Part shown: positions 1 through 64,000 of the stretch, piece by piece | Layout of the letters: each line of letters begins with the position of its first letter | How positions within the stretch are numbered: position 1 is the stretch's first letter | DNA from: Amoebophrya sp. A120 | Lineage: Eukaryota; Protista; Dinoflagellata | Assembly: GCA_905178155.1 (NCBI GenBank) | Contig: CAJINV010000006.1 | Location: 4,641,795 to 4,705,794, forward strand | Reading direction: 5' to 3' | DNA length: 64,000 nt | Notes under the pieces: model-generated | What the model saw: the letters and a program-made list of their open reading frames with translations, nothing else | The model's database searches: none | Told to the model about the DNA's origin: nothing | Translations under genes and position numbers: made by a program

Positions 1-2
1 AG

Positions 3-512
3 GACCGTGCAGCAGGAGCGTCATCGTCAACATCCTGCGAATCTTCGTCAGACGACGCGGACGAGGAGTCGTTCCGCGCTTGTTCCGACGGAGAGCAAGA
101 AGTAGGTGAAGAAGATACAACCCCCAGCAGCTCCGTCTGTACTAGTCGTCTTTCCTGCGACGTCGATGATGATACTGTATCATCTTGTTCGGGAGAGGAA
201 GATCAAGATGCTTCGTCCGACTACACCGGAACATCTTCTAGTAGCCCGTGCAACAACTCCCCTACGTCTGACGCAAGAGGACCATGGTCGTCGGATTTTT
301 CTCCTAATGTGGGAAAGCTGGCAGTCGCAGGGGACGATGTCGACGGAGATGAATCTGTGGATAATGTGGAAGATGCAGGAGCGGATGTTTCTCATGCGGA
401 AATGGAAGATGAAGAACAATTTTTACAACAACAGCGAGAACAGAGGGACGAGGCGTTTGTGAAAATGTTGAAAAAGGTGATGCAAAAGGCGCTCGAAGAT
501 GAGGTGCAATAA
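3..512 (+). CDS. 3' end of an acidic, Ser-rich hypothetical protein (5' part outside the window)
   Basis: Frame open from base 3 to TAA at 510-512 (...DEAFVKMLKKVMQKALEDEVQ*); no recognisable domain. Confidence 0.6.
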   Translation, partial: DRAAGASSSTSCESSSDDADEESFRACSDGEQEVGEEDTTPSSSVCTSRLSCDVDDDTVSSCSGEEDQDASSDYTGTSSSSPCNNSPTSDARGPWSSDFSPNVGKLAVAGDDVDGDESVDNVEDAGADVSHAEMEDEEQFLQQQREQRDEAFVKMLKKVMQKALEDEVQ

Positions 513-2075
513 AACTAGGAAGCCTTCTACAAGTAGCACGAGCGCGACAGGATAACGATAAGTGCAAGCTTCCTCTGTGCCTGTCCTATCCTCGTAAGTA
601 GGTCGTTGTGTGCAGGAAACAGAAACTACTGTTGCAGCACTGTGGTGAGAAACGAAGTTATCCTCTACTGGGTCTGTCTCTGTCCTACTAAAGGCGAAGC
701 TGGAGAATCAATTATCTTTTTTTAATGCGAAAAGGAAAATTCTCTCCGTTCGAACAATCCAAGTTCGAGCTGGTAGTTCAAAGTACTAGTTTGAGTTTCT
801 TCCGTGATGTTTTTTTATCGAGTTCATCACTTACACTTTCATTTAGATGACTTTTATCGCAAGAATTGCGATTCATCCTTTCATTGAGCAAGTCTGTCGT
901 GCTAAAAATTGTATGACCAGAATAAAGAGTAAGAGTCGGTACGCAAGTCAAGTATTTCATCTAAACAAGCAAGAGCACGAGCCCACGTTAGCGCATTGAT
1001 GATGTACAGAGTTTTAGCTTTTACGTTGGCAGAGCCATTCATTTCTAATTCGATTTTTGGAATCCGCATCCAGTTCTGGACGTTGTTACACTTTTTTTTC
1101 AAACGCCGAAGATCGGCTTTCGACGTACTTGCATGTATGGACCATGACGACCAACCGCGACCACGTCCACGTTTCAACAACTGTATATATGAGGATGAGC
1201 ATTGACGTGACATGCGATTATATCACGGCGGATTTCTTCGTCTTTGACTTTGTAATATCGAAGCCAACATTTCGCACTGCTTGGCTCCATTTTGACTACA
1301 ACACCATAACAAAAGAGATTAAACTTCAACACCGGACGAGCGGCGGTAATTGTATGACGTTCAGAAGTAGATTCCTCAATACGACCCACCTACCCTTCTT
1401 GGGTGGAGCCGTGTTCGTAACGATTTTAGCAGTTTTTACAATGGAGCGGCCCGTTGTTGTTCTGAGTTCTGACAGTTGTTCGTGACATGAGACCAACTAG
1501 TGTTTATTACACCTGTGCGGCGAAAGTGACACCGAAAGCGAAAAGTTGTTTGCAAACGCGAGTATGCAGCTGCGCTGCGCGATCGATCAAAGCCGTTTAT
1601 CTTTATGCCTTCGCTTTTATTTCGTGGCAGCCTCGTCGTAATTATCGCTCCTCGTCGTCGCAATTATTCGTCGTCGGAATCCGAATCGTTTCATTCCTGT
1701 TGGGTTGATATGTTTTTCTTTGTCGCATTCGCTTTCGAGCAGTCGATACGCTGCGTTTATAAATTCTGAAAAACTTCTACTCAGTCGTCGATCTGTTATT
1801 GAATAGGCTGACAGCAGCTGCACATGATCAAGACACCTGTTCATGGAAGAAGATGCATGTCGAGGACCACATTCACCCGCCCACAAAAATTGTCCACAAC
1901 TCCAGGAGTATAATCGGTGAAGAACGACGAGTTGAAAGCGCACCGCAAGTAGCTTTTCGTCCGAGTTCGCGAGGGACGCGTTTTATTCTTGCGGAGGACG
2001 AGAACTTGTTTACTATTTCTTGAAGAACAGGTGAAACACGTGTGCACGTCGACCTGCAGGTCTTGCAGTGAAAAC

Positions 2076-3737
2076 ATGGCGAGCTTCATCCCGAGCAGCC
2101 GGCATTATCTGCAGAACGCCGTGCAGAACTTGTTCGAAAAAAACTTACAGCTGGCCACGGAGGAGGCAGAACAGCGCGGAGCGGACATCCAGCAGTATTA
2201 CGAAAACCGGCCGTATATGCCTCGCAAAAGCATTGTCGCCGTTCTTGTCCTACTGTACTACTAGCGGAAGGCGCATGACAAACTTGCTCAACATGAGGAA
2301 AGGGGTTTCTCATGCGTATTTTCCCAAACACAGAGGTTTTGTAATTGTATAGCAATATTTGCAACGAACAGCACGGTAGCGTCGATACTTTTGCAAAGGA
2401 TACCGTACGAGTGGGGTCCGAAGCTAGACAAGCTGAACGAAGATGGCGTCATTTTGTCTCCGCCAGACAAGAAAGACTACATCAACCTGCCCCTCGTGAA
2501 GACGATTCAAAACCCCAACAACCCGTACTCCCGAAACCCCAAGTCCGACAATTTGATCCTGAATCCAGGGAAAACGGAGGAGATATGCATGGCAACAGTA
2601 TTGTTATCGTAGTCGTACTAGTAGAAATTATCGCATGACAAATGTCGTCAGCATGAGAAATAGAATTTTTCATTCTGATGCGCGTTGGAAAGGAGATTTA
2701 TCGTGCATAATTGCAATTACTATCTACGAATACGATGCTTTTGCACATGATAGCAGAACCGGCGGAACAAGTTCGAGAAACTGGTAAACTGGAGCAAAGA
2801 GAATCTACACGACAAAAACAATATCCACTGCAAAAGTAAAAGTATCGTACTAGTCCAGCTAGTGGTGATTGCATATACAAATTTGCTTGGCATGACAAAT
2901 GGAATTTGTATGTAATGCTGTTTTACCTTAGCCTTAGGAAGGTGGGAGATCTGTGATGCATAACTGCAATTAATAGTACAACGAGTGCGATATTACTTTT
3001 GCAGTGCATGAACAAGTTTGACGTGGACAGCACCAAGACGGAGGATTTGGGCAATATGCTGCGTTACTTTCGGGAAAACGTGCCCTTTGCCCAGAAACAG
3101 AAGATAGCCAAGCGGCTGCTGGATGAAGCCAAGGCGAGCATATTCGATATCCAAGTGGGGGAGAACTTTTGTCTGGCATAGCATGATTTACATAGGGTGA
3201 TGTGCATCTTCAAGGTGGATTGTGCTTTTGTTATTTCTGACATCAGATAGGTGGGCAGTATCAGCTTCAGCACACAGTAAGAAGCTGCGCTGGCCACAAG
3301 CTTTCAATCACAAGATGTGATTACACAAGGCTGTATTGGTGCCTTGTCAAGGCACCAATTTTTACACAGCAGCAAGGTCGTGCAATGTCCAAACAATTTT
3401 CTTCATCTACGTTGGATACCTGGCTTAGAAGAGTTCCGAGCGCCGATACCGATTCCTGGAGGGATACGAAATGGCTTTGCAGAGGACAAGTTCTTTGAGT
3501 TGTCAAATCTTTATGAAGGGGGCTAGTTTGTCATGCAATGGATGCATGACCATGAGAGGGCGCCTTCACAGCTGCACGCTAAGACGGACCTGCTGGTGCA
3601 CGGGATAATTTTCATCGTGCTTTTGCATCGTTCGACACGTTTAGGTGTTTGAATACAATGGCACCGACGCAAAGAGCTTTTTTCCTTCATACCCGCGGCA
3701 GAACGTCGCGTACCCGAAAATGGAGGAGTTTTTTTGA
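2076..3737 (+). CDS. Hypothetical protein, 6 exons
   Basis: MASFIPSSRHYLQN...; frame restored by removing elements 2216-2402, 2584-2752, 2822-3010 and GT-AG introns 3155-3571 and 3596-3701; ends ...LHAKTDLLNVAYPKMEEFF*. Confidence 0.7.
2216..2402. mobile_element. Introner, family B (TATnnnTGCAAAAGYATCGYAC TIR)
   Basis: TAT..ATA, DR CCGTA/CCGTA, frame restored. Confidence 0.85.
2584..2752. mobile_element. Introner, family B (degenerate)
   Basis: DR GGAGA/GCAGA. Confidence 0.8.
2822..3010. mobile_element. Introner, family B
   Basis: DR AACAA; ends CATG instead of CATA. Confidence 0.85.
3155..3571 (+). other. GT-AG intron (a second one at 3596-3701)
   Basis: Frame restoration only. Confidence 0.55.
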
Positions 3738-4573
3738 AGAATGAAGCAACACTACAGTGTATAGACAATGCGATCAATGAATTGCACCAGCACCAGACTC
3801 GATAGAATCAAACTCGCCTGGTCTCCTTCTTGTTCTCTTCCCGTCGAGGATGAGGATGACGCTCAACACGGACCACTTGCAGCTGGTTTTTGCTGGAGAG
3901 CTGACAGATACTAGTCGTCTTGGGATATCTATGTGTTCTGCAAAGTAGTCTCCACGGTTTTATCCGTCCGGTGTCCTCGTCGTGGTTTCTTGCGCTGAAG
4001 AATCACGGTGCCACATCTTATTCCAATCGGTTCTTGCAGATGGTGATTACTGTCAGATTTGAAGTCTAATACTGCTGTCCACGTCGGCACGTCTTCTACT
4101 GCTTCTATTGGATGTGTCGCTAGCCGATCATTCAGGATGAATGGTAAGTAGTTTTTAGCTGGACGACAAAGTACGGAACAAATTAATAAAACCACAACTA
4201 CGGAGACGGATGAAGAGAATGGTCGAACTTAATAGAAGGTGGGAGTCATGCACAAGGAGTTGTTTGTAGTTTGAGAGTTAATGATGACGAAGTACTGCGT
4301 CCCGTAGTGCTAGTCGTTGCACTAGAGTAGAAACTAGTACAACATCATGCAGCGAGTGCTGAAAGTTGGTGTTGGAGAGCTACAGGCGCTTCTATCAGTA
4401 CCGCAGCAACTTGCTACTTTAGAGTAGTTCTACTTTGTTTTCTCATACTTGTGATGAACGTAAAACAACACAGCTTGTAGTTCAGCTGTTCTTTTCATTC
4501 TCTGCACAAAGCTCTTCTCGCCATGACGAGATAAAAGCACCTGTATATCTGATATTATCAGCACAAAAGAAAA

Positions 4574-5283
4574 ATGGACGTCACCTTTCGCGCGATCCTG
4601 TCGTTCCCCGCGGGCACCGGCGAAGCGCGGGAACAGCTAGAGAAGGTCAAGCGACTCGCGTACCCAAGAAAAAAAGATTGTAGGAGGTGTAACTTTTTTG
4701 GCTGATCAGCAATACAAATCTGTTTGGCATGACAGCAGAAACCTGTCATGCGCAGATAGCACGTCAAAACGCGCTTCCTGAATGGACCCTGCAATGCACC
4801 ATGTCCAGCATGACAGACGCAATCCTCTTACGTGTTGCGCACTACACACTTACACTAGCAATGTTTTTTTCCTGCATATCGCGAATCAGCGCTTTATCGC
4901 GGAGGACGATGGGAAGATGATGCTGTCCCTGCTGGAATCCCTGGCCTTCGAGCACAATTACGCGGGCGGACTGTTTATCATGGGAGAACTTTTTCGCAAC
5001 GGCGATTTCTCGCCCGGAGTGGAAGTGGATGTGGAAAAAGTACATGTGTTTTTCTTTGGTGTACGTACAACAGCGATATTTTCTGATACAACACCTGGCA
5101 AATATTCTCTTTTTCTCTTTAGAAGTGCAAACAACACACAAAAACACGATCTCACAGGCCATCGCATACTACATCCTGACCCTGGCACACCCCCTGATCC
5201 GCAAAGTCGTTGCGGAAGCGATGTTGCAAGAAATCGGGGCGTTCCTGTTGCAGAATTACAAGATATGCGAGTCGAAAATTTGA
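4574..5283 (+). CDS. Small helical protein with a Sel1-like repeat, 3 exons
   Basis: MDVTFRAILSF...; removing element 4661-4878 and GT-AG intron 5040-5157 gives GLFIMGELFRNGDFSPGVEVDVEKAIAYY, resembling the Sel1 pattern. Confidence 0.65.
4661..4878. mobile_element. Introner, family D (TATCCAAGAAAAAAA..TGTAA TIR)
   Basis: DR TCGCG; starts TAC. Confidence 0.85.
5040..5157 (+). other. GT-AG intron
   Basis: GTAC..CAG; joins DVEK to AIAYY. Confidence 0.7.
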
Positions 5284-5422
5284 TTATTGATTAACGATCG
5301 TACGTGACACGTACAAAATGCATGACGAGCCTCTGGAGCCACGCTTATTGGTATTCGAGGCTGTTCCTCTCTCTGCGTTTTTGTAATGCTGAACAAGATA
5401 CGCATACGCATACGACAATCAT

Positions 5423-5730
5423 TATGGGACTGTCAGGATCGAAATCGACAAAATCGAAATAATCTGTAATGCATAAAAATGCTACGCAAAAAGCGACTCT
5501 ATTGCAGAGGATGCAAGGAAGGCGGATTGTAGTCCTGGTAAGGGTTAAGTGTTGGGCTGCTGACTAGCATGACAGAAGGCAGCTCTTTTGCCCTAAACCG
5601 CATAACAGATTCGCTTCCAGGACGAGGAGAATTTGTCATGCGCCGACTACAAACTGTGGGTCTAACTGGCATCGATTTTGTGCATCACAAGTTTTTCGAT
5701 TTTGTCCATTTCGATTCTGACACTTCCATA
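5423..5730. mobile_element. Family E element (TATGGAnnnGTCAGnnTnGAAATCG TIR), intergenic/UTR
   Basis: DR ATCAT; long TIR; lies outside any CDS. Confidence 0.9.
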
Positions 5731-5859
5731 ATCATAGACTACTGTGGTCATAGATCAGGGCTCTATCCCATCGTGTAGTACTACGGTTGTAAATACTAGA
5801 TTTTTTTTTGCTGTCGACACTTCACCCTGCAGGAAAAGTACGCGAAGGAGGTCGGGGTC

Positions 5860-8800
5860 ATGATTGAGCGGGACGTTCTGTCTGCGGAGGTGCTGCGGTT
5901 TTTGCAGTATGCGCTGGAAAAGAAAGAGGAGGAAACAGTGGAAGGACGTGAAAATGGATTGAGCTTTCACAAAGAAAATGACGGCTCACCTTCGTCCCTC
6001 CTTCTCCTCCCGGCGGAGGACGCAGCAAACACTAGCGCTGCTTCCGGGAATATCGCAGGAAAAAAGTGTTACAGTTACGCATTTGTTGCAATTTCAGCAT
6101 CACAAAGTTGCTCTGCATGGCGAAGAAATAAACTTGTAATGCGCAGACTATAAGGGAAAACACAAATGAAATGAGGCTGGCAGGCATTTCCTGCATGACA
6201 GAGGTTGTCTGTCTTGCTTGTATTCCATCAGCGTGTGTAACTGTAACACTTTTTTCTCAGGATAGGGAAATCCAAGAAGCAGCAGGACGAAGAAGCACGG
6301 AAACTAGAGTATAACCTGCTCAGGTATTTACAATCTCAAACGTTACAATAGAGTCTGCAACTTGTGTTGCAATAAGTGCATTATCTAGCGGCCAACTCTA
6401 ATAGAATTGCGCATGACAAGTTCCGGAGTCCGAAGCCGCGCTACAATCTTGCGAAATTTGTGTTGCAGAAAGTGGAATGGTGTCCGAGTCTGTCATGCTC
6501 GTCACGCAATACATAACCCAGACTCTATTGTAACAGTTGAGATTGTAACGTTTGAGCAGGTCATATAGAGGCGGCCAAGCTGGACAAGGCGCAAGGGCTG
6601 AAAGAACAGGCAAATGTATCTCAAGGGAACTACAAGTAGGAAGGCTCCTTGGCCAGCACATGATGTGTACCATCAATATCCTCGAATTATGCGTGTTCCC
6701 TAGCACAGTCACACAGCTGCACCTCCAAAAGCGCTTCTGTTTATACACAGCATCTTCTCAAAACTTTGTAAAAACAAGTTGTGGTTGTATGTGCGCAGAC
6801 AGTCAGATGTCTGAAAGTCTGCTGAACTACTACGCTGATGGTACATTCTCGTCGAGTTACACCAGGAGCAAGAGCATTTTTTCCATCGCATAACACGACC
6901 TGTATCGCTTGGGCATTGTCCCGGGAAACGCGAACGGAAAGAAGCAGCTCCTCGAAGCTGCGAAAATCTTATGAGAGAGAGTGCACAACCCCCCTCGCCC
7001 TCATTTGTTATGCAAAACGCCAAATCCAAGCGCTTGCCTGTGGCACTGTTTGCATCACAGATTCCGGAAGCCCAAACAGTTGTACTACACTAGGCGCATA
7101 AGTCTGTCATGCACAGGCTCCACGTGTGGTGGTGTTTGTATTGCTGTTCATGCAATACAAATGAGGGGGAGGGGGAGTTGTGCACTGTCATAAACCTACG
7201 AGGAAGCCTTTGAAGTCGTAGACCGAGCAGATTTATTAATTGCAAAAGTATCGTACTAGTGGGTACGTAGTAATTGCAATGCAAATTTGCTCAGCATGAC
7301 AAGTGGAATTTGTCATGCTCATTTGCCTTGGAAACCAGATTTGTAATGCATGACTGCGATTTCTACGAGTGCGATGCTTTTGCAATGCATAAGATTTCGT
7401 CTATCTTTCCAACGCCAGCCAAGCCTACTCGAAGGCAGGGGAGTGGGGAAAAGCGAAGGAAAAAGCGGAGTTGGGCCTGGAATTGGTGTCGAAGCAGGAG
7501 ATGGACGCGATCGCATCAAACAAAGGCGGAATGAACAAGTCACAAAGGCTGCAGAAATTCGGTATTAAATTCAAAATGCTCTTTCTATTTCCCTGCTACA
7601 CAAGCCGTTGTGTTTTACTTTTACCGAAACAGAACAAGAACTTGTGCTGCAGAATCTTCCAAGAGAGAGCACCTATGTCATGCAAGAATTATGCAATCAT
7701 GTAAACTCAACCAGGTTTGCCGAAGAAGAAGCTTCTTTCTCGGCTAGGTCTCGCGCAGGTCCGGCTTGGAACGCACAAAGCCGCTGCGGAAAATTTGAAC
7801 CAGGCACTCTCTATCAAATGCAAATTCGTCTGGGTCTGGAAGAGTCATGCTGCTTTTGCATGACACAGAAGGTCTGGCATGGAAGCTCTTGCTCTAGCAT
7901 CACAGGTTTCGAGAAGCTTCCGCAATGCCGAACCCGCACGACAAATGCCCCACTTTGGTGAGAAAATGCGGACAGCTCTTGCTGCCTATGCATCGGAGAT
8001 TTTTTATTTGCGTTCTTGTGTAATGCGCATCACAAGTTTGCACTCTTCCAGACCCAGACATATTTGCAATGCATACTTTCCCTCTCCGTCCAACTCGACA
8101 AGCTACGGGAAAAATCCACCGTTACGACGAAAAGCAAGGCCGTCAGTGAGCACGAGTCCTTCTGTCAGGAAGTTTGGGAAATCTGCAAGGAGATCCCGCG
8201 CGGTACCTTGCCGGAGGACCACGAATGGGCGGTTACTACGGGCCAGCTAGAGAAGATTCACAAGCCGGATTACAGCCAGATGGAGCACCGCATCTGTGGC
8301 GTGTGGGAGTACGGCGTGGCGAAGGCAAAACCCGGCGAGCCCAACCCAGCCCAGCAGAAGAAGAACCAGAAAGTTGAAGTGAAGAAGAACCAGTTTAAAA
8401 TCGAGATGGTTCCGGACCTTCTCACCGGAAAGGCGATCAAACTTCTTTACCGTATCCAGGAAAAAAACTGTGTAAGTGTAACTGTGTAGGAAGAGCAGCA
8501 TCACAAATTCGCTTTGCATGATTACAGGGAAAACCTGTCATGCGCAGCTAGTACGTGGAAGCACTTATGAACAAAGTAGCCGATGACGCAGATCCAGGAT
8601 GACAACCGTAACAGTTTTGCACTTTCTGCATTACACGTAGTTTTTTTCTTGCATATACCGCGAAGACGAAGTAACGGTCGAACTGATGCAGGACTACTTG
8701 TTATCGAAAGGAAAAATCCCCCCTCCCCATATCGAAAACGAAATTTGTGATGCTGTATTTGAGGTCACAAATCGACTTGTCATGCTAGAAGGCCAAGAGC

Positions 8801-11800
8801 CGCAGTCGTGGCCTCGTTTGCAGGCAATTTGTCATGCTGTTTCCCACTCTCAGCTGCCTCCTATCATGCTGAAGATGCAAGGCTTCCCCACGCCACCCAG
8901 CACTACAGTCCGCATCTTTTCCCGTGTAGCATAACAACGCTGATTTGTGACAACAAATCTGCATCACAGATTTCCGTTTTGATATGGGGAGGGGAGATTT
9001 TTCCTTTTGATACTTGTGTCAGTGGCACGGAGACTTCGAGCTCATCCCCGGCATGCTGTTAAAAGTGGAGTTCGAACTATCAAATGCAAATCTGTCTAGG
9101 TGGTCTGGAAAAGTGCAACGTTTGTCATGCACGTTTTGCATGACGCGTGACGTGAGGTCCGTGATGCGCCATGCCCTAGCATCACAGATTCTGTGAGATC
9201 TTTTCCATGCCTTTTCCACATGAGAAGCTGCCTCTCGGCCTTCTCAAAAGTGAAGAGCTTTATTGGTAATCTTCATGCAGCACGACAGATTTTTGTATGA
9301 TTCAGATTTAGCATGACAAGTTGTACTTTCCCAGACCTTGACATATTTGCAATGCATTCAAACCATCCATGGACCAACTCACCGTCGCGTTTGTGCCGCC
9401 ACCCGAGGAAGAAATGACTGACGAATTTCGGGAAAAATTTGGCACCATGGGCATCCAAAAGTTCACAGCTACGAGGGGCAAAAAAGAGGACAACAAAGAC
9501 GCGAAAAAAGGAGAAGAAATAAAAGCCGGTAACACTAGTACATCATCCTCTGAAGCAGGTAGTGCGAGTGCGTCGTCAAATAGTGCCACTACAGCATCCT
9601 CTACAACTTCTGCGTCGTCACAGCGCCCGGGAGGTGCAGGTGGTACTGGAACTGGTACTATCAGTAGCGGAAATGAATCTGCCGGTAGCTGCAGTACAAC
9701 AGCGTCATCATCTTCTCGCGCTCCCGTTGCAGCTTCCGTCCCTCGTTTTTGCGTGCACACCTGCAAAGCCCAACCTTCTCTAGTTGGTGAGTACGAAATT
9801 TGTGTAGCGGCGAACGACAGTACAACCGATAAGGAACTTCAGGCCGCGCTGAGGAACACCGGCGTGGCACTCTGCTACAGGAAGAAGCAACTAGCGGGCC
9901 AAGGTCTAGACGGCGCGAATCTTCTATCCACAGTAAATTTCCCGTACACGTACAAATGAAACCAACGCGGTCTCCGCATGAGCATGACAAAACTTGGCTT
10001 CGATCCTAGTTTCGCATGACAAGTTTTACAATCCAAATTGGTGAAATTTGTGATGCATCTTGTACATGTACGGGAAATTTGTATTGCATATCTTCAAAAG
10101 CCCGTCTTCGCGTGGCAGCGGTCCGGCCAATGGGTCTTCACGAACAAAATCGACAAGAGCCCGTTTAAAGCGCCGTTTTTACTGCGGTGCGCCAACGCGA
10201 AGGGCCCGAGTCCCGTGGAGCTGAAACCCAGGCCGGTCTGGTTCGCGGCTACGAAGAAAGCCGGGCAGGAAGAAATGGATAAGACCGTGGAAATTTCCAC
10301 GAACAGTTTGATGCAGTCGTGTGCTGCAGAAGATGTTGGCACTGTAAATCTTCTTCGAGCTGAAAGTGAGCAGCAAAGGTCCTCTGAACAAGGAGACGAC
10401 CAGCTTCAAGAACAGGCGAAGAGCCCCGCAGGACGACCACTAAAGCATCAAGGGGCGGCGGACACAGAAGGAGACACGAAAAGCTCGCGCGAGGGAGAAA
10501 TGCTCGCAGGTGAAAATGAAGCAGAAGGTCATCTTCACGCTCCGCGGGGACAAGCAGCTGCAGCAGCAACGGGAGGACGACTATCCGCAGCTTCATCAAC
10601 ATCGTCCTCGAGCAGGGAAGCAGAGGGAAGAAAGCGAGAAAATTCGATATTTGTTCCACACGCCCTGTACATCGAAACCTCCGGTTCATTGTCCTTTTGC
10701 AGCAGCTGTAATACCTCTTCAAACAGTGGCCGAAATGATCAACAATCGGAGCTTGATGCGTCTGAAGCAAGCAGGGTCCCCGTCGACCTCCTGTTGAGCA
10801 ATGATAATGATGTTTCGGGATTCTACGCGTTGTCAGCTGCAAGTCGAAAGAAGTTGCCAAACGAGGAAAGTTATGTTTTCTACCAGCACACCACAAAGCC
10901 GCACTTGCGGTTTGTGATACGGGAAGAAGTGCAAGAAGATAAACTCCGGGAGTTTACCATCGTAGATCACGATCGCGGGGGTCTCGTGTTGGCGCGGTGG
11001 AAGGACTTTGGCGACACCAAAACCAGAAGTAGGGGTAATGGTACATCAGCAGCACCAGCAGTGGAGGGACAAGCAGGCGGGGACGATGCTGAACAAGACG
11101 TTTTTGACGTACCGCTGCCATGGATAACACTTTGCACTGCAACTGGTGCTGCAAAGAACACCAATACCGTTCTTGGCCGAGGATCATATAGTGCTTCTTC
11201 TTCTTCTACTTCTTCTTCTTCTTCCGACTGGGCCTGGGAGCGGGAAAAGAATCCGGAAAAGCACCACACGAAGCTTTCCTACACCGATATAACCTGCTCA
11301 GCTGTCACAATCGCGAATCGGTTGCCATGATGGACATCTCTCCTGATGCAAAAAGTGCATCAGCTAGTCCAATATCACAAGAAGATTACGCGGCATGACA
11401 AGTTCCTTCTCCCAAACCTGATGTTTAGGGAATCTGGCCAAATTTGTATATACGAAAAGCACAAGACTGCTCGGAATGTTCCCCATGCTGTCTATGCAAC
11501 ACAGATTCCAGCAGATTCTAAGGTAAGAACCGATTTGAGGTAGTGACAGTTAAGCGGGTCATAACCGAGTCCCGGATTATGGAGCGCGACCGGAAAATGC
11601 GAGTCATAATGTGTCCTTCGTTTTTGGGAGGCGTAGACGGGTCCTCGCCGGGAAAGCTGGAGTTCAAACATGCTTCGGATCAGGAGGATGATGGGTCGAC
11701 GTCTACTGTTGCTACTGCTGGTGCGCCGGTGCAAGCGATGAGTACCAGGACAAGCAACAAACTAGTTCCAGTGCTCGAGCTTTGGGGAGTGCCTCCTGCG

Positions 11801-12866
11801 TCCGCAATAGAGTCGGCGGATGGTCAGCCTCAACCTCTTGCTAGTGGAAAGAGAAATCAAGAAGGCAAATCCAGCGACATCGACGGTATAATGGAAGCGG
11901 ATAAAAAAGTAGAACTTGAACAACAGAATCGGGAAGTAGTTGATGTGGAGACGATCCAGCCAAGTCCGCCCGAAAGAGAAGTCGTTCAACTGAAGCATTG
12001 CGAGGTGGATTATTCACAAGAAAAGATCCATTGTCCCCATCTTTCAATTTGTCATGCAAACCATGCACAAAGAAAGCGCTTCGCTTGCCCTCCAAAAAAA
12101 GGATAAAGGAAGGATGATTTTTTTTCTGTGGATATGGATCTGAATGAAGCTGAAATCACCGTGGCTTACAAGACCGAGGCGTTTCGGGTATGGGATTCAC
12201 CTCAAATCAGTTACATTGTCAACAACGATTTGCCATGCAAAATTGCCGTCAGGCTCCAGCACACGATGAAGCTGGCTAGCATGACAAATTCTGGAACGGA
12301 GGTACTTAAAAAGGATCGCATGGAAAGTAGAACTATCCGTTCCTAATCTGTAATGCAAGAGACGCAAAAGATCAATGTGATTGACGAGGAGGAGGACTCC
12401 ATATCGGGTGCGAAACGTGTTTGGCAGTGCGGAGGTGATATCCTGTGCAAACTTTTTATCGTACTCGTAGTTGTAATCGCAATCATGCATGGCAAATCTC
12501 CATCCCAAGGTATTAAATCAGCTTGACAAATTCCATTTGCCATGATGAGCTAAAAATTTGTATTGCAATTACTACTCGTGCGATGCTTTTGCAATTCATA
12601 GGTCAAGGTGAAATACAACAAGAAGGGGAACAAGTTGGTGTTTACGTATCCAAGAAAAAAACGTTGTTAGTGTAAATTTGTGATGCGCAACATGCAAGAT
12701 GATTGCGTCTGTCAAGCTTGGCATGCGTCGTAGAGTCCATTAAAGGGCGTTTTCACGTACTATCTGCGTATGAGAGGTTTTTGCTGTCATGCCAGACAAA
12801 TTTGTAATGCTGTTCCTCCAAAAAAGTTACACCTACAATGTTTTTTTCTTGGATATTACGGCATGA
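5860..12866 (+). CDS. Large TPR-domain protein with C-terminal CS/PIH1 (HSP20-like) domain; probable HSP90 co-chaperone
   Basis: After removing 14 elements and at least 1 GT-AG intron: TPR helices LKEQAN..EAAKIYEEA, VYLSNASQAYSKAGEWGKAKEKAELGL, KLLSRLGLAQVRLGTHKAAAENLNQAL; C-terminus VKVKYNKKGNKLVFTA*. Exon structure at 6616-6960 is unresolved. Confidence 0.65.
6051..6264. mobile_element. Introner, family D-like
   Basis: DR GGGAA; TIR GAAAAAAGTGTTACAGTTAC. Confidence 0.9.
6310..6565. mobile_element. Introner, family I (TATRACCTGCTCA TIR)
   Basis: DR TAGAG. Confidence 0.9.
6970..7192. mobile_element. Introner, family C (TATGAnAG..TGCACAAC..CCCC TIR)
   Basis: DR AATCT/AACCT. Confidence 0.85.
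7234..7391. mobile_element. Introner, family B
   Basis: DR AGATT. Confidence 0.9.
7562..7714 (+). other. GT-AG intron
   Basis: GTAT..CAG; joins TPR helices in frame. Confidence 0.7.
7812..8075. mobile_element. Introner, family A (TATCAAATGYAAAAATGTCTGGGTCTGGAA TIR)
   Basis: DR CTCTC/CTTTC. Confidence 0.9.
8453..8655. mobile_element. Introner, family D
   Basis: DR TACCG. Confidence 0.9.
8702..9012. mobile_element. Introner, family G (TATCnAAAGGAAAAATCCCCCCTCCCCATAT TIR)
   Basis: DR CTTGT. Confidence 0.9.
9078..9358. mobile_element. Introner, family A
   Basis: DR CGAAC/CAAAC; ends ATT. Confidence 0.85.
9925..10090. mobile_element. Introner, family J (TATCCACAGTRAATTT..CCCGTACA TIR)
   Basis: DR TCTTC. 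Confidence 0.9.
11288..11563. mobile_element. Introner, family I
   Basis: DR ACCGA. Confidence 0.9.
12011..12134. mobile_element. Introner, family F (degenerate)
   Basis: DR TGGAT. Confidence 0.85.
12189..12403. mobile_element. Introner, singleton K (TATGGGATTCACCTC..GAGGAGGACTCCATA)
   Basis: DR TCGGG; restores AFRVRNVFGSAEV. Confidence 0.85.
12439..12600. mobile_element. Introner, family B
   Basis: DR GGTGA/GGTCA. Confidence 0.85.
12647..12855. mobile_element. Introner, family D (opposite orientation to 4661)
   Basis: DR TTACG. Confidence 0.9.
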
Positions 12867-14417
12867 TCTTCGGGTGCTAGTACAACTACCGACAGATGAA
12901 GAAGCGAAGAAGTAGTTTTACTTTGATGTTGTCTTCACGTATGTATTTATTTTTTGAAAAGGCGACCGAAGACTATGACTACTTAGCAGTACCAGCAGTG
13001 GTGTTCTTCAGAAAGCAAAAAGGCGAAAAGATGTTGAAAAAGAACAGCACTGAAATTTTTCCAAAAACCATTTTGCCAGGACGCAGAAAAAGAAAAGCGA
13101 CGCCTGGAAAAGGAGAATTTGGTGACTTGTTCCAATCCATCCCGCGATTGATCTCAGTGTATAATCTTTGACGTAGCACGACTAGCCTTCCTTGTCTCTT
13201 TGATTCACTTTTTTATTTATTCGTGCTTGATGTGAGACCGCAATCTTCGCTCGGAGGAAAGCTCAGCTGCGAAGCTGCTACTCTTGACACGATGCCGTGT
13301 TGAGCAGGGTGTCAGACAGTGTCGGTCGTGTGTGGAGTAGTGTGCCCAGAAGTCACGTGCACGGATTTTCAGCTAGTTAAACAATCTCGATCGGTGATGT
13401 ACTACTTACTTTTACAACGACGAGTGAACCCAGCCCACCAAGAACACGTGTAGCAACAGAACAAAGAAATAGATCCCGAATGACAATGTAAATGACGCTG
13501 AGTGAAGATGAAGCCGATCATTCGTCCTTACGAAAAATCAGTCACACGAAAAGGGCAAAACTGAACCACTCACGATCTAGATCTGAAGATGAAAATCCGG
13601 CAAATTATGATCATATATAAACCGCAAGAAGTTGTAGTTCTTGTACGATCGTCATCATGTGGATCTACTACTTGTCATCCTCGGTGCAGTCGGAACGGCC
13701 AAGAAGTTTGCACCACGAGTGATCATCTTCGCTATATAATTTGTTTCATAAGTTAAATAGACTCTGTTCTTCGATCATTTTTGCACGAAAGCTGTGGACC
13801 TATCGGTCAAACAAGCACACTACTCGGTATAAAAATTAGCAACTCATGGTGATGAAATGAAGATGATGAGCGAGCAAGGATAAAGTAAAGCGATGACGGT
13901 CTACACCAAGAATGACAACACTAAAACACGAACCACGAACATCAGGCCCCTGATTATCTTAGTGATTGGCCTCGCAATAGTCAAGTCTTGGGCTTCTACC
14001 CACATAGGGTTCATTTATACACAACAGCACCGGCGTTCAGAGCGCGGGACCACAAAAGCAACTGCAACAGGTAGTCTAGTGCATTACGCGAGACACATGA
14101 AAATTGATTCGCTAAAACTAAAAGTAGAAACAATACTTCAGCTTGACCTTGACCCTCCCCCAAAAAGGCCTAGCTTCAATCCTTCGTCCGAATATCTTCG
14201 TTCTCGATTCACTAAAAAAGTCTGCGACGTCGTTTATCTTCGCACTCCAGGAGCTTTAGCTTTTCTTGATAAGTATTTTTTCTGTTCACACGGTAAGAGC
14301 AAGAATCGTAGGCGGGCTTATAGATAAAACAAAAACAGTTATAGCTTCTTTATTTTTTCTCGACGTTTCGGTTTTGCTTTTGGTCTGGCAAGCACGAGAA
14401 GCTGCAAAACCTGCAAA

Positions 14418-15568
14418 ATGAAGCTCCGCTTTCTTTCTGTCGTGTTGTTGTCGGGGGCCTGTTTCCACGAGGTCGCGGGACGAAGTCGTTGCTTTTCCTG
14501 TTTTCGACCGGCGTCGCCGAGCCAGGAGGATCAGCATTCTCGCTGGGAAGAAAGTTACGTCAGATTTCTTACATGGTTTAAGAAGGAAAACTGTGATGTA
14601 GGAGATACGGGCACTTACCACATTGACATTCCGGCCCTTGGCCTCGAGGACGTTCACAATCTTTTGAAAGCACAAGGTAGAAGGTCGCGCCAACGAGGTC
14701 GAGGAGTGCATCCGCTCCACGCCGTGTTTACGGCCGCGGATACCTACATCAAGTCAAATAACAAGGGCGAGCTGGATTCGCGACCGCCGGTTCAAGACCT
14801 GTTGCTCTTGCATCCGGAAATGCAAGCACAGAACTCGTGGTGTGTGGCTCCGGGCTTCGGGCTGCGTAGTAGTCCTCCCGACGGGGATCTATTAAATAGA
14901 TCTGGTGAAAAGTTTATTCCCGATGAAAGCTCAAGACAGGTAATTATTTTCCGAGCGAGTCTACCAAGCGAGAGCGACGGGTACTACGTTCGGGCGTGCC
15001 CCCTGCGTAATTGGGCCAAGCTCCTTCATCAAGAGAGGAATAAGCGGCGCCCCGTCTGGCTTCTCTCCGTCGTGCGCGCCGGTGCGGGCCGGAGGTTCCA
15101 GATATGAAAGCCTCAGGTTGGAAATCCTCAAAGTGGAAATAATTTGTGATGCAAAAAAACGACTCCAGTTGAAGCGGCATTAGTAGTCGGCGCATGACAA
15201 ATTTCCCGGGCACTTAAAGCATGTCTGTCATGCAGGCTAAGGCAAAGGGGTGCCCTTCTGTCGTGCTAAGCAGCATTCCAATTCTTCAACCTTAGCAGGA
15301 TAATAGTCGGCCTCCATTGCGTCCTCTGCAATACAGTCTTTTTTGCGTCGCATTCCATGCATCACAAATCATTTCCACTTTGAGGATTTCCATCCTGAGG
15401 CTTTCATACCAGACCAAGTTGACGTATTACCCACAGATGCCTACGTCGAGCTTGCTTGTCCTCTTGGGTGTCAGATCTGGACCGTCCGGCGAGTCGGAGG
15501 ACGTACAGACCCAAAACGCTGCCTACCAAAGTGAAAAGTGCCGCCCCGCAGGAGCTCTCAGTATGTAG
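14418..15568 (+). CDS. Hypothetical protein with signal peptide; 3' end uncertain
   Basis: MKLRFLSVVLLSGACF...; 229-aa ORF continues in frame after removing element 15103-15408. Confidence 0.5.
15103..15408. mobile_element. Introner, family L (TATGAAAGCCTCAGGTTGGAAATCCTCAAAGTGGAAA TIR)
   Basis: DR CCAGA; about 50-nt near-perfect TIR; close match to 22988-23295. Confidence 0.92.
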
Positions 15569-16023
15569 ATAAAGTAGAAACAGAAGAAATAAAGCGTTTA
15601 TTATATCTGACGCACATCATCTTGACCCTCGCCTTCGGCTTCCAACAGGAATAAATAGAAGCGCTTGTTTGTGTTGCATGATCAAGGAAGGCGGACTGCG
15701 GGCCCTCCTGGTCCAGATTGACTCTACGTGCGCACATCAGCCTCTGCTGCAAATTGCACGAAAAAAATGTTTCCAAGTTCTTGGGTACTAGCGGTAGGGG
15801 CACCTTTCATCATGACACCGCCCGCATGTTGTCCACTTGGCAGCGCCTGTTTCTCTCTCAAATCATCAATCCAAACGGGCCCCCTCCTCATCAACCCGTC
15901 AGCGAGCCAGGGCGCCAAAGCAGCGAGCGGGCCCGTAGCCAGGTCCCAAGTGCAGGCGGCCCAAGAATTTTCTACAGCTCTATTGGTTCCTCAGTGCACA
16001 AGACTTACAAGATTCAAGCCCTA

Positions 16024-16330
16024 TATGGATGTGTCAGAGTTGAAATCGACAAAGTTGAAATAATTTGCCATGCATAAAATGGATGCCAGTTGGAGCCCAG
16101 TTTCTAAGTGGCGCATGACAAATTTCGGCGGTCCCTAAATCCAGTTTGTCATGCTGTTTAGGCAAAGAAGAGCGATTTTCTCATGCTACTTTAGCAGCTC
16201 GAGCTGTAGCCCCAAACAGGCTTACAATCGGCCTCACTTGCCTGCTCTGCAACACACGTGCCGCGAGTCATGCATTTTATGCATTACAAATCATTTCAAC
16301 TTTGACGATTTCAAACCTGACGCTTCCATA
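16024..16330. mobile_element. Family E element
   Basis: DR CCCTA; nearly identical to 19913-20219; host gene unclear. Confidence 0.92.
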
Positions 16331-16447
16331 CCCTACCAGGTGGAGCAAGCACGGCGGCAAGAGTATTGGGTATCGCCTTCGCCAAACAAAAAGTGCGGCA
16401 GGCCTACGGCTTGGAGCCCCTTCACGTTGTTGCGGCGCGTGAAAAGC

Positions 16448-16601
16448 TATCCACAGTGAATTTATTCCCGTACACGTACAAATGCAGTCTGCGCATGACA
16501 AAACTTGCCTTCAGTCCTAGTTTAGCATGACAGGTTGGACACTGCAAGCTAGTGAAATTGGTCACGCATTCTGTACATGTACGGGAAATTTGTATTGCAT
16601 A
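16448..16601. mobile_element. Family J element
   Basis: DR AAAGC/AAAAC; similar to 9925-10090; host gene unclear. Confidence 0.88.
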
Positions 16602-16917
16602 AAAACCTTGGCGGACAAACAGTACGCATAGGTTGCAGAGGCGTCGCGCTCACAGCTCAAGAAAGTGAAAGCATCAGTTTGCTTTTCATAGCGCAGGCCA
16701 TTTTTTATACTATCATGGCTCCTGCTCTTGCTTTTTTGGTCATGATATTGAGGACAACGCAACCCAAGTCACTTCTCAGTGAAGAAGAGTGATCGTTTTG
16801 CTCATTGTCATTGTTCTTGTTGACCATAACGCCAAGGTTTGTCTTCTCTTGAAGCATCAAGCGCATATCTCTCCTTGGCGGCAAGTGGTCTCCCATGTAA
16901 ACGTAAAGCGATAAGCT

Positions 16918-17224
16918 TATGGAAGCGTCAGGTTTGAAATCGTCAAAGTTGAAATAATTTGCAATGCATCAAATGCATGGCCCGAGGTACGTGTGTTGCA
17001 GAGCAGGCAAGTGAGGCCGATTGTAAGCCTGTTTGGGTTTACAGCTCGAGCTGCTAAAGTAGCATGAGAAAATCACTCCTTTTTGCCTAAACAGCATGAC
17101 AAACTGGATTTCGGCACTACCCAAATTTGTCATGCGCCACTTGGAAACTGGGTTACAACTGGCATCCATTTTATGCATGGCAAATCATTTCAACTTTGAC
17201 GATTTCGATCCTGACAGTTCCATA
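16918..17224. mobile_element. Family E element, reverse orientation, apparently intergenic
   Basis: DR AAGCT; reverse complement of the 16024 type. Confidence 0.92.
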
Positions 17225-18184
17225 AAGCTGATCATGTAAAAATCATGGACCCAGAAGCTCTTCAAGAGAATGAGAAGTCAGGGCCTAGTACTTCTAGCGC
17301 AGGAGGTGACTTCTACGGACGAACAAATAAGATTGATTTGGATGCTAAAGATGTTTTCCTTTTCGGCGACTGTGATCAAGATCATGCCGTATTTGCAACG
17401 CATACACGCAGACGTGAACCGCTTTGTGCAGGATTTTTTGAGTTTGGGCCCCAGCAATATCCAGGCACAAGATGCGAGGAAGTGGGCTACCGCAGTGACC
17501 AGTTATGCGGCTGATTTAAGTCGTGAGCGGAGGGTTCCCGATTTGGTAAATCAGATAGATGATGACGATGATGATGACCAGTGACGGCGCAATGCTCTGT
17601 AGAAGGAGCAGCGACCTGCGGTGGAAAAAAAAAGGTCCTCCCGACGAGCACCAGGGGTCGAGTAGAAAACATGTAAGTACAATTTGAACTCCACGTGTGC
17701 GGAAATCCTGCTCTATGAAATACAAAAGCAAATCGTACTAGTAGTAACGTGGAGGATGGAAGACGCGCAGTAACGTGGAGGAAGGACGAAGTAGACGGGA
17801 TGATGACAATAATGCATAAAGTATTTTTTTGAACAGCAAGAATCAAGATGATGATGGGGTGAGTGCGGAGACGGCGATGGAAGAAGACGGTTTTTCTGAA
17901 AAGTGCAACTCTGCGAACTCAAACGTCGCTGTTGCCAAGAAAGTCAGTCGCATGCAGAGGACACGTTTCCTCCTGCTTGCGCGTTTTGATATGGGTGGAC
18001 TGAGTGCTTCATGATGCAGTCTGTTCATGCACTTTCCAGATGCGCAAGCAGCTTGATTGCTGTACAACTTTCGAAGATTCCGACGCGCAAGGCTTGTGCC
18101 TCGCACGCACTAACTTCAGTAGAGTAAAGCACTCTTCATGTGTTCGCCCCGACTTGGAAGCAGAGACGTCGGTGCGGTCGTGCA

Positions 18185-19840
18185 GGTAAAAAGTTATATA
18201 TGATTTATGCCATATAATTTCGGTATCATTCTGTTTTGGCTCGGTCAGCAACTTTTCGAGTGTAATCATGATGTCGGTTGGCAACATGTTGTCATGGAGA
18301 TGGGCGCGGTGTAGTTGCAGATTTATTGGCTCTGGCGCCAGTCCACCACCTTCATGATCAACATTGAATCGCTGTTGAGGACGTTCTCGGTGTGGTAAGT
18401 TAATAGCTGTTGACCTTTTGATCATGGTGTCCTCCTCTTCCTCGGTTGACACAGCAATACGCTTCTTTTACCGGCGTTCATATTAATTCGGTTATCCTCT
18501 GGTGGTGTCTACTCACGACCACGTTTTCTGGTGAGGCGTGTACAATCGGTCGCTAGTATACATGAATCCATCTTCAACTTCCACCGACGAGCCCATGTAG
18601 TTTTTCTTTTTTCATCATCCAACATCGTTCTTCTTACATTCCTACTTTCAGTTCCAAGATTTTTTCCGACTTCTATCGAGTTGATGTATAATCAAACTTC
18701 GTAGTAAATTCTTTTTACTCAGTACCATGATGAAGATGTCTAGTATGATACATTGCTTCTATCGCGCAGCTCTTCTCGGCTACTTCTACTTCTTAGCGCA
18801 TGATGAAGAGTTCGAAAAAGGAAACCAGAAATTATATGCAAATCCCTTGCTGGTGACGCGCTGCCGCTTTTAGAAAAGTGTTTTTCGCTTGCGACTACGT
18901 ACTGGTATCTATTGTGTTCAACGAATTCCATGGAGAATTGTTCCTGGCCGGAGATGATCCATTCAATCTTTAGGCCGATCATAATTCCCACCAAATAGAT
19001 ATAATCATCATGTGCTGGTGAGGAGCATCAGGACTGCAGCTGAACACACCTGCTCGGTTTGGATTTCCTTGATGTCTTTTCCAGCACGCGCCGCGCCAGA
19101 CATAAGAGAAAGGAGAACGTTGCACCAGCAGCTTCTCCAAGACCGTGTCTCTCTAGAGCAAGTTGACATCGGTATTGGAAAGGTATATAAAAAGTTATAA
19201 CTTATAATTCCATATTTCGGCTCTTGTGTAGTTGCCTCGGTCAGCAACTTTTGTTTCGAATATAGTCATGATGTCGGGTGGCAACATGGTCATGGACCAC
19301 TCGGTGTTGCAGATTGGCTCTGGCCCCAGTCAATGTCTACCTTCATGATCAACATTCAATCGCTGTTGAGGACGTCAGTGTGGTAAAGTTAATTGCTGAC
19401 CTTCTAATCATGGTGTCTGTGCTCCTCCCCCTCGGCCTCGGTTGACACAGCAATAGCTTCTTTTACGTTCATACTTATTCGGTTGAGAATATTGGTTGCT
19501 TCTCTGGTGTCTACTAGTACAAGTACGCAAAAGCGCGTTTTCTGGTCGGCGTGTACTTCTTCTATCGGTCGCTACTACAATAAATCCATCTCATTTTTTT
19601 ACTACTTTTGGCGACGAACGCGGATGTAGAAGTTTTTCTTTTTTCATCATCCAGCATCATTCTTGTCCTCTGACATTCCTCCTTTCAGTTCCAAGATTTT
19701 TCCCGACCATCGAGTTGATGTATTAAACTTCTAGTAAATTGAAATTCTTTCGGCTTATCATGAGCAGCATGAAGATGTCTAGCAAGAAATGCAAAATACA
19801 TTGCAGCTCTCGCGCAGCTCTTCTCGGCTACTTCTTAGCG
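18185..19840 (+). repeat. Diverged tandem duplication (about 18185-18800 vs 19188-19840) of the upstream region and first codons of phosphatase paralog 1
   Basis: Collinear shared blocks, e.g. CTCGGTCAGCAACTTTT, ACCTTCATGATCAACATT, CTTTCAGTTCCAAGATTTTT, CGCGCAGCTCTTCTCGGCTACTTCT. Confidence 0.85.
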
Positions 19841-22800
19841 GATAGTCCGCCTCTCAGCAGCGTCTTCTTGGACAAAATTTCTGGGTCTTTCTATTATACT
19901 GCGCACCAGGAATATGGATGTGTCAGAGTTGAAATCGACAAAGTTGAAATAATTTGCCATGCATAAAATGGATCTCAGTTGGAACCCAGTTTCCAAGTGG
20001 CGCATGACAAATTTCGGTGGTCCCTAAATCCAGTTTGTCATGCTGTTTAGGCGAAGAAGAGCGATTTTCTCATGCTACTTTAGCAACTCGAGCTGTAACC
20101 CCAAACAGGCTCACAATCGGCCTCACTTGCCTGCTCTGCAACACACGCGCCTCGGGTCATGCATTTTATGCATTACAAATTATTTCAACTTTGACGATTT
20201 CAAACCTGACGCTTCCATAAGGAAGTCCAAGTCGAAGTAGTCCAAGTCGGTCTGCAACATCGCAGCTTCAACATCGGCGTGGCAGCGGAACTGTTGAACT
20301 TATCCTGTGCAAAAGTATCGTATTCGTATAAAGGCAAGTCTTGCATTACAAATCTTTATCTGAAGGGAAATCCGCATTACAAATTTTCTGTCTCATGCTG
20401 TTTGAGGAAATTTGTAATGCATTTATACGAGTACGATACTCTTGCAGTTCATAAAGCTTGCCTCAGACGATGAAGGTATCAACTGGAAACATGTCTGGGT
20501 CTCCTAGAAGGATGCGAACTTGTCATGCAGATTTTACATGGAGGCCCGTGACGTCTGTGATGTATTTCCCTGGCATCACAGATTTTCTGAGTGCTTCTTA
20601 ATTCCTATTCCGCATGACAAATGGGTTCGTCCCCGCGTAGCAGAAACTGGACTCCTCTTGCTGTTCATGCAATACAGATTTTTCTAGAGTCCAACGTTAG
20701 CATCACAAGTTCCAACTTTCCAGACCCAGACACTTTTGCAATCCATAGAAGGATGCGCGGGACCAAATCGCGGCTGCGGAGATTGAAGGGCCGTGGCGCG
20801 TGGCTCCGGGCATAGGGCTATGAGAATGCATCACTTGTCCCCCTCCCCCTCATTTGTATTGCATGAACAGCAATGCAAGCGTCAGCAAGAATACAGGTTT
20901 TGCATGACAACTTTGGACAGGAGTGCAATGCTATTTGGGCTGTGTCAGAACTTGTCATGCAAACAGTGTCAAGAGCCAAGGCGTAAGTTAGGTATTTTGC
21001 ATGACAAATGAGGGGGAGGCGGGGGGGTTGTGCAACTCTCATAAGGGCAGCAACATCGCAGCTTCAACATCGGCGTCGCGGCGGAACTTCTCGGGGAAAA
21101 AAACCAAAATGAGCAGCAGCAACGACAGCTGGAAATAACCAGGTGGCTCTGGCCGCTCGGCACGACTTCCTTCTGGGACTCCTTTCCTCCGTCGCCGCGG
21201 ACCGCTTCGTCCACAGGAAATAAGGAAAAACACAACACGAGGAACAAGGCGGGCAATAAACAAGAGAAGCCGCCCGCCAGCATGACATCGAGCCCCTCTA
21301 GTAGAAGTAGTTCCACTTCGGTGCAAAGAGCAAGAGCCGTCGAGCAGTCCTCAAAGGGTGGTGCTGATACCAACGAACACCAGAAGTTGGACCAGCAAGA
21401 GAAGTCGGAACAAAGCGAAAGCCAGGATCTTCTGGCACAACTTCCGGATGAAGAAGTACAATTAGGACCGGGGACGAAAAATGTTGGAACTGCGCCGGCT
21501 GTTGACAACATTTCTGACACAACAACTTCGTCGGCCGATGATGTCTCTGAAGATGGAGTTTCGACTTCTTCTCTTTCATCAGCAGGGGCCGCTTCTTCCA
21601 CTTCCTCTCCCAGTACTACAGTCATCACCTCCATCGCGGACGTGCACGGGGATTTTGCCACCACCGTGAAAGCCTTGCAACTTGCGAACATCATCGACGC
21701 AAACCACGACTGGATCGCGGGGACACAGACCTTGGTATGCTGTCGTGCAAGAGTATCGTAAACTCGTGCTAATTGCAGATTTGCATTACAGATCTACGTT
21801 TTCTACTTCAAGTAGGTAAATCCGCATTACAAATTAAGTCTGTAATTCTGAGCCAATTTGTATATGCAATTTATACGTCGTTGTAGTGCGATACTTATTT
21901 TGCAATGGATACTTGGTGCAGAACGGCGATGTTGTCGACCGCGGAAACCACGCACTATGCATTGCAAAGACCCCTGGATGTGGTCTGGAAGGTTGCAAGA
22001 ACTTGTGATGCTGTTTGTAGATTCTAGAAAAACTGGTATTGCTTGACCAGCAAGAGGAGCCACGTTCTTTGTGCTACGCGGGGACGTCGAGGGTATTTCT
22101 CATGCGGAACAGGCATGCTCAGGAAGGGTTCGAAAAAACTGTGACGGTAGGGCATACATCACAGACACTCATGGATCACGCATGACATGCCTGGAAATCT
22201 TCCAGACCCAGACATGTTTGCATTTGATACGCGCGCGAGATCTACGATTTACTTTTCAAGTTGCAGGACCAGGCCGCTGCCGCTGGCGGGAAGGTGGTGT
22301 TGATTCTGGGAAACCACGAGCAGATGCGCATGCAGGGAATCCTGAAGTACCAGGGCCGGCACGAATCCAGTTGGGCGGCACAAGAAGAGAACAAGAGCCC
22401 GGAAGCTGGAGAACAAGAAGTAGATGCGCCGGGTGCGGCACGACCTGTGAACAAGATTCTGTCCGCAAAGGAAAATGCTCTGGCGGGCGAAAAAGCCTGG
22501 GCACCGGGGGGCTGGCTACATTCCGAAATCGAACGAAGATTTACGGCGATGGCAGTCGTTGGAAAGTCTCTCTACCTGCACGCGAGCTTGCAGAAGGTGT
22601 TTTTGGAAGAGCTGAACTACTTTGCGAGAGAAGTTGTAGTGGCTGAAAGGAGAAGAGCTCGACAAGAATCTTCAGAAGTGGGTGGGCTCCCCTATGACCT
22701 GCTCAGATATTACAATCTCAAACGTTACATATAGAATCTGGGTTTCGTGTTGCATAATAAGCATGACAGACTCGCAGAGCGTTCCACTTTCTGCAATACA

Positions 22801-25211
22801 AATTTCGCCGGATTGTAGTGAGGTTTGGGACTCTGGAACTTGTCATGCGCAATCCTGTGAGAGTGGGCTAGGACATGCGCTCTTGCATCACAGATCTCCA
22901 TATTCTATTAAAACGTTTGAGATTGTAACAGCTGAGCAGGTTATATCCCCCTGCCTGGGGACCAGGACGATGAGAGCGAGGACTCAGTATGAAAGCCCCA
23001 GGTTGGAAATCCTCAGAGTGGAAATAGTTTGTGATGCAGGAGAGCACTCCAGTTGAAGCGCCACTTCTAGGCGGCGCATGACAAATTTACCGGGCACTCA
23101 AAGTAGCATGCCTGTCATGCTGGTTAACGCAAAGGGGTGCCTTTCTCTCGTGCTAAGCAGCACTCCAATTCTTAACCCGTAGCAGGACGATGGTCGGCTT
23201 CCATTGCGTCCTCTGCAATACAGCCTTTGCGTCGCATTTCATCATGCATCACAAATTATTTCCACGTTGAGGGTTTCCATTCTGAGGCTTTCATACTCAG
23301 ACGAAGATTCAGATTCCCTCTACTCTTACCCCGGTGATTCTGAAGACCTTCCCTTGCCGCTCTCTCCCAACCTGCGAGAGAAGGTGATCCAACTATTCAA
23401 CGAAAACACGTTCAAGGCGCTCCGGTACGAAAACGACGACGACGGGGAGAACTACTTCTGGGTCGACAGCAAGCGGTCCGTCTTCTGTATGCAAGAAAAA
23501 AACTGTGTATAGTGTAAATCTGTGTTGCAGGGGATGAAAGACACTTACACTTGTCATGCTGGACATGCGTCAGAGGTTTGCAGCTTCGTACGTGTTTTCA
23601 CGTACTAGCTGCGCATGCGAGATTTTCTCTTTCATGCAGTAGAGCACATTTGTGATGCTGTTCCTCCACGAATAAAGTTACACTTACACACTTTTTTGCT
23701 TGGATATTCTGGTCGCGCGATTACGCAGCAGAATGTGACTACGGGAGTCTCAGGATCGAAATCGTCAAAGTTGAAATGGTTTGTCATGCATAAAGCCGAT
23801 ACCAGTTGGAAGCCCACTTATCAAGCGGCGCGCCGCAAATTTTCGGAGCTGCACCGGGATCCAATTTGTCATGCTGTTTGGACAAAGAAGACTGCTTTTG
23901 TCATGCTCCTTTAGGAGCTCTATCCCAAATAACCCTAAGTAGGCTCACAACCTGCCTCACTTGCCATCCCGGCAAGACAGGCAATTCATGCCTTGCATTC
24001 TATGCCTGACAAATCATTTCAACTTTGTCGATTTCAAACCTGACGCTTCCATAGTGACCTGATGGGGGAAATTGCGGAGTTTTTCGGGGTCAAGCGGATT
24101 ATTGGAGGCCACACGATTCAGAAAGACGGGCTGATTATGCATTGCAAAAGTATCGTACTCGTATAAATGCATTGCAAATTTCCTCCGCATGAGAAAAAAA
24201 ATTGTAATGCGGATTTACCTTGAAGAACAAGCTTTGTAATGCGTGGGCATGCTTGCAATTACTACGAGTGCGATACTTTTGCACAGGATACTGATTACGT
24301 CGAAATGCGACGGACAGATCATCCTTGCGGACACGGCTTTGTCGAGTGCGTACTGGAACGCGTACCCCCGCGGGCAACTTTCTTTGATTCGAATCACGGC
24401 AGAGGATGGGGAAGAGAAAACCATGGATTTTCTTTACGAAGATCCAACCAATCGGGATAAATCACTTTTAGCGGTGCCGCAGACCGTTGATATTGCGGTT
24501 AATATGCCAGCACGAGGACGACCGGAGGTAAAAATTATCGACGTGCCTGAAGACGAGATGGAGGACTCAGAGGTATCAGATGATGATTCCAGTGAAGAAG
24601 ATGACGATGATCTAGACGAGGACGTGGAGGACGAGGAGCTGCTGCTACCTCCCGGTACAGCTACTAGCCCAAGGCCAAGTCGTGAACTACAACAGGAAAA
24701 AATAAACCACGAACCGTCTAAAACCAAGCACTTTCCTCGGGCTGTTCTACTTGAGCATGCTTCTACTTCACCTCGTCCTGGAGCTGCTGCCGGCACGAAA
24801 CACGCGAAGGCACGAAATGCGCAACCACGTATCGCAAGAGCTTCCAACGTCTTGCCACTGGGGCTGGGGGCCATGAAGATAAAGCCATCTTCTCCCAAGA
24901 AACCTTCACCCACGAAGATGAAAACACCACGCAAGGACCACCTCTCCTTGAAAAAAAAGGAGCAGGATCCCCGAATCAGTAGAGAGGAGCAGGTACGCGA
25001 AGGAGTGCCGAAGAAGGTTCATCAACCAGTTGTACCAGCACCTCTACTGCTCCCTCGGAGGCCGAGTCTTGATTTTTCCGAAGACAAAAAGCACCCGGGC
25101 CGCCGTGGTCTGAGAAATTATGTGGACAAAGGCCGTAGACAAGAACGTGAACGGGGCTCCGGGTTGCGGAAGAACGGCGGAGCAGTGCTGTCTTCTACAG
25201 AAGGTGAATGA
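19760..25211 (+). CDS. Shewanella-like / calcineurin-like metallophosphoesterase, paralog 1 (11 introner introns)
   Basis: Spliced motifs IADVHGD, QNGDVVDRGNH, LGNHE, LHAS, IIGGHT, LADTALS. Start inferred from frame continuity across elements 19913-21043. Confidence 0.85.
19913..20219. mobile_element. Introner, family E
   Basis: DR AGGAA. Confidence 0.92.
20301..20453. mobile_element. Introner, family B
   Basis: DR GAACT/AAGCT. Confidence 0.85.
20477..20747. mobile_element. Introner, family A
   Basis: DR GAAGG. Confidence 0.9.
20819..21043. mobile_element. Introner, family C (opposite orientation to 6970)
   Basis: DR AGGGC. Confidence 0.9.
21736..21911. mobile_element. Introner, family B
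   Basis: DR CTTGG; restores QTLVQNGD. Confidence 0.9.
21956..22229. mobile_element. Introner, family A (opposite orientation to 20477)
   Basis: DR CGCAC/CGCGC; restores GNHAREIY. Confidence 0.9.
22693..22945. mobile_element. Introner, family I (opposite orientation to 6310)
   Basis: DR TCCCC. Confidence 0.9.
22988..23295. mobile_element. Introner, family L
   Basis: DR CTCAG. Confidence 0.92.
23488..23706. mobile_element. Introner, family D
   Basis: DR TTCTG; restores SVFWSRDY. Confidence 0.9.
23740..24053. mobile_element. Introner, family E
   Basis: DR GTGAC; starts TAC. Confidence 0.9.
24136..24290. mobile_element. Introner, family B
   Basis: DR CTGAT. Confidence 0.9.
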
Positions 25212-26495
25212 TCTACAACTTCGTGTAGTGGTCGCATCTGCATCAAAGAGAAAGAACAACAGCAGCCACGACTCGTAAAGTTGGAACTGGTGGGGGATAA
25301 ATTTTTGGTAGACTCAGAATCATGGAGTGAAGGTGCAGCTACTAGACGAGAGGGAAAAATCTTGTGAAAAATTTGTCATAGCGTAGAAGTAGTAAGTTGC
25401 TTTTCTTACTATTTCGACATGTCTAATTCTGAAGTTGCTGTTGCTCATCGCCACTTATATTTTTTGCTTACTTACATTGTGATTTTCATTTTTCTGCATA
25501 AATTTCTTTTTCTAGTGCTTCATCTCTTTCTACAAGCTGACGGATCAAAAAGGAAACTTTTTCGTATCCGCAGCGGAAAAATAAAACAATATGGACAACT
25601 GACACTGAGTTGTGTTAGTCTTAGTTCTCTTATTTTTGCCTTCACCTACACGACGAACTGTGTTTCGTGGTACATTCATGTTGACCTACACGGTTTTTCA
25701 GTAATACTTATCTTTGTACACATTGACATTTGTTGACATTTCTAAATTTTGAGCAATGACGATTTTTTCTCATCGGAAGAAAAAGAAATCAGACTACTGT
25801 AGATGCAAAGTAATATACGCGAACGCCATGTTGAGTTCGAGTTGGTAATAAAACCAGGATCACATCTTGATCGCAGATGAAGAACCCGATAAAACAAAAC
25901 AGAAGACAAACAACTCCAAGTAGCCGATGATGAATTCGAGTTGGCAGTAAGACAGTGAAGATGTTTTGATCGCAAAAAAGCACGTAGTTCTAACTAAAGT
26001 ACACGACCACACGACTCATGAGCAGGTTTAAATTCACCAGCACATCCGTGCAAAAGTGGAAAACGGCTTGGTCGGGCCGTGGTTTTCAATCGAAAACGTA
26101 GTTTTGTTCTGTCCACCGATCTCTTCTACTTAAATAAGAACATGAACAATTATCCGCCACTTGCACTTTCGCACATGTCGTGTATATTAACTTCAGGCTT
26201 TTCCCTTTTTTTCTGGATAGGAAGAAAAGTAAAAATTCTATAGATCACACCACATACTTCTGTCTCATTGATTTTCATATCTCACTGAAAATAAGTTTAT
26301 TATTATTTCGCTTTCGGTTTCAAAAGTACTACCCTGTACTACTTCTAATTATCCGCCTAAAAAAAAAAAATATAATTATCCAATTCCAAACCTTATACTT
26401 TCGCCCCCGCCACTGTGGAGGCCCTGATAAATCAATTTGCCCCGACGAAATTCTCACGAGTACTAGTTCCACTCTGAAATATTGGACCTGAAATC

Positions 26496-27873
26496 ATGTC
26501 TTCTCTGACGTCCAGCACAGGCGCCGCTCCGATCGAGCTGGTGGACCGTGTTGATCGTTGTCGGGAGATTGTGGACAGTTTTTTTGCCAACCAAATCACG
26601 GAGATTGCCGTGGACATGGAGGGTGTAAACCACGGACGGAACGGCAGGCTGAGCGTGATTCAGGTTTTTGTGGATCAGAAAAACGGAGTGGAGAAAAAGG
26701 TCTACCTGTTCGACATCACCGTGATGCAAAGCGAGGCGTTCGAGCACGGGAAATTGAAACAGCTTTTCGAATCGAAGCAGATCCTCAAGGTCCTCTTCGA
26801 TATCCGCGTATCAAATGCAAATCTATCGATGATCTGGGAGGTTCTTCGGAAATAACTTGTGAGGCTCAACAACATGATTGGCGAATCAAAATCATGAGGC
26901 CGGTACACTAAATTGACGGGCCAAGAAGAACATGGCAAGTTTCTGAGCTATGCTAGTACGACGTGTTAGCTATTCATCATCTCAATGACAGCAACAGCTG
27001 CCCATTGCCCTTCTGCATGACAGAATGAGCAATGTCATGCGTGGCAGACAGGAGAATCATGCACATGCCAGCCCCGGAGCACAACAAGCCTTGCATTCTT
27101 CCAGAGGTCCCAGCCATGTTTGCAATGCATACCGCGGTGACGCCGACGCGCTGTGGCACTTGTTCAAAGTGAAGTACGACCACGCCTATGACATCCAGGT
27201 TCTGTACCTATGAAAGTCGTGCACAACTACAACTTCCCCACCCCCCTTGTTTTAGAAGAGCATGATGTCTGTTGATGAGCAGCAGCAATACTAGTTGCAA
27301 CCACTAGCAGAATCAGAATGAAATGTGACTTCCGCATGATTTTGCACGGATTGTAGTGCTGTTCGCGGTATTGTTCCAAAATTTGCCATGCAGACGACAG
27401 TGCTTCCAGATCCAGTAAAGATATGGATGTTTTAGGATTTTGCATTCTACAGAAGACGAAAGAGAGCAGGGGGACTTCTACGAGGGAGTGGTTCTTGTAC
27501 ACTGTCATAGCACACCTTCAAGTTTCAGGAAACCTCCGACGGCTATCTCAAGGGGTTCGCGAAGGTGCAGGATGCTTTTTCCGGACTGAGCTACGCCGAC
27601 AAGCTGCGGCTGAAGAAGGTGAAAGACGAAGGGGTGGCGTTGTTCGGCGACGGCAAAAGCGAGATCTGGGAAAAACGGCCCCTGCCCGCAGCGTTGGTGA
27701 ACTACTGCGCAGCAGATGTCGAGTACCTGTTGCGCATGAAGCAGGCCTGGGATCCGACCTGCGCCGAGAAATACACGGCGACAGTGAAGTCGGTGACGCA
27801 GTCTCGTCGGGAAAATTTTGTGGGCGCGCGGATTCCAGTGGAAGGGCGGAACAAGGCCAAGCGGGATGTTTAG
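26496..27873 (+). CDS. DEDDy 3'-5' exonuclease, EXD1/Egalitarian-like
   Basis: ExoI IAVDMEGVNHGRNGRLSVIQV, ExoII KVLFDIR^GDADALWH..AYDIQV, ExoIII WEKRPLPAALVNYCAADV; two elements removed. Confidence 0.85.
26809..27131. mobile_element. Introner, family A (degenerate, expanded)
   Basis: DR CCGCG; restores FDIRGDADAL. Confidence 0.88.
27209..27509. mobile_element. Introner, family C (degenerate, expanded)
   Basis: DR GTACC/GCACA. Confidence 0.8.
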
Positions 27874-29047
27874 TTTCACGGGTTTGGGGTGCAGCCTCGG
27901 GCCCGGCGGGGCATGTCGGATGACTACGATTACTTGGATGTGGAGCCGCGGTACGATGATGGACGCGATTACTTCGATGCAGATTACGACGATTACTTGG
28001 ATCGGCTCTTTGACTCATTATGATTTTGAGTTGTAGATTCTAAAAGAAATCATGAAACTTTACAACTCAAGGAAGATTTTCGTCTGCGTTTCGTTCTTCG
28101 CTTGTTCTTCCACGAAGAGCCTCACTCTCACTCCCAAGACGCATGCGATGATCCAGCAGACCTCATTCACGTATACCATAAACTGTACGGACTTTTTTGC
28201 GTTATATATACACGCCAATTTTTATTGATATACAACTAGACATGCAAAGACGTCCTTGTCGATACCACTCTAGATGAACCAAACCCCATTCGCGCTAGGC
28301 TCCCGAAAGAATGAAGAACGCGCTAGAAAAAACAAAAGCTTGTATATTTTCCCCATCCATCATCAGAAACCTGTTCTCGCGTAGTTGCCATTGATGATAC
28401 ATCACTGCCCATCAAACTACATTTTCAAGTGTATGATTTTCTGTAGCGCAATATTAAAAAGACATGTGGATGAAAGCGAGGAAGGAAGAACCTGATCTCG
28501 ACTCTGATGAATCGCCGAAGAAGACCGAGAAAAAAAGTTGTATTTTGCGTCTTTCTAAAATTCCATTTCTAGCTAGTGTACGCACACCCACACTGTGGCA
28601 TCGTACCGTCGCGATTTCTCATCGTCCTGCAAGCATTAGATCGTTCCGCTCAATACCATCGTCCTCCTCCTTGTGGCTGAATCGATGTTTTTCGTGTAGT
28701 ATACAAGGAACTTCAACTTTCTTTCACCCTCGTCCACCAGTGCAATTGCATGTATTGTTACTCTTTTTTTCAGTCATCTGGGAGTACGTAGAACGGTCGT
28801 GTTTACTGATTTTTCGCTACTTTGTTCGTCCTCTCATCTTGTTGTGTTTTTGGAGAAATCACTTTGCGTTTCCCTTAAGACGACAAACGTACACAAAGGA
28901 TTTGCAATTGTCGCTACCCAAATCATTTTCACAGGCACATTTCGTGATCCAAAGAAATACTCACACTCAAGCCAAGAGCCCCCAGAACTAGAAGTTTTAG
29001 GTTTTCTCCTTTGTCAGCTTGAGAATACGATCTCGAGCGAGAGCCAG

Positions 29048-30571
29048 ATGAAGGGCGGTTCCTTTGAACCTCCTCGGAAGCAGCTACGAAACACTAGTTC
29101 CCGCTGGAGCCGCCAGGCCAAAGACGTTCTGCTCTTCTTGGCCGCCACCGGAGGACAGACGAAGTGTGGCAGCGGCCTTTTCTGTAGTTGCGCAGCCCTC
29201 GACCGACGTGCTGCAGGGGCGGGTCCTGAACTACATTTGCAAAGCGACAGGTGGAAGACAACACAACTCTTGCGGGGTGAGAATTATATCGATACGGATG
29301 AACCACAAAAAATTGAACTCACCGCGGTTCTTCATCTTCACGATGACCAAGATGCAGCTAGCGCAGCACCTACGCCGGAGGAACAACGAGAAGTTCTTTT
29401 TGCCCCTTCTGTGGTTTCAGCGACGGAGAACTCCATTGTGACGTCCATCGCCGACCTGCACGGCGATTACGAGAACACAGTCCGTGCGTTGAAGCTCGCA
29501 AACCTTGTGGACGACAACCTGGATTGGGCGGCGGGGAACCAAACCTTTGTGCAAACCGGGGACATTGTCGATCGGGGAAACCACGCACGGGAGATCTACG
29601 ACCTGCTATTCAAACTGCAGGACCAAGCGGCCCTGGCCGGCGGGAAGGTGATTTTACTGATCGGGAACCATGAGCAGATGCGCCTGGAGGGCGATGACCG
29701 TTACGTTGGGCCGGAAGAGACTTCCTGGGTTGAGGACTTGGAATTTCATGATCTACTTCCGGAAAAAATGGAAGATGGAAATCTTTACGATGGTGACGTG
29801 CATAACTCCCACTCAGAGTTCGTATCCCTCCGCACGACCACTACACCCAGTACCCCGACCGAAATCGCTTCGGAGGCGTGGGGCTCCGGCACGGCTAGAA
29901 ACGGCAAAAAGTACAATACTCCAGGCTGGATCCACACGGAAATCAACAAACGCTTCCAGACCATGGCGGTGGTGGGAAACAGCCTCTACCTGCACGCGAG
30001 CATGCACCCTTCTCAATTAGAAGGCCTTAAAGGATTCGCAGCGGGGTTTTTGGCCTCGACCGAAGAGGGCGAAGTTCGATTTGGAAATTATAGCGGGGTT
30101 TTTACGCCGCACCAGAAACGAGCCCTGCTGTTAGAATTGTTATTTGACTGGCACCGTGCCAATGTGTTCGACGCCATTCAAAGCCCAGAACAACAATCCC
30201 CTTCTGGGCGGTTATCGGAATCCGAATGGACAGCGCAGTACGATTTTTTTTGCGGAGACGATTCTGTTTTCTGGGACCGGGACTACGACGCCGAATGCGG
30301 TGCGATAGAGGACATTTTGTCGTTTTTCCACGTAAAACGCATCATCTCCGGGCACACGGCGCAGGAAGACGGACGGATCACTACGACTTGCAAGGGCAGA
30401 AAAATTCTCGCCGACACGGCTATTTCCGAGGCGTATCGCGAGGACTACCCGGAGGGGAGAGTGTCGGCTTTGCAGGTAGTGGTTGACGCTAAAACGGGGC
30501 TGGAGCAAGTGAAGGCGTTATACCTGGATGAAAAAGAACAAGGCGTGAAGGTGGAAGTTTTGCCGACGTGA
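29048..30571 (+). CDS. Shewanella-like / calcineurin-like metallophosphoesterase, paralog 2 (intronless)
   Basis: Single ORF (open from 28799, first ATG 29048) with IADLHGD, QTGDIVDRGNH, IGNHE, LHAS, ISGHT, LADTAIS. Confidence 0.9.
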   Translation: MKGGSFEPPRKQLRNTSSRWSRQAKDVLLFLAATGGQTKCGSGLFCSCAALDRRAAGAGPELHLQSDRWKTTQLLRGENYIDTDEPQKIELTAVLHLHDDQDAASAAPTPEEQREVLFAPSVVSATENSIVTSIADLHGDYENTVRALKLANLVDDNLDWAAGNQTFVQTGDIVDRGNHAREIYDLLFKLQDQAALAGGKVILLIGNHEQMRLEGDDRYVGPEETSWVEDLEFHDLLPEKMEDGNLYDGDVHNSHSEFVSLRTTTTPSTPTEIASEAWGSGTARNGKKYNTPGWIHTEINKRFQTMAVVGNSLYLHASMHPSQLEGLKGFAAGFLASTEEGEVRFGNYSGVFTPHQKRALLLELLFDWHRANVFDAIQSPEQQSPSGRLSESEWTAQYDFFCGDDSVFWDRDYDAECGAIEDILSFFHVKRIISGHTAQEDGRITTTCKGRKILADTAISEAYREDYPEGRVSALQVVVDAKTGLEQVKALYLDEKEQGVKVEVLPT

Positions 30572-31060
30572 AATGATGTGAGAGCAAGTAGATTTTTGCG
30601 TTCGCGCTCAGAATCAGATTCAAGAATGCAAAGCCATTTCTGATGCTTTTGAGTTTTGTTTCCGTTTCTCTACAACATGACATGATGTTTGAGTTGGAAT
30701 TAGGAATACCAAGAATATCATGTCTCCTCTCATGATAATTATCCTGCGGCGCTTTCGCTCCGTAGCAGTGGCAGCCACCGCTCTTAGATTCAGAAAGAGT
30801 GTTCGTCCGTGATCGTGTTTACTCAAAAAATGATCAACTACACGAAAGTATGAAAACGACACTTGCAGTTCTTCAAGAAACGATCCATCACGTCCTTGCA
30901 TGCATGCCATGTACTCTCGTTGAAAAAGTAGATGAAGGAAGATCGAACGGGCGTCGCGAAAGCGAATCGCGCAGCGTTTTTTTTTTTGCTTGACAAGCTC
31001 ACTTAGCAGATCTACAGTGATTTGCCTGTACAAGCATGATCGCTTGAATTACTCCAGTAA

Positions 31061-33110
31061 CGGGCCCCCAAAACAGGAGCAGAAGAAACTTGAAAAAAAC
31101 CTTAAAAAAACTTGAGCATTTTTGATTTATAGCAATTCAAAAAGCAAAAACCAAGAGGGGCAGCCGGAGGAGAAAAAAAACGCACGGAACGGACGCGATT
31201 TCCGGTTTCTGGAAATCGCAATCGCGCCGGCGATTTTGAAAAACTAAGCGAGGTGAACGGCTGGCGCAGATTCAAAATCAAAGGACTCGAACGGGAGGAA
31301 TTTTTTTCATTTTATGGCGCGCCAAAATCCAAATCTGTGCTGCAGGAATAGCCATCCATAATTTTCGCGCGAAGGCGCGCCACTTTCAAAAGTTTACGAG
31401 TGCGACTCGGGGCAGATATTTTCCGCAGACATGGGGCAGCATTTCGCACGAACTTGACGGCCGCGGGGCGCGGTTCTTCTTCATTTAGGTGGGGGTCGCC
31501 TCGATGCATTCACTGCGCCGCGTGCGGGGGTGTTCAAAGTCCCTGCCTCGCCCGGGCGCCGGCTGCCGGGGTGCCCGAGCTTGGCGGGCGGTGGGGTTCT
31601 GGCTCTTGCGAGGCCTTTTTGTAGTGCCGAAGCGGCCCCACTTGGTCGGAAGGCTTGCCGGCACAAAGGGCGGGCGCAGCGGGCCGTCCCTCCCGGGCCC
31701 CCCCCGGAGGCCCTTTCATAATACACAAAGCCACGCGGGCAGCGGGACTCTGCGCAAGCAGCTTCTGGCCCCCTAGGCTTGTACGCATAGGGGCGCCCAC
31801 GCGCGTGGGCAGGCGGCCTCTTTGTTCCCCGCGCCGTGTTTGCGCGGGTGCGATCCGGCCCGGAAAATGAAGAAAATCAAAAGCGCCACACCATCGGCCG
31901 GAGGGTGTGATACTTTTTGCCGCGGTGCTGTCATGCATGCAAAAAAACACGCAGAACCCGCGTCGACCATGCCATTGGCTCTGGGGTGTGATACTTTTTG
32001 GCAGGATGAGTTCACGGAGGCCGAAAATGATGAAAGCGACGCCGGCCATACCGTGGGCTCTAGGTTGTGATACTTTTTGCCAGGCTGCTACGGCGTTCAA
32101 ACTTGCAACCCGGCGAAAGTGTTGGCGAAAATGCGTCACCTCCGCCGAAGCATCTCGGCAGCAGGCGAAAAAAACTTGGATCTGCCGACGTTTTTTGGCC
32201 AAAATCTGAAGGGCTCCGCCCACCATACCACCGGGGCTAGCTTGCGATGGCTTCCAAGCACGCGACCCGGCTTGCAAGTTTATTCCAAGTTTATTTCAAG
32301 TTTTTGCTGCGATTCCGGCCGCCCGCGGGCGTGCCCAATTTTGGGCTACTTCCTGAGGCCTGTCCACGGGCTGACGGAGCCGATTTGCGAGTCGCAAAAG
32401 CGGCGGCGCCTTCCGAAGGCGCCGGCCGAACTTGGGAAGGGGGGTAAATTCCTGACTTTTGCTGGTTTTCTTCGCCCATGGTGCCGCCGTGGTAAAAAGT
32501 ATCACACCCTAGCGCCGCTTGCATGGCGAACGCAGGTTGCCGCGATGGCGAAAGTGAAAACCTTCGCCCGCGTGCCCGCCCTGCGAAAAAGTATCACGCC
32601 CCAGCGCCCATGGTATGGTCGGTCGGGCTTTCCGCCATGCCCCCCGGCTGCTTGCTAAGCACGCCGCGCCCGCTGGCGCCGCCAGCCTGGGCGCGGCCGG
32701 CCCCCTCGCTCGCCGGCCCCGGCGGCCCACGGCGTCCCTTCGTGATTTCTACCGGCGCGCCGCGGCCGCCCCCGGCCCATCGATCGGCAGGCTGCGCCGG
32801 CCATCCGCCAGGGGCGGGCACCGACGAGCCCGGCGCACGCGGGTGCGCCGGGCTATTCCCAACAAAGAAAGGGACGAACCAGCGCGCCACCCCTAGCGCC
32901 CACCGTCGTCCGCCCGGGCGGGCGCGCCCCCTCCGTGTGGCCTGCCGGCCTTTTTGGGGCATCAGGCTCGGCGTTCTTTTCGGCATTGGCGGCGCGGAGC
33001 CAGCTTCTCGCCAGTGATCGGGCGGATTGATTAGTGGCGGGCGCGTTCTGCTTTTTCTAGGTATAACGAAAAAGCAGCGAAGGCGGCACCCAAAGCAATC
33101 CGCGCCCGGT
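31061..33110. other. Non-coding CpG/GC-rich island with A/T tracts
   Basis: Abrupt compositional change; only shadow ORFs; no introners. Confidence 0.75.
31890..32618. repeat. Five copies of a roughly 33-bp motif ending GGGTGTGATACTTTTT (3 direct, 2 inverted)
   Basis: Cores at 31903-31918, 31984-31999, 32063-32078 (+) and 32494-32509, 32586-32601 (-). Confidence 0.85.
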
Positions 33111-33714
33111 CTAAATCTCGACAATAGGCAGTTTTGGCTGGAGCGGCCAATTGTCCGGATTCAGATCGTGTTTGGATTTCAAAGCAAAGCGGCTGTGGTT
33201 CCTGGCATTAAACGTGAAAAACAGTACGAAGAGGCACAGAAAGCGTCGCGCCGTGCCATAGCTTGTCCTGCTGTTGTTGGTTTCAAAGTTGGGCGCGTCA
33301 CAGGTGCGCTCACAGAACAGCTCACTTTGAAGCCGTCGCGACCCTCTCGAATATGGGTCGCGCAAGTCTTTGGCAACTTGGTTGCAAGTTTCGATCTCCA
33401 TAAAATTGGGGGTCCGTTCCACCAGTAATTGAAATAGTGATGCTGCCACTTTGGAAGAACTTGAACTCCCGCTTAGTTGATCTCCTGTTGATTTAAAAAT
33501 TTTCACCATTCGCTTAGACGCCGTTTGAATTTTTACCAAAATCGTCAACTCGTCTCCAAGCAGCTTCTAGTACTACAACAGGCATAGCAGCAACCACAGA
33601 TGACATTTTGATCGAATGCGAAGTCATACAATTACAATTTTGAATTGCATAGATCCACCTCCAGCTCCAGCTCTCTACGACCTCTAGCCGGCAAAGCGGC
33701 CACCAAAGAAGAAG

Positions 33715-36700
33715 ATGATGCAGCATCACCGACTTTTCCGAGCTTTCCTCCTTCTCCTCTTCGAAAAGAAAAGTTTGACAACCTCAACAGCGAAGGTCAC
33801 TTTGCAAGGCGGTGATCCTGCTGCTGCTTCAGTATCATCGGCGCCGCGGGAAAATAAATCTCCACTGCAGGAGCTTGGGTCCCCCTCCTCCTCGTCGGCC
33901 CAGCCGAAATACGAAATCTACGTCACAAACGCTCTGAATGGCGAATTGGTTTTGCGGCTAGATGAGGAATTCCTGCCAGATGAGGACGTTTTGCCAGCAG
34001 CACATCTGACGAAAACAGCTGCTAGAGCAGCAGCTGACACCACCACTGGAACCACTACCACAAGCACCATTGCAGCTCCAACTTCATCCTCCTCAGTACA
34101 ACTACGGGGTACAACAGCAGCTACAGATGCTACTGCTGTTTCGTCATCGTCTTCGTCCACCTCGGCACGGAGACGCCGGACGCCAGATCATGACGTGGTC
34201 CCCGGTGCAGACCACACCAGCGGAAAAAGTGCACCAGCTGGTGGACCGAAACTACAGCCTCTTCGCCACGTCACTTGGCCGATTCTCGTGCAGAAATTGC
34301 TGCAACATTTTGCGAACAAAAACCCTGAGGCGCCCTTGCTTTTTCCGGAGCAAGTGTCGCTGAAATTTCTCCATGTTGAGGAAGATAAAAGAGGGAGCGG
34401 TGGGGATGGAAACGATTCGAAACTGGTCCCACAGGACGAGGCACAAGACGAGCCTCCTGCTTGTCAAGAACTACAACAGGCAGATGTTGGCGCAGCAGCG
34501 GCCTTGCTCCTGCAAAACGACTGTCGCCGGGGACGCAGGTGGATGTTGAACAGTCGCAGAGCTCCCTCTACTTCCGGTGTTGCTGCTACTGCTGCTGGTG
34601 CTTCATCTACGGCAACTGATGATACTGCTGTAGTAGAGTGGTTCACTTACAAGTCGGAATACACCGTTCTGCGAACCTACTTTGAAAAAATCAATATGGA
34701 ACGGATCACGGCCAAGTGCGGGGCCATGGCGCTTCAGGATGACGTGGGGGATCTTTTTGCACAGGGTGGTCCGTGGGGAGTAGTTTGTGATGCTTGTTCA
34801 ACGGCGGGAGCAGCAACGTCTTCGACAGCAGGATTGACATCTTCGCGCCGCACGACTCCAAGGAGCTCCTCTTCTGGACAGCCACATCTTCGTGGGAGGA
34901 ATTGCGGGCCGCGCCTCTTCAGCCCTAGTGCAGTGGCTAACTCCAATGAAAATGCACCTACTCCGAGCACAACTACATCTGCAGCCTCTGCATCGTCCGC
35001 GACGGCTATGATTTCCAGTTCAACCACCTCTCGGAGGAGTCCAAAAGGCGCTTTCAATTTCATTGGAGCGACCTCCTCCTCATCAATCCCTACATCAAGC
35101 CGCAGTCCGAAAGGAGGAGGAGCATCAGTCGTCGGCACGGTGTCTGGTAGTCGCCGGGTCGCCAGAGCTGTGGCGGCGGCAGGAAATACAATCCGAGGTC
35201 GTGAGGTGCCTCGATCATTAGCACCAGTACCAGCAGGAGGTAGAGGTACTGCAAATACGGGAACAAGTATTACGCAAAACATACAACACTTGCCACAAGT
35301 CGTTCCCCATTTGACGGTCGAAGAGGATGTCGAGGACACGTTCGAGGCTGAAAGTACTGAAGCTGAAGCAAAACCACAACAACCCGTGAAGACCCGCATC
35401 CATTTAGAGATGCTATTGACGCAAACGTTGCCCCTCACCGTGTCCGCGCAAATGGTTCTCGCAGGGGCAACACAGAGTGCTGCGGGAGCGGCGGGGGGGA
35501 ATGCCGTTGGGGCAACGCAACATGGAGGTGGGAACGCGGCAAATGCTGTCGGGGTGAACGCGGCCAACGCAGCTGGTGGTCCCAGTACAGCTGCAACAGC
35601 TACTATTGTCTCAGCCACTACCGCGGCGGGCAGCAACACCCCGGTAGTTCCGGGGTTGGAAGAGCAGCGAAATTTCCTGGAGTTCCTGCGCACAAGTGCG
35701 TGCCGTCGGCCTGCGCAAGACGAAATCGCAGAGGAGAATCTTTTACCTAACGAGGAGAAAGAACATTCATCAGCGCACCCGAATTCAAAACTGCCTTCCA
35801 CAGGTGGACGTCGAACCGCGAGCGCAATTCCAATCCTAGGAGGTCGAGGTGCGACTTCTAATACAGGAGGATCTACTGCTAGTACAAGTCGCCCGGATTC
35901 TCAACATCCTCTCTCCGACCAGAAATTCCAACTTTCCATCGGCACCGGGCATCTCTTATGCAGGAAAAAACCCATCCTCATCCATTTTTTGCATGACAAA
36001 CACTGCAATTTATGCATGTTTTGCATGACAAATTGGAGGGGGATGGGTGTTTTTCCTGGATATCTCCGCGCGCTGGTGGTGAACACGTTAATCGGCACCT
36101 ACGGCAGAATAAGCTCTGCAAAAGTATCGTACTCGGAGTAATTGCTGCTATGCATGACAAATCTCCTTCGTAAGGTAAAACCGCATTACAAATTTCATTT
36201 TGTAATGCGAAGCGAATTTGTGATGCAATTAGAATTACTACTAGTACGATATATTTGCGATGCATACAGAAAATTCACAGACAAGCCCGCAGCTCTCTTT
36301 TCCGCTACCACCTCCTCGTCCTCCCACGCCGGAGCAGATCTTGCACACGCACTCCCTATCCCACCAGTTTTGGTTTCTCCCGAGATGCTGTATTACAAGG
36401 CCACGGAGACGTTCTGCTCGAAGATCTACAATTTGGAGCCGAGAGTGTCCCACGAAATTTTAAAAAAGCACTTCCACGATAAATTTTATCTGCGGCCTTC
36501 CTTCCTCGCGATCGCGGGACTGGATCGCGTTCTGATTCAGAAATATGTCGCCGATATTTTCTTCCACATCGAGCAAAGCCAATTAGCGGTGAACTCCGTG
36601 GGGAAAGACACGGTGCCGCTGTGGCGCAAATTCTTCCAGTTGCTCGAGTTTGCGGTGAAAGTGTCGGAAAATGGATCGCACTTGGACCAAGGGATCAAAC

Positions 36701-39700
36701 AAATCGCCGAATTTGACACAAAATTCACCTGCTACGGTTTGACAAATCGCTTCGCGGGTGCGTACGCGCCGAATATTGTGAGGAAAAATCCCCCCTCCCC
36801 ATATCGAAAGCGGAATGTGTGTTGCTGTATTTGAGTACGCAAATCATATCTGTCTTGCTGGAGAGGACTGCAGACCCATATCAAGCCTGAGCAGAGAGGC
36901 TTTGACTTAGGCGCATAGCATGAAAAGCGTCCGTGGTGTTGGCTCAACAGCATGAGAAACCGCCTCCATAATGGGACGGAAGCTGCTGTCCTTGTCTTCT
37001 TGCAACACAGACGTGATTTGTGACCTCAAATCAGCAGCACAAATTTTCGAAAACCTACCTCTTCAATATGGGGAGGGGGGATTTTTCCTTTTGATACCGA
37101 AGCCGTTCTTGGAAGCACTAGCGGTGGAGATGGTCGTGCGGGGAAAGGATCTATGGGTTGCAAAAGTGTCTGGGCCTGGAAGAGTGTAAACTTGTCATGC
37201 AGCTTTTCCATGGGCCATGAAGTCTGGAATACGGGACCTCGCATGACAGACACTGCGAGGTCTCTGTCATGCCCATCCTGCGTGAGAAACCCCCTCCCCA
37301 CTTGGTTGACAGTGGGCAGCTTTTGGCACTCATGCAACACAGATTTTTGCACGATTCGGGTTTAGCATGATAAGTTCCAACCTTCCAGACCCAGACATAT
37401 TTGCAACGCATAGGATCATGCTGGTGTTGATCATCGAAGCAGCACAAAAAAAGCCACCGGGGGAGACCACCAGCACTCTGCAGATGCTGGCACAGTCGAT
37501 GCAGGAGCTCAGCGGACCTCCACCAGAGTGGTGTCTAGCAAGTACCAAGAAGCTGAATACTTGCTGAAGACGCTCTATTTCGAGAAATGTAATCAGTTAC
37601 GACTGGCGAATTATCATGCGCTTGGCGGTGGCCGCGGCTTAACAGGGATGACACTGGCAGGAGCTGCACGACGGAGTCCTGCAGGAGCAGGCGGTGTGAA
37701 TGCTAGAAACAGTATAAACCGCACAGGAGCTTCCTCCTCCGGTCTGCTGTGGCGAAACAGCTTCTCCCTGTCTCCTACACCGACATCAAATAGGGTGTCG
37801 GTGAGCACCAGCATATCAAGAGCAACTGCATTGCCGTCTTCTCCTAACAACGCTGCGTCATCGACATCGACATCAACTTCGCCTAAAATGTTGACCACCG
37901 CCACGTCCACCTCGCCGAAGTCCTCCACCATCTTTCGTCGCTCCCCTCGCACCACCCGGTCATGCCTGCTGCGACGGGCTTTTTCCCAAGACAACTTTTT
38001 CGCTGATGATTTGGTGTGCTGTGGGGGAGAAGTTGTAGAGAGACAGGACCTCCGCGGGATAGCAGCATCCTCTGGAGGAGCACGCGCCTGCGATGGCCGT
38101 CGTGTAGAGAAGTATGCAACGGAAGTGCAGCTCGGAGGTGTGGCACAAGCTACAGGTGGCAGTGGCGCTTCCTCGTCTTCCTCCGCAGCGGCCGTAGGTG
38201 GAGAGACGTTAACACCAAGGATGATTTCCGACCTCTTTTCGCCCCCAGCACGTTCAAAGACGTCATCTTCCTCGTCCGCTGCAGGAGCTTGTCAGCAGCA
38301 AAGATCGCAGCCGCCGTCTAGTAACCGAGCGAACTCGAAAACGGGTAGGATTTTTCCTTCTTCGCCTAGCATGATCGGAGGCGGCCACCAAGGGCAGACG
38401 CAAAGCCAACCTCTCTATCCTCTGCAACTCACCCTGCAGGCGAAAATGCGGGATCTGTTTCGTGAATTGCATCAGCGGAGCTACATTCGGGCCACTGGTG
38501 AAGACGAGCTTGGGGAAAGTATTAGCGACGATCTTGCAACGCCTAGTGGTTACTTCCGATATCCGGGCGGGGTTCTGATTTCGAAAGCTCTAGTGGAACA
38601 GCAGCTGCGGATAGATGCGAAAAAAATGAAATTATTGTGGCTGCTGTGGCGGGAGGCTGGGCTGGGAACGCTAACGCTTTCTACTACTTCCAGTTGTGTG
38701 TCGTCCGCTCAAACAGCTAGGAAGAAAGCGGGGAGAACTTCTACTGCTTCATCTGCAACAAGAGGTGGTACTTCAAAAACTGCAAACCGCGAAGAAGACC
38801 ACGGAGCGCTTTTTCCAAACATGAGGAAACAGAGCGATCTCATCACAGCGAAGGACATGCTGCAGCTCTACATGCGCTCTTACTTCGGATTGAGGGTTGG
38901 TTCCATAGCGTCGACTGCATCTAGCGATAATTTTGAGCCGGAACAACATGAAGTGGTGGAAGAACGACCCGGTTCATCTTCTGCAGGAGACCACGACCAT
39001 CTCCGCACGAACTACCGCGGCGACCATCTTCTGGGCTCGGATGATTCGGCGGATGATGAAATCGCGGAAAAAATCAAGGTCTTACTGCAGGAGGTAATGG
39101 CTGAGGCTGCAGAAGAGGAGGAGGAACATGAACAAGCCGAAAGCGAAACTTGTGATGCAGCAGTACAACACGATCTGAAGGTGACAACTCAAACAGCCGA
39201 TACTACGATTCAGTTTCTCGAACACCTCCGCGAGGACTTCAGAGCGCAAAGAATATCCCCAGGAAAAATCAAACCCATGCCCAGAAGCACGCAATTTGTC
39301 ATGCAAAACATGAAGGATTGCCTGTGTTTGTCATGCAAAAATGGGTTGGGGCCACGGAAGATTTTTTCTCTGTGGATAAGGGATGCAGCTTCTCTACGGC
39401 ACGAAAAAGGACGAGATTGCGCAGGTGGTGGAGAATTTGATTTCGGACGCGATGGCACAAGTTCTGAGCAGTCGAAAGAGCGCTGACGTTCTTGCGGCGA
39501 AAAGCAACGACCACGTAGAGCAGGATAGCAGAGCTGGGCTGCAGGTGGAGCAGCCCGACGACTGTAGTGAGGAGCTTGCTCTACAGGGGAAACGAAAGAG
39601 CAGTGTTCTTCGTAGTTCCAAAAGCGAAATAAACAAGCGGCCTGATGAAATCGGCGTATCCACCAGTGATGCAGAAGACCACGAAGTGGATGACGATATC

Positions 39701-40039
39701 TACGAGGCGGAGGTGTACGACGACGTCGCGGAAAAAAACGAAGTCGGAGATCATGATCCGTGTTGCACTGCACCAGCAGACGCCGGGGCTGAAGGACGGG
39801 AGGACAAGTTTTGTGGAGAATTACAATTAGATGCACGACCGTCGGACATTAGCGTCACAACCGCAGCGTCGCCAACATCATTTTCGTTTGTGCGAAAGTC
39901 CAGTTCGCTTGGAAGCAGCACATGCTGCACGACACCATCAACGACGAAATCTTCGAAGGGTTTAACGTCACTCCAAACACCAATGTCAGTGGATGGTGAG
40001 GGGGAAGGCACTTTATCAACTGCTGGCACCTCATCGTAG
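33715..40039 (+). CDS. Very large low-complexity (Ser/Thr/Ala) hypothetical protein with hydrophobic N-terminus, 6 exons
   Basis: ORFs 33715, 36142, 37528 and 39383 join in frame after removing 5 elements; globular-looking core near 35900-37620 not recognised. Confidence 0.7.
35957..36062. mobile_element. Introner, family F (TATSCAGGAAAAA..CCATCC TIR)
   Basis: DR TCTCT/TCTCC; similar to 61256 and 62948. Confidence 0.9.
36110..36266. mobile_element. Introner, family B
   Basis: DR CAGAA; starts TAA. Confidence 0.88.
36774..37096. mobile_element. Introner, family G
   Basis: DR CCGAA. Confidence 0.9.
37152..37412. mobile_element. Introner, family A
   Basis: DR GGATC. Confidence 0.9.
39254..39378. 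mobile_element. Introner, family F (degenerate)
   Basis: DR AAGAA/AGGGA. Confidence 0.8.
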
Positions 40040-41189
40040 GCCCCTGTGATGCATATTGAAGCTTGGTAAATGAACATTTTTACGTTTCAAATTTTGAGTT
40101 TTGATAGTTTTGAAGATGATTTTCCCTTCCTCTTTTTTGGCAGTATTGGCCTTATCTTAAATGAACACGAAGATGAACATTTTGTTCGCGATAAGGACAA
40201 CCACATGCTGAAGATGCAGTTTGAATCAAGTATGCTTTGTAATGTTTCATTTCTTTTCGCTGTCGTGTCCTCTCGATGCCTGGCCCCATGGGTCTCTAAG
40301 TTTTGCTTTTACTTCGACCGAAAATTGAAAGTAAACTGCTGGAAACATGTCTTCGATTAATGCAAAACTGAATTTGGGAATACAGATACAGTTCTAGTTC
40401 AGGATGAAACAGAAGCTTAGCTTTCAGAACTTACCAGAAGACTGCCGAATCGAGGCAAGTAGTTTTGGCGCACTAATCGTACTTTTGATTGACCATAAGA
40501 GCCTGCTGCGCCGCCATCTGCTCGTTGTGGTTGTGGTTGTAGTGCAACAACGCTCTAATCTTCGTCGTAGTCTCGATCGTGCGAAAACTTCATGAGCATC
40601 GTTGAGAGATGAATGAGAAAAGACGGAGCGAATGCATTTTCGTGCGACACGCTCTATTCCGTTGTACATCGTCGTTCAATAACGTAAGAGAGCTGTGATC
40701 ATGCGCATCTTCCGGCAGCTGTAATTCCGGTTATTTCATCGTCCTAAGCTCACTTCCGTATCGTTCTGACTTGTGCGAGACTGAGACTCCATCTTCGACA
40801 CGACGTTTTGCTTTGAGAATACAGGAACTACAGGATTTTCTCATACTACCTAGGCATGAATATTGTTCTCCTACCTGCTGGCCAGCGCCTTGGTCCGACC
40901 CCGTGACCTTGATGTAGGAGGTGTGCTCTCGTCAGTATGAGTTTTTTGAGTAGGAGTATATAATATGCGGGTGTTACTTTGTAGTGCTGCGCTTTGTTCG
41001 AATTGGAAGTTTTAGTTTTTTGGTTTATGCTGATTTTCATTCGAACGATTTGCGCTAGAACTAGAAGTCAAGAAATTGTAGGAGCACACCAGGAACCGCT
41101 AAGAGTAAGATTCTAAGCGATCTGTGTGTCTGTCGAAATGTAAAAACCAACCTGAGAAACAAATATAGTAAGTGCTTCTTCTTTCCAAG

Positions 41190-44100
41190 ATGGCTTGTGT
41201 TGCAATTTCACCTACATGTTGTTCAACACGACGAGGACCAGAAAGGAGAGTGTCTTCTTCCTTCCCCTTTCTCCTCCTCATAAATTTCTTCCACCACTTT
41301 CTCCTGAAACCCTCCAACGCCCAACAACAAGCGCAGCCACCACCACTCGCGCCATCCTCCATCCAACCACAAATAGAAGTACCAACACCAACAGGAGACG
41401 GCCAAGTAGATGCTGTGGCGGTTAGGGAAGAGGCGGAATCTTATGCCCAAATAAACCAGCAGAGCGTGAGCGCGGCGGCGGCTGCGAAGAGGAGTATTGT
41501 TAACAGGAATAGTAAACCAGAGCCCGGGACCACTCCTTCCTTCTCCAATCTTCAGCAACAAGTCGGGATAGAACAAAATAAAGCAAAATTACTGCACCAG
41601 CAGCAGGTTCATCTTCACAAAGAAGGAAATACGAAAGAAGAAAGTCTCGGCACCGGGGCCGTGATGCACCCGCGGCAGGACGGAAACGGATCGAAGTTTG
41701 AGAACAGGAACCAAAAGCCGTCGACCTTTTACGACGAGAGTGTGATAACGTCAATTGCGGATCTACATGGGGATTTCAAATCTGCGGTGGAAGCGTTATA
41801 GCAAATGCAAAAATGTCTGGGTCTGGAAAAATGCAAGGTTTGTCATGCTAGGCTAGCAGGACTCTCAAGTCTCTCATGCGCGTTACCCAAAAACATTTTT
41901 TTTCTGTGATGCAGAGTCGCAGTTTTTCATGCAGAATAGGCAACACTTGAGAAGCTCAGAAACTTGTCTTGCTGGGCTATCATTTGTGGCATCCTCATGC
42001 TACGTCACTCAGCATTACAAGTCTCCAGACCCAGACATTTTTGCATTTGATACGTTAAAACTGGCGAAAATCATGGACGACCAGTGGAACTTATGCATTG
42101 CAAAAGTATCGTGCTAGTGGTAGTAGTAAAACAAAAACTGCATTACAAACTTGCTTCGCATTACAAATGAAGTTTGTAATGCTGTTTCACCTTTACGAAG
42201 GACACTTGTCACGTATAAACAGCAACTACAACAACTACGAGTGCGACATTACTTTTGCAGAGCATAGAACTGGGTGGCGGGCAACAAAATTTTCATCCAA
42301 ACCGGGGATATTGTGGATCGGGGAAATAACGGGCGGGAAATTTACGATCTCATGTTCCGATTGCAAGATCAGGCGGAGAAGGTATTTCTAGATAGCGTTC
42401 TAACTTATTCATGCTTCTGACTGTGCATGACAGAGCCAACTCGACGTCTTCCAGAAAATCGCATGACAAATTTCAAGTTATGTGCTGAAGCCAAACAATG
42501 TGAAAGTGTAAGTCATTGATTGTTCTTTCTCTACACCTGAAAAATCAGGCCGGCGGGCGCGTCATCATGTTGTTGGGTAATCACGAGGCAATACGAATGC
42601 AAAATGACGTGCGATACCGGGGCCCGAAAGAGACTTCCTGGTCCTTGCACCCGAAAACAAACGACGATGACGCCAGGGGGATAAAAGCTTGGGCGGAGGG
42701 GGGTTGGTTGAGGACGGTATAGAATCTGATAGTTTTTTTTGGTAGTTGATTATGATTTCCCTGTGTTGGTACTTTGTGATGCTGATCCATGCATGAGAAG
42801 CAAGATTTGTGTTGCAGCACATCAAAGACAAAGTCGTCATCAATTTACGACGCTTAATCCTATCCTCAGGCACTGGAAAAACGTTCGTCCACCATGGCGA
42901 TTGCCGGCCGCTCACTCTACGTCCACGCAGCGTTGACCCTTTCCTACGCCAAAAAACTGGAATACGGAGTTCTCAAACGCTACATTCTCAACTGTTACAT
43001 GAATTTGTCATGCAAACCTCTCTTCAGTATCACTATCATCAAGCTGCTTTGCATGACAAATTTCCAAAGGGCTAAAGAGCCTCTAAATCTGTGCCGAATC
43101 TGAATCTGTAATGCAAAAGGCGCAATCTCTACCCTTGCATTTTTGCCATTGTTGCAATACAAATTCATGTACCAGTTGAGAGTGTAACGTTTGAAAACGC
43201 CATATGGAAACTATCGCCCAGGAATTCGACAGCAACGCGAATTTAGACACCCCCATGAGCCCGGAGCTACGGGAGAAAGTGTTTAACAAGTTTCACGAGA
43301 AGGTGGTCGAAGCGTTGCGGAGCCAGGACTTCCTAAATTTCTACGTATTGGATTTAGATAATTTTATTTGGCTGCATTTTACTGTAAAAAGTGTAGTCCA
43401 ATTCACATGACAAATACATTCGACTTTGCCTTGTATGCATGACAAGCTTCAATAAAAATAAAATCAGATCAACGACTACTCTCCCTTTTGGTCCCGCGAA
43501 TACGACTTGGAGTGCGCAGAAGCTGAGCGGGTTTTCAAATTTCTCAACGTGGACCGCATCATCGCGGGGCACACCCCTTTATCCTGTGCAAAAGTAACGT
43601 ACTACTGTAAATTGCAATACAACTTAGCTCAGCATTACAAATAAAATTTGTAATGCTGAGTAACAACTAGATTTGTAATGCATTATAACTGCAATTGCTA
43701 CGAGTGCGATGCTTTTGCAATGCATACCCGCAAACCGACGGCAGAATCGGCGTCGGATGTGACGGGAAAATCGTGCTGGCCGACACAGCCATGAGCATCG
43801 CGTACCGCCAATCGTTTCCGAAAGGGCAGGTCAGTGTTTTGACGATAGCGGACTCCGTGCCGGAAGACGGAAAGGAGACCGTCGTGCAGGCGCTGTACAA
43901 AGACCAAGTAATGGAGTTAGAGAAACAGGCCGGGCACTGGGGATCCTGGGCCAGTGTGGTGGACCCAAACATGGTGAAACAGATGCAGGAGCGCGACCGG
44001 AAAATGAAAAACGTGCGTGGGGGTAGCAGCAGTAGCAGCAATAGCGGTAGTGCGGGTACTGGTACAGCTTCTTCTACCTCCAACGGAGCAGAAACAACAC

Positions 44101-44911
44101 CGACAAACGCAGCCGCTACTTCCTCAAACAATGAAGCAGAAAATGCAGCAAAAACTACGTCAACTGGCGAGGCCTCTTCTTCCAGTAGTTCTTCAGCTGC
44201 AAAAGCTAGTGCTGGCGCGACGTCCGAAACAAATAAAGAGCGTGAAGATTCCAAGAACACCGGCGCAACAGGACATCAACTGTCTGGTACTGCATCCTCG
44301 GAAACCAATTTAGCAAGCAAACTCCTTTCCTCCACCAGCACAACCCAAACTTTGTATCACTACCTCTTCGCCTCCCCGAGTAGCACGATCTGCACCCTTG
44401 TCTCACTGCTCATCATCACTCTCGTTTTCTTCCTCTTTTTCCGGTTTTACCAGAGGTCGAGGATGATGGGCGGAACCATAGCGGGCGGGAGTGGCGGGCT
44501 GTTGCCCGGGTGTAACGCAGGGACGTTTGGCGGGCCGGTCGGGGTGATCGGGTCGATGTATTACATGTGGAAAAGCTATGGAACTGTCAGGATCGAAATT
44601 GACAAAATCGAAAAATTTGTGATGCATAAAATGCATGACGCGGAATGCGTGTGTTGCAGAGCAGGCAAGTGAGGCCGATTGTAGGCCTGTTTGGGGTTGT
44701 AACTCGAGCTGCTACAGCAGCATGAGAGAATTAGCCTTCTTTGCCTAAACAGCATTACAGACTGGATTTAGGCACCGCCAGAATTTGTCGTGCGCCACTT
44801 AGAAACTGGGTTCGAACTGGAATCCATTTTATGCATGACAAATTATTTCGATTTTGTCAATTTCGATTCTGACACTTCCATAAAAGCCGGACGCCAAGGC
44901 TGGTTGTTTGA
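41190..44911 (+). CDS. Shewanella-like metallophosphoesterase, paralog 3, with C-terminal transmembrane helix
   Basis: IADLHGD, QTGDIVDRGNN, LGNHE, VHAA, IAGHTPQ, LADTAMS; TM segment ICTLVSLLIITLVFFLFF; 5 elements and 3 GT-AG introns removed; ends KSRTPRLVV*. Confidence 0.85.
41799..42052. mobile_element. Introner, family A
   Basis: DR CGTTA; starts TAG. Confidence 0.9.
42092..42266. mobile_element. Introner, family B
   Basis: DR GAACT. Confidence 0.9.
42382..42548 (+). other. GT-AG intron (others in this gene: 42717-42869, 43345-43467)
   Basis: Spliced product aligns with the intronless paralog at 29048. Confidence 0.8.
42963..43204. mobile_element. Introner, family I-like
   Basis: DR TGGAA; starts TAC; TIR TCAAACGYTACAYTCTCAACTG. 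Confidence 0.88.
43580..43726. mobile_element. Introner, family B
   Basis: DR CCCTT/CCCGC; restores GHTPQ. Confidence 0.88.
44577..44882. mobile_element. Introner, family E (opposite orientation to 19913)
   Basis: DR AAAGC. Confidence 0.9.
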
Positions 44912-45793
44912 CAACGTGGTTTAGAAGAAGACACGATTTGAAATTCTAGCAACTGAAGTTTTAAGTAGATATAGATTTACTCACTACACTCTGATGTTTA
45001 GCTTGTTTACCAAATTCTCAAATTTACATTGACAACGTGTTGCAAAAAATTTAAGAGTTTTTTGTTCCTGCTTGAATACGAATAATGTAAGTGTGCAAGA
45101 GGTGGAGTTCGCCCTTGTATGTACAAAACAATGTAGTGTTGCGTGTGTACATAAAACTGTAATATCTCATCACTTTTTTGTGGTCCCTACGTAAGTAGCC
45201 CTTGTAGTTTGTTTTGCTTCGTCACTTTGTTTTCTATTGTACTACACTGACGGCCACGGCGCTAGAGGAGGTAGTGATGCAGATGCGGCGCGACAAAATC
45301 ATCATGCCTTATCATGCTGCTGCAAAAGATGAAAGCGCCCAACTGTGGCCCTACTCATACGGCAAGAAAGATGAGGTGGTTCTTCTACTTTCGCCAGAAA
45401 ATAAAATTTTCTTGTCGACTTGATGTACTTGTACATTTTAAAAATGCCGATGACCCTGTGTCGTCGCTAAAAAAGACGTCGACACGACAGCGCTGCAGTT
45501 TTGGTTTTCCGGCATCTGGTTCACTGACCGACTTGTGACGGTTTGGATTTGATGGTGCGTTCGTGCAAGTATCTTCGGTGCTGTTTGTTCTTCACAAGTA
45601 TGAGTGACGGAGTTCCCTTCAGAGGAGGGAAAAAGTGCCGTCCATACCACCAGGAGAGCGACTTGTCTATAATTTTTTGATGTCGAGGACGTGTTATCTG
45701 GGACTGGGAGTGCGAGAGCACATCTGGACGAAGCGTAAGGGTAAAGGAGCGACAAGATTATACTACAAGAGGCCAACTGTAGAGCTACAATCG

Positions 45794-47620
45794 ACGCGAT
45801 GTTGTCCTCCGCCGCGGGGTTGATGCGCGAGCACGCCGCCGCGGAAGGTCCCATGGAGCCGCTATGGCGTTCGCTGGTTGTTGCTGCCGACGGGCGGACT
45901 TGCGGGCCAGCCTCGGGCTACATCTCTGGTTGCCGTATTGCGCAAGTGAGCGACCGACCCCGGGCCGGCGCCGTAGCAGCTGAAAGAGTGCAGGCTGCCG
46001 AAAGTCGGCGGCCGCCTTGTCCTCCCGCCCGGCGGGCACGGTGGGGGCGGTCAGCCCCCTGCCCCCGCGTCGCGTCCGGCGTGCAGTGGGGCAATGCTTC
46101 CCGGCCCCTTTTCTAACTTCTTGGGCGGCCCCAGCGCTGTGGCGCGCCCGTGCGGCCCCTTTGGTGTCTGACGTTGTGCCCCCTGGATCCCGTTTCCGGG
46201 GTGGGCCGCCCTGTTGATTGGAGCGAGTGAGCGCAAGCAAGCTCGGGCCGAACGGGCAGAAGCTAACTATCTAGCGCATGTTCTGCGGCCTTTGTTTTGT
46301 GACTGCCGTTCGTTGCCGTGCCGGGGCGCGCGTCCGGGCAAGCAAGGTTTGTCTGGCAGCTGCGTTGCAGGCCGTGCCTGCCTAAAAACCCACCGCCCCC
46401 CTCGATGGGACGCCACAAGGAAGACCAGATCAGACGTGTGTGGTTCGCAGCTCTGGCAGGCCTTGGCGCCGGGGCGTATCGTATGTGTTGTGTGCATCTA
46501 TACTTACATTGTTCTTTGGCATCGGGTGTTCGCGTTTCTTTTTTTCTTGACATCGTATGGTCATTGCAGAGTGGTGTTAGCTACACGAGACTGGTCGTCA
46601 GGAGTTCGACGGCTTCCTCAAGAGGAAGAGCAAGGTCCGAGTGCAGCCAAGTACACAGACCGCCAGCACTTCTGAAGCCAATAGAGATGTGGGCGGCCGT
46701 TGTATGAGTCGCATAAATTTGAAACGAGAGGAAGAGAGGACGTAGACGATGACGTAGGCTAGTAGGGGTTGTCAGATAAAGAAGTAGAACTTACTACCAA
46801 GAAAAACTGAGGCGATACAAAAATGGAAACGATAGCACCAAACGAATAACCGGAGCGAGTCTTCCAAAAATGGGCGCTGTTTCTTTGTGCGCGTGGCGCG
46901 CAGGCCCTGCATGCGAGGGGCGACTGTGTCAGGGGCCACGCCTTCCGTGTGCTTCTCTGTGGCTGGCCCCTAGAAGCGTAGCGCCAATGCTTTCGGGGTC
47001 GTGTGTAGTGGGCAGGCCTCTGCCCGTGTTGCCAGCTCGGCCGTTCGTTGTTCGCTGGTGGAAGCGTTGGCCGCGCCTCGCCAGCGATTGGCCCAACGGA
47101 AGGCGGAGGCCGTTCGCCCGACAGTGATGATGGCGATGAAGAAACTCACGGGCGGCGAAAAGCTGGCGGGGTCAGAGGCGAGCGGCGCGCCCTCTCTTCC
47201 TTTTTGTCGTTGCTCATCAGCGAGGCTGGCAGGCGACGCCGCCGGGGGGGAAGGCGCGCGGCCGGGCAGGCCGCCGCCGCGCGCCCGTATTCCTATTCTT
47301 CGGCGGCCGGGCCTTGGTTGCCCCGCCCCCGCCCCCCCCTCGTAGCTCCGGCCGGGGCGGCTCGCGTTCTCCGTGCCCCCCAGACCTAGCGGCAGCCAGC
47401 CGGGCCCCGGGTTGCTGCTCGATCGGTTTTGGCGGCGCGAAGACGCATGGGTTGGATAGGCCTAGCAGGGAGGGAAGCCAGCGCGCCCACGCGCGCTGCG
47501 TCTTGCAGCAGCTATGCCTCCGCGGAGAACAGATGGTCCGCGCGCGTGCAAGAATGCAAGCAACTTGCGGCCGCCGCCCCCGGCCGGTGGCACGGCTTCC
47601 GTCTCTTGGGATATATCGAC
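45794..47620. other. Two GC-rich islands interleaved with duplicated SANBR upstream/start fragments
   Basis: 45794-45831 resembles 48162-48199; 46515-46634 resembles 47681-47801. Confidence 0.7.
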
Positions 47621-48169
47621 TAGTATGATTAAGCAAGGGCTGTTGCCCACAGGTGAGTTTTGGTGCCGTGGTGTGTCTTATTTGGCGTCGTGTGTTCGCT
47701 TTTCTTTTTTTTGTTTATTTTGTCGGATGGACATTGATGATTGCGGAGTGGTGCATGCTACACGACGAGACTGTAAGAGTCACTTGCTCCGCAAGAGCAA
47801 GCGAGGTACCATAGTTCTCAGTGATCTTGTTGCCAATATCACGTCTTCGGCCCCAGTTGCAGGAAAGTGAGTTTTTCTTTGTAGAAGTGCCTTACTTTGA
47901 GTCAGTTTGTGTGTACGGTGAGTGCGTGTGGCTGCGGCGACACATTGCTGACGAGATGACGTAGCTCAGGTCCGAGAGGTTCTTTGTGTGTTATGATTCG
48001 CATGCTCAGTACCAGGAAATAGGAAGTTCAGGTAGGTGGGATCTAACATTCTGTTCCTGTGCCTCCTGTCCCTACTTCACATTACTTAGTTTTCAACAGG
48101 CTATTGCGGAATATATTTTTCAGTGTTGTGTAGTCAGTTTCTGTACCACTCGAAATCCAAAACGCGAAG

Positions 48170-51100
48170 ATGTCCTCCGCCGCGGAGTTGATGCGTGAGG
48201 AGATGCTGCACCAGCAGCGGCAGCAGAACCAGCACTCCAAATCCGGTAGCTCGACTTCGCACTCAACCTCGAGAAACACCGCTGGCGCAGCTGCCGGCGG
48301 CTCTTCTTCCTCTTCCACAGCTAATGGAAATAATCATGGAGCCGCAGCATCTTCATCCACAGCTATCACCTCCTCTTCCTCCTCCAACAATATCGCAATC
48401 TACGTCTTCGACGAAACCACGAACCAGTCCCGAAACTTTCAGTGCAAACAGGATGTGTTGTTAAAACACATGAAATACTTCCGAAGCTACCTAGCTGGTT
48501 CCAGCAAATCTTCCTCCAACACGACCACCCCAGAGGACGACATTAACGATGGAACGGGTAGTATCGCAAGAAAAAACTGCTTCACTGTAAACTTGTAATG
48601 TAGAAAATGCATCTGAGAAGTGTTTGTCTTACTACACATGCAAGACAATGGATTCTATAGCTGTGTTTCCTTTTAGGGATCTCGCATGGCAAATTTTCTC
48701 TGTGATGTAGAACAAACTTGTGATGCAGAACTTGCAAAGTCCTTACAGTGAAACACTTTTTTCATACGATATGTCGTAGTAAAAAACAACCACCAAACAA
48801 GCAGAAGAAAAAAAAGGACCAGCAGGAGCAGCAGGTGGAGATTTCTGTCCACTGTGACATCGGCGTTTTCGCCTGGCTGGTTCGGTACATGAGCAATCCG
48901 GAATTAATCGCGAGTACGAAATTGAACGCAAACAACGTCATCAGCATTTTGATTTCCGCGGAGTTTCTGCAGATGGAGTTGCTGGTGCGGCAATGTGTGG
49001 AATTTCTGGTGAACCCAGGAACAAGTGGCGGAGGAGGCGGGGGGAACAATCCGTATGCACTGCAAAAGCGTCGCGTCCCTGTTACTTGTAATATCGCATG
49101 ACAGATCTGCTTTCTGACCTACATTTGCATGGTAAATTTCACTTGTCTACGGCTTGCAAGAATTTGTCATGCGGTTTCCACTAGAACTAGAAGCAAGTAG
49201 ACCAACAAGCGTAGCCGTAGGAGCAAGACGCATTCTGCAATGCATAATCCGAATGCAGCCGGCGCACTCGTTCCCGGAACACAAAACTTTTCGACGTCGC
49301 CTACCGGAGGTGGGTCTGTCGCCGAGAGCGCGACTGGGGGAAAATTTCCGGCTCTGGATCAGGTAAGTGCGTGAGTTTCCTTCTCACCTTCACCTGATTC
49401 ATTTTCATGCCACTTTTGCATCACAAAATGAGTCTGCTACCTGCAGTACTTCCGCATGACATATTGGAAACAACATATACACCCTATCAGGTCCTGGCCC
49501 TTCCAATCGACCTGAACTGTTTGAATGAGGAGCTACTGGATTTCCTTTATCAAATGCAAAAATGTCTGGGTCTGGAAGGTTGCAACTTGTAACGCTGTCT
49601 TTGGAACGTAACAAAAATCTGTATTGCATGACCAGCAAGAGGAGCGCAGTTTGTGCTACGTCGCGGAGTGGGCGTTTCTCATGCGGAATACGCATCAGAA
49701 GGCCCTTTAAAAATCTGTGATGCTATGTCATGCATTACAGGCATCACGGGTTATGCAAAATATGCATGACAAACCTGGCAATCTTCCAGACCCAGACATT
49801 TTTACATTTGATATCCTTTGCGATAAGCTCAAAGTCGAGGAATTGGACAAAATCGTTGATAACGAAGACAAACTGGTCTACAAACTCTACGACGTTATGC
49901 ATTGCAGAAGTATCGTACTCGTATAAAAATAAATTGCAGCACTGCATGACAAATCCATTATACAATCTCGAAGCAGCATGACAAATTTCACTTTCGTTTT
50001 GCCGAAATTTTTGATGCTGTTTTCACTACTACGAAGATGCAGATGCTTTTGCAATGCATAGACGTGCATTTGAAACGGTTGCTGAACAGCAGTCCCGAGC
50101 TATCCAAGAAAAAAACTGTGTTAGTGTAACTTTGTGTTGCAGAAAGTGCAAAGGTGTCACACTTGTCATGCTGGACATGCATCAGAGGCAACTTTCGTAC
50201 GTGTTTTCACGTACTAGCTGCGCATGACAGGTTTTCTGTGTCATGCAGAACAAACTTGTGATGCTATTCCTCCAAGAAACTTGCACTTACAGTTACACAC
50301 TTTTCTTCCTGGATACGAGCTTTTCCGCTGCGTCTTCTGCCGGGAGCTGTTTTCCCTGGTGATGCCCGGAGCTGGGGTTAGCAAGGCGAAAAAGCTCCTG
50401 CTTGGGGGCGGTGGAGGAGGTAGTAGTGCTGGTTCTTTAGCAAGAAGCAGGAGTCGAGAAAACGAAACAAGGAACGCCGGGGCTGGTACAGCAAGTTCGC
50501 CGCAAAGAAGAGGCAGTGCAACTGCCGGTGGTTCCTCATCTTCCTCGTCCAGCAGCTCGTCTTCTAGTTCGTTGAGAAACAGCACTACTGCCGGAGCAAA
50601 AGTCCCGACTCGATCTCTCAAAGAACTGCAGCTCGCGTCGAGGAAAATCATGAAGCAGAATCAGCAGGAGAAGAAGTTACAACAAGACACTTCCAAACAA
50701 GACCACGAGGAGTTCATGAAATGCCCGAAGGCAGAAATTTTCATCGACTTCAACGGCAAGGTGATCGCGCAACACGTAAAAGACCGCGATTTCGACTTCT
50801 ACGACTACGCGGAGTACGAAAAGCAGAAACGGTTGAATTCCAGCTCTGAGCAGCATGGCGGTTCCAGCCTGAAAAAAACGAAGATGCGGGATTTGTTCTG
50901 GTCGGTCTTCGGAAAGTTGAACTACTTGAAGTGCAAGCACTGCGACAAAACACTCTCTCTGTCTACTTTTGCGGAGGGGTTGAATTGTTGGTATCATCCG
51001 TTGAAGCCGGGTCAGAGTCAAACGGCGCTGAGAAGTGGAGGTGACAGCAACGTCGTGTCTTCCACTTCTAGCGAGTCGGAGGACATTCTGTGTGGTGCGG

Positions 51101-53415
51101 TAGACGGTACAACTGGGGTAGTACTGGCAACGACATCTTCTGCGACAAAAATTGTCGACCCAGTCACCGGCGAATTGATCGTTGGACCCAGCTCTACTTC
51201 TTCTACGCAAACTGCGGTCCTCCTGAAGGGCAACAGGATTGTCGACAATGTGTATCCTTGTTGTGGCCTACCAGTAGTGAAGTTCAACCCAACCGGATCC
51301 TGAGTAAAAACGTACCCACACCAGAGTTGTCATGCGACTTTGCCATGACAGGAACATTTGTGATGCGCAACCCCATGACAGGCATTTTCAATCGTGTTTG
51401 GGAACTTGTAATGCTGTAAACAGGATCAGCAGATCGATTTGTGATGCGGCTTTCCTTGCTAACTTGCACTACCTCACGGACTGAAACTTGTCATGCGTGA
51501 CTCACAAAACTCCTAGGTTTGTGTTGCAAAATCCCCATCCTGACTCTGGTGTGGGTACGTTTTTACTCAGGATAAGCCGGATCTTCGGTGCGGAAACTGA
51601 GTAAAGCGAAACAACAGATGGACCATTATGACGGCCGGAACAGCGATAGTAGCAGCAACAACAACCGCGAGCTCGGGTGCAGAGTTCGGGACCACGAGCC
51701 GTTGTCGGTTTACTCGACGACAACAGGCGGCGGCTCTGGCTCGTCTGGGGAGGAGAGCATGTTCCACCGAGGGAGTTCGGAGCAGGAGAATTCAGTAGGC
51801 GCCGGAGGTGGAGAGGATCAGGACCAGGAAGTGGATGAGCATCAGGCGTTTTTAACAACTGTCTTATCCTCCTACGGTGGGATCATGAACACCTCAACCG
51901 ATTGGTGGACGAGGGATTTGTATGCAATGCAAAAGCATCGTACGAGTAAGTAAAAATTGCATTACAAATTTGCTCAGCATGATGACAAATGCAGTTTGTA
52001 ATGCTGTATTACGTTTGGAGGAAGATTTGTCACGCAGATTTGCAATTAGTACGAGTGCGATACTTTTGCAGTGCATAATTTGAGGCCACGGGGGATGGCG
52101 GAGGAGGATGAAGATGCAATGGTGTTGGATGATGATGATGTAGACCTCGACCTCTCTATCCTGTGCAAAAGTATCGCACTCGTATTGCAGTCATGCATTA
52201 CAAATCTTTTGCTTAAGGTAAATCCGCATTACAAATTTTATTTGTTTCTCATGCTGGGGAAATTTGTAATGCATTTATACGAGTGCGATACTTTTGCAAT
52301 GCATAATCTCCGCAGCGCAACAGCAACTCCGGGCGTCCTCGGGAAATTACAGAAATAAAGGGATGTATGGAGCAGGAAGTGTTGGGAGCAGTCATCAGCA
52401 CGCGTGGGGAAGCTCGTCGTCAAACCACATGGGCACGTATTTGCAGGGGGAGCAACGTATTGGTTTTAGATTTGGTTGCTTCATCTCGAAATTTCTCATG
52501 CACGTGTCTGTAACGCATGCTACTCCCAAGTACGACATCCTGCATGACAAATGTACATCAGTTGTTTCCATTTCGCGCTAGAACACAAAAAACCCATTAC
52601 TATCAGTCTACCACCCCCGTTGCAGCTTTGACCGAGCGTATTGTTTCGAGCCACTCCCCGAATACGCCCCGCCATTACGCGGGAGCAAGATGATAGCAGC
52701 GGCAAGTAAGAAACTAGCACAGCAACAGTTCCTAGGTGGTGGTACCAGACACGGCAGCCAGTCCCGGTCCAGGTACCAGCAACAAATCATCGGCAACAGC
52801 TTCGGAGCACCAAAACGCGGATCTTCTTCCTCCGCCGGTTACGGGTACTCCTCCACGATGTCTCTAGTTCACGGTCAACCGCAATACAACCAAACGACGT
52901 TTTTTGATTTGAAGTTCCCGGGGACAAATCGGAGACAGCGGGACCAAAGGCTGGACATGTTGAGGGAGGACGATAAAAGGCGGCTGGAGATCATGATACG
53001 AAAGCAGAGGAACCACCGGATGCATGCCATGCAAAGGAGCATGAACGCAGCTGCAGCTCTGGCTGCGAAGAGGGGAAAATTGAACAGAGCCGAGTTGAAT
53101 GCTGACCAAGCAAGCGGCGGAACAGGAATGTTAGCCAACAACAACTCACCGGATGCTGGGAATGCGAAAAGGAAGAACAAGAGTGGCACGCTGAAAGCAC
53201 AAAACCAAAACACGACTCTGCTGAATAGCAATTCGTCCAGTAGCGTCGTTGGAAACAACAGCAACAAAACGCGGGCCAGTGGTGTCGCTAGTACCGGAGC
53301 ATCAAACGCTAGCAGTGCGAAGCTGCAACAAGGCTATCGGAAATCGCGCATGGTGATGGGCACTGGGGCGATTCGGCCGACCAGCGCGGGTGGGTCGGGA
53401 ACGATGCGGAGGTGA
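48170..53415 (+). CDS. SANBR: SANBR/KIAA1841-like BTB (DUF3342) protein
   Basis: IYVFDETTNQSRNFQCKQDVLLKHMKYFRSYL, ISVHCDIGVFAWLVRYM, NNVISILISAEFLQMELLVRQC, LFRCVFC, LREDDKRR match the family as I recall it; 8 elements and 2 GT-AG introns. Confidence 0.8.
48562..48771. mobile_element. Introner, family D (degenerate)
   Basis: DR GGTAG/TGTCG. Confidence 0.8.
49054..49246. mobile_element. Introner, family B (degenerate)
   Basis: DR ATCCG. Confidence 0.88.
49363..49490 (+). other. GT-AG intron (another in this gene: 52437-52625)
   Basis: GTAAGT..CAG; ATCAGGT is repeated across both junctions. Confidence 0.75.
49548..49813. mobile_element. Introner, family A
   Basis: DR TCCTT. Confidence 0.9.
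49896..50060. mobile_element. Introner, family B
   Basis: DR GACGT. Confidence 0.9.
50101..50315. mobile_element. Introner, family D
   Basis: DR CGAGC. Confidence 0.9.
51296..51574. mobile_element. Introner, family H (TATCCTGAGTAAAAACGTACCCACACCAGAGT TIR)
   Basis: About 31-nt perfect TIR; first base G instead of T; DR AACCG/AGCCG. Confidence 0.88.
51921..52077. mobile_element. Introner, family B
   Basis: DR ATTTG. Confidence 0.9.
52157..52305. mobile_element. Introner, family B
   Basis: DR CTCTC/ATCTC. Confidence 0.88.
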
Positions 53416-54156
53416 TAAGCATTTTTTGCTTTTGCCTTGTCCTCTGAAAGACCACTATCTTCTTACCAGTACATGCAGCTCCTTAGATAGATTATGACTG
53501 TGATTCTGTTCTTCAGTTCAGTATTGATGAGTTCTTCGTTATTTACAGCGCCTCGATGTTCTTGACAGCACGACATGATCTCATGAAAATGTATTGGAAA
53601 AATATTGGGGTAAAACTAAAATTGAAATCCGCCAAACTTCGCACCATTTGTTGTTCTGCACCCATTGATTGTGGGGTTGGAGTTGTGATCAGGTGATTGA
53701 CAACATCGAGATCACACCGATCAAGACTAGCACCAAATGAGCGGATCAAGTGAAGTAGATTGTGATCGTAGCTTCGCGGTCCACTGCTGAAAGAGTTTCA
53801 CTTTCACCTAAGTTTCACACCCAGAGATGGATCCACCCGGACTGACGATTCTGAAGCTCAGACGCTTTTAGCGTGCTTGGTCTGATTCTGATCTATCATC
53901 TTGAAGATCATCTCTCCTTCACGACCAGGCACAAGGACGACCCGTGTTTTTATTTCGGCACATTCGATAGATAGGTGTGTTACCAGTAGAAAACGTTTCT
54001 CATCACGGATACGGTAGCATATTTCGAACCCTGATTGTCAAGCGCATCAAGAAGACACGTCTTCCCCTGGAAAGGTTTTCAACGAAGAAGTTCCAATCAT
54101 CTATGCAGTCTCAATAGTAAACCTGAAGTAATCTCCTATCCAACCCGCAACAAATC

Positions 54157-56040
54157 ATGGCGCCGCCCCCGGCCGGAGTTGACCAGCAAGCAGCTGGTGA
54201 CCGCATCAACCAGCACACCGAGAGCGACCACCCGCAAGAAAAAGCGGAAGGAAAGGCAGAGCAGAAGCCGCAAAACGATTCGGAACATCAACCGCAGCTT
54301 CGTCACAAAACCTGGAAGGCCCGGCCGAAGCGTTGCGTTTCCAACGACACATTGCAGAAGAACAGCTTGATGACACCAACCCAGAGGTACGAACTGTCCA
54401 AAAGCCTCCCGATTCCGGAGCGACAGGCGCTGATATCGTATTTAGAAACGTCCCCACCTCAGAGTTGTAATGCAAATCTGCATGCTCAGAATGTTTATCA
54501 TTCGGAGCCCCATGAGCAGCATTTCCTCGTCGTGTTTTGAAGTTTGTGATGCTCCAATCTGCATGATATACTAGATCTGTGATGCTGCTGAGCTAGCTCG
54601 AACAGCACTACTCTACGAGTCCGAATTTGTCACGCGAAACAGCCAAAGCCTGTGGATTTGTCTAGCCGATTCCCCATCTTGACTATGGGGTAGAGACGTT
54701 TTTACATAGGATAGCTGATCGTGAAGACGTATGTGGAGAATTTCAAATTTTTCCTCCAGAACGAAGGGAAGTGTTTGAAGTGCTGCTTTCTGCACGAGTA
54801 CTGTATTTGTGGCGAGATGGAGAAGCTGGCGAGAGGACCGGCGGAATTATGTCCTGTTGAGCAGGGTGAGGAAAAAGATGTAGCGACGTCCGATACGGAA
54901 GAGCCGGGAGGGGAAGGAATAGTACAAATCGCGAAGTCCTCAACAGCTCCAGCTACAGCTGTGCCATCAAGGGGGCCACCTCCTGTCGTTTCTATCCCGA
55001 ACATTTCCTCTGCTTCCGCCTCTACTTTCCCCACGAGGGTATCAACTTCAACTCCAAGAACGACCGCGCCTGCTAGCCCCACGACGACCAGTACTTGTAG
55101 TACCAGCGAGAGCGACCCGTCTTTATCAAGAAAACAGGAAAACGAAACAAGAAACGACCAGCAAGACAACCACTACATCCAGCTCCAGCCCCGTTTCCTC
55201 CTGTGGATGCACTACAAGGAGCAATTCCGCGCCTCCAACACGGGGAAGCTGCTTTGTCAGCTGTTCGACAACTCAGAAACTTTCGTCCACGGGCACCCGG
55301 TGGAGATGGAAAGGTTTGAGAAAAAAGTCAGGGAGTCGAAGCTGAAAACGTTAGTTCTGTTCCCGACGGAGAACGCTGTGGACGCGGATAAATTGACGAT
55401 GGGAGATTTGCGCGCTAGTGTTTGTGATCATGTAGGACAGAAACCGCAGCAAGCGCAGGCAGAACCAGAAGCGCCAGTAACAACAGGGAGTGATCATGCT
55501 CATGCACAGTCTGCAACACAAACAACGGCTGCAGATCACTTGTCGCAAGACTTCCTCAACATCGTCGTTCTTGACGGGACTTGGACCCAAGCGAGGAAAC
55601 TTTTGAAGTCTATTTTTCCAAAGAACAAGACACAAAAACAAGCATCTGAGGAGGATCGATCAGTAAGGACAGAAGACGACGCTACGACCGTTGTGGAAGC
55701 CACGACCGGCGATCATGTTGACACGTCAAGCCGCATGTCAACCACAAACAGCAAATTTCTCTTCGTGAAAATCAATCCCCAGGAGCTTTCCCGGTTCTGC
55801 TGCCGCCGACAAACCCAGCCAGACCGGATTTGCACCGCGGAGGCGGCGGCGATGCTGCTGCAGGAGCTGAAGTGTGAGAAAAAAGCGGTGGACAATGTTT
55901 ACAAAGGGTTGAAGATTCTTTGTACCAGCATGGATAAGCAGTCGCATAAGGATACGATGAAGTACGTGGCACCCACGAAAAATCACGTCGGAAGGAACAG
56001 AATGCAAAAAAATGTGTTTGGAAAACAGGCTTTCGTGTAA
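54157..56040 (+). CDS. DTWD2: DTW-domain tRNA-uridine aminocarboxypropyltransferase (DTWD2/TapT-like)
   Basis: CLKC..YCIC zinc motif, HYKEQFRASNTGKL, LVLFP, VVLDGTWTQARK, ICTAEA; one element (54434-54713). Confidence 0.85.
54434..54713. mobile_element. Introner, family H-like
   Basis: DR GCTGA. Confidence 0.88.
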
Positions 56041-56499
56041 TTTGCGTGCTGATCATTTTAGAAGCCCTTCTTGCGCGACACAATCATACATAAAACGGTA
56101 TTTTTTTTTACCCAAAATTTAAGTGCGACCAGCTGAAATCGTCACTCGTCTTTCCTTGGTTGTTCAGCTTGTTTTTCACCATGCGAAAAATACATCACGA
56201 GGAGCCGTGGATCATGAATAGTCTGCGTCTGCTGGTGGACGAGAGAGGGCATGTTCGGTGTGAGAGCTAGTACTTAGGCGGGTTCTCGACCGTGAGTTTG
56301 TTCAGGATTGGTGTTTGAGGTGATGCTACTTGAGGAGCGAAGATGCACTAAAATTTCTAGTTGCGAAGTGGAAAGTGTTGCACTCTTCGATAAAGGAAAG
56401 CAGAAGCTAGAAATGCCCCACTACGTAGAACTAGTGCAGCTCCGCCGTCCCTGAATCTGCGGTCTACACCATGTCCGACTCCTTTCCATCAAACCCGAA

Positions 56500-56881
56500 T
56501 TTGTACCAGCATGGATAAGCAGTCGCATAAGGATACGATGAAGTACGTGGCTATCAAGTGCAAAAATGTCTGGGTCTCGAAGAATGCATGTTTGTCATGC
56601 TTGTCTGGCATGACTCTTAAATCTGTCATGCACGTTACCCAAGAGCCCCATTTTTCTGTGATGCAGAAACGCAGTTTGTCATGCAGAATAGGCAACGCCT
56701 GGAAGTTCATAAACTTGTCATGCTGGTGATCCAGCATTTGTGGCCTCATCATGAGACGCCACCCAGCATCACAAGTTTCCAGGCCCAGACATTTTTACAT
56801 TTGATAGTGGCACCCACGAAAAACCACGTCGGGAGGAACAGGATGCAAAAAAACGTGTTTGGAAAACAAGCTTTTGTCTAG
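56500..56881 (+). pseudogene. Duplicated 3' end of the DTW gene carrying an introner
   Basis: Encodes the same CTSMDK...KQAFV* peptide as 55921-56040 once 56552-56806 is removed; no in-frame upstream sequence. Confidence 0.8.
56552..56806. mobile_element. Family A element in the duplicated DTW 3' end
   Basis: DR GTGGC; the empty site with a single GTGGC is at 55966-55970. Confidence 0.95.
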
Positions 56882-56945
56882 GCGGACTGATGTAACAAGT
56901 CAGAACGGGCTACTGCGACGCAATGATAAATAAACTGCTTCTTGT

Positions 56946-59398
56946 AGTTCTTCTACTCCAAGCTACCACAACGTCAGGTGCTTCACCGTGATGTTGGTGA
57001 TGTTGTTCAACTTTACGAATTACGATAGCATTAGCAAATTATTTTAGAGTTATGCTTTTTTAGAGGTTCGTATCGCGTAGAGGTTCGTATGGGGAGGGCT
57101 AGCTGAGAAGGATAGAGAATCTCGATTTCGATATCTGTTTGCGTATCGAGGTTTCACAGCGTTAGCGCTCGTTGTTCGATTGGCTAAAGCAACACACAAC
57201 ACCAAACAGATTCCACAGTTGGGGCAAAGGATGGGGTAGTGGAGTAGGTAGCTTAGATGTCCACTACGCCTGATGCCCCAACAGACTCAACGACATTCTT
57301 TATCTGTTACTAGCTTGCTTGTTTTTTGGCGGGGTTAAAAAAGAAGGGCAAAGATAAAGATGTCGCTAGGGCGTGATTCCTAATGTTCAAGAAGGCCTTT
57401 TTACGTTGAGACCTACTTCTTTACAAATGGACCCAAAAAAGGAGACCTAAGGTTCGGGTGTGAATTTCTTCACCCAGCTTCTGTTCCCTTCCTTGAGTTG
57501 CTGTGGTGTTGAAGTTTACACCTATGCTCGACTGTGCAAGAGGGTTTTTGCCTTACCCCTCTAAGGTCTCAGGAATCACGCTGCCACACTGTTTCCAAAC
57601 CCACGCCGACACTACCAAAAAGACTTTTTGATATAGAATGAAAAAGCCACAAAGAAGCATGCTGTAGGGGGAAGGGAAAAGGCTTGCAGCTACTCAAAAA
57701 GCGCGGCCAAGCATATCAGAGGGCTTGCCTGGGGGCAGTTTCTGAATTCTTGCCGCGCTCGTGTATTTTTTATATCGTAGTATAGACGTAGAAGAGCAAG
57801 GGCGCGATTTGGTCGGCAACTGCCCCCTTCTCTGCCTTCCTCCCGCAGCAATACTTCCAAAAAGAGCCTATGCACAGCCAACATTCCGCCGCGCCCAGCC
57901 ATGCATGTCGCGGCACTTCGACTTCCCAAAGGTTGCTTCTTCAAAACTCGCAAGTGTGAATTGAGATTTCCCGACCTTTAGGCTTAGCATTTTAGGCGTG
58001 AGGGGCGGGGCAGTGGGCCACTAGGAGGAACAGGTACAGAATCACCACCGAAAATGGGAGTGTGCTGCAGCCTTCGCGTTACATTACCTCGGTTGTCGAC
58101 TCCCACACTCAGCTGGGGTGGAGTTCTTCTACTCCAAGCTACCACAACGTCAGGTGCTTCACCGTGATGTTGGTGATGTTGTTCAACTTTACGAATTACG
58201 ATAGCATTAGCAAATTATTTTAGAGTTATGCTTTTTTAGAGGTTCGTATCGCGTAGAGGTTCGTATGGGGAGGGCTAGCTGAGAAGGATAGAGAATCTCG
58301 ATTTCGATATCTGTTTGCGTATCGAGGTTTCACAGCGTTAGCGCTCGTTGTTCGATTGGCTAAAGCAACACACAACACCAAACAGATTCCACAGTTGGGG
58401 CAAAGGATGGGGTAGTGGAGTAGGTAGCTTAGATGTCCACTACGCCTGATGCCCCAACAGACTCAACGACATTCTTTATCTGTTACTAGCTTGCTTGTTT
58501 TTTGGCGGGGTTAAAAAAGAAGGGCAAAGATAAAGATGTCGCTAGGGCGTGATTCCTAATGTTCAAGAAGGCCTTTTTACGTTGAGACCTACTTCTTTAC
58601 AAATGGACCCAAAAAAGGAGACCTAAGGTTCGGGTGTGAATTTCTTCACCCAGCTTCTGTTCCCTTCCTTGAGTTGCTGTGGTGTTGAAGTTTACACCTA
58701 TGCTCGACTGTGCAAGAGGGTTTTTGCCTTACCCCTCTAAGGTCTCAGGAATCACGCTGCCACACTGTTTCCAAACCCACGCCGACACTACCAAAAAGAC
58801 TTTTTGATATAGAATGAAAAAGCCACAAAGAAGCATGCTGTAGGGGGAAGGGAAAAGGCTTGCAGCTACTCAAAAAGCGCGGCCAAGCATATCAGAGGGC
58901 TTGCCTGGGGGCAGTTTCTGAATTCTTGCCGCGCTCGTGTATTTTTTATATCGTAGTATAGACGTAGAAGAGCAAGGGCGCGATTTGGTCGGCAACTGCC
59001 CCCTTCTCTGCCTTCCTCCCGCAGCAATACTTCCAAAAAGAGCCTATGCACAGCCAACATTCCGCCGCGCCCAGCCATGCATGTCGCGGCACTTCGACTT
59101 CCCAAAGGTTGCTTCTTCAAAACTCGCAAGTGTGAATTGAGATTTCCCGACCTTTAGGCTTAGCATTTTAGGCGTGAGGGGCGGGGCAGTGGGCCACTAG
59201 GAGGAACAGGTACAGAATCACCACCGAAAATGGGAGTGTGCTGCAGCCTTCGCGTTACATTACCTCGGTTGTCGACTCCCACACTCAGCTGGGGTGGAGT
59301 TCTTCTACTCCAAGCTACCACAACGTCAGGTGCTTCACCGTGATGTTGGTGATGTTGTTCAACTTTACGAATTACGATAGCATTAGCAAATTATTTTA
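56946..59398 (+). repeat. Tandem repeat, period 1176 bp (A101-B1075-A-B-A)
   Basis: Units start at 56946, 58122 and 59298; identical by eye, and the ORF track shows identical ORFs 1176 apart. Confidence 0.95.
57047..58121 (+). ncRNA. Candidate structured RNA (unit B; second copy 58223-59297)
   Basis: Multiple nested stems with G-U pairs in the + sense and no convincing ORF; family not recognised. Confidence 0.3.
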
Positions 59399-59756
59399 TT
59401 GATAATTCCAATTGACCGCAAGAAGGTTCTACTCATGACCAGTGGAATTTATTGGCTGAGCGATGTGAGAGGGAGAATGATCAGATTCAGAGCGAAAGCT
59501 AGCTCCTGCTGCAGAAGCGCTCGGTCGATTCTTCAGGACTGGTGTTTGAGGTCGAGGAGCGATGCGTCAGATATTCATGATGGACTAGGGTGTTGAGCAG
59601 GCTTTTTCGTCTAACTGTTGTTCGGTAACAACATGTGCACAGCAACATATAACTTCGAATTAGAGATCGCATGTAGAAGCTAGAACGTGTGCACCACACC
59701 GTGGTCGTCGTTCCTGACGCCGCTGCCATGTCCGACTCCTTTCCGTCAAACCCGAA

Positions 59757-60296
59757 AAGAGGCAGCGGGCCCCGTGCTTTTTCTTGGATTTCCCGCGCCT
59801 TTGTCGCGGAAGGTGTTCGCAGAATTTTAAGAAAAATTTGCCACGCTTTACAGAAATAAACCGAAAGCAAAACTTACCCAGAATCTGAAGAAAAATTTGC
59901 GGCGTTTCGCAGAAAATCAAACGCAAGACTTTCTCAGACTTCGAAGAAAAAACTGCGGCGCTTCACAGAAAATCGAAAGCAGTCCGCGGGGCAATTTTGC
60001 GCGCAAAAGACGCGCGGCCCCCGGGCTTCTTTTTTTGTGTTCTTTGCGCTGGAAAAAAAATTCAGAAAGCCCGCGCATTTTTCTTGCAATTTTTTCGCAA
60101 AAGCAGCGGAGTTTTTTGCTGTGTTTGTCCCTGGTTTTTACCGCGAATTTCTGCAAAAACGAAGCAAAATCTTCAAGCACCTAAAAAAAAGTGCGTTTTT
60201 TTGAACCGAAACACGACCTATTTCCATCGATTTTTTGTTGAAAAGCGGCACTTTTTGCCGTTTTCGCTGTGACTGTGACACAAGATTTCGTTTTCG
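59757..60296. other. A-tract/T-tract, CpG-rich island between two copies of the channel gene start
   Basis: Dense A4-8/T4-8 runs with CGCG; flanked by ATGTCCGACTCCTTTCCGTCAAACCCGA at 59728 and 60331. Confidence 0.75.
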
Positions 60297-60330
60297 TAGC
60301 TCCGCCGTCCCTGAAGCTGCGGTCTGCCAC

Positions 60331-63300
60331 ATGTCCGACTCCTTTCCGTCAAACCCGAGCCAGCCCTATCAAATGTAAAAATGTCTGGGTCTGGAAGAAT
60401 GCAACTTGTCATGCTAAATCTGAAGCATGCGAAAATCTGTGTTGCATGAGTGCCAAAAGCTGTCCACTTTCGACAAAGTTGGGAGGGAGTTTCTCATGCA
60501 GGATAGGCATCAGAGAGACCTCACAGACTCTGTCATGCTAGGTCCCGCATTCCAGACCTCAAAGGTCATGGAAAGGCAGCACGACAAATCACGAATTCTT
60601 CCAGACCCAGACATTTTTACATTTGATAAGCCCATCACAACCCCCACTTCACACCAAGCCCTCGACCGCCGGCAATCCCGCCCCTCGCTTGATCGAAAGC
60701 AGTCCCGGGCCTCAGTTGACAGGCGGTTTTCGAATTCCAATTTGAATGCCGCACTCGCCGGGAACACCGCGATCAATGCCGGCACGACAGTGGCGACGGC
60801 TACCACCAGTCCCGCACCGAGAAGGACCCTCGGCCGGGCGTTTTCGACGACCGATGTACCGGTGAGTCGGAAGGGAAGCAACTTCTTTTCCGATGGTGGA
60901 CCTTCTGGGGGAGTGGAGGGAGGCGATATTGTTGGGGGGCTGGCAACTACGGGTAGCAATGTGCCCGGCGGTGGACGAAGAATTACCACGACTGCGGGAG
61001 GAGGACAGGCGAGGTACTGAAACAGCAATCGCGTTGGAAATCATCGGGTTGTTCTTGTTTTTGCAATGCAAACGTAAACCTGTGATGTACGACCATGCAG
61101 ATGAATTTTTCATGATTGAAACACTGCCCCCTGCTCCTGCTCCAAACTCACTGTATTACATGAAAACCTCTCTCAGAACCCTCGGCCGCGCGCAGACCCT
61201 GGCTTTACCCGGCCGGGACCCGCTCGAAAGGTCCGGCTCAATGGCGGATACGAGCTATCCAGGAAAAAAAAACCATCACCATCCATTTTTTGCATGACAA
61301 GAACTGCAATTTATGCACGTTTTGCATGACAAATTGGATGGGGATGCGTGTTTTTCCTGGATACCAGCGGGGATAATTCCCCAACCGTCGAGGTTCCCGC
61401 GTCGGATAGACGAAAATCCTTTCTCGCCCCCACGCTTGGCGGCCTGCCCGGCTTAGATAACGCCAGTATGGAGACGTTGATGCAGATTCACCAACTACAG
61501 CAAATCCAGCAAATGCAGAAGAACAAAGTCTCAAACCAACAAACGGGTGCAGGGAATGCTGGGTCGTCGCATCACGGCGTGGATTCGGTGGATTTGAACT
61601 CGGACGACTTCGATTACACAGGGATCGTCGGGTATGGGCAGGACGGGAATTTGCTGCTAGAACCCTCGAAATGGACGAAGTACAAGCTGTATCTGTGGCT
61701 CTTCCTCGAGGAACCGTTCGTGAGTCCGGCAGCGAGTGTGGTACTTATGTACTTCTGTAGCTAGTACAGGTGTTTGTCATGCAGAGTTTGCATTTTATTC
61801 GACTATGTTTGTCTTGCACGAAATGCATGCCGAGATGTCGTCCGTGGCCAAGATTAGACCAGAAACCGTACACCAGGTGTCCTACATCATCGTGATCCTA
61901 ATTGGCCTCTCATTCGCGATGTCTGCGGCTGAACAGCAATACCACAACTATGCTCTGCAAAAGTATCGTACTCGTACTAATTGCAGTTATGCATGACAAA
62001 TCCTGTCTCTTAGCCAAATCAGCATTACAACCCCCATTTCTCCTTCTGAGAAAATTTGTATTGCGAGTTTATACTAGTACGATGCTTTTGTAATGCATAA
62101 CAACGGCGGCACCACCATTGATTTCGACGTCTTCTACAAAACACCGAATTTCGGCACCTACGCGCGGTTTTTCATCGTGCTGCTTTTCACTCTATCAACT
62201 GTAAAAATGTCTGGGTCTGGAACATTCCGACACTTTTCATGCACGTTTTGCATGAGCCCTGATGTCTGTGATGCATGCCCTAGCATCACAGATTTTTTCG
62301 GAGCTTCTTGATGCCTATTCCGCATGACAAATGCCCTCTCCGCGTAGCAAAAATTACATTGCTTTTGGTACTCATGCAATACAGATTTTTTTGGAATCCA
62401 AATGCAGCATGACAAGTTGCATTCTTCCAGACACAGACACTTTTACATTTGATACACTCTAGAAGCTTGCCTCCGGTTTGCCATCGCGCCGCAGCGGAAG
62501 CAGTTTTGGTTCCAGCCGAACAACGTCGCGGATATCATTTCGGTTTTGCTATCCTGTGCAAAAGTATCGTACTCCCACTCGTAGTTGTATATTGCAATCA
62601 TGCATTACAAATTTTTTCGTTTTCCCTAAGGTCAATCTGCATGACAAATTCGATTTCTCAACATGGTGAGGAAATTTGTAATGCAATTCATGCTAGTTGT
62701 GCGATGCTTTTGCTTTTGCTATTCATATTTGCCCTACTGGTGCAACAACGTTTGCCAGCTCCACGAGAACCTTTCCGTCTACTTTCACGTGATCAGCATC
62801 TTCAGCAGCTTCTTCTGGCTCTTGAAGTTAACCCGCTACTTCTCCGGCTGGTTCTTACTCAGCCGAGCCTTAACGGACGCCGGAAGAGCCTTGATGGTGC
62901 CCGTGTTTTTTCTCATGATCGTCGTCATGTGTGGAAGCTCACTGTTGTATCCAGGAAAAAATACACATTCTCATCCATTTTTGGCATTACAAACACTGCA
63001 AATTATGCATGTTTTGCATGACAAATTGGATGGGGATGGGTGTTTTTTCATGGATATGCTGCTCCTCTTCGAGAAGGCGCATGCGGAAAACACGCCCGCG
63101 CCGGTAATTACTTCCACAACGGATGAGGAGGAGCTTTGCCCGGAGTTGTCCGATTGCGTCACGATAGATTCTCTCTTCAAGGCGATTCACTACACGATTG
63201 TGTCTGTCGTCTCCATTCAGATCACCGAGGTTTACGGGAAAGATGTCGCGAGTAACGGGGGGAGAGTGTGGTCGGTGATCATGATGTTTCTCGGTGTGAT

Positions 63301-64000
63301 CTTTCTCTCCATGCCGATCGCGATCGTCGGCACCAGCTTTTCGAAAACGTGGTTTGAACAGGACATTATCATAGTGGTCGAAAAAGTCCGGTCCAGAATG
63401 CGGCAGCAGGGGTACACGACGGACGATTTGCGGGAAGTCTTCAACGAACTAGACGAGGATGGATCCGGTTCGATTGAGTTCAACGAATTCAAACGGATGC
63501 TGGAGGCGTTTCACTTTTTTGGGTCTTTGGCCACTTGTCGGAAGCTATTCAACCACTTCGACTGCAACGGAACCGGGTCGATTTCGTACCAGGAGTTTGT
63601 TTGCGGAATTTTCCCCGAGATCATAGACGTAGATGAATTGCTGGAGTATGATGAGGAGTTGGAACATATCAGAGGAAAAAGTGGTAACGTAAACGGAATT
63701 TGTGATGTAGAAAATGCATCACAAAACGTGCCCAAGTTTGTCATGCGTAGCATGCATACTAGGCAAAATCTGTCATGCATATTTGCAATCTATGGAAACC
63801 GTTAATGTTACCGCTTTTTTGTTTGATAGAACAGATGGAGAACGCGAAAAACTCTTCGGGGTCGGCGACGGCAAGTCTTTTTTCCGGAGAAGAGGAAGAG
63901 GATTGTTCCGACGATTCCGATTTCGACAGCAATGATGAAGACGAGGAGGGTGACAAATCTGGAGGTTCTTCCGACAGCGCGTCATTACCCTCTAGCAGCA
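60331..64000 (+). CDS. Kv-fold (6TM) cation channel with two C-terminal EF-hands; runs off the window
   Basis: LWLFLEEP, FTLEACLRF, NNVADIISVLPY, LLKLTRY, S6 LGVIFLSMPIAIVGTSF, EF loops DEDGSGSIEFNE and DCNGTGSISYQE; 7 elements and 2 GT-AG introns. Confidence 0.85.
60367..60628. mobile_element. Introner, family A
   Basis: DR AGCCC; about 34-nt perfect TIR. Confidence 0.92.
61014..61176 (+). other. GT-AG intron (another in this gene: 61741-61876)
   Basis: Frame restoration. Confidence 0.7.
61256..61363. mobile_element. Introner, family F
   Basis: DR CGAGC/CCAGC. Confidence 0.9.
61949..62099. mobile_element. Introner, family B
   Basis: DR ACAAC. Confidence 0.9.
62193..62454. mobile_element. 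Introner, family A
   Basis: DR CACTC; restores FTLEACLRF. Confidence 0.9.
62550..62727. mobile_element. Introner, family B
   Basis: DR TTTGC; restores ISVLPY. Confidence 0.9.
62948..63056. mobile_element. Introner, family F
   Basis: DR TGTTG/TGCTG. Confidence 0.9.
63667..63828. mobile_element. Introner, singleton M (TATCA..AAAAAGYGGTAAC TIR)
   Basis: DR GAACA; restores LEQMENAK. Confidence 0.88.

What the first reader, a model, noticed from the sequence alone, without database searches (positions are those of the whole stretch)
55919..56881. Filled and empty versions of the same site, with purely silent divergence downstream
Seen: the DTW gene has one GTGGC (55966-55970); its duplicate has GTGGC-element-GTGGC (56547-56811), direct evidence for a TSD. 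The 52 nt before the site are identical. The 23 codons after it differ at 8 positions, all silent (AAT/AAC twice, GGA/GGG, AGA/AGG, CAG/CAA, TTC/TTT, GTG/GTC, TAA/TAG). Inference: both 3' ends evolved under purifying selection, so the element-bearing copy was once functional and spliced, or is still an alternative end.
Basis: seen in the sequence. Interest (0 to 1): 0.8.

Follow-up and report, generated by a model that had tools for sequence, protein, structure and literature searches.

The report
Two diverged gene ends, side-by-side
In a marine parasite genome the last 40 codons of a gene sit twice in a row, once with and once without a spliced transposon-like intron and differing only at silent sites; sequencing runs hold the junction and both ends are transcribed, and the pair likely arose when recombination recently joined two long-separated working versions of the locus.

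Summary
The window is Amoebophrya sp. A120. Copy A is 55919-56499; copy B is 56500-59756 and carries the introner and a repeat array. Tails differ at 8 silent sites and no amino acid (neutral P at most 5e-5); the spacers are only ~72% alike. DNA contigs hold both copies at single-copy depth. RNA-type contigs show DTW mRNA using end A in one sample and, in another, a separate short contig that crosses the A/B junction with the introner precisely spliced. No contig joins the DTW body to end B, so 'alternative end' is unsupported. Best reading (0.55): two versions that each were functional in separate lineages were joined recently by recombination anchored in conserved coding ends; B is an orphan not yet decayed, likely transcribed from the copied channel promoter. 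Main rival (0.25): old tandem duplication with a selected 36-aa peptide. No outgroup was found, so donor and direction are open.

The parts
54157..56040 (+). DTW-domain gene, 532 aa, one introner (54434-54713) spliced out; uses end A
   Evidence: Spliced contig X3 54100-54428 + 54714-56129, 0 differences; Pfam DTW E=3e-26; 532-aa protein named as A120 gene model
55919..55970 (+). 52-nt core, copy A (ends in the single GTGGC, the empty site)
55971..56040 (+). Tail A, introner-free, used by the DTW mRNA
56041..56470 (+). Intergenic DNA A: DTW 3' UTR (contigs end 56098/56129) and a copy of the channel gene's upstream region
   Evidence: Homologous to intergenic B: global score 84.5 against 11.2 +/- 12.2 in 100 shuffles; 229 matches, 91 mismatches, 26 gap runs
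56471..56499 (+). Copy A of the K+ channel start (9 codons); 56499/56500 is the one new junction, out of frame with the DTW tail
   Evidence: junction in X1 contig 55941-56529 and in X5/X6 contigs
56500..56551 (+). 52-nt core, copy B (identical to A)
56552..56806 (.). Introner element, 255 nt, TAT...ATA termini, flanked by GTGGC at 56547-56551 and 56807-56811
   Evidence: precise 260-nt skip 56546>56807 in X5 and X6
56812..56881 (+). Tail B, 8 silent differences from tail A
56361..56975 (+). Short spliced transcript over the junction and end B (strand inferred, not shown); holds upstream ORFs of 13 and 15 aa and a 36-aa ORF from 56511 equal to the DTW C-terminus
   Evidence: X5 56361-56546 + 56807-56975 and X6 56369-56546 + 56807-56963, 0 differences; ORFs; the 36-aa product is in public protein sets as P0010
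56882..59727 (+). Intergenic DNA B (56882-56942 + 59399-59727) interrupted by a 1176-nt repeat in 2.09 tandem copies (56943-59398)
   Evidence: the array's copy number is not verified
59728..59756 (+). Copy B of the channel start; an upstream ORF of 43 aa inside the channel transcript
   Evidence: X5 contig 59662-60361 + 60629 onward
59757..60297 (+). 541-nt single-copy stretch with no clear likeness to spacer A or B; retained in channel contigs
60298..60628 (+). Working start of the K+ channel gene (ATG 60331) and its first introner (60367-60628); 61-nt block 56 of 61 identical to 56438-56498
   Evidence: Ion_trans (E=1.5e-6, at threshold) and EF-hand hits on a downstream exon

Best explanation
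Two versions of the DTW-end/spacer/channel-start segment lie in tandem, and they were likely joined recently by recombination between two long-diverged haplotypes in each of which its version would have been the working gene end. Shown: one new junction (channel start fused to the DTW core at 56499/56500); identical 52-nt cores; silent-only tails; ~72% alike spacers; DTW mRNA through end A; a separate spliced contig over end B. Inferred: pairing started in the short conserved coding anchors (DTW core, channel start), one joint was homologous and the other illegitimate, so the resident segment was kept beside the incoming one and not replaced. The most economical version is that the introner-free segment A was copied in by template switching or synthesis-dependent repair at or just before the introner, with the 52 nt duplicated from the target. 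The introner entered the B lineage after the split and was tolerated because it is spliced. B is now an orphan that is likely transcribed because the copied channel promoter sits in front of it. Both genes stay intact, so the event would be near neutral.
For: Tails: 8 of 8 changes silent. Depth of the split: silent-site distance 0.5-1.1 and spacers 28% mismatched at aligned sites. Recency: 0 amino-acid changes at about 98 non-synonymous sites of B bounds neutral decay at about 0.03 per site (95%); cores 0 of 52 different. The channel-start copies are also protein-identical (A/B 1 silent difference in 27 nt, P=0.0014 at the spacer's divergence) although A's and B's are now only upstream ORFs, as expected if each was once a working start. 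No second copy of A or B elsewhere in the genome: X1 contigs at depth 47.2 (A), 39.5 and 40.3 (B) against 42.7, 45.3, 44.4 for flanks, so any donor is gone or external. The B contig begins 102-110 nt before the copied ATG; the channel contig begins 66 nt before its first ATG. The B contig appears in the sample where the channel contig is deepest (X5: 57.4 and 40.1; X3: none and 5-10); contig depth is a poor measure of expression, so this is weak.
Against: No donor or outgroup was found: no close relative among 9 protein hits (best 36-38% BLAST identity) or in two metagenome scans (0 and 12 loci, all distant). Cai et al. [quoted passage not shown] Each direction needs a coincidence: if A came in, its right end falls at the same base where B's channel start departs from the working copy; if B came in, core identity is a 0.2-1.2% chance or needs conversion. 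The junction has no informative microhomology, so the repair pathway is not shown. B is transcribed and spliced, which the rival of a selected peptide also predicts.
Confidence: 0.55

Rival explanations
1. Old in-place tandem duplication that fused the channel promoter to the DTW tail and made a chimeric mini-gene; its 36-aa product has been kept by selection, and the 52-nt core was homogenised later by gene conversion.
For: The B transcript exists and is spliced in X5 and X6. An in-frame ATG lies 11 nt inside the duplicated unit; the 36-aa ORF is in public protein sets. No outside donor is needed. The tail is conserved in 5 of 8 aligned relatives. Two other loci in the window have decayed upstream copies of spacer + gene start, so local duplications are common. 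Chimeric transcripts from partial tandem duplications are known (PMC5460883, passages).
Against: Two upstream ATGs precede the 36-aa ORF and one ORF overlaps its start. The peptide lacks the invariant DGTW block of the domain. A search of 22-70 aa proteins returned 1 of 1 candidates, the window's own ORF (low power). It does not explain why the channel-start copies are protein-identical, and it needs a separate conversion event for the core.
Confidence: 0.25
2. End B is an alternative 3' end of DTW, reached by splicing out copy A together with the introner; use of both ends keeps both under selection.
For: Copy A is flanked by direct repeats and this organism splices non-canonical, repeat-flanked introns (PMC7789003, sections 11, 16). 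Both ends give the same protein.
Against: X3 and X4 DTW contigs pass the core unbranched into end A; the complete joint table has no body-to-B joint in 4 runs (2 samples, 1 study). End B is on a contig that begins in the spacer.
Confidence: 0.07
3. A mobile element with an att-like site integrated in DTW and brought a replacement 3' end, as prophage e14 does with icd/icdC.
For: Same layout: intact gene with one end, insert, orphan end with silent differences (PMC13626634, passages).
Against: The 529 nt between the cores are the homologous spacer, not element DNA; single-copy depth; no room for a recombinase, and no stop-to-stop frame of 100 aa or more lies wholly within 56084-56499.
Confidence: 0.06
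4. The donor was a paralogous copy of the two-gene neighbourhood in the same genome that has since been lost.
For: Explains the silent divergence without crossing a species barrier.
Against: No second copy at 90% likeness or more in X1; needs a loss soon after the transfer. The whole genome was not available, so copies below 90% were not searched.
Confidence: 0.05
5. Misassembly of two strains or haplotypes.
For: A 52-nt exact repeat is near common k-mer sizes. X1 may be the assembly's own sample; its contig has only 30 nt beyond the junction, 1 short of the tool's bridging rule. No long read was available. The neighbouring 1176-nt array shows a 7-nt discrepancy with X1.
Against: X1 contigs give two entries into and two exits from the core, with 55941-56529 linking exit to entry, all at flank depth, not half depth. 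Two RNA-type contigs from a second study cross the junction with 131-139 nt on the left and over 200 nt on the right, 0 differences.
Confidence: 0.02

Closest known systems
Amoebophrya A120 introner elements (Farhat et al. 2021, PMC7789003; outline, passages, sections 5, 11, 12, 16 read)
   Same: Intron with terminal inverted repeats starting TAT, short direct repeats at the exon borders, no coding capacity, spliced at non-canonical ends.
   Different: The sections read call the repeats 'reminiscent' of target-site duplications and show no filled/empty pair at one site; here both states sit 581 nt apart. Supplements were not read.
Chimeric genes from partial tandem duplication (Rogers et al. 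2017, Drosophila yakuba, PMC5460883; passages read; author name recalled)
   Same: A duplication that captures the 5' part of one gene and the 3' part of its neighbour leaves both parents intact and makes a new transcript with a shuffled promoter.
   Different: There the copies are young and near-identical; here the two units are deeply diverged in non-coding DNA yet protein-identical, and the fusion is out of frame.
icd / icdC at prophage e14 in E. coli (PMC13626634; passages read)
   Same: Intact gene plus a downstream orphan C-terminal fragment with mostly silent differences.
   Different: e14 is a 15-kb prophage with site-specific excision; here the insert is 529 nt of homologous intergenic DNA, with no element.
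One-sided invasion / template-switch repair giving templated insertions with target duplication (general knowledge, recalled; search listing only)
   Same: One homologous and one illegitimate joint, a short duplicated target, inserted DNA copied from a homologous locus.
   Different: The pathway is not shown here; the template would be a haplotype 0.5-1.1 silent substitutions away.

Membership tests
Amoebophrya introner element (A120 type) | Terminal inverted repeats of 8-20 nt or more, starting with TAT | tested here: met
   26 of first 30 nt complementary; TAT...ATA ends
Amoebophrya introner element (A120 type) | 3-5 nt direct repeat at the exon borders | tested here: met
   GTGGC on both sides; one copy in end A and in spliced contigs
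Amoebophrya introner element (A120 type) | Repeated in the genome | tested here: met
   82% to 41799-42052 over 257 nt; very high summed contig depth over the element in X1
Amoebophrya introner element (A120 type) | Removed from the transcript at non-canonical ends | tested here: met
   260-nt skip 56546>56807 in X5 and X6, listed ends GT..TA, 5 nt ambiguous; these runs are RNA by the tool's guess
Chimeric gene by partial tandem duplication | Unit joins 5' part of one gene to 3' part of another, parents intact | tested here: met
   Channel start at 56471-56499 joined to DTW core; both parent genes have spliced contigs
Chimeric gene by partial tandem duplication | Copies derive from one resident sequence and the orphan decays neutrally or starts identical | tested here: not met
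   Spacers 72% alike but orphan has 0 changes at about 98 non-synonymous sites
Chimeric gene by partial tandem duplication | In-frame fusion protein | tested here: not met
   Channel ATG frame stops after 15 aa
Integrative element with replacement 3' end (e14/icdC type) | Element DNA with a recombinase between the two gene-end copies | tested here: not met
   Insert is the homologous spacer, single copy
Introgressed or inter-haplotype segment | Each version exists alone as the working locus in some lineage | not testable with these tools
   No close relative; no whole genome
Introgressed or inter-haplotype segment | Orphan is young relative to the split | tested here: inconclusive
   Bound 0.03 against 0.5-1.1 per site holds only if B is unselected
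Alternative 3' terminal exon | Transcripts joining the gene body to each end | tested here: inconclusive
   Only end A in sample S2; sample S3 DTW contigs stop before the core

The most novel reading that the evidence does not exclude
Amoebophrya cryptic species exchange DNA, and because only short introner-free coding stretches still pair, the exchange leaves tandem scars in which both species' versions of an intergenic segment sit side by side. Such scars would be common (three loci in this 64-kb window have an upstream copy of spacer + gene start), would keep filled and empty introner sites in one haploid genome, and would create new promoter-fragment transcripts.
Probability: 0.25. Interest if true: 0.75.

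Novelty: new variant of a known kind. Interest (0 to 1): 0.45.

Why it matters
The pair gives direct in-genome evidence that the 5-nt repeat of A120 introners is made on insertion, and that an introner is still spliced precisely outside its host gene, which makes a compact natural minigene (355 nt spliced) for studying this unexplained splicing. If the best reading holds, it is a footprint of recombination between deeply diverged Amoebophrya lineages, which a k-mer survey reported to have little or no gene flow, and a genome-wide scan for such silent-only tandem ends would make that testable from one assembly. As a single locus it is a modest finding.

Tried and rejected
No whole genome was held, so no genome-wide count. 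Rfam scan of 53000-64000: 6 weak hits, all far below gathering scores. Raw RNA run X9: 168 reads, all partial and on introner copies; uninformative. No listed holder is on record as RNA; X3-X6 are RNA by guess, supported by their spliced contigs. In X5/X6 end A has no cover and DTW contigs stop at 55903/55894; this is not used as evidence. The 541-nt stretch 59757-60297 does not fold better than shuffles (z=-0.94) and shows no clear likeness to either spacer (scores 32 and 21 against shuffle maxima 31 and 34). 20254/21050 and 22229/29583/42271 repeats were looked at and are an internal protein repeat and paralogous genes by reading, not the same feature. Three look-ups of earlier findings returned nothing. 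Paper searches listed no description of such tandem diverged gene ends in Amoebophrya; only listings were seen for most hits. A retro-copy origin was rejected: copy A holds intergenic DNA, has no poly(A), and a copy of the resident mRNA would not carry silent differences.

Full report
Organism and context. The window is packed with short elements that have TAT...ATA inverted ends and 5-nt flanking repeats; a script that required those features found 39 (not an unbiased test of repeat length). This fits the introner elements described for Amoebophrya A120 (PMC7789003, section 11). The 532-aa DTW protein that I translated from the spliced gene matches in length a cluster member named as an A120 gene model. 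The best protein relatives are from strain A25 and AT5 at 35-36% identity.

The observation. All details hold: 52 identical nt, a 255-nt element between two GTGGC copies, and 8 silent differences in the last 23 codons. Eight random substitutions were all silent in at most 5e-5 of 200,000 draws. The differences avoid the core (0 of 15 against 8 of 22 degenerate codons, p=0.012). The tail is conserved in 5 of 8 aligned relatives and there is no alignment gap at the site in the three closest, so one GTGGC is the ancestral state and the second was most likely made on insertion.

The real unit. A 61-nt block at 56438-56498 recurs at 60298-60358 and, in part, at 59727-59755. It is the 5' UTR and first 9 codons of the next gene, a channel with Ion_trans and EF-hand hits. 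The 430 nt after stop A align with the DNA after stop B once the 1176-nt array is taken out (score 84.5 against 11.2 +/- 12.2, maximum 47.8, in 100 shuffles; 229 matches, 91 mismatches, 26 gap runs). So the locus is two tandem versions of [DTW last 40 codons, spacer, channel first 9 codons]: A 55919-56499 and B 56500-59756, then a 541-nt unrelated stretch and the working channel start. The three channel starts encode the same 9 residues with at most 1 silent difference.

Is it real? One search listed 11 runs, 8 holding part of the stretch, from 2 studies; I laid 6. In X1 the contigs 54664-55948 (depth 45.3) and 55941-56529 (47.2) both end 30 nt into a core copy, and the second begins inside the first core, which is the graph of a true two-copy repeat; B-side contigs have depth 39.5 and 40.3 and flanks 42.7 and 44.4, all with 0 other letters (tables were cut, 15,144 pieces and 145 joints not shown). 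Two mixed haplotypes would halve the depth of A and B. X1 may be the assembly's own sample, and its contig is 1 nt short of the tool's bridging rule. The second study removes the doubt: X5 and X6 (one sample) hold contigs 56361-56546 + 56807-56975 and 56369-56546 + 56807-56963 with 0 differences. The 1176-nt array is less sure: an X1 contig lacks 7 nt at 59365 and none of the listed pieces bridges the array's internal junction.

Expression. X3 and X4 (one sample) carry the DTW contig through end A to 56129 and 56098 without a branch. X5 and X6 carry end B on its own contig with the introner cut out precisely. The joint table has 2 rows and none joins the DTW body to B. Contigs show no strand; a sense transcript is inferred because it starts 102-110 nt before the copied channel ATG (channel contig: 66 nt before its first ATG), ends 82-94 nt after stop B (end A: 58-89 nt), and the public annotation holds the 36-aa sense ORF. 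The right end may only mark where the repeat array begins to branch. The transcript has upstream ORFs of 13 and 15 aa before the 36-aa ORF.

How it arose. The split between A and B is deep (silent distance 0.5 over all 40 codons, 1.1 over the tail), yet B shows no amino-acid change at about 98 non-synonymous sites and the cores are identical. If B is unselected it has been an orphan for under about 0.03 substitutions per site. An orphaning as old as the 5-in-61 difference between channel starts A and C would give about 4 replacements in B (P of none 0.017) and P=0.012 for an unchanged core. So either two working versions met recently, or B is still selected. The first also explains why the channel-start copies kept their protein sequence. 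No second copy of A or B shows in X1 depth, so the donor was another haplotype or is lost. I commit to recombinational repair between diverged haplotypes with one homologous and one illegitimate joint (0.55); pathway, direction and donor are inferred, not shown. Against it: Cai et al. [quoted passage not shown] The selected-peptide rival (0.25) is helped by the transcript but hurt by the upstream ATGs, the missing catalytic block and the lack of any other short homolog (1 of 1 candidates was the window's own ORF).

Generality. After masking introners, same-strand repeats within 8 kb show two further upstream copies of spacer and/or gene start: 18187-18801 against 19188-19843 (72%) and 45794-45831 against 48162-48199 (34 of 38). 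These have replacements and indels and could be ordinary old duplications; they do not test the model.

Comparison and verdict. The element is an ordinary A120 introner and meets all four features tested. The layout resembles chimeric genes from partial tandem duplication (PMC5460883, passages) and icd/icdC at e14 (PMC13626634, passages) but fails a defining feature of each. PMC12130899 (passages) treats A120 introners as transposon-derived with expected target duplications, so the TSD itself is not a surprise. My searches listed no report of tandem, silently diverged gene ends in Amoebophrya; supplements of these papers were not read and may bear on this. Real feature, new variant of a known kind, interest 0.45.

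Noticed in passing
window 56943-59398: 1176-nt unit in 2.09 tandem copies (99.9% alike) inserted in spacer B; multi-copy elsewhere by X1 depth (about 130-450) and partly present on longer RNA-type contigs (X5, 3895 nt); no long ORF; X1 lacks 7 nt at 59365, so the array may be imperfectly assembled.
   Followed up: partly
window 59662-60361: The channel transcript contains two copies of its own start; the first opens a 43-aa upstream ORF, and the 541 nt between them are retained in contigs. The shared 61-nt block begins at an AG after a pyrimidine run, which may be a splice acceptor.
   Followed up: partly
window 18187-18801 and 19188-19843: Tandem, 72% alike copies of a spacer plus the first ~25 codons of the next gene; the indels in the coding part look net in-frame.
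   Followed up: partly
window 45794-45831 and 48162-48199: Copy of the start of a BTB_SANBR-domain gene 2.4 kb upstream, with a GC-rich stretch and a weak internal pair (46512/47678) between.
   Followed up: partly
window 31000-33600: GC-rich stretch (57-65%) with short direct and inverted repeats and no obvious gene; not examined.
   Followed up: no
window 16024-16330, 16918-17224, 19913-20219: Near-identical introner copies (91-96%) within 4 kb, consistent with recent spread; related elements occur in both orientations in + strand genes (e.g. 60367-60628 against 62193-62454).
   Followed up: no
window 21600-24400, 29050-30570, 41200-43900: Three paralogous phosphatase-like genes by reading (not scanned), one apparently free of introners and two rich in them.
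   Followed up: no
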